64,000 nucleotides of DNA from Mobula hypostoma. Its lineage: Eukaryota. Below, piece after piece: positions 1 to 64,000 of the stretch (position 1 is its first letter; every line of letters starts with the position of its first letter). The position numbers and the translations under genes are program-made. Below the pieces are notes generated by a model that worked only from the letters and a program-made list of their open reading frames with translations, was not told where the DNA came from and ran no database searches. The stretch is from the NCBI RefSeq assembly GCF_963921235.1, contig NC_086097.1:141548001-141612000 (forward strand), written 5' to 3'.

Positions 1-640
1 TTGTCTTGTCTGGCCCTTGCCTCCATGGGGGTAAGTCTGGCCGTCTTGCCATTGCCCCGCGGGGAGTCATGTCTTGTCCTGTCCTGGCCTCCGTGGGGTA
101 AGTCAGGCCGTCTTGCCGTTGCCCCGCGGAGGGTCATGAGTCCCGACCCTATGTCCAGTACCCAAGGAGGGGTCCCGGCTCTCTGTTCTGTGTGTGAGTC
201 CCGGCCCTATGTCCTGTACCCAAGGAGGGGTCCCAACTCTGTGTTCTGTGTATGTGTCCATGGTTCCATGTACCTGCTCTCCCGAGATTGAGGCTCAGTA
301 TTCTCATGTTCCTCCTCTCCCTAGCCCATGTCATGTCCATGCCTGGTTCTGGGGTCCGAGCCTGAGGCAAGACCCAAGTACTGGGTCCTTGCCCAGTCTC
401 GGGCTCGGAGTCCATACCCTAGCCTCTTCATGCCTCCTCTAGTTCTGGGAGCCGATTCTGAGTCCTAGCCCAGACCCTTGGTCCCAGCCTAGTCGTAGTC
501 CTCAGTCCTTGTCCAGTTCGCTACTCCTGCTCCTGCCTAGCTCTCCTGATATCAAACAATAAACTAAATTTAATTAACCTCACAAGATGAGTCTTGCATT
601 TGGGTCCACCCTTGCTCCCAATGCCCCCGCCATTGTGATA
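1..640 (+). mobile_element. 3' part of an LTR (probably Ty3/Gypsy-type, solo or 3' LTR) with internal GC-rich tandem duplications
   Basis: Two ~66-bp repeats (about 1-135) and two ~58-bp repeats (about 137-252). AATAAA at 558-563, then TTGCATTTGGGTCC and a terminal TGTGATA at 634-640, resembling the TGCATTTGGGTCC...TGTGACA ends of fish Gypsy LTRs. No PBS follows. Confidence 0.45.
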
Positions 641-924
641 ACTTTACTTAATACACTGAATAAATTACACCTATTATAGATCTTTAACACTATGGCAGCC
701 AATGTTAGGAAAGGTAAAATCTCCAACAAAGACAGCCCTACCATTTTCACAATCTTCCCTTTGCCCAGTGAATTTCTTCCTTTTATTCCACCAAAAAGTA
801 TGATTACCTCACAAAGGTAATCATCCCTTTCCTATTTATCCGTTCCACACATAAAGCCTCATCAGATGATCTTTCAATAGTGTCATCTCTAACTTCTGCT
901 ATGATGTTCCTCTTAATCATAAAG

Positions 925-3900
925 ACTATAAGACCATAAGATATAGCAGCAGAATAGGCCATTTGACCCATCGAGTCTATCCAACATTTCATCATGGCTG
1001 ATCCAATTTTCCTCTCAGCCCTAATCTTCTGCCTTCTCCCCACATCCCTTCATACCCTGACCAATCAAGAATCCATCAAACTTTGACTTAAATATGCATA
1101 AAGACTTGGATTTGACTGCTGCCTGTGGCAAAGAATTCCACAGATTCTCTACTCTCTGGCTAAAGAAATTCCTCCTCATCTCTGTTATAAAAGGATGCCC
1201 CTCTATTCTGAAGCTCTGTTCTCTGGTCTTAGATTCTTCCACAATAGGAAACATTCTCTCCACATCCACCCTATCAAGGCCTTTCACCAGTCAATTGGTT
1301 TCAATGAAGTCACCCCTCATTCTTCTGAATTCTAGTGAATACAGGTTGCAAGCCATCAACAGTCTTCATATGACAAGCCTTTCAATCCTGGAATGATTTT
1401 TTTGAACCTTCTTCAGTTTTAGCACATCCTTTCAAAGATAACGGGCCCAAACCTGCTCACGATACTCCAAATGTGGCCTTGCCAGTGCTTTATAAAGTTT
1501 CAACATTATATCCTTGCTTTTATATTCTAGTCCTCTTGAAATGATTGCTAGCATTGCATTTTCCTTCCTCACCACAGACTCAACCTGCAAATTAACCTTT
1601 AGGAAATCCTGCACAAGGACTCCCTCAGCCCTTTGCACCTCAGTTTTTTGTATTTTCTCTCCATTTAGAAAATAGACAACCCTTTCATTTCTTCTATCAA
1701 AGTGCATGACCATACATTTCTTAACACTGTATTCCAACTGCCATTTCTTTGCCCATTCTCCTAATCTGTTGATGTCCCTCTGTAGCCTCTCTACTTCCCC
1801 AGAACTACCTGCCCATCACCTATCTTCATATCGTCTGCAAACTTTGCAACAAAGCCATAAATTCCATCATCCAAATCATTGACATAAAAAGAATTGGTCC
1901 CACCACAGACCCCTGTGGAGCATCACTAGTCACCTCTTTCAGAACTCTGGGTGTACACCATCTGGTCCAGGTGACTTATCTACCTTCAGACCTTTCAGTT
2001 TCCCAAGAACCTTCTCTCTAGTTATGGTAACTTCACACACTTCAAGCCCCCTGACAGCTGGAACTTTCACCATAATGCTAGTGTCTTCTACAGTGGAGAC
2101 TGATGCAAAATACTTATTCAGTTCATCCGCTATTATGTTGTCCCCCATTAACACCTCTCCAGCATCATTTTTCAGCGGTCTGATATCCATGCTTGCTTCT
2201 CTTTTACACTTTATGTATCTGAAGAACCTTTTGGTATCCTCTTTAATATTACTTTCATATTCCATCTTTACCTTCTTAATAACTTTTTAGTTGCCTTCTG
2301 TTGGTTTTTAAAAGCTTCCCAATCCTCTAACCTCCCACTAATTTTTGCTCTATTATCTGCTTTCTCTTTGGCTTTTATGTTGGGTTTGACTTCTCTTGTT
2401 AGCCACAGTTGTGTCTTCTTTCCTTGATAATACGTCTTCCTCTTTGGGATGTATATATCCTGAACCTTCTGAATTGCTTCCAGAAATTCCAGCCATTGCT
2501 GCTCTGCCATCATCCCTGCCAGTGTTCTTTCCCAATTAATTCTAGCCATCTTCTCTCTCATGGCTCTGTAATTCCCTTTACTCCATGTAATACTGATACA
2601 TCTGACTTTAGCTTTTCTTTCTCCAATTTCAGGGTGAATTTGATCATATTATAATCACATTCCCCTAAAGGTTCTTATACCTTAAGCTCTCTAAATCAAT
2701 TTTGGTTCATTGTGCAACATCCAATCCAGAATAGCTGATCCCCTAGGGGGCACAACCACTAGCTGCTCTAAAAAGCTATCTCATAGGTACTCCAGAAATC
2801 CCCCCTCCTGTAATCCAGCACCAACGTGATTTTCCCATTCTACCTGCATATTGAAGTCCCCCATGACTATTGTAACATTGCCCATTTGGCATGCATTTTC
2901 TATCTGTCACTGTATTTTGTAGGCAACATCCTTACTACTGTTTGAGGATCTGTATATAACTCCCATCAGGGTCTTTTTGCCTTGCAGCTCTATCCACAAT
3001 GATTCAATACCTTCTGACCCTATGTCATCTCTTTTTAATTAGTTAATTTCCTTTTTTACCAAAAGGGCAACACAACCCTCTCTAGCTTCCTGCCTATCCT
3101 TGACATTAAGGATATAATCTTTCCGCCATGATTCAGTGATATCTACAACATCATACTTGCCAATCTGCCACTGTGCTGCAAGCTCAGCTACCTTATTTTG
3201 TATACTGCGCACATTCAGATACAACACCTTCGGTCCTGTATTCACCCTTTTCGATATTGTCTGCCTTTTACATTGCAACTTATTCTGTTGACTGCAATTT
3301 TGCCCTATCAATAGCCTCTCCTCACTACACATTGCCTCTGTTTGTAAACCAGCTACCTCCTCTTCAGCACTATTATCTACCTTTCCTACAATACTTTTTG
3401 CATTTAAATATGGGCAGCTTAGGACATCTGTTGCACCATGCTCAACCTTTTGACTCCTTTGTCTGAAGTCTTACCAACATCTGCCTCCACAACCATCCTG
3501 ACACTCTGGTTCCTATACCCCTGCAATTCTAGTTTAAACTCCAGTATGCAGCATTAAAAAACCTTCTTGCCTGGATATTAGACTCCTCCAGTCAGGTGTA
3601 AACTATCCCTTCTGCACAGTTCCCACCTTCCTTGGAAGAGAGATCAACTCCTTAGCCACGTATTAAACTGTTTAGTCTTCCTAGTTACGGCCTCACTAGC
3701 ACATGGCATAGATAGCAATCCTGAAATCACAACCCTGGAGGTCCTGCCCTTTAACTTAGCACCTAACTCTCTAAATTCCCTTTGCAGAACCTCGTCACTC
3801 ATCCTACCTACATAGACCACAATTTCTGCCTATTCACCCTCCCACTTAAGAATGCTGAGGACTCAATCCGAGCTATCCCAGACTCTGGCACCCAAGAAGC

Positions 3901-4510
3901 AACATACTATCCAGGAATCTCATTCCCACCCACAGAACCTCCTGTCCATTTCCCTATCTAATGAATCCCCTATCACCACAGTGTGCCTTTTCTTCCCCCT
4001 TCTCTTCTCAGTCACAGAGGCAGGCTCAATGCCAGAGATTGTGACTTTCCTCTGTTAAGTCATCCCCTCAGTATCCAAAGTGATATACCTGTTGTTGAAG
4101 GGATTGGCCACAGGGGTGCTCTGCATTGGCTTCTTAACCCCTTTCCCCTTCCTGTCACCCGGTTTCCTGCATCCTGCACCTTGGGTGTAACTACCTCTCT
4201 ATATGTCCTATCTATCACCCCCTTCAGCCTCCCAAATGATCTGGAGTTCATCCAGTTCTGACTCCAACTTCATTGAAGCTGCAAATGGATGCACTTCTTG
4301 CAGTTGTAGTCGTCAGGGTCACTGGAGATCTCCCTGTCTTCCCACATCTCGCAAGAAGAGCATTTCGCTATCCTGCCTGTCATCCCTACTGTCCTAGCTA
4401 AGCAGATATAAAGAAGGAAAAAACTTGAGCTTTTCTTTCCTTTGTTTTCTCTGAGTGAAGCCTCTTTTCGCAGAACCCTCAAAGAATTAATGCCTTAAGA
4501 TCACCACTCT
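925..4510 (-). mobile_element. CR1 LINE, near full length, decayed, with an internal deletion in the RT
   Basis: 3' microsatellite tail near 926. ORF2 fragments 1021-1287 (FFSQRV..LWNSLP), 1432-1737 (RPHLEY), 1939-2265 (KSPGPDG) and 3039-3332 (LYLNVRSI, endonuclease start). ORF1 zinc-finger start CSSCEMWE..CKKC at 4270-4482. Sequence jumps from PQGS to PGPD near 1935. Confidence 0.92.
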
Positions 4511-4589
4511 GATTAACTCCATTGAGACAATGGCTGCTGTACTTGCCCCTGCCTTCCTTTAATTTGCTCTTACTAATCAATCCCAAACA

Positions 4590-4840
4590 CTGACTGGTTG
4601 CTGGTCAAATTTCTATTATGCTGCCATGACCTGCTCCTGCCTTTTATGCTCAGGCAGTGGACCTGATTAAAGCCCCCTCCTCTCCAAACTTCCGATGTCC
4701 AGATTGGCTGGTGGTCAAAGTTCTATTACACTACCAAGACCCGCTCCTGTCTTTTATCCTCAGACAGTGGACCTGATTGAAGTCCCATCCTCTCCAAACT
4801 TCTGTCCAGATTGACTGCTGGTGAAAGCTCTATTAGAGCA
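4590..4840. repeat. ~118-bp tandem repeat (about 2.2 copies) at the 5' end of the CR1
   Basis: GCTGGTCAAA..CTATTA..GACC(T/C)GCTCCTG..TTTTAT..CAGTGGACCTGATT..CCTCTCCAAACTT..GTCCAGATTG repeats directly. Confidence 0.7.
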
Positions 4841-4869
4841 ACTCTTTCTTCTCTCTTCCCTCCCCCTTA

Positions 4870-5550
4870 TCTCACTAAAAGCACTTGTATCACAGAACAT
4901 TAAGTTGCCACCCCTGATCTTCACTTAGCTATATTGTCATAATTTCTATAATAACCCAATCCCATAGGCCTATCCATGCCCTAAATTCATCTGCCATACC
5001 TGTCGGACCTCTTGAATTGAAATAAATATAATTTAATTCAAACGATTTTCCTTGCACTATGCTGTGCTTCTTCCCGTTTGATTTGCTTTCACTGCCTTCT
5101 CCATCACTATCGTACCTTTTAAAAAATTTTAATTGCCTAACTTCTGCTTAGGTTCCCTACCCCCTACCCATTTAATTTAAATCCTCCCACAAAGCGCTAA
5201 CATATCTGCCTCCAAGGATATTGACTCCTTTCCAGTTTGGGTGTAACCTGTCCCTCCTGAACAGGTCACCCCTGCCCCAGAAGAGATCCCAATGGTCCAA
5301 AAATCTGAATCTCCACCCATGCATCAATTTTTCAGTCTGCCATAGCCTACTATTCTTCCCTTCACTATCCCATGGTAACAATCTAGACATTACTACCCTT
5401 GAGGTTCTGCTTCTTAACTTTGTCCTTAACTCCCTATATTCATTCTGGAGAACCTCATCCTATTTCTACCTTTGTTATTTGTGCCAACATGCACAGCAAC
5501 TTCTGGCTGGTCAAACTCCCCTTTAGAATGTTCTGCAGCCACTCAAAGAC
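4870..5550 (-). mobile_element. CR1 fragment (ORF1 esterase end and ORF2 start)
   Basis: ORF 5172-5390: FRFLDHWDLFWGRGDLFRRDRLHPNWKG, the SGNH-esterase-like C-terminus of CR1 ORF1. Confidence 0.8.
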
Positions 5551-7149
5551 ATCCCCATAATAGATTAGATAAATTTAATTTGCCTTTCATAAATCCATGT
5601 TGACTCAATTACAAGATTGTTTTCTTGATGTTAGATCACATTTTTCATTACTGATTTCAAAACTATTGCCAGTATTGATGTAATCAAAACATGTTAATAT
5701 TTTATTGTCTTTTCTTCATTTCTTAGAAAGTGAAGACACACACATTTACCATACACCACTATTTCAAAACTGTGATATAGATCATCATGTCCTTAGGAAT
5801 TATCAATAATCAGCCTCATCAACTTCTTCATTGCATTTTTTTAAACTAAAACTTAGCAATTTTCCTTCCTCACTTTCACTAGACTCCTGCTTCTCAATTT
5901 TTTCTGAAAGTAACTTTTTGTCTTATTCCTTAACAGTATATATATTTTTAAATCCTTTTACCATTTCCTTATTCTCCCATCTGTTTCAAATGATACCTTC
6001 ATGAACAACAAAAACCATCAGTATAATCATCAGCTTTTCCACCATTTGCTACTTTAAGCTTGCTACTGCTTGCTACTTTTTGATAAATATAAGAGAAACC
6101 TCTATTTATATAGCGCATGGAATACAGAAAAAAATGTTCCACAAATATTACATCAAACATTTGACACCAAGCCAAAAAAGAGATATTAGGGCAGTTCACA
6201 AAAATCTAGATCATGAAGTTACATTTATGTCATGTCTTTAAAGGAGGTGAGATATTTAGGGATAGGATATTAGTGTTTAGAGCCAAGGAAATTGAAGGGA
6301 TATCATCAAAAGTGCAGCAAATAATACAGGGGATATGAAGATGGATAAAATTGCAGGATTGCAGAGATCTCAGCAAAGTGTGGAACTGAGGGAAACTACA
6401 GAGACCATGGAGATATCTGAATGAAAAGATATTTTTAAAATTGAGAAATAACCTAATCAAGAACTTGGTGTAAGTTTCGATGCACAAGCATTTCAGTCTG
6501 GAGGAGAAATTGCATAAGCTGTTTTCCTTGGAACAGAGGAGGTTGAGGTGGGCGGGGGGGGGGAACCTCACAGAATTATATAATATTGTGAGTGACATAG
6601 AGAGGTAGCTAGCAGGAAACATATACCCAAAGTAGACGTATCAAAACTGAGAAGGCCTATTTTTAGAGGGGATCAGAGGAAGAATTTTTTCACCTTGGGC
6701 TGGAATGAGAAAGGTGGACACAGTTAATCCCTTAACTGTAAACAGATGAGCAGTCCATATCAACAGATAAATAGTGTAAATGAGCAGTTAAATTGTCAAA
6801 GTGAAGAAGGCTATGTACCAAGCACTGTTAAAAGGAATGAGAAGAAATATGTTCTTGATGATCAGCATGGGTAAGGTGGAATAAATGACTTGTATATGTG
6901 ATGCATGATTTCTGAGCATATATAAGCAGTAAGCTTCAAGATTGGGAAAGGTACAGAATTGAGCAAAGCAGAACAAGCTATTGATAAAGAAAAGGAAGGT
7001 AGAATATGAGAAGGTGCTAACAACAAACATGAAAACAGACTAAGAATTTCTACAGATAAAAACAGTAAAGGATTAGCATGTTATTATGGGTCCTTTACAG
7101 ACTAAAGCAGTATAATTTTTTTGTGAAGTAAGGAAATGACAGAGAAATT

Positions 7150-8505
7150 ATAGTCATAGTCATAGTCATACTTTATTGATCCCGAGGAAAATTGGTTTCC
7201 ATTACAGTTGCACCATAAGTAACTAAATAGTAATAAAACCATAAATAGTTAAATAGTAATATGTAAATTATGCCAAGAAATAAGTCCAGGACCAGCCTAT
7301 TGGCTCAGGGTGTCTGACCCTCCAAGGGAGGAGTTGTACAGTTTGATGGCCACAGGCAGGAATGGCTTCCTATGACGCTCTGTGTTGCATCTTGGTGGAA
7401 TGAGTCTCTGGCTGAATGTACTCCTGTGCCCAACCAGTACATTATGTAGTGGATGGGAGACATTGTCCAAGATGGCATGCAACTTGGACAGCATCCTCTT
7501 TTCAGACACTATCGTCAGAGAGTCCAGTTCCATCCCCACAACATCACTGGCCTTACGAATTAGTTTGTTGATTCTGTTGGTGTCTGCTACCCTCAGCCTG
7601 CTGCCCCAGCACACAACAGCAAACATGATAGCACTGGCCACCACAGACTCGTAGAACATCTTCAGCATCGTCCGGCAGATGTTAAAGGACCTCAGTCTCC
7701 TCAGGAAATAGAGGCGGCTCTGACCCTTCTTGTAGACAGCCTCAGTGTTCTTTGACCAGTCCAGCTTATTGTCAATTCGTATCCCCAGGTATTTGTAATC
7801 CTCCACCATGTCCACACTGACCCCCTGGATGGAAACAGGGGTCACCGGTACCTTAGCTCTCCTCAGGTCTACCACCAGCTCCTTAGTCTTTTTCACATTA
7901 AGCTGCAGATAATTCTGCTCACACCATGTGACAAAGTTTCCTACCGTAGCCCTGTACTTAGCCTCATCTCCCTTGCTGATGCATCCAACTATGGCAGAGT
8001 CATCAGAAAACTTCTGAAGATGACAAGACTCTGTGCAGTAGTTGAAGTCCAAGGTGTAAATGGTGAAGAGAAAGGGAGGCAAGACAGTCCTCTGTGGAGC
8101 CCCAGTGCTGCTAATCACTCTGTTGGACACACAGTGTTGCAAGCACAGGTACTGTGGTCTGCCAGTCAGGTAATCAAGAATCCATGACACCAGGAAAGCA
8201 TCCACCTGCATCGCCGTCAGCTTCTCCCCCAGCAGAGCAGGGTGGATGGTGTTGAACGCACTGGAGAAGTCAAAAAACATGACCCTCACAGTGCTCGCTG
8301 GCTTGTCCAGGTGGACGTAGACATGGCTCAGTGGTAGACAATGGCATCCTCAACTCCTAGTCGGGGCTGGTAGGCGAACTGGAGGGGATCTAAGTGTGGC
8401 CTGACCATAGGCCGGAGCAGCTCCAGAACAAGTCTCTCCAGGGTCTTCATGATGTGGGAGGTCAATGCCACCGGTCTGTAGTCATTGAGGCCGCTGGGGC
8501 GTGTG
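7150..8505 (-). mobile_element. Rex1/Babar-type LINE, 5'-truncated
   Basis: ORF 8328-8570 (LNDYRPVALTSHIMKTLERLVL..LDPLQFAY) and ORF 7297-8289 (FFDFSSAFNTI, GAPQ, KFSDD, LNVKKTKELVVD). (ATAGTC)n tail at about 7150-7170. Confidence 0.9.
7297..8289 (-). CDS. Reverse transcriptase ORF remnant (330 aa uninterrupted) of the Rex1-type LINE
   Basis: Non-LTR RT motifs DFSSAFNT, PQ, FSDD and YKYLG. Confidence 0.85.
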   Translation of the reverse strand: MRVMFFDFSSAFNTIHPALLGEKLTAMQVDAFLVSWILDYLTGRPQYLCLQHCVSNRVISSTGAPQRTVLPPFLFTIYTLDFNYCTESCHLQKFSDDSAIVGCISKGDEAKYRATVGNFVTWCEQNYLQLNVKKTKELVVDLRRAKVPVTPVSIQGVSVDMVEDYKYLGIRIDNKLDWSKNTEAVYKKGQSRLYFLRRLRSFNICRTMLKMFYESVVASAIMFAVVCWGSRLRVADTNRINKLIRKASDVVGMELDSLTIVSEKRMLSKLHAILDNVSHPLHNVLVGHRSTFSQRLIPPRCNTERHRKPFLPVAIKLYNSSLGGSDTLSQ

Positions 8506-8859
8506 TCTTTGTTTATGTATTTCTGAAATAGTTTATGTATTTCTTGTAGAGATAAAGAATTATACAGCATGGAAACAGGCCCTTCTTCTCAACCATGCTC
8601 ACCACAGTGACTACCTGAGCTAATTGCATTTACCTGAGTTTCACCATATGCTTCCAAACCTTTTCTATCCATGAACCTGTCCAAATGGCTTTTAAACATT
8701 GTAACTGTACTTACCTCTACCACTTGCCCAACAGCCCTGCTCTCCTTTCACCTTAAAGCTTTACCCTCCAACTGTAGACTCCACTACCCTGGAAAAAAAG
8801 GCTGTGACCATCCATGTAATCTACGATCCTCATAACTTTAGAAACCTTTGTATGGGTTT

Positions 8860-11800
8860 AACTAAGGTTTAAAATTAATTTGCAGGGTGGTGGGAACCGT
8901 AGTGAAGAGGCAGAGGATGGAGCGGTTGGCGCACAGGTAAAGACAGCTTGGTGGGAGTTTGTGAGGAAGGATAAGCGAATGATAGAGCAAAGATGCACTC
9001 AGCCTGATGGTTTGAGATGTGTTGATTTTAATGCAAGGAGTATCATAAGCAAGGCGGACAAACTTGGAGAGCGTGGATCAATATGTGGGAATATAATACT
9101 TTGGCCACTACAGAGTCTTGGATGTCTCGGGCAGGAGTGTTCCGGACTTTAGATATTTCAAAAAGGACAGGGAGGGAGGTAAAAAAGATGGGGCCGTGGC
9201 ATTGATAAACAGGGATAGTATCGCGGCTGCAGAAAAGGAGGAAGTCATGGAGGGATTTCTACAGAGTCAGTGTAGGTGGAAGTCAAAAACAGGAAGGGGG
9301 CAGTAACTCTACTGAATGTTTTTTATAGACCCCCCCTGCAACAGTAACAGAGACATCTAGGAGCAGATAGGGAGGCAGATTCTGGAACAGTGCAATAATA
9401 ATAGGGTTGTTGTGATGGGTGATTTTAACTTGCCTAATATTAACTGGTATCTCTTTAGAGCAAGGGGTTTGGATGGGTGGAGTTTATTAGGCATGTTCAG
9501 GAAGGTATCCTGATGCAATATATAGATAAGCCAACGAGAGCAGAGGTTGTACTTCATCTGGTATTGGGAAATGAACCTGGTCAAGTATCAGACCTCTCAG
9601 TGGGAGAGCATTTTGGAGATACTGATCACAACTTTATCTCCTTTACCATAGCGCTGGAGAGGGATAGCAGCAGACAATTTGGGAAACCATTTAATTGGGG
9701 TAGGGAGAAATATGATGCTATTAGGCAGAAACTTGTGAGCAGAAGTTCTCAGGGAAATGCACAGCAGAAATGTAGCAAATGTTACAAGGTTGCCAGGAAA
9801 GAGCGTAAGAATGAAATTAGGAGAGCTAAAAGGTACCATGAGAAGGCCTTGGTGAGCAGGATTAAGGAAAACCCCAAGGCATTCTACAAATACGTGAAGA
9901 GCAAAGGATGAGCCACATGAGAATAGGACCAATCAGATGCGATAGTGGAAACATGTGCATGGAGTCGGAGGAAGTAGTGGAGGTACTTAATGAATACTTC
10001 GCTTCAGTATTCACTCTGGAAAAGGATCTTGGCAATTGTGGAGATGACTTACAGTGGATTGAGACACTTGAGCATATAGATATTAAGAAAGAAGATATGC
10101 TGGAGCTTTTGAAAAGCATTAAGTTAGATCAGTCACTGGGTCCAGATGAGATACACCCCAGGCTACTGTGGGAAGCAAGAGAGGAGACTGCTGAGCCTTT
10201 GGTGATGATCTTTGCATCATCAGTAAGGACATGAGTATTGACCAGAGGACTGGAGGGTTCTAAGTGTTGTTCCCTTGTTTGAGAAAGGGAGTAGATATAA
10301 CCCAGGAAATTATAGACCAGTGAGTCTTACTTCAGTAGTGGAAGAGTTGTTGGAGAAGATCCTGAGAGGCAGGATTTACGAGCATTTGGGATAGTCAACA
10401 TGGCTTTGTCAAGGGCAGGTCATTCCTTATGAGCCAGACAGAATTCTTTGAGGATGTAAAAAACCACATTGATGAAGGTAGATGTAGAGTATATGGATTT
10501 CAGTAAGGCATTTGATAAGATTCCCCATGCAAGGCTCATTCAGAAAGTAAAGAGACATGGGATCCAAGGAGACCTTGCTTTGTGGATCGAGAATTGGTTT
10601 GCCCACATAAGGCAAAGGGTGGTTGTAGATGGTTCGTATTCTGCATGGAGGTTGGTAACCAGTGGTATTCCACAGGGATCTGTTCTGGGAACCCTCCTCT
10701 TTTTGATTTTTATAAATGACCTGGATGAGGAAGTAGATGAGTGGGCTAGTAAGTTTACTGATGACACAAAAGTTGGGGGTGGTGTGGATAATCTGGAGGG
10801 TTGTCAGAGGTTACAGTAGGACATCGAAAGGATGCAGAACTGAGCTGAGAAGTGGCAGATAGAGTTCAAGCCAGATAAGTGTGAAGTGGTTCATCTCGGT
10901 AGGTCAAATTTAAAGCAGAATATAATATTAATGGTAAGACATGGCAGTGTAGAGGATCAGTGAGATCTTAAGGAAGTGTATGGTATGTTGGCCTTCATCC
11001 ACCGTGGGATTGAGTTCAAGAGCTGTGAGCTAATGTTACAGCTATTTAAGACCTTAGTTAGAACATAGAACATAGAATAGTACAGTACATTACAGGACCT
11101 TCGGCCCACAATGTTGTGCCGACCCTCAAACCCTGCCTCCCATATAACCCCCCACCTTAAATTCCACCATATACCTGTCTAGCAGTCTCTTAAACTTCAC
11201 GAGTGTATCTGCCTCCACCACTGACTCAGGCAGTGCATTCCACGCACCAACCACTCTCTGAGTAGAAAACCTTCCTCTAATATCCCCCTCGAACTTCCAA
11301 ACCCTTACCTTAAAGCCATGTCCTCTTGTATTGAGCAGTGGTGCCCTGGGGAAGAGGTGCTGGCTATCCATTCTATCTATTCCTCTATTATCTTGTACAC
11401 CTATATCATATCTCCTCTCATCTTCCTTCTCTCCAAAGAGCAAAGCCTTATTCTCTGATCATAATCCATACTCTCTAAACCAGGCAGCATCCTGGTAAAC
11501 CTCCTCTGTACCCTTTCCAATGCTTCCACATCCTTCCTATAGTGAGGCGACCAGAAATGAACACAGTACTCCAAGTGTGGCCTAACCAGAGTTTTATAGA
11601 GCTGCATCATTACATCGCAACTCTTAAACTCTATCCCTCGACTTATGAAAGCTAACACCCCATAAGCTTTCTTAACTACCCTATCTACCTGTGATGCAAC
11701 TTTCAGGGATCTGTGGACATGTACCCCCAGATCCCTCTGCTCCTCCACACTACCAAGTATCCTGCCATTTACTTTGTACTCTGCCTTGGAGTTTGTCCTT

Positions 11801-14800
11801 CCAAAGTGTACCACCTCACACTTCTCCAGGTTGAACTCCACCTGCCACTTCTCAGCCCACTTCTGCAATCTATCAATGTCTCTCTGCAATCTTCGACGGT
11901 CCTCTACACTATCTACAACACCACCAACCTTTGTGTCATCTGCAAACTTGCCAACCCACCCTTCTACCCCCGACATCCAGGTCGTTAATAAAAATCACGA
12001 AAACTAAACGTCCCAGAACAGATCCTTGTGGGACACCACTAGTCACAATCCTCCAATCTGAATGTACTCCCTCCACCACCACCCTCTGCCTTCTGCAGGC
12101 AAGCCAATTCTGAATCCACCTGGCCAAACCTCCTTGGATCCCATGCCTTCTGACTTTCTGAAAATGCCTACCATGTGGAACCTTGTCAAATGCCTTACTA
12201 AAATCCATATAGATCATATCCACTGCACTACCCTCATCTATATGCCTGGTCACCTCCTCAAAGAACTCTGTCAGGCTTGTTAGACATGATCTGCCCTTCA
12301 CAAAGCCATGCCAACTGTCCCTGATCAGACCATGATTCTCTAAACGCCCATAGGTCCTAGCTCTAAGAATCTTTTCCAACAGCTTTCCCACCACAGACGT
12401 AAGGCTCACTGGTCTATAATTACCCAGACTATCCCCACTACATTTTTTGAACAAGGGGACAACATTTGCCTCCCTCCAATCCTCCAGTACCATTCCCGTG
12501 GACAACGAGGACATAAAGATCCTAGCCAGAGGCTCAGCAATCTCTTCCCTCACCTCATGGAGCAGTCTGGGGAATATTCCGTCAGGCCCCGGGGACTTAT
12601 CCGTCCTAATGTATTTTAACAACTCCAACACCTCCTCTCTCTTAATATCAACATGCCCCAGAACATCAACCTCACTCATATTGTCCTCACCATCATCAAG
12701 TTCCCTCTCATTGGTGAATACTGAAGAGAAGTATTCATTGAGGACCTCGCTCACTTCCACAGCCTCCAGGCATATCTTCCCACCTTTATCTCTAATTGGT
12801 CCTACCTTCACTCCTATCCTTTTTTTCTTCACATAATTAAAGAATGCCTTGGGGTTTTCCTTTACCCTACTCGCCAAGGCCTTCTCACGCCCCCTTCTTG
12901 CTCTTCTCAGCCCCTTCTTAAGCTCCTTTCTTGCTTCCCTATATTCCTCAATAGACCCATCTGATCCTTGCTTCCTAAACCTCATGTCTGCTGCCTTCTT
13001 CCAGCTGACTAGATTTTCCACCTCACTTGTTACCCATGGTTCCTTCACCCTACCATTCTTTATCTTCCTCACCGGGACAAATTTATCCCTAACATCCTGC
13101 AAGAGATCTCTAAACATCGACCACATGTCCATAGTACATTTCCCTGCAAAAACATCATCCCAATTCACACCCACAAGTTCTAGCCTTATAGCCTCATAAT
13201 TTGCCCTTCCCCAATTAAAAATTTTCCTGTCCTCTCTGATTCTATCCTTTTCCATGATAATGCTAAAGGCCAGGGAGTGGTGGTCACTGTCCCCCAGATG
13301 CTCACCCACTGAGAGATCTGTGACCTGACCCGGTTCATTACCTAGTACTAGATCTAGTATGGCATTCCCCCTAGTTGGCTTGTCTACATACTGTGACAGG
13401 AATTCGTCCTGGACACACTTAACAAACTCTGCCCCATCTAAACCCTTGGAACTAATCAGGTACCAATCAATATTAAGGAAATTAAAGTCACCCATGATAA
13501 CAACCCTGTTATTTTTGAACCTTTCCAAAATCTGCCTCCCAATCTGCTCCTCTGTATCTCTGCTGCTACTAGGGGGTCTATAGAATACTCCCGATAGAGT
13601 AACTGCTCCCTTCCTGTTCCTGACTTGCACCCATACTGACTCAAAAGAGGATCCTGCTACATTACCCACCCTTTCTGTAGCTGTAATAGTATCCATGGCC
13701 AGTAATGCCACCCCTTCTCCCCTACCCCCCCCCATCCCTTTTAAAGCACTGAAATTCAGGAATATTGAGAAGCCATTACTGCCCTGGTGCTAGCCAAGTC
13801 TCTGTAATAGCCACTACATCATAATTCCATGTATGTATCCAAGCTCTCAGTTCATCACCTTTGTTCCTGATGCTTCTTGCATTGAGGTACACACACTTCA
13901 GCCCTTCTACCTTACTACCTTTACACCCTTTATTCTGCTTCTCTTTCCTCAAAGTCTCTCTATATGTTAGATCTGGCTTTACTCCATGCACTTCTTTCAC
14001 TGCTCTATCGCTCCGGGTCCCATCCCCCTTGCAAATTAGTTTAAACCCTCCCGAACCATGCTAGCAAACCTACCTGCAAGGATATTGCTCCCCCTCGAGT
14101 TCAGGTGCAACCCATCCAATCTGTACAGGTCCCACCTTCCCCAGAAGAGATCCCAATGATCCAAAAATCTAAAACCCTGCTCCCTGCACCAACTCCTCAG
14201 CCACGCATTCAACTGCCATCCCCTCCAATTCTTACCATCACTGTCACATAGCAGTGCCAGCAATTCTGAGAACACCACCCTCGAGGTCCTGTTCTTCAGC
14301 CTTCTGCCTAGTTTCCGAAACTCACACTTCAGGACCTCACTTGGAGGTTAGACCCCACTTGGAGTACTGTGTTCTGTTCTGGTCACCTCACTAAAGGAAG
14401 GATGTGGATACTATAGAGAAAGTGCAGAGGAGATTTACAAGGCTGTTGCCTGGATTGAAGAGCATGCCTTATGAGAATAAGGTGAATAATCTTGGCCTTT
14501 TTTCCTTGGAGCAATGGAGGATGAGAGATGACATGATAGAGGTATATAAGATGATGAGGGACATTGACCATGCGGATAGCCAGAGGCTTTTTCCCAGAGT
14601 TGAAATGGCTAAGACAAGGGGGCATAGTTTTAAGATGCTTGGAAATAGGTACAGGGGGGATGCCAGAGGTAAGTTTTTCACACAGCGAGTGGTGGGTGCG
14701 TGCAATGCACTGCCAGCAACAGTGGTAGAGACGAATGCAATAGGGTCTTTTAAGAGACTCTTAGATAGGTATATAGAGCTTAGAAAAATAGAGGGCTATG

Positions 14801-14900
14801 CAGTAGGGAAATTCTAGGCAGTTTCTAGAGTAGGTTACGTGTTCAGCACAATGTTGTGGGCGAAGGGCCTGAAATATGATATAGATTTCTATGTTCTATG
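8860..14900 (+). mobile_element. CR1 LINE (ORF2, decayed), interrupted by a younger opposite-strand CR1 at about 11061-14340
   Basis: Endonuclease and RT fragments 8880-10819 ([20 protein letters not shown]). Reading resumes at 14347 (RPHLEY) and 14404-14817, ending in a TTCTATG tail near 14900. GTTAGA flanks the insert at 11057-11062 and 14347-14352. Confidence 0.88.
11061..14340 (-). mobile_element. Younger CR1 LINE, 5'-truncated within ORF1
   Basis: (CATAGAA)n tail at 11061-11080. ORF2 11936-13735 (599 aa, endonuclease plus RT), 11401-11976 (FADD) and 11126-11443. ORF1 end at 14036-14278. Confidence 0.93.
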
Positions 14901-14999
14901 GTCACAACCTTCCTTCACATGGATGGAATTGGATGCATGTCAGCTATGGCTGGGTTTGCAGGCCATTGCTTCCTATAAAGTGAAACTTATCATCATAAA

Positions 15000-15654
15000 G
15001 AGAAGGAGATGACAGCACGACGGAGCGCACAGCAGCCACTACGGTGAATGATATCTGTTACCTCTCAAGTAGGGTGCCATGCACAATCCTGATTTGATGG
15101 AGACAGACGTGACAGCATGGAGGAACATCTGGAGAAACTTCTGAAATGCCTTCTTCGCTGCCGCTACTACTGTGTGATCCAGAATCTCCGGAGGAGAAGG
15201 CCCTGAGTCCTCGGCTTTGCTTGTTGCTTGGTGGCCGGGGCAGGGTCGAAGAGCTCGGCAGAGATGGTGCTCGGTGCTGGAGGCTCGAAGTTTTCGGACA
15301 GACTCAGAGTCGGCTGTGGTCGGGTGCTTCCAATGCAGTTGTCGGCGCCCGGAGGTTTATGGCAGGGAGAGTTTCTCCCTTTCGCAGCCTGCTATCGGGA
15401 CTATCGGGAGTCAATCGGAACTTTGAGACTTTTTTTTACCGTGCCCATGGTCTGCTCTTTATCAAATTACGGTATTGCTTTGCACTGCTGTAACTATATG
15501 TTATAATTATGTGGTCTTGTCATTGTTAGTCTTTGGTTTGTCCTTTTTTTGTGATATTACTCTGGAGGAACATTGTATCATTTCTTAATGCATGCATTTC
15601 TAAATGACAATAAACGAGGACTGAGTGTCCATATAATCTAATCTAATAATCTAA
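15000..15654 (+). mobile_element. Non-coding ~620-bp retroposon (SINE-like), copy 1 of 3
   Basis: Shares GAGGAACATCTGGAGAAA(C/T)TTCTGAAA, ATCAAATTACGGTATTG and a 3' AATAAA/GAGGAC..GTCC/(AATCT)n end with 17724-18376 and 44530-45130. Confidence 0.8.
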
Positions 15655-15659
15655 AATGT

Positions 15660-17290
15660 CTGTGATGCTTTACTCTCAGCTGAGCTCAGTGCCTTTTATG
15701 TGTGCTTTGAAAGGGAGAATAACACTACACCTGTGCAAATCCCTCCAGCATCAGGTGGCCTGGTGAATTCTGTCTCAGAGGCCGAAGTCAAAATATCTTT
15801 CAAGAGCGTAAACCCTCGCAAGGCATCAGGCCCTGATGGTGTACCTGGTGGGGCTCTGTGCTAACCAACTGCCAGGAATGTACAATGATACCTTCACTTT
15901 CTCACTGCTGCAGTCAGAGGTTTCCACCTGCTTTAAAAGGATGACAATCATACCAATGCCCAAGAGCAGGGAGAGCTGTTTCAATGACCATTGCCCAGTG
16001 GCATTCACAACTACTGTGATGAAGTGCTTTAAAAGGTTGGTTATAGCTGGAATCAACTCCTGCTAAAGCAAGGACCTGGACCGCTGCAACTTGCCTATCA
16101 CCACAATAGTCTACAGTTGTAACAATCTCACTGGCTCTTCCACAACTTCAAATCACCTGGACAATAGCAAAACTTATGTCAGGCTACTATTTATTGACTA
16201 CAGTTCAACACAATCGTACCCTCAGTTCTAATCAACAAGGTCTAAAACCTTGGCCTCTGTACCTCCCTCTGCAACTAGAACCTTGACTTGCTAGCCAGGA
16301 GACTACAGTCTGAGTGGTTTGGAATAACATCTGCTCCTCACTGAAAAGTAACACTGGTGCACCTCAAGGATGCGTGGTTAGCCCACTGCTCTACTCTCTC
16401 TACATTCAGAATTGTACAGCTAGGCACAGCTCAAACTATCTACAACCATCTATAAATTTGCCGATGACACAACTATTGTTGGCAGAATTTCAAATGGTGA
16501 TGGGGAAGAGTACAGGAGCGAGATAGATCAGCTAGTTGAGTGGTGTTACAGCAGTAAACTTGCACTCAGTGTCAGTAAGACCAAGGAATTTACTGTGGAC
16601 TTCAGGAAGGGGAGATCGAGGGAACATACACCAGTCCTCTTCGAGGGATCAGAAGTGGAAAGGGTGAGTAGTTCCAAGTCCCTGGGTGTCAACATCTCTG
16701 AGGATTAATCTGGGGCACAACATATTGATGAAATTACAAAGAAGACAGACTATATTTCATTAGGAGTTTCAGGAGAATTTTGCATGTCACCAAAAGACAC
16801 ATGCAAATTTCTACAGATTACCATGGAGAGCATTCTAACCAGTTGCATCACCAACTGGAATGGAGGGGCTACTGTACAGGATAGGAAAAAGTTGCAGAAG
16901 GTTGTAAACTCTGCCAGTTCCATCATGGGCTCTAGTCTCCCCAGCATCTGGAACATCTTCAAAAGGCAATGCCTCAAAAATCTGGCATCCATCATTAAGA
17001 AACCTCATCACTTGGCACATGCCTTCTTCTCATTGCTACCATCAAGGACGAGGTACAGGAACCTGAAGACATACACTCAGTGTTTCAGGAACAGCTTCTT
17101 CCCTTCTGCCATCAGGTTTTTGAATGGGCAATGAACCCATGAACACTACTTCAGAATTTTTCTCTCTTTTTGCACTACTTATTGAGTTTAAGTTTCTTTT
17201 TTTAATATATACTTATTGTAAATTATTTTTATTATTATGTATTACAGTGTACTGCTGCTGCAAAACAACAAATTTCATGACATGCATACA
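15660..17290 (+). mobile_element. Rex1/Babar-type LINE, 5'-truncated and decayed
   Basis: Fragments 15836-16066 (CANQL..CFK..NDHCPVA..VMKCF), 16314-16526 (TGAPQGCV) and 16784-17134 (..FRNSFFPSAIRFLN). Confidence 0.85.
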
Positions 17291-17723
17291 TCGCTCAAGA
17301 TGTTGTCCTGTAAGTGATAACATGATGCCCCATCTCTTGTACTTGATGTCTTAACTAATGAAGACAAGCATTCCATATGCCTCTTCCTTATGATGTCTAA
17401 CTGTGTTGTCATTTTTAGGAAACTATGTACTTGCAGCGCTAGACTTTCTGTTCCACAACACTCCCCAGGGCCCCACCATTCACTGTGTATGTCAAACAGT
17501 AGTTTAAGTTCCCAAAATATATCACTTGATACTTGTGTGATTTAAAATTCATCTGCAGTTCCTTTGTCCACTTTCCTAATTGATATAGATCCTGTTGTAA
17601 ACTTAGACAGCCTTCTTCACAGTCCACAACTCCACCAATTTGAGAATGTAGGTGATATGATTAGTAAGCTTGTTATTCACAAGCTTATTAATCATGCCAC
17701 CTACATTCTCATTCATATTGTTA

Positions 17724-18376
17724 AGGAGGAGGAGAAGATGGTGGCGCGACGCAGCATGCGCGGCCGTTCCGAGTGATATCAATATGCGTTAACTAGGGGG
17801 CTGTGCACAATCCTGATTTGATGGAGACAGCCCTGAGAAGCATAGAGGAACATCTGGAGAAACTTCTGAAATGCCCGCTTCGCTGCCGCTGATACTGCGC
17901 GATCGAGAATCTCCGGAGGGGAAGGCCCCAAATCCTCGGCTTTGCCTACTGCCTGTTGCCGGGGCCGGGGTCGAAGCGCTAGGCGGAGATGGTGCTCAGT
18001 GCTCGGTGTCGGAGAGCTGGTCGGAGGCTCGGAGTTTTTGGACGGACTCAGAGTCCAACTGTGGTCAGCTGCTTCCAGGATGCTGCATCGGCAAGTTTGC
18101 AGCGCTGGAGGTTCACTGTCTGCATGAGATGATGGGACTTTCGAGAGACTTTGAGATTTTTTATCGTGCCCATGGTCTGTTCTTATCAAATTACGGTATT
18201 GCTTTGCACTGTTTTAACTATATGTAATAATTATGTGTTTTTTGTCAGTTTTTCAGTTGGTTTGTCATGTGTTTCTGTGATATCATTCTGGAAAAACATT
18301 GTATCGTTTCTTAATGCATACATTACTAAATGACAATAAAGGAAGACTGCGTGTCCTCATAATCCAGTCTAATCTA
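17724..18376 (+). mobile_element. Non-coding ~620-bp retroposon, copy 2 of 3
   Basis: Starts GAGAAGATGGTGGCGCG, ends AATAAA..GTCCTCATAATCCAGTCTAATCTA, and is homologous to the other two copies. Confidence 0.8.
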
Positions 18377-18403
18377 CATTACAAACAGCAGGACACCAAA
18401 TTC

Positions 18404-18722
18404 ATAGAAACATGGAAAACCTACAGCACAATACAGGCTTTTCGGCCCACAATGCTGTGCCAAACATGTACTTACTTTAGAAATTACCTAGGGTTATCCA
18501 CAGCCCTCTATTTTTCTAAGCTCCGTGTACCTATCCAGGAGCCTCTTAAAAGACCCTACTGTATCCATCTCCACCACAGTCACTGGCAGACCATTCCACC
18601 ATTCATCACTCTCTGTGTAAAAAACTTACCGCTGACATCTCCTCTGTACCTACTTCCAATCACCTTAAAACTGTGCCCTCTCATGTTTGCCATTTCAGTC
18701 CTGGGAAAAAGACTCTGACTAT
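18404..18722 (-). mobile_element. CR1 3' end
   Basis: CATAGAAACATGGAAAACCTACAGCACAATACAGG tail, followed by the reverse complement of the ORF2 C-terminal region. Confidence 0.8.
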
Positions 18723-20390
18723 CAGAGCAAGAAGGCTGCAAGTCAATGGCTGATTTTTGGAGCCAAGGCAGTTTTTACCACTCAGGGTAAAAGAGAGGCA
18801 AGACTGTGCAGGCACGTGATGTCAGCCAGTAGAGCGTGAAAGGTTTAAAATGGCGAGGAATCTTCAATGGTTTTTGATTCGGAGCAAGAAGACTGCGAGT
18901 GAATGGCTGATTTTTGGAGCCAAGGCAGTTTTTACCACTTGGGGTAAAAGAGCGGCAAGACTGCGCAGGCACGTGACGTCAACCAGTAGAGCGCGAAAGA
19001 TTTTAAAAAAAGACTGCCATATCCAGCGGGCAGCAGAGTGATAGGGCTTTGGCTCAGAGGCCTTAGGTAGTCACCGGACAAGGCGAGGTAGGTTTACCAG
19101 TGTTATTTGCGGAAAGGAGGAAGTACGTGTGTGAGGCCAGTTTTCTGTGCTCGGTGTCAGATATGGGAGGTCCTGGAGTCTCCCAGCCTCCCGGACAGCC
19201 ATATCTGCACCAGATGTGTCGAGCTGCAGCTCCTAAGGGACTGAGTTAGGGAACTGGAGATGCAGCTCGACGACCTTCGCCTGGTCAGGGAGAGGGAGGA
19301 GGTGATCAAAAGGAGTTATAGGCAGGTGGTCACACTGGGGCCATGGGAGACAGACAAATGGGTCACAGTCAGGAGGGGGAAGGGGAAGAGTCAGGTACTA
19401 GAGAGTACCCCTGTGGCTGTACCCCTTGACAATAAGTACTCCTGTTTGAGTACTGTTGGGGGGGTACAGTCTACCAGGGGGAAGCGACAGTGGCTGTGCC
19501 TCTGGCACAGAGTCTGGCACTGTGGCTCAGAAGGGTAGGGAAAGGAAGAGGAAGGCAGTAGTGATAGGGGACTCTATAGTTAGGGGGTCAAACAGGCGAT
19601 TCTGTGGATGCAGGAAAGAAACTCGGATGGTAGTTTGCCTCCCAGGTGCCAGGGTCTGGGATGTTTCCGATCGCGTCCAGGATATCCTGCAGTGGGAGGA
19701 AGAACAGCCAGAGGTCATGGTACATATTGGTACCAATGACATAGGTAGGAAAAAGGAAGAGGTCCTGAAAAAAGAGTACAGGGAGTTAGGAAGGAAGTTG
19801 AGAAGCAGGACCGCAAAGGTAGTATTCTCGGGATTACTGCCTGTGCCATGCGACCGTGAGTATAGGAATAGAATGAGGTGGAGGATAAATGCGTGGCTGA
19901 GGAATTGGAGCGGGGGCAGGGATTCAGATTTCTGGATCATTGGGACCTCTTTTGGGGCAGGTGTGACCTGTACAAAAAGGTTGGGTTGTACTTGAATCCG
20001 AGGGGGACCAATATCCTGGCGGGGAGTTTTGCTAAGGCTACTGGGGAGAGTTTAAACTAGAATTGTTGGAGGGTGGGAACCGAACTGAAGAGACTGGGGA
20101 AGAGGAGGTTGGCTCACAAATAGAGAAAGCTTGTAGACAGTGCGAGAGGGAGGATATGTAGGTGATGGGGAAGGGACACGCTCAGACCGAAGGTTTGAGA
20201 TGCGTTTATTTCAACGCAAGGAGTGTTGTGAACAAACTGGATGAGCTTAGAGTGTGGATCCGTACTTGGACATATAATGTGGTGACTATTACAGAGACTT
20301 GGATGGCTCAGGGACAGGAATGGTTATTCAAGTGCTGGGTTTTCGATGTTTCAGACAGGACAGGGAGGGAGGCAAAAGAGGTGGGGGCAT
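18723..20390 (+). mobile_element. CR1 5' half only (5' UTR, ORF1, endonuclease start), 3'-truncated
   Basis: Duplicated ~155-bp 5' UTR unit (about 18723-19010). ORF1 19260-20060 (MQLDDLRLVRE.., VIGDSIVRG, VHIGTND). ORF2 start 20162-20407 (CVYFNARS). Confidence 0.88.
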
Positions 20391-22740
20391 GGAGTAAACT
20401 GAAGTAAAATATTCATTAAGTACCTCCACTATCTCCTCCCGTTCCATATACACTTTTCCACCGTCACACTTGATTGGTCCTATTCTTTCAAATCTTATTC
20501 TCTTGCTCTTCACTTACTTGCAGAATGCCTTGGGGTTTTCCTTAATCCTGCTCACCAAGGCCTTCTCATGGCCCCTTCTGGCTCTCCTGATTCCATTCTT
20601 AAGCCCTTTCCTGCTCGCCTTATAATTTTCTAGTTCTCTATCATTACCCAGTTTTTTTGAACCTTTCATAAGCTTTTCTTTTTGTGACTAGATTTGCAAC
20701 AGCCTTTGTACACCATGGTTCCTGTACCCTATCACCCTTTCCCTGTCTCATTGGAATGTACCTATGCAGAACACCACACATATATCCCCTGAATATTTGC
20801 CACATTTGTGCCATACATTTCCCTGAGAACATCTGTTCCCAATTTATGCTTCCAAGTTCCTGCCTGATAGCTTCATATTTCCCCTTACTCCAGTTAAATG
20901 CTTTCCTAACTTGTTTGTTCCTATCCATCTCCAATGCAATGGTAAAGGAGATAGAACTATGATCACTATCTCCAAAATGCTCTCCCACTGAGAGACCTGA
21001 CACCTGACCAGGTTCACTTCCCAATACCAGATCAAGTACAGCACCTCCTCTTGTAGGCTTATCTACTTATTGTGTCAGGAAACCTTCCTGAACACACCTA
21101 ACAAACTCCACCCCATCTAAACCCCTTGCTTTAGGGAGATGCTAATCAATATTGAGGAAATTAAAATCTCCCACCACGACAACCCTGTTATTATTACATC
21201 TTTCCAGAATCTCTCTCCTTATCTGGTCCTCGATGTCCCTGTTACTATCGGGTGGTCTATAAAAACATCCAGTAGAGTTATTGACCCCTTGCTGTTCCTA
21301 ACTTCCACCCACAGAGACTCAGTAGACAATCCCTCCATTACTTCCTCCTTTTCTGCAGCCGTGATACTATCTCTGATCAGCAGTGCCACACCCCCACCTC
21401 TTTTGCCTCCCTCCCTGTCCTTTCTGAAACATCTAAAGCCTGGCTCTCTAAGTAACTATTCCTGCCCCTGAGCCATCCAAGTCTCTGTAATGACCACAAC
21501 ATCGTAACTCCAAGTGCCGATCCACACTCTAAGTCCATCCGCTTTGTTCATGATACTCCTTGCATTAAAATAGACACATCTCAAACCATCAATCTGAGCA
21601 TATCCCTTCTCTATCATCTGCCTATCCTCCCTCTCACACTGTCTGCAAGCTTTCTTGATTTGTGAGCCAATGCCCCTTCCTCCGTCTCTTCAGTTCGGTT
21701 CCCTCGCCCCAGCAATTCTAGTTTAAACTCTCCCCAATAGCCTTAGCAAACCTCCCTGCCAGGATATTGGTCCCCCTTGGATTCAAGTGCAACCTGTCCT
21801 TTTTGTACAGGTCACTCCTGCCCCAAAAGAGGTCCCAATAATCCAGAAATCTGGATCCCTACTCCCTGCTCCAATCCCTCAGCCACACATTTATCCTCTA
21901 TCTCACTCTATTCCTATACTCACTGTCGCATGGCACAGGCAATAATCTCGAGGTTTCTACCTTTGAGGCCCTGCTTCTCAACTTCCCTCCTAACTCCCTG
22001 TAGTCTGTTTTCAGGACCCCCTCCCTTTTCCTACCTATGTCGTTGGTACCAATATGTACCACGACCTCTAACTGTTCACCTTCCCACTTCTGGATATCGT
22101 GGATGCAATCAGAAACATCCTGGCACATGGGAGGCAAACTACCATCCACGTTTCTTTCCTGCATCCACAGAATCGTCTGTCTGACCCCCTAACTATAGAG
22201 TCCCCTATTACTGCTGCCTTCTTCCTTTCCCTACCCTTCTGAGCCACAGGGCTAGACTCTGTGCCAGAGGCACGGCCACTGTTGCTTCCCACAGGTAGGC
22301 CGTTCCCCCCCACCCAGAAGTACTCAAACAGGATACTTACTGTTAAGGGGGACAGCCACAGGGGTATTCTCTAGTATCTGACTCTTGCCCTTCCCTATCC
22401 TGACTGTTACCCACTTATCTATCTTCCAAGGCTTCGGTATGACTACTTGCCTGTAGGTCTTCTCTATCACCTCCTCACTTTCCCTAACCAGATGAAGGTC
22501 ATCGAGCTGCATCTCACCTGGACCCTAAGGAACTGCAGCTGGCACAGATGTGGCTGTCCGGGAGGCTGGGAGTCTCCTGGACATCTCACATCTGACACCT
22601 AGTACAGAACACCGGCCTCACATACTTCCTATTCCTATCCTTCACAAGTAACTTACTTCGCCTCAATGTGTTATCGCCGAGTCCCGTTGAGCCAAACCTC
22701 TCCTACTCTGACTCCTTCTTCTCTGTCGCCTGCTCTTTCG
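20391..22740 (-). mobile_element. CR1 5' half (ORF1 plus endonuclease), same subfamily as 18723-20390
   Basis: ORF1 22324-22512 (MQLDDLHLVRE), 22068-22313 and 21898-22164. Endonuclease 20644-21024 (GEHFGDSDH). Confidence 0.88.
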
Positions 22741-22749
22741 ATGCCTGCA

Positions 22750-24919
22750 TACACATAGTATAAAAAACAACCCTCCATGACCACTCTCTTATAACTACCA
22801 CTAAGCCAATTTTGCACCTAATTGCCTAGCTCAACCTGGATCCCATATGATTTAGACTTGTAGAACAACCTATCATGTGGGACCTTACGAAAGGCCTTGC
22901 TATAGTCGATGTATGCAACATCCACTGCTCTGCCCTTGTCAATCCTCTTGGTTATGTCTTCAAAAAACTCAACCAAATTCACTATTTACCATGAATAAAG
23001 CCATGTTGACTATCTCGTATCAGTCCTTCCATTTCCAAATGCAGATAGATCCTGTCACTCATAAGCTACTCCAGTAACTATCTCACCACTGATGTTAGGT
23101 TCACCAATTGTATTTCCCAGGCTTGACTTGCAGCCACTACATTTGTCACCCTCCTGTCTTCCAGTAGCTCACCTATGGCTCAGGAAGATTTAAAAAAAAC
23201 TCTGGCAGGACCCTAGCAATTTCTTCCCTTAATTCATACAATGTTCTGGGATACACTTGGTCAGGTCCCAGGGATTTAGGCAATTTTATGTGCCTCAAGA
23301 TCACCACCACATCTTACTGTGTATATTTTTAGTATATGACTGTTCTCTTTCCTGAACCCTAGCTTCCATAACCTCCTCTGGTCTTTATGTAGGAAGACAC
23401 GGAAAACTTCTTGGAGATAACAAAGAACAATAGTCCGTAAGTAAGTGAGGTACTCAAAGAAATTACCATTAGTAAAATTCTGATATATAAACATTAGAAA
23501 TAGATCATTCAAACCTCCTTCATGGATGATCTACAAGGGCCTCAATGCACTTCTGTGCCTGTTCCCATAACCATCATTTCCTTGATCTTTCAAATATTTA
23601 TCTATGTCTTAAATTTATTTAATTATCTGGTCTCCATCGCCTTGGGGTCAGAAAGTTCCAGAGACGAAATTTCTTCTTCTCAGTTTTAAATGACCAGCCT
23701 TTACTTTGTAGCTACTAGTGGAAACATCTCAATCATCACGTTATGAAGTCCCCATAGGATTCAATATGTTTGTATAAGGTTACCCCTCATTCTTCCAAAA
23801 TCAAGAAATACAAACCCAAACCTTCTAACTTCTCTTGAGAGGCCAACCCTCTCAACCCAAGAATTAGTCTGATGAATCTCCTTTGGATTGCCTCCAATGC
23901 CACTATATACTTTGGTTTTAGTTAACGGGACCAAAAGTACATGGAAAATTCCAGGTCAACCAACACTCTATACAACAGTAACAAAACATCCCTATCTCTA
24001 AACTCCAACCCTTTAAAATAAAGGCTAACAAACCTTGTGCCTTTTTAACTACATTTTAGATCTGTCTGCACTAGAAAACCTAGAGCGCTGTGAACTTCAA
24101 TCATTTGCAGTCTCTCTCCACTTTGTTGGCAATACTTAGGGAAGATTTTCTTGGGGGATCATCCAGTGAGGGTATATGGGTGGAACTTAGCAATAATAAG
24201 GGGATAATCACTTTGATGGGATTGTACTATAGGCCCCTCCAATTAATCCACAGGAATGGGAACAGCAAATATGCAGTAAGATCACCAATGGCTCTATTCA
24301 GGTTTTAATAATGGATGATTTCTACTTTGCTTTAGACTGCCATAATACAAATGGTTTGCATGGGGTGGAATTAATTCAATATGTCCAATTGCCCTACTAG
24401 AGAGGAGCAAAACTAGACCTCCTATTGAGAATTGAGGCAGCCCAAATGACTGAAATGTCAGTGGGTGAGCACTTTAGGAGCAATGACCATAGTTCTATTA
24501 GTTTTAAGATAGCTATGGAAAACGATAGGACTGGTCCACAAGTTAATGTCCTATGTTGGGGGAAGGCAGATTTTGAAGGTTTGGGCAAGGTTGGGAGAGG
24601 CTGTTTGCAGGTAAAGGGACATCTGGCAAATGGGAGAATTTTAAGAGTGAGATAAGGAGAGTTCATAGACTGCATGTTCCTTATAGAGTGAAGGGCAAGG
24701 CTGACAGGACTAGGCTCATTGTTATTTATCATATATTAACCATATGGATGAAAATGTAGCTGGTATGATTACTAAGTTTGCAGATGATACTAAAATTGGT
24801 GGTATATTGAATAGTGGTGAAGGTTACAATGGAATCTAGATTACTTCCTTAACGGAAAATCTTGTCTGACAATTGTTCGAATTCTTTGAGGAAATAACAA
24901 GCAGGATAGACAAAGGAGA
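22750..24919. mobile_element. Patchwork of old, highly decayed CR1 fragments on both strands
   Basis: Residual motifs, for example GLYYRP (24090-24308), VGEHFRSNDH (24425-24655) and KFADDTKIGG near 24775. Confidence 0.6.
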
Positions 24920-27900
24920 ACCCTGCTTCTATCTTATCTATCCCTTTCATAATTTTATATGCTTCTATAAGATCTTCTCTCATTGTTTGAATTCCAGCGA
25001 GCACAGTCCCAGGCAACTCAATCCCTTCTCATAGTCTAACCCCCTCATCTCTGGAATCAACCTGGTGAACCTCCTCAGCACCACCTCCAAAGCCAGTATA
25101 TCCTTCCTTAAGTAAGGAGACCAGAACTGCACACAGTACTCTAGGGACGGCCTCACCAGTACCCCTGTACAATTGTAGCAAAACTTCCCTGCTCTTAAAT
25201 TCAATCCCTCTAGCTATGAAACCAACATTCCACTTGCCTTCTTGATAGCCTGCTGCACCCACAAACCAACTTTTTGTGATTCATGCACAAGCACTCCCAA
25301 GTCCCCCTGCACAGCAGCATGCTACAATTTTTTACCATTTAAATAATAATTTGCTCGTTCGTCTTTCTTATCAAAGTGGATGACCTTGCATTTACCAACA
25401 TTGTATTCCATCTGCCAGACCCTTACCCACTCACTTAGTCTATCTATATCTCTCTGCAGAATCTCTGTATTTTCTGCACTATTTGCTTTTCCGCTCAATT
25501 TAGTATCGTCAGCAAACACTACACTCGGTCTCCTCTTCCAGATCATTAATGTATATCATGAATAGAAGCAGGCCCAGCACCAACCCCTGTGGCACTCCGC
25601 TCACCACTGATTGCCAACCAGAGTAACACCCATGTATCCCAACTCTCTGCTTTCTATTAGTTAACTAATTCTCTATTTATGCTAATATATCAATCCCAAC
25701 TCTACGCATCCTTACCTTGTGGATAAGTCTTTTATGTGGCACCTTATCAAACACCTTCTGGAAATCCAAGTAAATAATGTTCATCTGTTCCCCTCTATAC
25801 ACTGCGCTCGTTCTATCCTCAAAGAACTCCAGTAAGTTTGTCAAACAGGACCTGCCTTTGCTGAATCCATGCTGTGTCTGTCCAATGGATTTATTTCATT
25901 CCAGATGCCTCGCTATTTCTTCTTTATTGATAGTTTTAAGCATTTTCCCAACTACAGATATTAAAATAACTGGCCTATAGATACCTGCCTTATGCCTATA
26001 TCCTTTTTTGAACAGTGGCATGACATTCACTGTCTTCCAATCCATAGGGACCTGCCCAGAGTCCAGAGAATTTTGGTAAATTATCACCAAAGCCTCTACT
26101 ACAACTTCTGCCATTTCTTTCAGTACCCTGGGATGCATTCCATCAGGACAAGGGGACTTACCTGACTTCAGGCCCACAAGTTTGCTCAGTACTACCTCTT
26201 TAGTGATAGCTATTGTATCGAGGTCCTCACCTACCAGTGCATCCGTAACATCTCTCTTTGGCATGTTAGATGTGTTCTTCAAGTGACGACCGACTCAAAA
26301 TAGTCATTAAAAACCTCGGCCATTTCCTCATTACCAAATATCAAATTCCCCCTTCTCGCCCTCCAAGGGACCTACATTCACTTTAGCCACCCTTTTCCAC
26401 TTTATATAATTAAAAAAAACTTTTACTATCCATTTTGTACTAGTTTATTTTCATAATCGAGCTTCCCTTTCTTTATTGCTCACTTAGTGGTTCTTTGTTG
26501 CTTTTTAAGGTTTTCCCAATCTTCCAGTTTCCCACTGCTCTTGGTGACTTTATATGCATGAGCTTTTAGTTTGATGCCTTCTTTTATTTCCTTAGTTATC
26601 CACGGCTGGCTCACCCCACCCTTACCCTTGTTTTTAACTGTAATATACTTTTGTTAAGCACCGTGAAAAATCTCTTTGAAAGTCTTCCACTGCTCCTCAA
26701 CTGTCCCATCATATAGCCTGTGTTCCCAGGCTACACTAGCCAAATTCTCCCTTATCCCACTGTAGTCTCCATTGCCTTAGGAATAATACACTGGTTTTAG
26801 ATGACACTATTGCATCCTCCATTTGTATGAGAAACTCAATCATACTGTGATCACTCTTTCCAAGAGGATCCCTAACTACAAGATCACTAATTTTACCTGT
26901 CTCATTGCACAGGACCAGATCTAAGACAGCATATTCCCTTGTAGGTTCAGTAATGTGCTGTTCAAGAAAGCCATCATGGATGCATTCTATGAAGTCCTCC
27001 TCAAGACTGCCTCGACTAACCTGATTCACCCAATCTATGTGCAAGTTAAAAGTCCCCCATGATACCTGCTGTTCCATTCTTACAGACCTCAGATATTTCT
27101 CTGTTTATTGCCTGTGCCACTGTAATGTTATTATTCGGTGGCCGATAGACAACTCCCACCAGTGATTTTTTTCCCTTTACTATTCCTAATCTCTACCCAG
27201 ATGGATTCAACATTCTGCTCCTCAGATCTTACATCATCTCTCACTATCGCCCTGATTTCATCTTTAATTAAGAGCGCTATCTTACCTTCCTGCCTATCCT
27301 TCCATATTACCTGATATCCTTGGATATTTAATTCCCAATCCTCTCCACCCTGCAACCATGTTTCTGTAATGGCCACTAAGTCATACCTCTGTGCATTGAC
27401 ATGTGCCACAAATTCACTGAACTTATTTCGAATACGACGGGCATTCAAATAAAGTGCCCTTACACTCATTGTGCTTTTAAAATCTTGTAATCTTTTACTC
27501 TTGACTTTTCTTCACTCCATTCTTACTTTTCTCTCTTACATCTTTTGCTTTTTCTTTATCTTTATCCACACTTTTCTTTTTTTACTTTATCCATACTTCT
27601 CCAATCTGTTGAACCCACCCCCACCACTATTCAATTTAAAGCCTTATCCACAGCTCTAGTTATACGATTCGCTAAGATCCAGGTTCCATCATGGTTCAGG
27701 TGGAGACAGTCCTATTGGTACAGCTCCCTCCTTCCCCAATACAGGTGCCAATTTCCCATGAATTCAAATCCACTTCTTCCTAAGCAATCCTTGAGCCACG
27801 TATTTAACTCTCTCATCTTCTTGATCCTATGCCAATTTGCATGTGGCTCAAGTACTAATCCAGAGATTACTACCATTTTGGTTCTGCCTTTTAGTTTAGT

Positions 27901-28740
27901 CCCTAGTTGCTCAAATTTCCTCAGCAGAGCCTCTTTCCTCATTCTACCTATGTTGTTGGTACCCATATGGACCACAAAAACTGGATCTTTCCCCTCCCAC
28001 TGCAAATTCCTCTGCGGGTCAGATAAGATGTCCTGAACCTGGGCACCAGGCAGGCGCCACAGCCTTCAGGACGCTCTATCCTCACGATAGAGAACTCTGT
28101 CTATTCCCCTGACTATACTATCCCAATTACCACTATATTTCTCTTCTTTCCCCCTCTTGAATGGCTCCCTGAACTACGGAGCCACAGTTAAGTTGCTCAT
28201 ACTTCCTACAGCCCCCACCCTCATCCACACAGGGAGCAAGAATCTCAGACCCGTTGGAAAAGCTCAAGGGCTGAGGCTCCTCCAGTACTGTCTCTTGGAT
28301 CCCACTACCCGCCTCACTTGTAATCCCACCCTCTTGTTCCTGACCACAGATCGAATTTGAGGCAGCTAATCTAATGGGTGTGACTACGTCCTGAAACAGA
28401 GAATTCAGGTAACTCTCCATCTCCCTGATGTGCCACAGTGTTTGATGCTCAGAGTCCAGATCATCAACTTTGAGCCCGAGTTCCTCGAGCAGCTATCACT
28501 TGCTGCAAATGTGGTCAACGGGAACCACAATAGGGTCCACCAGCTCCCACATCATGCAGCTACAGCACATTACCTGATCCTGCATCATCTCTACTTTATT
28601 TACTTAACTATACTTTAGTGACTTTTTATTCAACCACTACAAAAGCTTTACCTGCTGCTCACCTGTGCCTCCTCGCCAAAGCCTCAAGTTTCCATTCCTA
28701 CACTGATCCACTCACACAATGGCCGCTCTACTATGACCAT
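24920..28740 (-). mobile_element. CR1 LINE, near full length but lacking its extreme 3' end, decayed
   Basis: ORF1 27712-28420 (VHMGTNN). ORF2 27131-27469 (LYLNARRIRNK), 26736-27077, 25896-26282, 25322-25546 (FADD) and 24980-25204 (LEYCVQFW). Confidence 0.9.
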
Positions 28741-28799
28741 GCTTTACTTTTAGTTGCTCCTGCTAGTGAACCATAAATCATTTGGTCTGCTATTAATGC

Positions 28800-29095
28800 A
28801 CCAAGGCCTGTGAAATGCTTCTTTTCTAAACTCTTCTCCCCGACCTGTGCGAAGCTCTCTCTCTTCAAATCAATTGGTCCACTGCTAATGCGCCAAGCCC
28901 CACAAAACACTCCTTTTTTAAACTCTTCTCACCAACCTGTGCGAAGCTCTCTCTCTCTCTCTCTCTCTTCGAATTGATTGGTCCGCCGCTAATTGGCTGA
29001 GACACACAAAACGCTCCTCTTTTAAACTCTTCTCCCTGACCTGTGCAAAGCAATCTCTCTCTTCGAATTGATTGGTCCATCGCTAATGCAGCATT
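28800..29095. repeat. ~100-bp tandem repeat (about 3 copies) at the CR1 5' end
   Basis: AAACTCTTCTC..ACCTGTGC(G/A)AAGC..(CT)n..ATTGGTCC..GCTAAT repeats three times. Confidence 0.75.
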
Positions 29096-29308
29096 TCACT
29101 TACATAAAATGAAATCATGTTTATAGTACAGAAACAGGTCAGTTGTCCCAGTTGATTCAAGATTACAAACCTACCTCCCACCTTTTCACATACAACACCA
29201 ATGTACCCCCCAATATTTTCTCCTATGTGTATTTACAAGGCATCTCTAAAATAATATGAAGCAAATATTATATTTTTTTCCCTCTCCCACTCTATACCTT
29301 GCACTTAC

Positions 29309-29460
29309 CTTTGTTATGTCGTACAGTATCAGGTTTAATTGCCACCAATGTATGCTCAACAGGAAAGAAAAACTGTAACTCCTTCACTGCAGTTTCAACG
29401 TCCTGACTCCCATGTAGTTGGTTAAATGGAATATCTTTGTATGCGAACCTTGCACGCAGG
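29309..29460 (-). CDS. NME8: Internal coding exon (152 bp, phase 2 in, phase 1 out) of a thioredoxin/NDK-domain gene, NME8 (TXNDC3)-like
   Basis: On the minus strand: acceptor ..TTCTGTTCTTAG| and donor AAAG|GTAAGT. Open frame LRARFAYKDIPFNQLHGSQDVETAVKELQFFFPVEHTLVAIKPDTVRHNK, i.e. an NDK C-terminus (NxxHGS..A..E..FFFP) running directly into the next NDK N-terminus (TL..IKPD). This tandem arrangement is characteristic of NME8. Confidence 0.85.
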
Positions 29461-31472
29461 CTAAGAACAGAATAAGGAATATATAAATAATTAACTTGGT
29501 TCAGAATTTGATGAAACAGGGAAAGATATCCTAATATTTCCAGAAAATCTCATCAGCATATGAAAACTTTGGGATCCCACAAGACTAGATACAAGATTGG
29601 TATCTTGGGTGCAGTCATCCCAACAGGACTGATCGCTATATGTTTTTTACAATACCTTTATGTAGTCAGCAAGTATGACCATAAGTTACCAGTCACTTGT
29701 TATTTTAATTATCCATTTTGTAATGCAGTTCAGATTCTCTGACCTCAATATGCTATGTTGTTCCATTGCAAATAATGTAGGCTCAAGGAAAAGCAACCTC
29801 ATCTTTGGACAACATGCATTACAGTCTCTGCTATTCACATTTCTACTTCCTCTGGACCAGTGATTCCCAATGGAGGTGGTTACGTGTCCTAAGTGGGGTT
29901 TTAGGGGAAATAGAAGTTGTCAGGGGGCGTTCAAGATTCTTGTGGGGGGGTGGTCAATAAGCGGCATCCTAACTTAAGGCATGAGACCAGACCGACCATT
30001 AGTAGAACAGGCACTTCCAAAAAAAAAGGATGAGGCACTGGAATATAGGAAGAACCATAGCTCTGCAGGCAGTAAGCACTCGTCATTACAACACATCTGA
30101 AACTCAGCAATCTCATCTGACCTTACCAACCAGACATTATAAGGCATGCGTAAATTAGCAACCAGGGTGCCCAAGAGTTCCCCTTGACTCGCAGCATGCA
30201 ACGCATTCATGCAATTTAACAGTTGGTAAGTCAAGTACACCCTTTCAACTTTCTCTCCAGATCTACAGAAAACAGGTCGCGCAATGATACAGTGCTGGTC
30301 AAAACCAAATGGTGAAATAGAGACAATCAGTGACTCCAAGGATTCCTCTTGAGGTGCTCAAAGCAACCTCAATTTCATATGTGCGGTGAGGAACCATCTT
30401 TGGAGATTATGAGACCTTACGTGATTAGTCAATCATGCTAATAGTATAAAGGTAGCTTGCCGAATACCAGCTCTATCCCGACTAACATTCAGATTCCAAT
30501 CTAAATCCTTGTCAACATAATTTTTGCTGATGTGATCACCTTCATCTTCGCCTCGCTGTTCCTTTGCATGCTGCTACCATTGTTCCATCCATGTCAACTC
30601 TCTGCTGTCGTCAAAATCCAATAAGCATTCCCAGTTTGTGTTAGTTTTTTATTTTACTTTAGCCCCGTTAATCATGGATAAATATGTACGACAGTGAAGC
30701 CTTGAACTCTAATCCTACCAAGAGACAGAAACTATAGAAAGTGCATCAATACAATGTTACATACCTGGAATACGGTTTTATTCAGTTCCCATCAGATCAG
30801 TGACACCCACTATGTCTAATTTGTAATACTGTATTGTCTAATGAAGCCATGAAACTATCAAAATTACAGGAACACTTCTGTAAAAGACACCCTGAAAAGG
30901 CTGCTTATGGTATTACTCAGTTCCAGAAGGTGAAAGAAGCATTTGAAAAGCACCGAACGTGCAAGTCATTTGCAAAGAAAGCTAAAAATGACCTTAAGAG
31001 TGGACTCATTGCTGCTTATAAGATTTCCGAAATTATGGCAAAGTGTGGAAAATCTCATAGAATTGGTGAAAGATTAATAATGTTTGCTGTATCAGAACTG
31101 CTTGCCACTGTTCTCAAAATGGATACCAGTGTTTTAAAATCAATTGCTCTGAGTAATAACTCTGCAGCTCATTGTATTGACAAAATGAGTGAAGACACTG
31201 AAAATCAACTATGCACAGCTACAAAAACAGAATTTGGGATACAACTGGATGAGTCAACTGTGCAAGACAATGAGGCATTGCTAATGGCATGTGTTATGAT
31301 TTATCCAAAATCGTAAAGTTTATGAAGAGATCCTCTTTTGTAGTAAGCTAAAAACAAATATCAATGGAGAACCAGTTCACAATGAGCTCAAAATGTATAT
31401 TGAGGATAAAAGTATTCCACTTAGGAACATGATCTCTTGTGCAACAGATGAACACCGTACATGACAGGTTGT

Positions 31473-31660
31473 GATCTCCCCCTTCCCCTCCCACTTTCAA
31501 ATCTCTTACTAACTCTTCCTTCAGTTAGTCCTGATGAAGGGTCTCGGCCTGAAACGTCGACTGTACCTCTTCCTAGAGATGCTGCCTGGCCTGCTGCATT
31601 CACCAGCAACTTTGATGTGTGTTGCTTGAATTTCCAGCATCTGCAGAATTCCTGCTGTTT
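31473..31660 (+). mobile_element. Penelope-like element terminal (pseudo-LTR) fragment with a 7-bp TSD AGGTTGT
   Basis: TSD at 31466-31472 and 31661-31667. Contains a hammerhead core and GATGCTGCCTGGCCTGCTG..CCAGCATCTGCAG, which is related to 59885-60045. Confidence 0.75.
31526..31563 (+). ncRNA. Minimal type I hammerhead ribozyme motif
   Basis: AGTC-CTGATGA-AGG(GTCTCGG)CCT-GAAA-CGTC-GACT. Stem I is AGTC/GACT, the core is CUGAUGA..GAAA, stem II is AGG/CCT, stem III is palindromic ACGT, and the cleavage triplet GUC is at 31556-31558. Confidence 0.75.
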
Positions 31661-32254
31661 AGGTTGTCACGCTGGTTTAGTGGCATTTATGAGAAAGGAA
31701 ATTCCAAATCTGTTTGCAATCCATTACGTAATTCATCGTCAATATCTTGCAGCCAAAAACCTCAGCCAGCGGCTTTTTTCAAGCATGACTCTTGTAATAT
31801 CTGGTATCAACAAAATTAAAGCTCATCCATTAAACAGCAGAATATTTTGCCAGTTATGCCAAGATAAGAATGAAGAGTTTGAATGTTTGCTACTTCACAC
31901 TGAAGAGCATCGGCTGTCAAAAGGCTGCTGCATAAAACATTTCTTTGATCTTTCTGACACTGTGGTTGAATTTATGCTCAAAGGTGACAAGAGCTTGGGA
32001 AACAAGATTGAACTTCTATGTGGAGATATGGTATACCTAGCCAATTTGTATGACAAAATTAACATTCTAAATATGAAATTACAGGGTGAGAATTTCAATT
32101 TAATCCAGGCAAAAAGTGCAGTGTCCACTTTTATCAGAAGATTGGAAATATATAAGCAAACTATTGCGTGAAGAATGTTCTCACAGTTTCCCTGCATGGG
32201 AAATATGGCATTCTCTTTCACAGATAGTGATTTACAGGAGTACTGCTTACACCT

Positions 32255-33078
32255 TGTTGGCCAGAAAGAATGATAATCTACAAATCAGTGAATTCAAATG
32301 AATCAAGGACAGTGGAAACAGTCTTTGTTCTTGCCGCATGCTTGGGGATGGAGGCTGCTATTTTGTGAAGACACTATTCTCTATTTTGTGAGCTTGACAT
32401 GCTGGGCTTGATCAATGTTTTAAAGGAGACACAATGATTCTTCAAGTAATCTGCTGGACTGGAGATCACTTCCAAATAAGAAGTTATTTGTGAGATGTTC
32501 TTTGGTTGGTTATAACATGCAGGTTTGTGAATGTTAGGGTTGATACCTGCCTGAAGTGATTCGAGCTCATTGCTGATTGAGAACAAAGAGCCATAAATTA
32601 TCCACTGTCACTTGAAAGGAAGAGGGCAATAAATTGATGCTGGCTTGGAGCAGAGCAAATAACAAGGTGTTAAAGGACAGACACATGTCCTGTGGCCAAT
32701 GACACTGGAATGCGATATTTGAATTGATAAGGAATGGATATAAAAATGGATGCTTTGTGTGTGCTGGTAGCGGTAACTTCGGAGAATAACCATCGCAGAT
32801 ACAAGTGTAAGCAACCCTGTGTGAAACACGTGACCAATGAATCTGGACAACGAGGAACGCCTGGCCAGCGTAAACTCCTTTGCCCGGGTAATACCTTTGC
32901 TATTCTTTGACTGGTCAGGAGAGTCAGGGATACTTAGTGGGTGTGCACACAAGGTATTTAGTGTATGAATTCACGTATTTGTTAGTTTGAACAATAAAGG
33001 TACTTGTCAGTAAATACAGATCTCTCTGTGCCTCACTAAGCATCGTTGTAAGTAGAAGTAGTATTTTTTTTCACAAAA
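32255..33078 (+). repeat. 5' LTR (824 bp)
   Basis: Direct repeat of 47502-47987 plus 51245-51586. CCAAT at 32696-32700, TATAAAAA at 32739-32746, AATAAA at 32993-32998. Confidence 0.95.
32696..32746 (+). promoter_or_regulatory. LTR core promoter (CCAAT and TATA boxes)
   Basis: GGCCAATG followed about 40 bp later by TATAAAAA, about 250 bp upstream of the LTR AATAAA. Confidence 0.65.
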
Positions 33079-33082
33079 GAAT

Positions 33083-33105
33083 TGGCGTCCCTGTTGTGGG
33101 CTTGA
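33083..33105 (+). promoter_or_regulatory. Primer-binding site, tRNA-Asn-like
   Basis: TGGCGTCCCTGTTGTGGGCTTGA, 4 nt after the LTR. The reverse complement of the vertebrate tRNA-Asn(GUU) 3' end is TGGCGTCCCTGGGTGGGCTCGA; the first 11 nt are identical. Confidence 0.85.
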
Positions 33106-33189
33106 GGTAAAATCTCCTGTTGAGTCAGCAAGAGACTCGAGCCAGGCCACGTGGGTGAGAAACAGAGAGAACGGGGGGGGGGGCTGGGT

Positions 33190-34994
33190 AGCTAGTTGGT
33201 ACTGACGCAGGATGAAGAATTTAGGGAAATCTGCAAGTCTGAAGGACTTAGATTGTTTTGATTGGAGGGGATTCCTCCAGAAGCACGTATTGGGGAAATG
33301 GCCACAATACGGGGAGTATGCTGGACATACCAGCGTGAAGGTGGTAAAATTTTTTTTAGAATTGCCAAAGGGAAATTGTTGGATAAAGAATTTAAGCGAC
33401 TACTGAAGCCAGTAGCAGTCACTTGCCTCATTGAGGAATTAATAGGAAATAGGCAAAACGGCAACGCTGAGCGAGTTAAGTTCGAAGACGAAAACAAGAG
33501 TCCGAAAGGAGTTAGAAGACGAATAAAAAAGAATCAGATAGATGTTAGAAGACCAAAACAAAATGCTCCGAAAGGAGTTAGAAATCCTCAAGGGAAATTT
33601 TACAGATGTACAGGGACAAAGAAGTATGGATTTGGAGCATATGAATCAATTTCAGCTGAAATGCGAGAAACTGGTTAATGAACAAAGTAAACGAGAAAGA
33701 GAAACTAATTTAGCCAAGAGCCAGGCAGAGGAATTAAAGAAACAGTGCAGTGATTTAAAAGCAGCTATAAATATGATACAGAGAGAAGAGAAGTAGTACT
33801 AGTGATCATACAAAGTGTTTAAAGCAGATACAAAAGCTGCAGGACCAACTTGCTGTACAGAGAGGAATAATATGTGCTTTTGGATCTGAAAGAGGGGAGG
33901 AGAATGAATATGCAGATATAGATTGGAACGGTTTAACAGATGATGCGACTAGATATGGTTGTGATAATGACGAAGTGCTTTTTGCTGAGGATCCCCTGCC
34001 CACATACAATGCTAAGGAATCATCAGTGCCAACGGCACCACTAGCCCCTCTAGTTACTATCAGAGAGGGAAGAGCTGGGGCAGGAAATCAAAACCAGAAT
34101 ATAACATACACTACTCCGTGTGGAGTACAGCAGCTCAGAGATATTGTCAAAGATATCAGGATTGTGGGTTCGGAGATGACCCTCCAGAACTGTTTCAAGC
34201 AACTAATCATCAGAGAATAATACACGGCTTAGATGATGCTGAGGAAAGTAAAATTGATTATAATGTGTTTACATCCAAATATACACTCAGCTATACAACA
34301 ACAAGGTGGGGGCATAAATGAGGAATTAAAGACGGCAATATTGACTGTTATGGGTATTAACAGAAGGAACCTGGTAGAGGCACTAGCCAAATGTTACTAG
34401 AGGAGAAGTGAACATCCCACTGTGTTTGCATCCCATTTATGGACGGTGTTCCAAGGAGTATATGGAACAGCATTAGATTGAGACCATTTAGGACCAGAAC
34501 GCTTAAATAGATGGTTAAGGACATTGGTGTCTCACTCCACCGATGAATCCAAAAAGGTATTAGCGATATTTGATCCCACTGAACCGACGCATAAAGAGGC
34601 ATGGATACTGAGGAAAATGAGTAGAGCATGGGAAAAGGAGACACAAAGGCTAAATAAACCTGCTAAGGGGAAATTGCTGCCTGTTGGAGGTAAGGCAACT
34701 ACCTGGAGAAATGAGGGTAGGCGACCCACCCCAAACATCACCCCACCACACTGTCAAATGACCAGGAAAACCAGAGGAAATGAAACAGTGTCGAGAACAG
34801 GGAGACTTGGAGGTGGAGTATTTAAATGCTATAACTGTGGTCAAGAGGGACACATCAAGAGAGAATGTCCAAACCTGAGAAGTGGGAGAGTAGAGCAAGG
34901 AGATTTGACCTTGGAGGGGCCAGACAGAACAAGCCCACAAAACAATGTGGTGGACACACTGCCATCTAGGGGATTGTACCCCGAACTTCAATGA
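33190..34994 (+). pseudogene. gag: ERV gag (frameshifted, with stops; start approximate)
   Basis: Fragments 33262-33678, 33542-33796 (coiled coil), 33975-34220 and 34524-34994, which contains the zinc knuckle CYNCGQEGHIKREC. Confidence 0.85.
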
Positions 34995-37900
34995 TGGTGT
35001 CCGGCCTCACTAACATGGGTGTGTGACACAAGGTGGGACAAGACTGGAAGACCTCTAGTAAATGGTAAGGTCAGAGGCCGCCCTGAGATGCCTACTGGTT
35101 GTTGATGGAGTAACAGCTTTTTGTAGCTGCTCCTATATTACTTACTTTGCTGTTTCCAACCTGTTTTGAAATCTTACTTTTAAACGTAACATTGTTTTAT
35201 TATGAGGGGTGCCAAAGGTAAAAAAGAAGAGGACCCTCCTGCAACTTTGGAATCTATTACTGAGACGCTTCGGAAACATAAAAAAGAATTTTCTGAAGAG
35301 TTCCAGCAACTCAGTACTGAAATTAAATAAATTGATGTAAAATTGGACTCGATTCAAAAAACCTTAATTGAACATGATAAACGATTACAGGAGAATGAAG
35401 ATACTCTGACAATTTTAGATGCGAAAATTGAAGACCTGCAACAGCTTTATGAAAAACAGTCAAAGTCTAATGAAAAATTAAGACAGAAGATTATTGACTT
35501 AGAAAGCAGAAGCAGAAGAAATAATCTACAAATTCTGGGTCTTGAAGAGTTAATGGAAGGTAATCAGCCTACAGAATTCTTTGCAAACTTCTTGGCAAAA
35601 TTATTTCCAAAAATTTTAAAATTTGATCGAGCCCATAGATCGCCCATGCCCAGACCTGCCGTGGAAGAGAGACCCTGATGAGTGATAATCTGTTTTCATG
35701 ATTTTCAAACAGAAGAACTTTTAATTCGTGAATCCCATCAAACAGGTATGATTGATTACAACGGTCAGAAGATCAGAATTGTCGAGGATTTTTCACCGGA
35801 GGTGATGAATGAGCACTTCAAGTTTAAAAAGGTTCTGTCAGAACTGTATAACAAAGGTTTCAAGCTGTCTCTCCGTTATCCTGCTCAGCTCAGAATTATT
35901 TTGAGAAATGGTTCTCAGAACTGGCTCTGTTCGATACAAGAAGCTCAAGAATTTTTAGAATCAGGAGACTAATTGTTTAATATCTTCCTACATGAATAAT
36001 TGCTTCTTTTACTTTTGGTATACCTTTGCAGCTAACTCTCTTTTTGAACTCTTTAATGCTTTACTTAGAAAATAAGGTTTTAATGAGATAATACCTTGTG
36101 TGTTAATATGTTTTGAACTTTGATAGGTTTTTTAAAATATTATATATTATACTTATTTTTTCGAGTTTTTTCTTTCAATAAGGTTTAGTTTGCTTTATCT
36201 CATGTTTTGTCTAGGTTGGAATGCAGTTAACCTTGGAAATTTATTTAGAGCTATGCCAGCAGGTTTTTTTTGGGATAGCAATGTCATTAGGTTCAGCTGT
36301 CGACTATCTATTGGTTGGCTTTTTGATTTTGGGTGGGGGGTTGGGTGTTTTCTTTTCTGTAAGCTGTTTTGGTCTCTTAGCCACACTTGTTGCCTGGGTA
36401 CCCTATCTCAAAGTTCACTGTTTGGATTTAATATACATTCCAGTGGTTACTATTTTAACCTTTCTTTTAAGTAGTATTAAGAATGGATCATACTATTAAT
36501 TTACTTAGTTTTAATGTGAAAGGATTAAACCACCCTGTGAAACGGAATAAGATATTTACCTACATTAAAAAATTTAAGGTCCCAATTATCTTTTTTACAA
36601 GAAACTCACATTCGTAAATGTGACAATGTACACCTCTTTAGTCATTGGAAAGGACTTCAATTTCATTCCTCCTTTCAGGATAAGTCTAGGGTAGTTTCGA
36701 TTTTTATAGATAATAGAGTTTCTTTTGTTCAACATAAAGTAGTGTCTGATACCAATGGCCGTTTTACTACAGTATCAGGAAAATTAGATAATAAATTAAT
36801 GGCATTTGCTAATTTGTATGCCCCGAATATAGATGATCCAGGGTTTTTTGAGCGTTCTTTTTTTCACTTTTGCCAGATTTAAGTCTTTACTTACTGGTCT
36901 TGGGCGGAGATTTTAACTGCTGGTTAGACCCAGTTTTAGGTCGATCATCTTCTAAACCAGTGACACTTAGTAAATCGGCCTTGTTTATTTAATCTTTTCT
37001 AATGAAATGTGATATTGTTTCTTACATCCAATAGAAAAGGAGTACTCATTTTTTTCCCATGTCCATTATACATATTCTGGGATTGATTATTTTTTTACTG
37101 ATAGCCAAATGATTCCATTAGTTTGATCCTGTGAATATAAAGAGTTTGCTGTCTCAGATCATGCACCTGTGTTTTATCTTTAAATATCTCTGGTCTCCCT
37201 CAAATAAACAGATTTTGGCATTTTAATCCAACTTTGCTATCAGATAAGGATTTTTAAAAATTTTTGGACAGACAAATTACTCTTTTTTTTGAAGAAAATA
37301 CACGGGAAGAGACTTCTAGTCTTATTATATGGGATACCTTTAAGGCTTATATTAGAGGACAAATTATTTCTTATACTGCAAATGTTAAGAAAAAAGCTAA
37401 TAAAGAGAGAATTGAATTAGCTAATCAGTTGAAACAATTAGATCAAAAATATGCCTTGGCTCCAGAACCTAAAAGGCATGTTGAATTTAAAACCAAATAT
37501 GATCTTCTTTTAACATATCCAATTGAAACTCAACTCCTAAAAGATAAAAGTTAATTTTATATTCATGGAGACAAAACAGGTAAATTATTGGCTAACCAAT
37601 TAAAAACCTTTATAACTAAACAGCAAATTAAAGAAATTTGTAAAGCTAATGGTAATAGGACAACTGATCATTTAGAAATAGGTGATACCTTCAGAGAATT
37701 TTATTCTAACTTTATAGTTCTGACCCTCCTAAAGATAATACTGTAATGAATAATTTCTTAGACCAATTAAACATCCCTACACTTTCCGATGACAACCAAA
37801 AACAGTTGGATCAACCTATTTCTTATGAGGAAATTGCCGAGGCTGTATGTTCATTGCACTCAGGGAAGGCTCAGGGTCCTGATGGATTTTCTGGAGAATC

Positions 37901-40900
37901 TTATAAGGCTTTTCCCTCATTGCTTATACCGCACTTATATTCAGTCCTCTCGGTCTCCTTTAAGTTGCGTAGGTTGCCACAATCTTTTTATGAAGCTTCT
38001 ATTTCACTTACTCTTAAAAAGAATAAGAACCCAACTGAATGCTCTTCATATAGACCAATCTCCTTACTTAATGTTGACACTAAAATCCTATCCAAAGTTT
38101 TGGCTCGTAGGATTGAAAATATTTTACCATCTATCATTTCTGACAATCAGACTGGATTTATTAAAAGTCAATATTCCCACTTTAATATTCATTGTTTATT
38201 AAATGTTATTTATTATCCTTCTAAAGAGATATTGGAATGTGTGATATCCTTAGATGCTGAGAAAGCTTTCGATCGGGTTGAATAGAATTATTTATTTAAA
38301 ACTTTAGAAAAATTTAATTTTGGGTCTGATTCTATTCAATGGATTAAATTACTTTACTTATCTCCCTCTGCTCGGGTTCTTACTAACTCTCAGAATTCCA
38401 AACCATTTAAACTTCAACATGGAACTAGACAAGGTTGTCCTTTGAGCCCTTTGCTTTTTGATCTGGCCTTAGAACCCTTAGCTATTGCTTTTCGAGAATC
38501 TAATGATATCAGTGGTATTTTAAGGACAGGTACTATTCACAAAGTTTCGCTTTATGCCGATGACCTATTACTTTATATTTCTAATGTTGAGACTTCATTA
38601 CCTTCCGTACTTTCCTTACTCTCCTGTTTTGGTCAGTTTTCAGGATATAATCTAAATTGTCATAATAGTGAACTTTTTCCTTTGAATAATTTGGTAGCAA
38701 TTAATACTAACCTTTCTTTTAAAATTCTAAGAAATCAAGTTACTTATTTGGGTGTAACAATTACTAAGAATTATAAATACTTATTTAAAACAATTTTTTT
38801 TACCCTACTGAATTATGTAAAAAGGGCATTATCAAAATGGTTGCCCCTTTCATTATCGTTGATTGGCCAAATTAATTCTATTAAAATGAATATCTTGCCT
38901 AAGTTTTTATATCTTTTTCAGGCCTTACCCGCTTTTATTCCTAAATCCTTTTTTGATTCTCTTGATTCTATCATATCTTCATATATATGGAAAAATAAAC
39001 TTTCTTGACTAAATAAAGTTCATCTTCAAAAAGCTACAAAGAATGGAGGTTTAACGTTACCAAATTTTAGGTTTTATTACTGGGCAGTCAATATATGGAA
39101 TCTCACGTTTTGATCATATTATATTAACCGAGAGGACTGTCCAGTTTGGGTTTCTTTAGAAGCTAACTCTGTTAATAAATTTTCTATCACCTCTCTTCTC
39201 GGATCCTCAATTCCTTTATTTTTAAGTAAACTGATAGTTTTGTAGTTAAACATACTTTGAGGATTTGGCTACAATTTAGAAAATATTTTGGTTTATTGAG
39301 ATTCTCTCTTTCAAGTCCCATTTTTTCTAACTATTTTTTTAAACCTTCTATGACTGATGTAGTTTTCAAAGATTGGGATAGATTGGGTATTAAGTGCTTC
39401 CAGGATTTGTTTGTTGGAGGAAGTTCCTTTTCGTTTGAGCAGTTGTCAGCTAAATATAGCTTACCAAAAACCCACTTTTTTCGATATTTACAAATTAGAG
39501 ACTTTCTGCAATCTCAATTACATACATTTCCTAAAAGTCCCGATAAGAATTTATTAGATATAATTTTTAATTTGAAACCTTTTCATAATGGATCAATATC
39601 TAATATTTTATGGTATGTTGTTGGGAATGAGAAACGTTCCTTTAAACAAAATTATAAATCTCCGGGAACAAGACTTACAGACTTCAATTTCTGAGGAAAC
39701 TTGGAATGAAATTTTTAAATTGGTTAATACCTCATCGTTATGTGCCCGTCATTCTCTCCTACAATTTAAAGTGGTCCATAGGGCCCACATGACTAAAGAT
39801 AAGCTGTCTCGTTTTTATTCGGATATATCTCCCTATTGCGACAGATGTAACAATGGAGAAGCTTCATTAACTCATATGTTCTAGACATGCCCGAGTCTTG
39901 AAAAATATTGGAAAGAAGTATTCCAAACTTTTTCTGTACTTCTCAGAGTAAATTTTAAACCTAACCCTTTGACTGCCTTATTCGGTATTGTTGGAGGAAA
40001 ATATATTATCTTGGAGACACCTGATTTGCACATTTTGGCTCTTATTTCTCTTATAGCTAGGAGGGCGTTGTTGCTTAAGTGGGAGGATGTTGCTCTGCCT
40101 ACTCATGCTCAATAGTTAAGCGATGTTATGTCATGCTTAAATTTAGAGAAGATTCGTTGTTCAATCTCTGAATCTAGAAAAAACTTTCTAACATTGTGGG
40201 GACCATTTTTGAATTATTTTCAAAATCTTTGATTTGTTATTATGTACAGATGTTGGCTAATAATATGTTTTACTATATGATAAGGATTTTTTCTTTTTTC
40301 TTTCCTTACCAAACAGCTTTTCTTGTTAGTGGGTTTAGATTTTTTTTTTGTATAATAAAATCATTACTTTTCAATATTACGATTCAATCTAATTTACATG
40401 AATATGGGGTAATGAGACTATAAGTGTGATTTAAATATATTGTAATTGATATATAATATATATCCTCCTGTACTGTGTATTCTTTTATGTAAGAAATCAA
40501 TAAAAATATTAAAAAAGAAAAAGAGGCTGCCCTGTTACCTTCTCATGGGATACTGGAGGATCCCGAACCACCGTCAACACCACTAACGTAACTAACGCAA
40601 ACTGGGAAATACAAGGTAAGATTATCTTTAGTGGATTTACAGGACATTCACAAGTGGGACATGTAAGTACACCCTTAGAAGTTAGAATAGGAGACATAGC
40701 ATTAGAACATTTGATAGTGCTAGTTGAATTACCTCGGGAGCAGGAACTTGTACTGGGGAGTGATTACATGGCCAAAGCGGAGTTTGTTTTGATCCAGTTA
40801 ACTGTATGATTTGGTGAGTGCCAACTGGTATGAATCTCATGTGCCACAGACAGATTCCAGTAGGTGGATATCAGGATAGAATATGCACCATGGGTGAAAT

Positions 40901-43900
40901 GTGGATAAAACCAGAGGAGATGAGCAATGCTCACATGGTACAGCAAATCATTGCACAGAACTCAGGGCATTTGCACAGTACAAGTATGACTGCAGAAAGA
41001 TGGCTGGCAGTGTGTGCATACAAGGTCCAGACCCCAAACCACAGAAGCAATATGGGTTTCCCAAAGAAGCTGAGGAAGATGTGATAGGTAATACAGAGTT
41101 TGGTACAACAAGGGGTACTGAGGCCGGTAGCCTCAACTAATAACTCACCCATATGGCCAGTGAGATTGACAATAGACGATCGAGAGCTGAATAAAGTAAC
41201 CCCTTTAACAGCCCCGACTGTAGCAACTAACCCAGAAACAGTAGTCAAACAGAATGAAAGAGCACAATGGTTTACAGTTTTAGACATAAATAATGGATTT
41301 TCGTCTATCCCACGAGAAAGAGAGTGTCAATACAAGTTTGCATTTACCTTTCAGGGACAGCAATATACATGGACTGCCTTACCACAGGGGTTCCATAATT
41401 CCCCATCTATATTTCACTAACATTTAGGGGAAGGGTTAAAGCGGTTCTCAAAGCCTGAATGCTTGGTCCAATACGTAGATGATCTACTCCTGCAGACTGG
41501 ATCTAATCAGGAACATTATCAGCTATTGACAGAACTACTGCAATTATTGCATGCATTGGGACTAAGGGTAAATCCTAAAAAAGCACAGGTGATGAAACAA
41601 AAAGTTAGTTATTTAGGAATGACCTTGACACTGGGAGAAAGAGAAATTGAAAAATGAAGAGTAGAATCAGTTATGAAACTGCCTATTCCCCAAGATGTGA
41701 AAAGGCTGAGGTCCTTTCTGGGGCTGATAGGCTACTGTAGGGATCACATTGATGGATTTTCCACTAAGGCAGCTCCTTTAATGGAGTTACTGAAAAAGAA
41801 TGTGGCACGAGAATGGAAATCAGAACACACCCAGGCCATCACAGACCTGAAGCAAGCACTGGCCACGGCACCTGCTTTAAAAACCCCAAATCTGAATGAA
41901 CCATTCTCACTGGAGATGGCTACAACTGATACCACCCTCTCAGCAGTCCTATTACAGGAGACGCATGGGAAGTTAAGACCAGTAGCATATGCATCACGCA
42001 TGGTCTCACCAGTAGAACAGGAGTATACTGTATGTGAAAAACACTTATTAGCGATTTTCTAGGCAGTACAACATTTCACCTACATAGTGGGATTTAATCC
42101 ACTTACAATATTGACAGAACATACCCCCATACAATTACTGTTAGATGGAAGGGTTAAAGATGGTTCAGTAAGCCAAAACAGAATTGCTAGATGGACATTG
42201 CTGTTGCAAGGGAGAAATATAACTGTAAAACGAGTAAGTACCACCACTATGTCTGGTGTACCAAGGTGGTGAACATGAGTGTCAGGTTATGATAGCAAAT
42301 GATCCCAAGGGACCATTTGTATCAAAACAAAAAGGAGGGGGTAGAGGCAAATCAGACAAAGTAATGCCTGAGACCAAAGACACAAAAGAGAAGGGAAAAC
42401 CCTATTTAAAAATTTTTGTAGATGGCTCCTCATTAGTACAGGATGGTGATGAGAGGAGAACTGGGTGTGGCATATATGTAGAGGATGAACATGGACAGGA
42501 AAGGTATAGTATAGCATTAAAGCTACCCAAAACCATGAGTGCACAGGCAGCAGAATTGGCAGCTGTAGCATATGTGGTTAGCCACCCAGAATGTTTTCCA
42601 CCTGGATCAGTCATACACGCCAATAGTATGTATGTTTGTAACAGCCTTACAGAACATTTGCCTCTGTGGGAAGCAAGAGGGTTTGTTTCAGCTGACAGAA
42701 AGCCCCTCCCATCTGCTGCTCTGTTGCAATACATATTTGAAGCAAAGGAGAAAGAATATGGAATTGTAAAGGTGAAAGCCCACTCTAAATCATCCCCTAA
42801 AGGGAATAGGAAGGCTGATGAGTTAGCAAAGCAAGGTGCTTTAAATGGGCAGGACTGACAGTCACAGATTGGGGAGATGGGAAGGCAGAAGGAACAACAG
42901 ATTAAGGTTATTGATTTAATCGAGGAGCAGAAGAAGGATGAAGAATTTTTTTAAAAATAGAAGGAGTAGGGTCAGAAATGTATGAAGAGCACAAGGGTGT
43001 ACATGTTAAGGATAGAGTAGTCCTATGTGAAGGAAAGTTTGTGGTCCCAGAGGGAGGAAGAAATCAGATGATCCACTGGTACCATGATTTATGGGGACAC
43101 CAGGGATCTGAAAGCACCCTGGAAAAGATAAAGGAAGTGTGTTGGTGGCCTAGGATGAAGGACCATGTGGAACACTATGTCAAGAATTGTTTGATTTGTG
43201 TACAATATAATCCTGACGGAAATGTAAAGAAAGGAGCCCTCTGACCTAACAGACCAGTGGAAGAACCTTGGACTAATTTGCAGATAGATTATGTTGGACC
43301 CTTGCCACCCACCACAGGAGGGTACAAATATATCCTTGTAGTAGTAGATACTTTCACCAAATGGGTGGAAGCTTTCCCAACGAAGAGCAACACGGCCAAA
43401 GCCACCGCAAAAATCTTACTGGAAAGGGTTTTTACTCACTGGGGATTACCTTGGAGTATAGAGTCAAATAGAGGCACACATTTTACAGCCCAGATAATGC
43501 AAGATGCCATGGCACTTTTAGGGATTAAGCAGAGATTTCATATACCCTACAGACCACAGTCTAGTGGAATTGTGGAAAGGAAGAACCAGACTTTAAAAAA
43601 TATGATGGCCAAAATGGTGCAACAACATCGAACAACATGGCAAGTAGTTTTGCCTTATGCATTGATAATAATAAGGAATACAGTGGCATCTTCAAAAGGT
43701 TACAACCCTTAGAAACTCATGACTGGAAGAAACACGAGAGGGTTAGAGGAGTTGTTAGGATTAGATATGTCAGAACCTGAAATAGATGGAATTGAGTCAG
43801 AAAAGTGGGTACAACAGTTGGTAGAGATACTGAAAGAGGCCAATTATGTGGCAGCCCATCAAATAGGAAAGAAGAAGCAATAGAGTAAAGCCTACTTTGA

Positions 43901-44441
43901 CTCTAAGGTCAGTCCCATAAAATTAAGCCCAGGACAAAGAGTGATGATTAGAATATACCAACCCACTTCATTTTTAAATCCAAGGTTTTCAGGGCCCTAT
44001 GAAATCATAGACAAAGCAAGTCCATCAGTACACAGGGTACTAACTTCGCCAGATAAAAGTGGATGATATCCCATCAACGAGTTGAAATTGGTGGGGGAGA
44101 AACAGGAAAATTATCATCATCAGCACATAACAATTGATGCACATGATAGTCCTAATTTTGGAGACTGGACAATTGATGTATGTGATAGTTCTGATTTGGA
44201 AGATCTGAGTTTGGAACAGTTATTCCAAGAAGATGGCAACAGATCTGACCAAGGAGGAGTTTTTCCATTTTCTCAGTCTGAAAAACAGGGGAGGTTTGTA
44301 AAGAAAATGAGGAGAAGAAATACATTGGTTCCTGCCTCCACTATCCTGAAACGAAATTGGGTGAGAAAAGACGTACGACTTGAGTCCAAAGACAATTGGG
44401 AGCCCAGATTGCATGGGTTGGAAAATCAGATAGAAAAGTAA
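34995..44441 (+). pseudogene. pol: ERV pro-pol (protease split by L1; RT, tether, RNase H, integrase)
   Basis: GRPLVNGKVRG.P|VTFSWDTGGSRT (DTG at 40549-40557). RT: NSPIWPV, VLDINNGF, LPQGFHNSP and YVDD (41472-41483). Tether RPVAYASR. RNase H: IFVDGSS..AQAAELAA..GNRKAD. Integrase: H..GH..C..C, QIDYVGPLP, SSGIVERKN and GPY. Confidence 0.93.
35086..40521 (+). mobile_element. Full-length L1 LINE (decayed) with a 13-bp TSD
   Basis: TSD AGAGGC(C/T)GCCCTG at 35073-35085 and 40522-40534. ORF1 35202-35972 (DLESRSRRNNL, DRAHR). ORF2 36483-40232 (SFNVKGLN, GGDFN, YRPISLLN, LDAEKAFD, GTRQGCPLSP, YADD, C-terminal CCHC-like CDRC..HMF). AATAAA plus A-rich tail. Confidence 0.95.
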
Positions 44442-44505
44442 TTTAAGATTGGAACTGGAAATAAGAGCAGATATTACCCTTGTGTATTTACAGGTTTAAT
44501 TCAAT

Positions 44506-47358
44506 ATGAAGCCAATAATGTATTTTATGGTGAAGAAGATGGCGGCGCGCCTGCATGTGCACAGCCCTCTGGTGAAAAATGATATTGTATCTGTCAAATG
44601 GGGCCATGGACAATTCTGATTTGATGAAGAATGGAAGTGAAAGCACCGAGGAACATCTGGAGAAATTTCTGAAACACCCATTCGCTGCTGTCGTTCGGAG
44701 GGTAGGCCTCAAAATCCCCGGCCTTGCCTGCTTTTGGCGATCGAGAAGGAGGTCGAATCGTTCGGACAGAGATGGCGCTTAGTACCTGGTGTCGGAGAGC
44801 TGATCAGAGCTCGAAGTTTTCGGATGACTCAGAGTTGGATTGTGGTCGGCATGGCAGGGAGAGTTTTTCTTCCTTCTCCCGTCTGCGTGAGATGTGGGAC
44901 ATTTGAGAAACTTTGAACTTTACTGTGCTCATGGACTTCTTCATCAAGTTATGGTATTGTTGCACTGTTGTAACTATATGTTACAATTATGTGGTTTTGT
45001 CAGTTTTTTCAGTCTTGGTCTGTCCTGTGTTTTGTGATATCACACCGGAGGAAATAATGTATCATTTCTTAATGCATGCATTACTAAATAACAATAAAAG
45101 AGGACTACGTGTCTTCATAATCTAAAAAAATTGACCATGACTGGATTCATGATTGGTTGTGCTTCAGAAACATTACTGCGGATGAACTTATCAACAACAA
45201 CTTCATTATACGAAGATTATTCGGTGATCAAAAGCAATTTTTCTCAACGGACATGGGTAATACCGGCACATGTGGAAGAAATGGAAGACTCGAATTTGTA
45301 TTATGCTGGGGTAGATGGTTTGATGTGCGTGGATAAATATTCCAGAGGGTACAAAGGTACAATTCCTATGTAATAAAATTTTAGAAGTTACGTTGTTTAG
45401 TAACCCAGAGGGGATAATTATTAGTCAGTTTTTAGGCCCAATTATTGAGCAACCTTCAGGTGATGATGGCCACAGTAAGATTACAGTTCTGTGGGATCAC
45501 TCTCAAGTGAATATTGAGTGATCTACACAAGAGATATGTCGATTGGGGTGGCCACATCAAGCATTTCTCAAAGATTGTTTCTTTTGTTATAAACTGTCCA
45601 CAGGAGGATGTAGTACACGGGGAGAGTAGAATGGAAAGGACACTAAGGGACACTGAGTAAGAGTTTCTGTCAGGGCCCAGGTCCTTTCAGGGTTTTCAAA
45701 ACTAAGGAAATTGACCACTCCACAACCCCAATTAACTGAAACTACACACCAGAGCCTAAATGTAGTGAGACTCAACGTAATACAAATGGGGTAGGATTAG
45801 TGCTAGACAGGGGAATTTGTCACTTTGGTACCAGGGTACCAGCACGTGCAGGTAATTTTTAATTTAACTGAAATAATGGTGCCTGAATGGTGCTCTTCTA
45901 CAACGAAACAATTATTTACTCACCTTCTTGGGAGACAACTAAACAGGAGTGAATTTAGGTCAGTCAAAAATAGAAAGAAGAGAGGACTATTGGAATTAGT
46001 GGGAGCAGGTTATGCATCAGGGGTAACAACAGTTAATACCTTAGATATAGCAGAATTGGAAAATCAGATACAGTCTCTTCAGCTAAAAATGCAGGACATT
46101 ACGGAGGAGAATTATCAGGATCAGATGCAAACTAGTCAAATTGGTCGGAGTGCATCACATGTAATGCTGGATTCACTTAAATTTTTGAAACCACTTCAGG
46201 ATACAACAAATTTGATAACTGACCACATAGACCTCCTATCTAAAGGAACACGTAAAGCAGAGATCTATGCTACATATACTAGTTGGAAGCTCGCCATGGT
46301 TGGTACAAATTTATTACAACTTGATGCATATCAAGTGCCAAATTGGATATCAGATGAGAAATTGATAGAATGGGTTGGAGAAGAGGTTCCCTAATGTCAT
46401 ATTAGAAGTCTTACATTAACCAATAGAGTACTGGCTACTTGTGACGATAGTAAAGGGAGGTTTTATGTAGGTGCAGTAGTCCACATTCCCCATCATGGAA
46501 ATAATTTCACTTACTGCTTGAAAAGGGTTCACAATGTAGGTAAATATCATGAGAATACTTGGATATTCTTAAGCAACCCACCAAAACATGCTATTGTTAT
46601 GAATGGTACAGTATTGGAAAAGGGATAGATTTATCGAAATGTCATCCAGGGGGAAACCACTGGGCTTGTCCAGAAGAGATGACGAGACAAAAACTTGTGG
46701 ATTCTGGTTTCAATACTTATGAGAATTGTTCATTGTCTATTTTGCCTGTGAATAATAATTCTTTTCTGCAGTATGCGCTGGTGGGATGAACATACTGTAT
46801 TATATAGCAACATCAGCCACGAGTTATACCAAGGGATGGAAAGAGTGTCCTTTGGAAAGTTACAATGTTGCATTTGGGAATGTGACTTTAAATTTGACTA
46901 TTGGAGGACAAACTTTGCCTCAACCAGCAGTGGAGAAGGTGGTGGAGGAAAGTCTTGCAATCGAATGAACTGATACAGATCGATATTTGTGGGACTATGT
47001 TTTAACAGAGTTGTCACCGATTCCTCATTTGACTGCAGGCTGGACACGAGTGGTGGAGGAGGCAAAGGAGATAATTCATCAGTGGACTGAACATACAAAA
47101 GTTATTAAGACACATGCTGAGAAGGCAAATGAAATACTGAGTGACTCAGACTTTTGGGATAAATTTTGGAATTGGGGATCAAATGTTCAAATACATCCAT
47201 GGGTGAGGATAATCTCACATGCTGCTGTAATATTAATTTTTTGAACACTAATGATTGTTTTATTTAATGTGTATCAACTTAGAAGATGAAAGGCTGAAAT
47301 TATGCAAAAGGTAGAGGGGAATGATTTTGCAATACTGAAAAAACAATGGCCAGTATAA
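44506..47358 (+). pseudogene. env: ERV env, class I fusion glycoprotein resembling pneumo/paramyxovirus F (decayed; interrupted at 44530-45130)
   Basis: Reconstructed signal peptide MKPIMYFM|LTMTGFMIGCAS. Furin site RKKR at 45972-45983, followed by GLLELVGAGYASGVTTVNTL and a heptad repeat. Then a Cys-rich region, a C-terminal helix, Trp-rich FWDKFWNW, a hydrophobic TM and a short tail. Confidence 0.85.
44530..45130 (+). mobile_element. Non-coding ~600-bp retroposon, copy 3 of 3, inserted in the env signal-peptide coding region
   Basis: Starts GAAGAAGATGGCGGCGCG, ends AATAAAAGAGGACTACGTGTCTTCATAATCTAAAAAAA, and is homologous to 15000-15654 and 17724-18376. Confidence 0.82.
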
Positions 47359-47488
47359 AAAGTGTATGAATTTAGTAAGTAAATGTTATAATGTAAGTGC
47401 AGCACACCTACTGGAGATCCATGGCAATCCAATGGATGGTACACAGAATACAGGAGAATAGTGATCCTAAGCTAAATATCTTTGGATC

Positions 47489-47501
47489 AAGAGGAGGGAG
47501 A
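47489..47501 (+). promoter_or_regulatory. Polypurine tract
   Basis: AAGAGGAGGGAGA immediately before the TG start of the 3' LTR. Confidence 0.9.
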
Positions 47502-47987
47502 TGTTGACCAGAAAGAATGACAATCAACAAATCAGTGAATTCAAATGAATCAAGGACAGTGGAAGCAGTCTTTGTTCTTGCCGCATGCTTGGGGATGGAG
47601 GCTGCCATTTTGTGAAGACCCTCTATTCTTCATTTTGTGAGCTTAACATGCTGGGCTTGATCAATGTTTTAAAGAAGACACAATGATTCTTCAAGTAATC
47701 TACTGGACTGGAGATCATTTCCAAATAAGAAGTTATTTGTGAGATGTTCTTTGGTTGGCTATAACATGCAGGTTTGTGAATGTTGGGGTTGATGCCTGCC
47801 TGAAGTGATTCGAGCTCATTGCTGATTGAAAACAAAGAGCCATAAATTATCCACTGTCACTTGAAGGGAAGAGGGTAATAAATTGATGCTGGCTTGGAGC
47901 AGAGCCAATAACAAGGTGTTAAAGGACAGACACATGTCCTGTGGCCAATGACACTGGAATGGGATATTTGAATTGATAAGGAATGGA
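47502..47987 (+). repeat. 3' LTR, first part (U3)
   Basis: About 96% identical (hand count) to 32255-32738. Confidence 0.95.
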
Positions 47988-50900
47988 AAACGATGGGTTC
48001 CACCTGAACTCAAAGGGTACTAATATCCTGGCGGGATTGTTTAATATAGCTGTTAGGGAGGGTTTAATCTATGTTAGCAGGGGGAAGGAAACCAGGGTGT
48101 TAGGGTCGAGGAAGAGGAAAATAGAAATAAGTCAAAGATACTGTGCAGCAAAGATGGCAAGAAGGACAGACAGGTGAACAGACAGGATAATTTGCTGTGC
48201 AATAGAAATATAGCAAAATTGGTATCAGATACTGATCTAAATGTACTGTACTTAAATGCACGCATTAGAAATAAAGTGGATGACCCTGTTGTACAGCGAC
48301 AGGTTAAAAGATATGACATTGTGGCCATCACCGAGTCATGGCTAAAAGATGGATGTGATTGGGAGCTGAATGTGCAAGGATACATAGTGTATAGGAAAGA
48401 TAGGAAGGTAGGTAAAGGGGGTGGCGTGGCCCTGATGTAAGCAACGATATCAAGTCACTAGAAAGAAGGGACAGAGGATCAGAAGAGGTAGGATAATTAT
48501 GAGTCGAGCTAAGAAATGGCAAGGATAAAAAGACACTAATAGCAGTTATATACAGGCCTCCAAACAGCAGCTGGGATGTGGACTACAAGTTACAGCTGGA
48601 AATAGAAAAAGCATGTCAGAAGGAAAGTGTCAAGATAATGATGGGGGATTTTAATATGAAAGTGGATTGGGAAAGTCAGGAATGTACTGGATCTCAGGAG
48701 AGGGAGTTTGTAGAATGCCTATGGGATGGCTTTTTGGAGCAGCTTGTCCATAAGCCCACCAGGGGATCGCCTGTTTTGGACTGGGTGCTGTGTAATGAAC
48801 CTGAGCCGATTAGGGAGCTGGAGGTAATGGAACCCCTTGGAAGTAGTGATCATAATATGATTGAGTTCAGTTTCAGATCTGAAAAGGAGAAGCTGGCATC
48901 AGGCGTATCGATATTTCAGTGGAGCAAAGGAAATTACAGTGTTATGAGAGAGGAACTGGCCCAAGTCGATTAGAAAAGTAAGCTAGATGGAGGAATGGTA
49001 GAGCAGAATTGGATGAAATTCCTACAAGAAATAAGGAAAGTGCAGGAAAAATATATTCCAAGAAAAAAGAAAATCATGAATGGAAAAATGGCACAAATGT
49101 GGGAGCGCCGTGCTGCGGGAGGGGTGGCAAGGAGGGAAGACCTACAGGAAGGGTAATGAGGAGGGAGTGCCGAGCTGCGGGATGGGGTGGGTGGGGGTCG
49201 AGGAGGGAGCACACTGCATTGAGGAATGGGCAGCGAGACGGGAGCACCACAAGAGAGGTTAAGACTAAAATATAAGCAAAAGAGACGGCAAACAAGGACG
49301 CAAAAATTAGTGGGAAAACTGAGGACTGGACGACTTTTAAAAACTTACAGAAGGAAACTAAGAAAGCCATTAGGAAAGAAAAGATGAATTATGAAAGGAA
49401 GTTGGCAATTAACATAAAAAAGGATACTAAAGAGTTTTTTTAAATGTATCAAGAGTAAAAGATTGACACGGGTAGATATAGAACTGATCGAAAATGATGC
49501 TGGAGAAATTATAATGGGTAACAAAGAGATGGCAGAGGAACTAAATGAGTATTTTTCATCAGTCTTCACAGTGGAAGACATCAGCAACATACCTGACAGC
49601 CAGAGGTCTCAGGGAATAAAATTAGCTACAGTCAAGATTACTAGAGAGAAAGTGCTTGGGAAGCTAAATGGACTAAGAATAGATAAGTCTCCCGGACCGG
49701 ATGAGGTGCACCCACAGGTTCTGAAGGAGGTGGCTTTGAAGATTGTGAAGGCTTTGGAAATGATCTTCCAGGAATCAATAGACTCTGGCATGGTACTGGA
49801 GGAAGGTCGCAAATGTAGTTCCGCTGTTTGAGAAAGGAGGGAGGCAGCAAAAAGAAAATTACAGACCTATTTGTCTGGCATCAGTAGTTGGAAAGTTATT
49901 GGATTCAACCCTCCAGGACGAGGTTAAGAAATACCTCAAGGTGCATGACAAGATAAGCCCAAGCCAGCATGGTTTCATGAAGGGAAGATCCTGACTCACC
50001 AACCTATTGGAATTTTTTGAGGTAATCTCAAATCAGATTGACAAGGGGGAGGCTGTGGATGTTGTGTATTTGGATTTTCAAAAGGCCTTCGATAAGGTAC
50101 ACACACGAGGCTGCTTAATAAGATGAGAGCCCATGGAATTACAGGAAAGATATTGGAATGGGTGGAGCATTGGCTGATAGGCAGAAAGCAAAGGGTGGGA
50201 ATAAAGGGATCCTATTCTGATTGGTTGCCGGTTACTAGTGGTGTTCCGCAAGGGTCGGTGTTGGGGCCGCTTCTTTTTACAATGTATATCAATGATTTAG
50301 ATTATGGATTAAATGGTTTTGTGGCTAAGTTTGCGGATGACACCAAGATAGGTGGAGGAGCAGGAAGTGTTGAAGAAACGGAAAGGTTGCAGAGAGACTT
50401 GGTCAGTTTAGGAAAGTGGGCAAAGAAATGGCAGATGAGATATAATGTTGAGAAATGTACGGTTGTACATTTTGAAAGAAGAAATAATCCGGCAGATTAT
50501 TATTTAGATGGGGAGAAAATTCAAAAATCGTAAGTGCAAAGGGACTTGAGGGTCCTCGTGCAGGATACCTTAAAGATTAACCACCAGGTTGGATCGGCAG
50601 TAAGGAAAATGAATGCTATGTTGGCATTCATTTCAAGAGGAATAATGTATAAGAGTAAGGAGGTGTTGATGAGGCTCTATGGGACACTGGTGAGACCTCA
50701 TTTGGAATACTGTGTGCAGTTTTGGGCCCCCCTATCTTAGAAGGGATGTACTGATGTTGGAGAGAGTTCAGAGAAGATTTACGAGGATGATTCCTGGAAT
50801 GCAGGGGCTAACATATGAGGAGCGTTTGTCAGCTCTTGGACTGTATTCATTCAAGTATAGAAGAATGAGAGGGGATCTCATAGAAACATTTCGAATGTTG

Positions 50901-51244
50901 AAAGGGATGGATAGAGTAGATGTGGAAAGGCTGCTTCCCTTGGCGGGCGAGTCCAGGACAAGAGGCCACAGTCTTAGAATTAGAGGGTACCCATTTAAAA
51001 CAGGACATTTTTTTTCGCCAGAGGGTCGTGGATTTATGGAATTCGTTGCCACATACAGCTGTGGAGGCCCGATCATTGAGGGTGTTTAAGGAGGAGATTG
51101 ATAGGTATCTAATTAGTCAGGGTATCAAAGGATATGGGGAAAAAGCTGAAAATTGGAACTAGATGGGAGAATAGTTTAGCTCATGGTGAAGTGGCGGAGC
51201 AGACTCAATGGGCTGAATGGCCTACTTCTGCTCCTCTGTCTTGT
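47988..51244 (+). mobile_element. CR1 LINE, 5'-truncated, inserted in the 3' LTR
   Basis: ORF2 fragments 48174-48440, 48578-48973, 49463-49831, 50123-50533 (PQGSVLGP, FADD) and 50534-51089. 3' end GGCTGAATGGCCTACTTCTGCTCC. Confidence 0.93.
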
Positions 51245-51586
51245 GATATAACAGTGGATGCTTTGTGTGTGCTGGTAGCGGTAACTTTGAAGAGTAACCA
51301 TTGCAGATACAAGTGTAAGCAACCCTGTGTGAAACACGTGGCCAGTGAACCGGGACAACGAGGAACGCCTGGCCAGCATAAACTCCTTTGCCTGGGTAAT
51401 ACCTTTGCTATTCTTTGACTGTTCAAGAGAGTCAGGGATACTTAGTGGGTGTGCACACAAGGTATTTAGTGTATGAATTCACGTATTTGTTAGTTTGAAC
51501 AATAAAGGTATTTGTCAGTAAATACAGATCTCTCTGTGCCTAACTAAGCATCGTTGTAAGTAGAAGTAGTATTTTTTTTCACAACA
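51245..51586 (+). repeat. 3' LTR, second part (TATA/R/U5)
   Basis: About 95% identical (hand count) to 32737-33078. AATAAA at 51501-51506; ends in CAACA. Confidence 0.95.
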
Positions 51587-51770
51587 ACCTGCAGTCACTG
51601 AAGAAGGATTTTCAGAAACAATTTAAGGATTTGAATGATCTGGAAATTCCAGACTGGATAATTTCTTTGCAAGGTGGAAGAACAGGAATATAGCTTTTAA
51701 GAAGAAATTAACAAAATTCAGAATGATGAAGAAGCAACAATGGTTTTCGAAAATGTTGGCTTTTGTGGTA
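51587..51770 (+). pseudogene. hAT transposase continuation
   Basis: LQSLKKDFQKQFKDLNDLEIPDWI.. continues the reading interrupted at 32254. Confidence 0.8.
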
Positions 51771-54700
51771 CAGGTTTCCCCTGCCATCCAAAGGTAGAGC
51801 ATTCCTATGAAACTGTTCATAAGCTGGAATGACGTAAAGTGAAGAAGCAATCTACCATTTATTTGTAGAAATAGAACCATAGAAAAGCTACAGCACAGAA
51901 ACAGGCCTTTTGGCCCTTCTTGGCTTTGCCGAACCATTTTCTGCCTAGTCCCACTCACCTGCACATGGACCATATCCCTCCATACACCCCCATCCATGTA
52001 TCTGTCCAATTTATTCTTAAATGTTAAAAAAGAACCCGCATTTACCACCTCGTCTGGCAGCTCATTCCATACTCCCACCACTCTCTCAGCCCCCCTCTAA
52101 TGTTCCCTTTAAACTTTTCCCTCCTCACCCTTAACCCATGTCCTCTGGTTTTTTTCTCCCCTTGCCTCAGTGGAAAAAGCCTGCTTGCATTCACTCTATC
52201 TATACCCATCGTAATTTTATATACCTCTATCAAATCTCCCCTCATTCTTCTATGCTCCAGGGAATAAAGTCCTAACCTATTCAACCTTTCTCTGTAACTG
52301 AGTTTCTCAAGTCCCGGCAACATCCTTGTAAACCTTCTCTGCACTCTTTCAACCTTATTTATATCCCTCCTGTAATTTGGTGACCAGAACTGGACACGAT
52401 ACTCCAGATTCGGCCTCACCAATGCCTTATACAACCTCATCATAACATTCCACCTCTTATACTCAATACTTTGATTAATAAAGGCCAATGTACCAAAAGC
52501 TCTCTTTACGACCCTATCTACCTGTGACGCCACTTTTAGGGAATTTTGTATCTGTATTCCCAGATCCCTCTGTTCCACTGCACTCCTCAGTGCCTTACCA
52601 TTAACCCTGTATGTTCTACCTTGGTTTGTCCTTCCAACGTGCAATATCTCACACTTGTCTGTATTAAACTCCATCTGCCATTTTTCAGCCCATTTTTCCA
52701 GCTGGTCCAAGTCCCTCTGCAGGCTCTGAAAACCTTCCTCACTGTCTACTACACCTCCAATCTTTGTATCATCAGCAAACTTGCTGATCCAATTTACCAC
52801 ATTATCATCCAGATCATTGATATAGATGACAAATAACAATGGACCCAGCACTGATCCCTGTGGCACACCACTAGTCACAGGCCTCCACTCGGAGAAGCAA
52901 TTCTCTACTACCATTCTTTGGCTTCTTCCATCGAGCCAATGTCTAATCCAATTTATCACCTCTCCATGTATACCTAGCGACTGAATTTTCCTAACTAACC
53001 TCCCATGCGGGACCTTGTCAAAGGCCTTACTGAAGTCCATGTAGACAATATCCACTGCCTTCCTTGGTAACCTCCTTGAAAAACTCCAACAGATTGGTCA
53101 AACATGACCTACCACGCACAAAGCCATGTTGACTCTCCCTAATAAGTCCCTGTCTATCCAAATGCTTGTAGATTCTGTCTCTTAGTACTCCCTCCAATAA
53201 TTTACCTACTACTGACGTTAAACTCACCGGCCTATAATTTCCCAGATTACTTTTCGATCCTTTTTTAAACAACGGAACAACATGAGCCACTCTCCAATCC
53301 TCCGGCACTTCACCCGTAGACAGCCGCAGGGCCTCCGCAATTTCAACACTAGTCTCCTTCAAGGTCCGAGGGAACACTCTGTCAGGTCCTGGGAATTTAT
53401 CCACTTCAATTTTCCTCAAGACAGCAAGCACCTCCTCCTTTTCAATCTGTACAGTTTCCATGGTCTCACTACTTGATTCCCTCAATTCCATAGATTTCAT
53501 GCCAGCTTCCTTAGTAAATACAGACGCAAAAAAACCTATTTAAGATCTTCCCCATTTCCTTTGGTTCTGCACAAAGCCGACCACTTTGATCGTCAAGAGG
53601 ACCAATTTTATCCCTTACAATCCTTTTGCTCTTAATATACTTGTAAAAGCTCTTTGGATTATCCTTCACTTTGACTGCCAAGGTAACCTCATGTCTTCTT
53701 TTAGCCCTCCTGATTTCTTTCTTAAGTATTTTCTTGCACTTCTTATACTCCTCAAGCACCTGATTTACCCCCTGTTTCCTATACATTTCATACAACTCCC
53801 TCTTCTTCTTTATCAGAGTCGCAATATCCCTTGAGAACCAAGGTTCCTTATTCCTATTCAATTTGCCTTTAATCCTGACAGGAACATACAAACTCTGCAC
53901 TCTCAAAATTTCTCCTTTGAAGGCTTCCCACCTACCGATCACATCTTTGCCAGAGAACAACCTGTCCCAATCCACGCTTTTTAGATCCTTTCTCATTTCC
54001 TCAAATTTGGCCTTCTTCCAGTTCAGAACCTCAACCCTAGGACCAGATCTATCCTTGTCCATGATCAAATTGAAACTAATGGTGTTATGATCACTGGAAC
54101 CAAAGTGCTCCCCTACACAGACTTCTGTCACTTGCCCTAATTCATTTCCTAACAGGAGATCCAATATTGCATCCCCTCTAGTTGGTCCCTCTATATATTG
54201 ATTTAGAAAACTTTCCTGAACACATTTTACAAACTCTAAACCATCTAGACCCCTAACAGTATAGGAGTCCCAATCAATGTATGGAAAATTAAAATCCCCT
54301 ACCACCACAACTTTATGTTTCCTGCAGTTGCCTGCTATCTCTCTGCAAATTTGCTCTTCCAAGTCTCGTTGACTATTGGGTGGTCTGTAATACAATCCCA
54401 CTAATGTGGCCATACCTTTCCTGTTTCTCAGCTCCACCCATAAGGACTCAGTAGACAAGCCCTCTAATCTGTCCTGCCTGAGCACTGCTGTAATATTTTC
54501 CCTAACAAGCAATGCTACTCCCCCACCTTTCATTCCTCTGCCTCGATCACATCTGAAACATCAGAACCCTGGAATATTAAGCTGCCAGTCCTGCCCCTCC
54601 TGTAGCCAAGTTTCACTAATTGCTACAACATCATAATTCCACGTGTCAATCCACACCCTCAACTCATCCGCCTTCCCCACAATACTCCTAGCAATGAAAT

Positions 54701-56251
54701 ATATACACCTCAGAAGATTTTTACCACCACTCACAAACTTTCTATCAGCGGATTTGCTTAAACTTTCAACATCATTTATTTTCACCCCAGCCACACTGTC
54801 AGCTCTGGCACTCTGGTTCCCATCACCCTGCAAATCTAGTTTAAAGCCTCCCCAATAGCACTAACAAACCTCCCTGAAAAGATATTGGTCCCCCTGTGGT
54901 TCAAGTATGGGAAAAATCTGTGAGCATTCGCAGACCCAAAAAAAACCTACCGAATCATGCCAAATAACACATAAAACCTAAAATATCAGTAACATATAGT
55001 AAAAGCAGGAATGATATGATAAATACACAGCCTATATAAAGTAGAAATACTTTTCTACAATCATTGCCACACTGTTCTCCGTAGCGAAAATTTCACGCAA
55101 GCACTCTCAGCAGAAACATGGCAGAAACACTCTCTCCCGTAACCTTTAAGCTATGAAGCTGCCAAATCATACCAAATAACACATAAAAATACACAGCCTA
55201 TATAAAGTAGAAATGATGTATGTACAGTATAGAATCATTTTCCGGAATCGAGAAGTCAGCGCCAAGCACACTGATGATGGTGTGTTAGGCTGAGTCGTCG
55301 GAGGCTGGGGTGGTACAGTGGTCCCCAAACTCCGGGCAGTGAACCAATTAGATGCCGCCTGGCACGTAATTAATTAGCTTGTTTATTTCAGCTTTTTTCT
55401 TGTGGTGCGTCCCGGCTACCACTGCATTCTCCGCGGCAATGTATCGGTCCGCCACCCGGGGGTGGTGGGACACTGGGGTGTCATCTCATCATTGTTTGTT
55501 TCCATCAGGGCAAGCAGGTCATCTTCTTCTATGTCTGCCTGCCTCGATGTCGAAGGTTGAGGTTCATCGTCTGCTGTGGCTGATATGGAAGGTTTGAAAA
55601 ATGACAGTATGCTTGACTGCTTAGCCTCACGCATTTTTCTATCATACAGTTCTTTGTAAGCACTCAAACCATCTTGCAAGTATGCCCTAAATCGACGTAC
55701 CCTTTCAAAATTGAAGTCGTACTTTTCTGCAATAATTGCAGTGAAAATCTCACGCAGTTGCTTTACGTTCAGTTCCTGGATGACTTCACTTTCAGTCTGT
55801 TCGCTACTGCATTCGGTTTCGATTGTTATCCTTTCCTCTTTCAATTGCATCAGCCCTTCATCTATCAGTTCTTGGTCATGGGATGCCAAAACCTCTTCAA
55901 CATCATCTTCGTCAACGTCCACAAGCCAAACTCACTTTGTCCTTACTTTGTTCACCACGATCGACACGCTTAATTATGTCTAGTTTTACGCTAAGTGTAA
56001 CACGCTTATGAGCTCTTTTAGGCTTTTCCGATACCTTAGAACTCATCTTGCTAACGGATGCTCACAGGCACGTGTTTAAGCAATGCCGGTTAGGATACAG
56101 TTCCAGGGGAGGAGCTTGATTGCTCAGGGTGAGGCTGCCTTTTCTCATAACAGTGAAAGCACCTTCTGTTCGCAAAAACAGGTAACTAATGTAGGTCTTA
56201 TGTAACAGCGAGGTTTCGTAAAGTGAACGTTCAAAAAGCAGGGGACCCCTG
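51771..56251 (-). mobile_element. Tigger/pogo-like (TIGD1-type) non-autonomous DNA transposon, internally deleted, with a nested CR1
   Basis: Ends TA|CAGGTTTCCCCTGC and GCAGGGGACCCCTG|TA, with a TA TSD. On the minus strand the N-terminus MSSKVSEKPKRAHKRVTLSVKLDIIKR (ATG at 56046) sits directly next to the C-terminal part DVDEDDVEEVL..YKELY..KQSSILSFFKP (55416-55922); the DDE core is missing. Confidence 0.85.
51866..54905 (-). mobile_element. Young CR1 LINE, 5'-truncated
   Basis: ORF2 pieces 53511-54533, 53027-53500 and 52042-53055 (FADD). (CATAGAA)-type tail near 51866. Confidence 0.95.
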
Positions 56252-56492
56252 TATGTAGCTACACTGTCATTCGAAGTTTCCTGGTCTTTGGAGAAGAGAT
56301 AAACTGCTCTTCAATGCATTTTCATCCTCCTACCTTATTGAAAGAGGCTTCAGTACAGTGAACCACATACTCACAAAAAACAGAAAGCACTTGGACATTG
56401 TTACGCATGGGGATTTATGGTTTTTGCTATCACAACTTGAACCAGATATTTCAACTCTTGCTAAAAACCATCAAGCTCAAGGATCACATTGA
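56252..56492 (+). pseudogene. hAT transposase C-terminal dimerization domain
   Basis: KFPGLW..LLFNAFSSSYLIERGFS..LEPDI..HQAQGSH*, the typical Buster-type C-terminus. Confidence 0.85.
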
Positions 56493-56759
56493 TATTGAAG
56501 CTGCTGTACAGCTCACAGGTGTTGCATAGGCTAGGTTTAAAGACCAATAAAAATTTAAAGCAGAATCATTTTTTATCATGTTAGCATATGGTCGACATGT
56601 TTTTACACTATGGGGGCGCTGGAAAGCATACTGTGCCTAAGATAGGTGTTGGCAACTATGAAGGTGCTTTCCGGAGTTGTTGACAAGTATGGAAGTGTTT
56701 TAGGGAGGTGTTGGGCTAAAAAAGGTCTGGAAACACACTGCTGTAGACCCATCATAATT

Positions 56760-57470
56760 CCTTTACTTCTCATTCTGTCACATGCAACATTCATTTTGGA
56801 AATATTGGTGTACATATTCATGGATCCCTAAGGGAGCAGCACAGGTAGCTAAGATGATGAAGAAGATATATATCATACTGGCCTTCATTAGCCTGGACAT
56901 AGAATATAAGAGCTTAGATGATATAGTATGCCTTTATAAATCTTTGGTTAGGCCACAGCTGGACTATTGTGTGTGTTTCTGATCACCACATTATATGAAC
57001 AATATAATTGCACTCAAGAGGATGCAAAGGATCTTACCAGAATGTTGCCTGGAATGGAAGGTTTCAGTTATGAAACCAGACTGAATAGTCCGGGTTTATT
57101 TTCCCTGTAAGAAAGGAGACTTGGGAGACCTTACGGAAGTATACAAAATTATGAGGGGCATAGATAAGGTGAATAGTGAAAATGCTTTCCTTATAATGAA
57201 AGCATTTAAACCACAGGGCATAGGTTTAAAGTGAATTGTAATAGGCTAGGGAGTCTGAGGAAACTTCTTTTTCACCCAGATGGCAGTTATAATCTGTTAC
57301 ATGCAGTTTGGGAGTGTAGTTAAAGCAAGTTTTAAATATCTCACAATATTTAAGCAGTATCTGGATGAGGACTTGAATTGTCACTGAAGGCTGTGGACCA
57401 AGTAATGGCAAATGAGATTAGTAGAGATGGACACAGTGGTTAAAGGGCCTGTTTCTGTGTTGTATGACTC
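56760..57470 (+). mobile_element. Old CR1 3' fragment
   Basis: LYKSLVRPQLDYCV (56782-56982) and a 3' GGGCCTGTTTCTGTGTTGTATGACTCTA end. Confidence 0.75.
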
Positions 57471-58409
57471 TAAGTTTCAATGACTATCCAGTTTGTTCTT
57501 TCATCATTTCCTCACTGCCTTGACATCTTAAAAATTATTTTATCTTTAACCTTTTATATTTCCAGAAAAAGATCATCAACCAGAAATACTAACTATGCTT
57601 TTCTTTCTACAGATACTTGCTAACCAGCAGAATATTTCTAGCATTTTATATTTATACTAAACAACCACCTAACTGAATGGATGTAAGGAAAGAGCAAAAG
57701 TTAAAATTGCAAAGCAATAAATAAGGAAGAAGAAAATCATAATTCTTGGGGAACTTTAGGGCAGTTGAGAATGAAAGCTAGTATCAAAAGTGTTCAATAC
57801 AGAAACCTAAGCGAAGAGGCCTGAAGGTAAGTGATGCTGGCAAAACTCAATCTCGGCATTAGTCAGCAGTCTTGAACTCATGAATCAAATGGCTTAAAAC
57901 TAATAATGGGGATCTTTACAAGTTAAAGCTTCAATTTTATCTTGTTGAGTTCTCATGAGTTGGTCCTGCCATCAGGCTTCTAGTCAGCTGTGCAATTGTC
58001 CACCACCTCTACTCATGATTTGATATGATTCGACTGCAGAACTTTGATTATATCCATCTGTTATGATATAATTTAGCTGTCTCTATCAGTATGCTATTTT
58101 GCCTTTAGGTAATTCTTTGTTACAGCTTCATTAGTTGCACATTTTATCTTTATAATGCCTGATGCTGTTCCCAGCATATCCCTTTACACTGGCCATTGAA
58201 CCAGAGTTGATCTCTGAATTTATAGTAATGATAGAGTAGGGGAAATACAAGACTAAAGGGAAGAATGTAGGGACTGCAACAGTTTTATATTTCTTTCTGG
58301 AGCTAATAAGAAAAGTGACCTAATCATGGCTTACAAATGAATTTAAGGATAGTTATTTAATTCAGATTCATAATATCTGTCATTTTGTTTTAATTCAAAT
58401 GGTGGTGGA

Positions 58410-59850
58410 CGAGAAAAATATTGATTGTCCAAGGGGCCTGATGTTTTTAAACACAAGTCACTGAAAACAAATATGCAGGAATAGCAAGCAGTTATGCAGC
58501 CAAATGGTATGTTGGCTTTTTTTGCATGAGAGTATGAACAGCATGTTTTGCTGCAAATATACAAGACCTGGTGAGATGGCACCTGGAGTATTGTTCAACA
58601 TTGTTCTCCTTACTAAGAAAGGATATCCTTGCCAAAGAGGGAGAGCAGCAGAGTTTCACCAGACTGACTCCTGGCAATGGCAGGACTGTTATTTGAAGAG
58701 AGACTATATCAATTTAGGCCTATATTCTCCAGAATTTAGAAGAATAAGAGGATTATTATTGAAATGTATAAAATTTGACAGGACTAGACAGATTGGATGC
58801 AGTGAAGACTTTTGCCATAGTATAAGGGTCACAGTCTTTTGTTTGTCATATATATCAATAACTTGGATGTGAATGTAGGTGGCGTGATTAGTAAATATGC
58901 AGATGACACCAAAATTGGTGGTTTAGTGGAAGGAAAGTTAGAACATGGACCAAAAAGCTCAATTCCAGAGGTGAAGTGAGAGTGACTGGCCTTGACATCA
59001 AGGTAGTCTTTTACTTCATGTGACATCAAATAGTTCTAGTAAATTTGAAGTCAATGCCACTAACAACATAATATTCCAATAGTTGGAGTTCCATTTTGCA
59101 TGAAACTACAGCAATGTAGGAGTTTGTTACTAGGCCCAATCATCAGTCATCTTCCTTCCAATATAGAAGCAGAAGTTTGTTGACGTATAGATGATATTCA
59201 ATTTCATTTACACCTCAGCAAATGAACAAATCCACGTAGTTATCTAGAGAACATTCAACCCAAAACTTATGAGTGATAAAAAAGTGGCAAAAAAGCCAAG
59301 CATTGACCATCTCCAATAAAATTGAGTATAACTACTTAATGGAATTATCACATCAACATCCTGGAGAGTAACCATTGACTAAACCTCAACAGGATTAGCC
59401 ATATTAATACTGTGAATATGAGAGTACATCAAAGAGCCAGATATCTTCAGGAAGCTCAATTCCTACTACAATAAAGCCTTCCCACAATCTACAATGCAGC
59501 AATCAAAAATATAATGGAACACTGTATGCTTACCTGGATGAGAGTAATTCCAACAGCTCTCAAAAAAATTGATACCAGACAGGACAAAGCAGCTCACTTG
59601 ATCAGTACCCCATCTGCCACCCCAAGCATTCAGTCCCACCAACCCTAGGACAAAGTGTTTGTAATGTGACCCCTCTAGAAATTGTACTCCAGTATATATT
59701 TATGTTGTCAGGATGTAACAGCTCCTACAAAGCTCAAGATATCTACCACAAGAAGCACATGTTTTAAGCATGTTCTCTGCCAGGATGCTTCCCCTTCAAA
59801 GAGCAATTTCATCAAAAGGATTACAATAGGTCAAGAAAGTGGCACAATGC
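58410..59850 (+). mobile_element. Highly decayed CR1/L2-clade LINE fragments
   Basis: Residual LGLYSPEFRRIRG (58504-58872), KYADDTKIGG near 58890, and degenerate RT-like sequence beyond. Confidence 0.55.
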
Positions 59851-59884
59851 CACTATCAATATTTACCAGTCCAAGGTATATTTA

Positions 59885-60045
59885 CAAGCAGAAAATAATC
59901 TGCAGGTGCTGGGGTCAAAGCAACACTCACAACACACTGGAGGAACTCAGCAGGTCGGGCAGCATCCCAAAAGATTGGTCGACGTTTCGGGCCGGTCTTT
60001 TCCACGGATGCTGCCCGACCTGCTGAGTTCCACCAGCGTGTTGCA
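59885..60045. mobile_element. Penelope-like terminal fragment forming an inverted repeat
   Basis: 38-bp arms at 59930-59967 and 60006-60043 with 2 mismatches. The spacer contains GTCGACGTTTCGGGCCG, the reverse complement of the 3' half of a hammerhead. Confidence 0.75.
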
Positions 60046-60496
60046 AGGTATATTCACAACTGGATAAATAAGAGGAGAAAAAGGAAAGGCAGTTTTGTTG
60101 AGATGAAAATTTGAAAAGGGGCATTGGAAGAGAATGCTCAACAATCCAATTATGAATGCCAAAGCAGAGGATCTGCCAAGGAAAATAAAAATTGCTTGAT
60201 GGTCATATGATGGGGGCAGTAAGACAGACACAGATCTAGTTTTATCTTGAAACATTTCAAAATCTGGATTAATTTAGAGAAATGAAATCTGGGTGCATCC
60301 AGAATGTTGCAGGTGCTTCATGCTCAAAGACTGGCAATAAAAAGAATAGAGGATGCATCTTTTTTAGAGTTTTGCAGGTCATCTGAAGTTTGTGAGTGAA
60401 TGTTTACATATTCCACATATTCATTAACTGGAGTGATCATATTTATTTTCGCTCTTTTTAAGCAAATAAAAATTTCTTTGTGGTCCAATATATGTT

Positions 60497-63400
60497 AGAA
60501 CCATAGAACCATAGAAACTACAGCACAGAAACAGGCCTTTTGGCCCTTCTTGGCTGTGCCGAACCATTTTCTGCCTAGTCCCACTGACCTGCACACGGAC
60601 CATATCCCTCCATACACCCCCATCCATGTATCTGTCCAATTTATTCTTAAATGTTAAAAAAGAACCCACATTTACCACCTCGTCTGGCAGCTCATTCCAT
60701 ACTCCAACCACTCTCTGTGTGAAGAAGCCCCCCCCCAATGTTCCCTTTAAACTTTTCCCCCCTCACCCTTAACCCATGTCCTCTGGTTTTTTTCTCCCTT
60801 TACCTCAGTGGAAAAAGCCTGCTTGCATTCACTCTATCAATATCTATCATAATTTTATATACCTCTATCAAATCTCCCCTCATTCTTCTACGTTCCAGGG
60901 AATAAAGTCCTAAGCTATTCAACCTTTCTCTGTAACTGAGCTTCTCAAGTCCCGGCAACATCCTTGTAAACCTTCTCTGCACTCTTTCAACCTTATTTAT
61001 ATCCATCCTGTAATTTGGTGCCTTATACAACCTCATCATAACATTCCACCTCTTATACTCAATACTTTGATTAATAAAGGACAATGTACCAAAAGCTCTC
61101 TTTACGACCCTATCTACCTGTGACGCCACTTTTAGGGAATTTTGTATCTGTATTCCCAGATCCCTCTGTTCCACTGCACTCCTCAATGCCTTACCATTAA
61201 CCCTGTATGTTCTACCTTGGTTTGTCCCTCCAACATGCAATACCTCACACTTGTCTGTATTAAACTCCATCTGCCATTTTTCAGCCCATTTTTCCAGCTG
61301 GTCCAAGTCCCTCTGCAGGCTCTGAAAACCTTCCTCACTGTCTACTACACCTCCAATCTTTGTATCATCAGCAAACTTGCTGATCCAATTTACCACATTA
61401 TCATCCAGATCATTGATATAGATGACAAATAACAATGGACCCAGCACTGACCCCTGTGGCACACCACTAGTCACAGGCCTCCACTCGGAGAAGCAATTCT
61501 CTACTACCACTCTTTGGCTTCTTCCATTGAGCCAATGTCTAATCCAATTTACCACCTCTCCATGTATACCTAGTGACTGAATTTTCCTAACTAACCTCCC
61601 ATGCGGGACCTTGTCAAAGGCCTTACTGAAGTCCATGTAGACAATATCCACTGCCTTCCCTTCATCCACTTTCCTCGAAAAACTCCAACAGATTGGTCAA
61701 ACATGACCTACCACGCACAAAGCCATGTTAACTCTCCCTAATAAGCCCCTGTCTATCCAAATGCTTGTAGATTCTGTCCCTTAGTACTCCCTCCAATAAC
61801 TTACCTACTACTGACATTAAACTCACCGGCCTATAATTTCCCGGATTACTTTTCAATCCTTTTTTAAACAACGGAACAACATGAGCCACTCTCCAATCCT
61901 CCGGCACCTCACCTGTAGACAGCGACATTTTAAATATTTCTGCCAGGGCCCCTCCAATTTCAACACTAGTCTCCTTCAAGGTCCGAGGGAACACTCTGTC
62001 AGGTCCCGGGAATTTATCCACTTTAATTTTCCTCAAGACAGCAAGGACCTCCTCCTTTTTGATCTGTACAGTTTCCATGATCTCACTACTTGTTTCCCTT
62101 AATTCCATAGACTTCATGCCAGTTTCCTTAGTAAATACAGACGCAAAAAACCCATTTAAGATCTCCCCCATTTCCTTTGGTTCCGCACACAGCCGACCAC
62201 TCTGATCTCCAAGAGGACCAACTTTATCCCTCACAATCCTTTTGCTCTTAATATACCTGTCAAAGCTCTTTGGATTATCCTTCACTTTGACTGCCAAGGC
62301 AACCTCATGTCTTCTTTTAGCCCTCCTGATTTCTTTCTTAAGTATTTTCTTGCACTTCTTATACTCCTCAAGCACCTTACTTACTCCCTGCTTCCTATAC
62401 ATGTCATACAACTCCCCCTTCTTCTTTATCAGAGTTGCAATATCCTTTGAGAACCAAGGTTCCTTATTCCTATTCACTTTGCCTTTAATCCTGACAGGAA
62501 CATACAAATTCTGCACTCTCAAAATTTCTCCTTTGAAGGCTTCCCACCTACCGACCACATCCTTGCCAGAGAACAACCTGTCCCAATCCACGCTTTTTAG
62601 ATCCTTTCTCATTTCTTCAAATTTGGCCTTCTTCCAGTTAAGAACCTCAACCCTCTGACCAGATCTATCCTTGTCCATGATCAAGTTGAAACTAATGGTG
62701 TTATGATCACTGGAACCAAAGTGCTCCCCTACACAGACTTCTGTCACTTGTCCTAACTCGTTTCCTAACAGGAGATCCAATATTGCATCCCCTCTAGTTG
62801 GTCCCTCTATATATTGATTTAGAAAACTTTCCTGAACACATTTTACAAACTCTAAACCATCTAGACCCCTAACAGTATAGGAGTCCCAATCAATGTATGG
62901 AAAATTAAAATCCCCTACCACCACAACTTTATGTTTCCTGCAGTTGCCTGCTATCTCTCTGCAAATTTGCTCTTCCAAGTCTCGTTGACTATTGGGTGGT
63001 CTGTAATACAATCCCACTAATGTGGCCATACCTTTCCTGTTTCTCAGCTCCACCCATAAGGACTCAGTAGACAAGCCCTCTAATCTGTCCTGCCTGAGCA
63101 CTGCTGTAATATTTTCCCTAACAAGCAATGCTACTTCCCCCACCTTTCATTCCTCTGCCTCGATCACATCTGAAACATCGGAACCCTGGAATATTAAGCT
63201 GCCAGTCCTGCCCCTCCTGTAGCCAAGTTTCACTAATTGCTATAACGTCATAATTCCACGTGTCAATCCACGCCCTCAACTCATCTGCCTTCCCCGCCAT
63301 ACTCCTAGCATTGAAATATATACACCTCAGAAGATTTTTACCACCACTCACAACCTTTCTATTAGCGGATTTGCTTGAACTTTTAACATCATTTATTTTT

Positions 63401-64000
63401 ACCCCAGCCACACTGTCAGCTCTGGCACTCTGGTTCCCATCCCCCTGCAAATCTAGTTTAAAGCCCCCCCCAATAGCATTAACAAACCTCCCTGAAACGA
63501 TATTGGTCCCCCTGTAGTTCAAGTGTAACCCGTCTCTCTTGTACAGGTCCCACCTGCCCCAGAAGATGTCCCAATTATCCTGAAATCTGAAACCCTGCTC
63601 CCTACACCAGTTCCTCAGCCACTTGTTCATCCTCCAGTGCATCTTATTCCTACCCTCACTGGCATGTAGCACAGGTAGCAATCCTGAGATTACCACCCTC
63701 GAGGTCCTGCTTTTCAACTTCCTACCAAGCTCTCTATACTCACTCTCCAGGACCTCCTCACTCTTCCTTGCTATGTCATTGGTACCAATGTGCACCATGA
63801 CATCTGGCTGATCACCCTCCCACTTCAGAATGTCATGCAATCGATCAGAGACATCCTTGACCCTGGCACCCGGGAGGCAACAAACCATCCTGGATTCTCT
63901 GTCACGACCACAGAACCTCCTATCTGCACCTCTAACTATCGAGTCCCCTATCACTACCGCTCTCCTCTTTTCCCCCCTCCCTTCTGCACTGCAGAGCCAG
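60497..64000 (-). mobile_element. Young CR1 LINE running off the window edge; same subfamily as 51866-54905
   Basis: ORF 63118-63954 (ORF1 esterase reading into the endonuclease), 61728-63143 (471 aa) and 60800-61669. (CCATAGAA)n tail. Confidence 0.95.

Follow-up and report, generated by a model that had tools for sequence, protein, structure and literature searches.

The 64,000-nucleotide stretch of Mobula hypostoma DNA analyzed here (the window) carries, at positions 32255..51586, a retroviral element whose place within the Retroviridae is in question. The original prediction took it for a complete lokiretrovirus-like provirus that could extend the host range of that lineage to chondrichthyans. 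The analysis makes a different, joint reading very probable, in which a dead SnRV-like ERV (clade Huo, class III) resides in a ray and the envelope gene of a relative has been captured as a host gene.

Structure, decay and host of the provirus

The element lies on the forward strand, as do all features below unless stated otherwise, between two copies of the predicted TSD, ACCT (32251..32254, from comparison of the flanks, and 51587..51590). The 5' LTR (32255..33078, 824 bp) reads TGTTG...CAAAA and the interrupted 3' LTR (47502..51586) reads TGTTG...CAACA, so that the predicted LTR pair and its TGTTG start are present, with the predicted CAACA end in the 3' copy only. Among the 824 sites compared, 39 substitutions separate the two LTRs, 28 of them transitions and 11 transversions (K2P 0.049, SE 0.008). 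This corrects an earlier hand count of about 37, agrees with the 4-5% divergence drawn from it and fits the old insertion proposed. The PBS (33083..33103) pairs over its first 11 nt with the 3' end of the host tRNA-Asn(GTT) and imperfectly beyond, and the polypurine tract spans 47489..47501; both had been anticipated. The integration target is a degraded transposase with a weak Spin-doc zinc finger (30804..32254, resuming after 51590), the frame of which reaches the left ACCT and continues from the right one, and which, from its motifs, we take to be hAT-like.

Pfam recovered zf-CCHC, aspartyl protease, RVT_1, RT_RNaseH (the tether), a second RNase_H, Integrase_H2C2 and rve in this order, matching the gag and pol content predicted, and every gene is disrupted by stops and/or frameshifts. 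The gag region (33212..34994) consists of several broken frames with one CCHC knuckle near its end (zf-CCHC E=1e-8); among the scanned pieces of this broken region there was no match to the SMC family. The protease region (34995..40870; gag-asp_proteas E=1.5e-6) is frameshifted and split by an L1-like insertion, with DTG after 40535. Reverse transcriptase (RT; LPQG, YVDD) and tether share a single frame with three internal stops (41088..42272), the second RNase H follows in another frame (42238..42858; RNase_H E=5e-18), and the integrase (42942..44066; HHCC, core, GPY) has internal stops and continues in frame into an acidic/basic stretch of 124 codons without family match (44067..44441). The recognizable env (45807..47290) is spread over three frames with stops and retains an RKKR furin site, a fusion-peptide-like stretch, heptads and a TM region; its 5' part has no recognizable counterpart when compared with an intact relative described below.

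The three predicted secondary insertions are an L1-like LINE (35086..40534) with a 13-bp target duplication containing one mismatch, a 601-bp interspersed repeat with a terminal A-run (44530..45130, no strand assigned), and a CR1-like LINE within the 3' LTR (47988..51244). Other copies of the 601-bp repeat within the window are 72-83% identical, and its flanks were examined without finding a clean target duplication. Subtracting the insertions leaves 19,332 - 9,307 = 10,025 bp, by arithmetic only, in line with the predicted length of about 10 kb. A genome-wide LTR search returned sibling copies 87-94% identical to the query, excluding self (40 scored of 2894 candidates). At four solo-type LTR loci, the 4-bp duplication was perfect in 2/4, preserved at 3 of 4 bases in 1/4 and mismatched in 1/4. 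The provirus is one of many family copies, mainly solo LTRs and broken proviruses.

Host placement used an NME8/TXNDC3-like exon on the reverse strand (29310..29459), which is 94% identical to its stingray counterpart, 82% to skate, 66-81% to sharks and 49% to teleost. Judged from this exon, the host is a batoid ray, and the chondrichthyan host suspected at the outset holds. RAG1 was also located in the genome, as one open exon.

Phylogenetic position of the provirus

The RT and integrase phylogenies called for by the original prediction were computed carefully for 34 and 24 rows, respectively, and as quick trees only for 66 and 42 rows. The 34- and 24-row sets omit beta/delta rows, near-duplicates and long-branch rows (P0064, P0202, P0134, P0148 and similar), and the trees are without named ERV-L, fish foamy-like, Odin, CGIN1 or CmiERV rows. 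Lokiretrovirus (Loki) rows were assigned by eye against published rows, an eel row being named Loki after the 66-row tree. In the 34-row RT tree, the Loki clade is supported at 100/99 and the non-Loki retrovirus side, including the window RT, at 100/98; the window RT groups at 97/93 with the 'NYNRIN-like' Pol of frog and coelacanth, a placement unchanged in the 66-row tree. Ty3/gypsy is separated from it at 100/100, which, together with the tether and second RNase H, upholds membership in the Retroviridae. The window RT also lies outside the gamma/epsilon and class II clades and outside the foamy clade (100/100, in a tree from which fish foamy-like rows are absent). Spumaretrovirinae gag is not known to carry a CCHC knuckle, and membership in that group was rejected on the RT position and on the CCHC knuckle present in the window gag.

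Grouping with Loki was rejected by AU tests for both RT (p=0.0008) and integrase (p=0.005; eight window-group rows and two Loki rows). RT motif B reads LPQGFHNSP in the window, versus PFG in 24/24 published Loki rows. An exact pattern search of the whole genome for the Loki motif returned 0 matches, and a Loki Pol protein query, run with a stricter first look, found as its best match the window provirus family itself, at 35% (53 scored of 29,137 candidates); neither search proves Loki absence. Peptides from the frog and coelacanth hits, looked for in the Loki supplement, likewise gave 0 matches, consistent with these hits not being Loki.

SnRV is, as judged by RT, the nearest named virus (46% identity, compared with 38-39% for epsilon/gamma-like and 34-36% for Loki sequences). 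A clade of the window group with SnRV was not rejected by AU tests (p=0.36 and 0.41), but in the best RT tree SnRV joins the remaining retroviruses at 94/95 and is not sister to the window clade; "SnRV-like" is therefore a nearest-name label. SnRV shares with the window provirus a CCHC gag and the tether plus RNase H, the latter combination thus not being Loki-specific. Its envelope is 27% identical to the window-family envelope over 122 aa near the cleavage site, a weak match (pairwise E=2e-4). The two differ in LTR length (824 bp in the window, 518 bp in SnRV), in an integrase only 31% alike, in the 3' ORF of SnRV, none being seen in the window provirus, and in the PBS, which is tRNA-Asn-like in the window and another sequence in SnRV. 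The SnRV PBS corresponds to tRNA-Arg.

SnRV-like or clade Huo ERVs have been described (PMC12193657, PMC6001957, PMC4977317, each as far as the available text goes), and complete SnRV-related proviruses were published for the elephant shark in 2015 (Han 2015, PMC4422223). From the available description in the latter, CmiERV lineage I is a complete, SnRV-clustering chondrichthyan provirus of 9.56 kb with an LTR divergence of 0.033; its host is a holocephalan whereas that of the window element is a ray, and the two are set side by side by description only. Lokiretroviruses, a lineage sister to all other retroviruses and portrayed in the available text of Wang & Han 2021 (PMC7947760), share with the window provirus the gag-pol-env layout, dual RNase H, a furin-cleaved envelope that in the window is probably F-like, and a similar-looking integrase; the window provirus differs from that description in RT motif and tree position, and is without a match to PF00523 or, in the pieces scanned, to the optional smc gene.

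The predicted chondrichthyan lokiretrovirus can draw on the tether plus RNase H, on the F-like feature matches of the intact relative's envelope and on an integrase 38-41% identical to Loki, and it would be new, 0/6 chondrichthyan genomes having been positive in the available text of PMC7947760. It is nevertheless very improbable given the LPQG motif, the AU rejections for both RT and integrase, and an SnRV envelope that is F-like under the same test; since the provirus is not a lokiretrovirus, the proposed extension of the Loki host range falls with it. The integrase identity had also raised, from BLAST, a mosaic of SnRV-type RT and Loki integrase, which the integrase tree and AU test ruled out; the high identity is attributable to short branches. 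An env-bearing, errantivirus-like Ty3/gypsy element, a reading to which Atlas feature matches with gypsy and baculovirus-F clusters would lend themselves, is barely conceivable against the dual RNase H, the LPQG motif, the 100/100 exclusion of gypsy and PDB scores of 197 bits for MLV, 155 for foamy and 131 for Ty3. A possible, if rather doubtful, reading is that the element belongs to an unnamed lineage of its own (rays, frogs, coelacanth, perhaps turtles), branching after Loki and before SnRV, foamy viruses and orthoretroviruses, with an F-like envelope and a slow integrase resembling that of Loki, both of which would be ancestral to all Retroviridae. The best RT and integrase trees do place these rows basally on the non-Loki side, apart from SnRV, and short branches would account for the integrase identity. 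The fork from SnRV is, however, unstarred at 94/95, the clade with SnRV survives the AU test, the SnRV and foamy integrases come together as two long branches, and the SnRV-like/Huo group of Hayward 2015 and Xu 2018, as far as their available text describes it, may be this very basal grade.

Nature of the envelope

Besides its furin site, fusion-peptide-like stretch and TM region, the window envelope offers little to conventional searches: a Pfam search gave no match to the fusion glycoprotein F0 family (PF00523, Fusion_gly), and a PDB sequence search returned nothing. Comparison of the intact relative's envelope with F gave Atlas feature values of 0.94-0.95 and a TM of 0.45-0.50 on a low-confidence model. 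Two single-sequence AlphaFold models (mean pLDDT 38 and 36) were too poor to use, and Foldseek searches of low-pLDDT envelope models against viral and PDB libraries, with nothing at E<=0.001, were uninformative. The envelope is thus probably F-like by language-model features only; the predicted F similarity stands to that extent and has no Pfam support. The further premise that an F-like Env defines lokiretroviruses does not hold, because the SnRV envelope is F-like by the same language-model features. An F-like envelope that is no lokiretrovirus badge bears on F-type fusogens as a possible ancestral retroviral envelope, for which the available text of PMC7947760 sets out four scenarios.

An intact envelope gene on another chromosome

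The window provirus has an older family member elsewhere in the genome (C2:126.45-126.46 Mb), which retains a 733-codon open env (G000:C2:126,459,313-126,461,514); of 77 genome env matches, no other is both full-length and open. This env, outside the window, is a cousin of the window env (48% aa identity; 46-49% for the recognizable part of the latter). Its flanking LTR relics are K2P 0.18 apart and its pol is reduced to short frameshifted pieces, leaving an intact env inside an otherwise decayed provirus, as sought in envelope capture. Related hosts conserve it as named proteins of 745 aa in two stingrays, Hypanus (XP_059838750.1) and Hemitrygon (XP_072911529.1), which are identical to it at 679/733 and 682/733 positions, respectively, gap-free (~93%), with 15/15 cysteines kept. 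The first exon, MTCSSATLW followed by a GT donor, was found 9.4 kb upstream of env (C2:126,449,848); it lies in another repeat, its encoded peptide is conserved without any change, and its donor and the acceptor are conserved. A contig of another organism fits from the env acceptor onward, the RNA status of that run being a guess, and contigs of organisms B, C and D cover env and both flanks at about 91-97%. Among sequencing runs, none of RNA is on record as containing this env, a result that carries no information on expression, and neither do the contig depths. In run X8, differences amount to 14/480 in coding and 89/1217 in flanking sequence (Fisher p=0.0004), a contrast based on three pieces of one run, picked from those displayed.

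In a neutral simulation the open frame was retained in <=1.4% of runs, and at 0.085 changes/site it persisted in 1/3000 runs without indels and 0/3000 with them. Chance survival or slow chondrichthyan mutation would leave the C2 env undomesticated, and is unlikely: shark rates may indeed be very low (2.2e-10 is assumed in the available text of PMC4422223), 93% protein identity by itself fits few changes, many env copies give many chances, and expression of the gene is putative. Against this stand its own LTRs 0.18 apart, a pol in pieces, the simulated frame loss, and a full-length gap-free frame in three species with a conserved upstream exon. The comparisons and the simulation strongly suggest that selection has kept the C2 env in at least three rays, and it is likely that a myliobatiform host gene was captured from an F-like env, spliced to a repeat-derived exon and kept intact across stingray families.

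The joint reading, a dead SnRV-like provirus beside a captured relative, would run as follows. A complete ERV from a deep, SnRV-like branch of the Retroviridae (clade Huo, class III), priming on tRNA-Asn and presumably carrying a furin-cleaved class I fusogen of F-like, non-gamma type, would have entered the germ line of a myliobatiform-type ray, where an old DNA transposon served as its target and a 4-bp duplication arose. The provirus has since decayed and received three insertions of LINEs or other repeats. The older C2 provirus has lost gag, pol and LTR integrity while its env stayed open; this env would be spliced to a short first exon that lies within another repeat, 9.4 kb upstream, and selection has apparently retained it in three or more rays. 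Its most likely role would be that of a surface glycoprotein acting in cell fusion or in receptor block against related viruses.

The rays carrying this gene nourish their embryos with uterine secretions (histotrophy), and the captured env might serve in cell fusion, in the uterus or in blocking receptors against viruses, so that the part played by such capture in the viviparity or antiviral defence of chondrichthyans becomes directly testable. This gene carries more weight than the provirus, which alone would be one more SnRV-like cartilaginous-fish fossil. Syncytins, percomORF and the chondrichthyan syncytin-like Env are, as far as available descriptions go, likewise open and conserved env genes in decayed proviruses, spliced as the ray gene would be, but of gamma type, whereas the ray gene is class III-like, with no CKS17-like motif, CxxC or CX6-7CC in the C2 env; its sequence suggests that live-bearing rays captured an env of non-gamma type, a finding new here. 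Two 2026 chondrichthyan screens used, in their available text, gamma-type motifs (ISD/CKS17, CX6CC) only (bioRxiv 10.64898/2026.05.06.723177; PMC12813294), and chondrichthyan syncytin screens would miss the ray gene because it is without such motifs.

Structure and classification of the provirus

The element at 32255..51586 presents the proviral anatomy originally described, with paired LTRs, an ACCT target duplication at both ends (it lies inside a decayed hAT-like transposase, the reading frame of which can be followed on either side), a primer binding site whose first 11 nt are complementary to the host tRNA-Asn(GTT) 3' end, with an imperfect match thereafter, and Pfam domains in the order CCHC, protease, RT, tether, RNase H, HHCC and integrase core. 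Subtracting its three insertions yields a net length of 10,025 bp, as against the ~10 kb anticipated, and every gene carries stops or frameshifts. The TGTTG..CAACA termini described hold for the 3' LTR (47502-51586, interrupted at 47988-51244 by a CR1-like LINE) but not for the 5' LTR (32255-33078), which ends in CAAAA. A recount of LTR differences gave 39 in 824 sites (K2P 0.049 +/- 0.008), where ~37 in ~824 bp had been estimated. Since rates stated in the literature (2.2e-9, PMC7947760; 2.2e-10, PMC4422223) translate this divergence into 11 to 112 My, the provirus can be dated no more finely than to tens of millions of years.

The proposal of a lokiretrovirus (Loki) in a cartilaginous fish is ruled out by RT motif B, which reads LPQGFHNSP in the element (LPQGFHASP in snakehead retrovirus, SnRV) versus PFG in 24/24 Loki rows of a published RT alignment (PMC7947760 supplement), and by AU tests rejecting a grouping with Loki for both RT (p=0.0008) and integrase (p=0.005). 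The element does lie outside Ty3/Gypsy, as proposed: a careful 34-row RT tree excluded gypsy (100/100), recovered a Loki clade (100/99) and put the element on the side of the retroviruses (100/98), where 'NYNRIN-like' Pol of frog and coelacanth joins it in a 97/93 clade; a quick 66-row tree gave the same placement. RT-domain identity is 46% to SnRV, 38-39% to epsilon/gamma-like sequences and 34-36% to Loki, whereas integrase identity is higher to Loki (38-41%) than to SnRV (31%). SnRV was represented by protein P0116 and locus L073 (10,688 nt, the SnRV length given in PMC12193657), which agree with the published SnRV row; proteins P0130, P0139 and P0158 were assigned to Loki-Lca, -Lro and -Oja by eye against published rows. 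Constraining the element's clade with SnRV was not rejected (p=0.36 and 0.41), yet in the unconstrained tree SnRV joins other retroviruses (94/95). With Loki rejected and a clade with SnRV compatible though not recovered in the free tree, SnRV-like is the best available label, rather than a proven clade, in trees built without named ERV-L, fish foamy-like, Odin, CGIN1 or CmiERV sequences.

Earlier surveys report 0/6 chondrichthyan genomes positive for Loki (PMC7947760), complete SnRV-clustering proviruses in elephant shark (PMC4422223), a clade Huo infecting all major vertebrate lineages (PMC6001957) and a dominance of clade III RTs among chondrichthyan ERVs (PMC11089739). The provirus is a new member of this already known deep group. 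Its nearest RT relative (67-70%) is P0081, from a 3,070-nt JGI metagenome contig that is probably host DNA of another fish. Separately, the Pol proteins P0014, P0015, P0017 and P0018 form their own 99% RT clade outside foamy viruses and share a foamy-like PVPKP motif.

An open envelope gene related to the provirus

With the lokiretrovirus headline gone, the part that merits pursuit is a probably captured, likely F-like env in rays. Among 2,594 candidates, the window env has one database homologue, a 745-aa stingray protein (48% identical), whose cluster adds a second 745-aa protein (Hemitrygon) and a 319-aa Hypanus piece (P0241). At least 77 matches to the 745-aa protein occur in the ray genome (a stricter first look scored 60 of 1,147 candidates), and only one of the 77 is full-length and open, at C2:126,459,298-126,461,511 (L087:1516-3717); all the others are incomplete or interrupted by stops. 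This frame has 733 codons, aligns without gaps to both 745-aa stingray proteins (92.6% and 93.0% identity), keeps 15/15 cysteines and contains a furin-type RRRR at 279-282. In Hypanus, P0241 is a second piece on the same chromosome, 95% identical to the captured env and possibly a duplicate. In a separate match (L096, G000:C21:139536827-139537750), env similarity lies within a 548-codon open frame, with an adjoining piece in another frame.

The C2 frame is set in an older provirus of the window family, with LTR relics on both flanks (69-72% like the window LTR; mutual K2P 0.18 in the best block) and pol reduced to short frameshifted pieces. The stingray proteins start MTCSSATLW-YSEM; in this genome MTCSSATLW is coded 9.4 kb upstream, beyond the 5' LTR relic, with GT after it, and YSEM has a pyrimidine tract plus AG ahead of it. 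An interspersed repeat of old age (614 candidates, 67-88%) contains this first coding exon (L108:848-875, G000:C2:126449848). One contig of coded organism B, from a run that may or may not be RNA, fits from the acceptor on, after 64 unmatched letters; contigs of organisms B, C and D span both flanks at ~91-95%.

No Pfam Fusion_gly or PDB match was obtained for the window env, its intact C2 relative or SnRV env. In the ESM Atlas the first hits of the intact relative scored 0.94-0.95 to Fusion_gly-bearing clusters, and by this one method the env is likely F-like; a model of the intact relative (pLDDT 0.48) reached TM 0.45-0.50 to F0 and baculovirus-F models. Such an Env had been taken to define lokiretroviruses, but it is not specific to them, since SnRV env matches the same kinds of cluster (0.92-0.93). 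Near the cleavage site, the intact relative and SnRV env resemble each other weakly in sequence (pairwise E=2e-4).

Retention and putative role of the probably captured env

One open, spliceable env has been kept in three rays. In simulations of neutral decay without indels, 1.4% of runs retained an open frame at 0.05 changes/site and 1/3000 did so at 0.085; with indels, 0-1/3000 did. In run X8, one coding piece of 480 nt showed 14 differences and 0 gaps, and 1,217 nt from two flank pieces showed 89 differences with 8 gap letters (Fisher p=0.0004, for pieces hand-picked from the few listed, with 3,521 more outside the comparison). These figures suggest host selection on a candidate domesticated gene, whose product would be a furin-cleaved, membrane-anchored class I fusogen-type protein. 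Among possible roles, fusing cells in one tissue or another and blocking receptors against related viruses rank highest, the former slightly ahead and neither at even odds; a specifically uterine role is less likely.

The syncytin-like Env sought by two 2026 chondrichthyan screens was defined, in the sections available, by ISD/CKS17 and CX5-7C or CX6CC (PMC12813294; bioRxiv 2026.05.06.723177), whereas a motif scan of the ray gene gave one CX6-7C and no CKS17-like motif, CxxC or CX6-7CC. A literature search returned no report of the gene, and the available main text of bioRxiv 2026.05.06.723177 mentions neither Hypanus, Hemitrygon nor the locus identifier; supplements of the 2026 screens, or Wang & Han 2020 on co-option, could list it.

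Host and genomic context

For an NME8-like exon on the minus strand at 29310-29459, 9 candidates yielded 7 hits in all: stingray Hypanus at 94% identity, skate at 82%, four sharks at 66-81% and a teleost at 49%. On this sequence the host is placed within batoids, probably myliobatiforms, in line with the chondrichthyan host proposed. The genome-wide LTR search that had been suggested (3.48 Gb in 200 contigs; family counts are lower bounds) returned 2,894 candidates, of which 40 were scored at 87-94% identity apart from self; RT gave 173 candidates and at least 41 matches (81-89% apart from self), and 0/29 sibling RT loci kept their reading frame open across 95% of the match. Integration of the provirus, its decay and the spread of the family are thus all shown. 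Three RT copies with identical scores, spaced ~23.8 kb (G000:C9:200385336-200433966), represent a tandem segmental duplication or an assembly artefact.

Within the window, a 124-codon open stretch 3' of integrase (44067-44441) has no family match and could be an integrase tail or an accessory exon; at C2, env may be preceded by an acidic stretch of this kind. A ~600-bp repeat with an A-run end occurs at 44530-45130, 17797-18364, 15435-15641 and 15047-15146, and two CR1-like LINE stretches (51885-54818 and 60515-63435; 93-98% alike, 8.6 kb apart) reflect a young LINE family or a local duplication. Elsewhere in the genome, several gypsy-like Pol frames of 1,400-1,580 codons are wholly open (e.g. 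G000:C80:24470135, C5:96223562), indicating recently active LTR retrotransposons.
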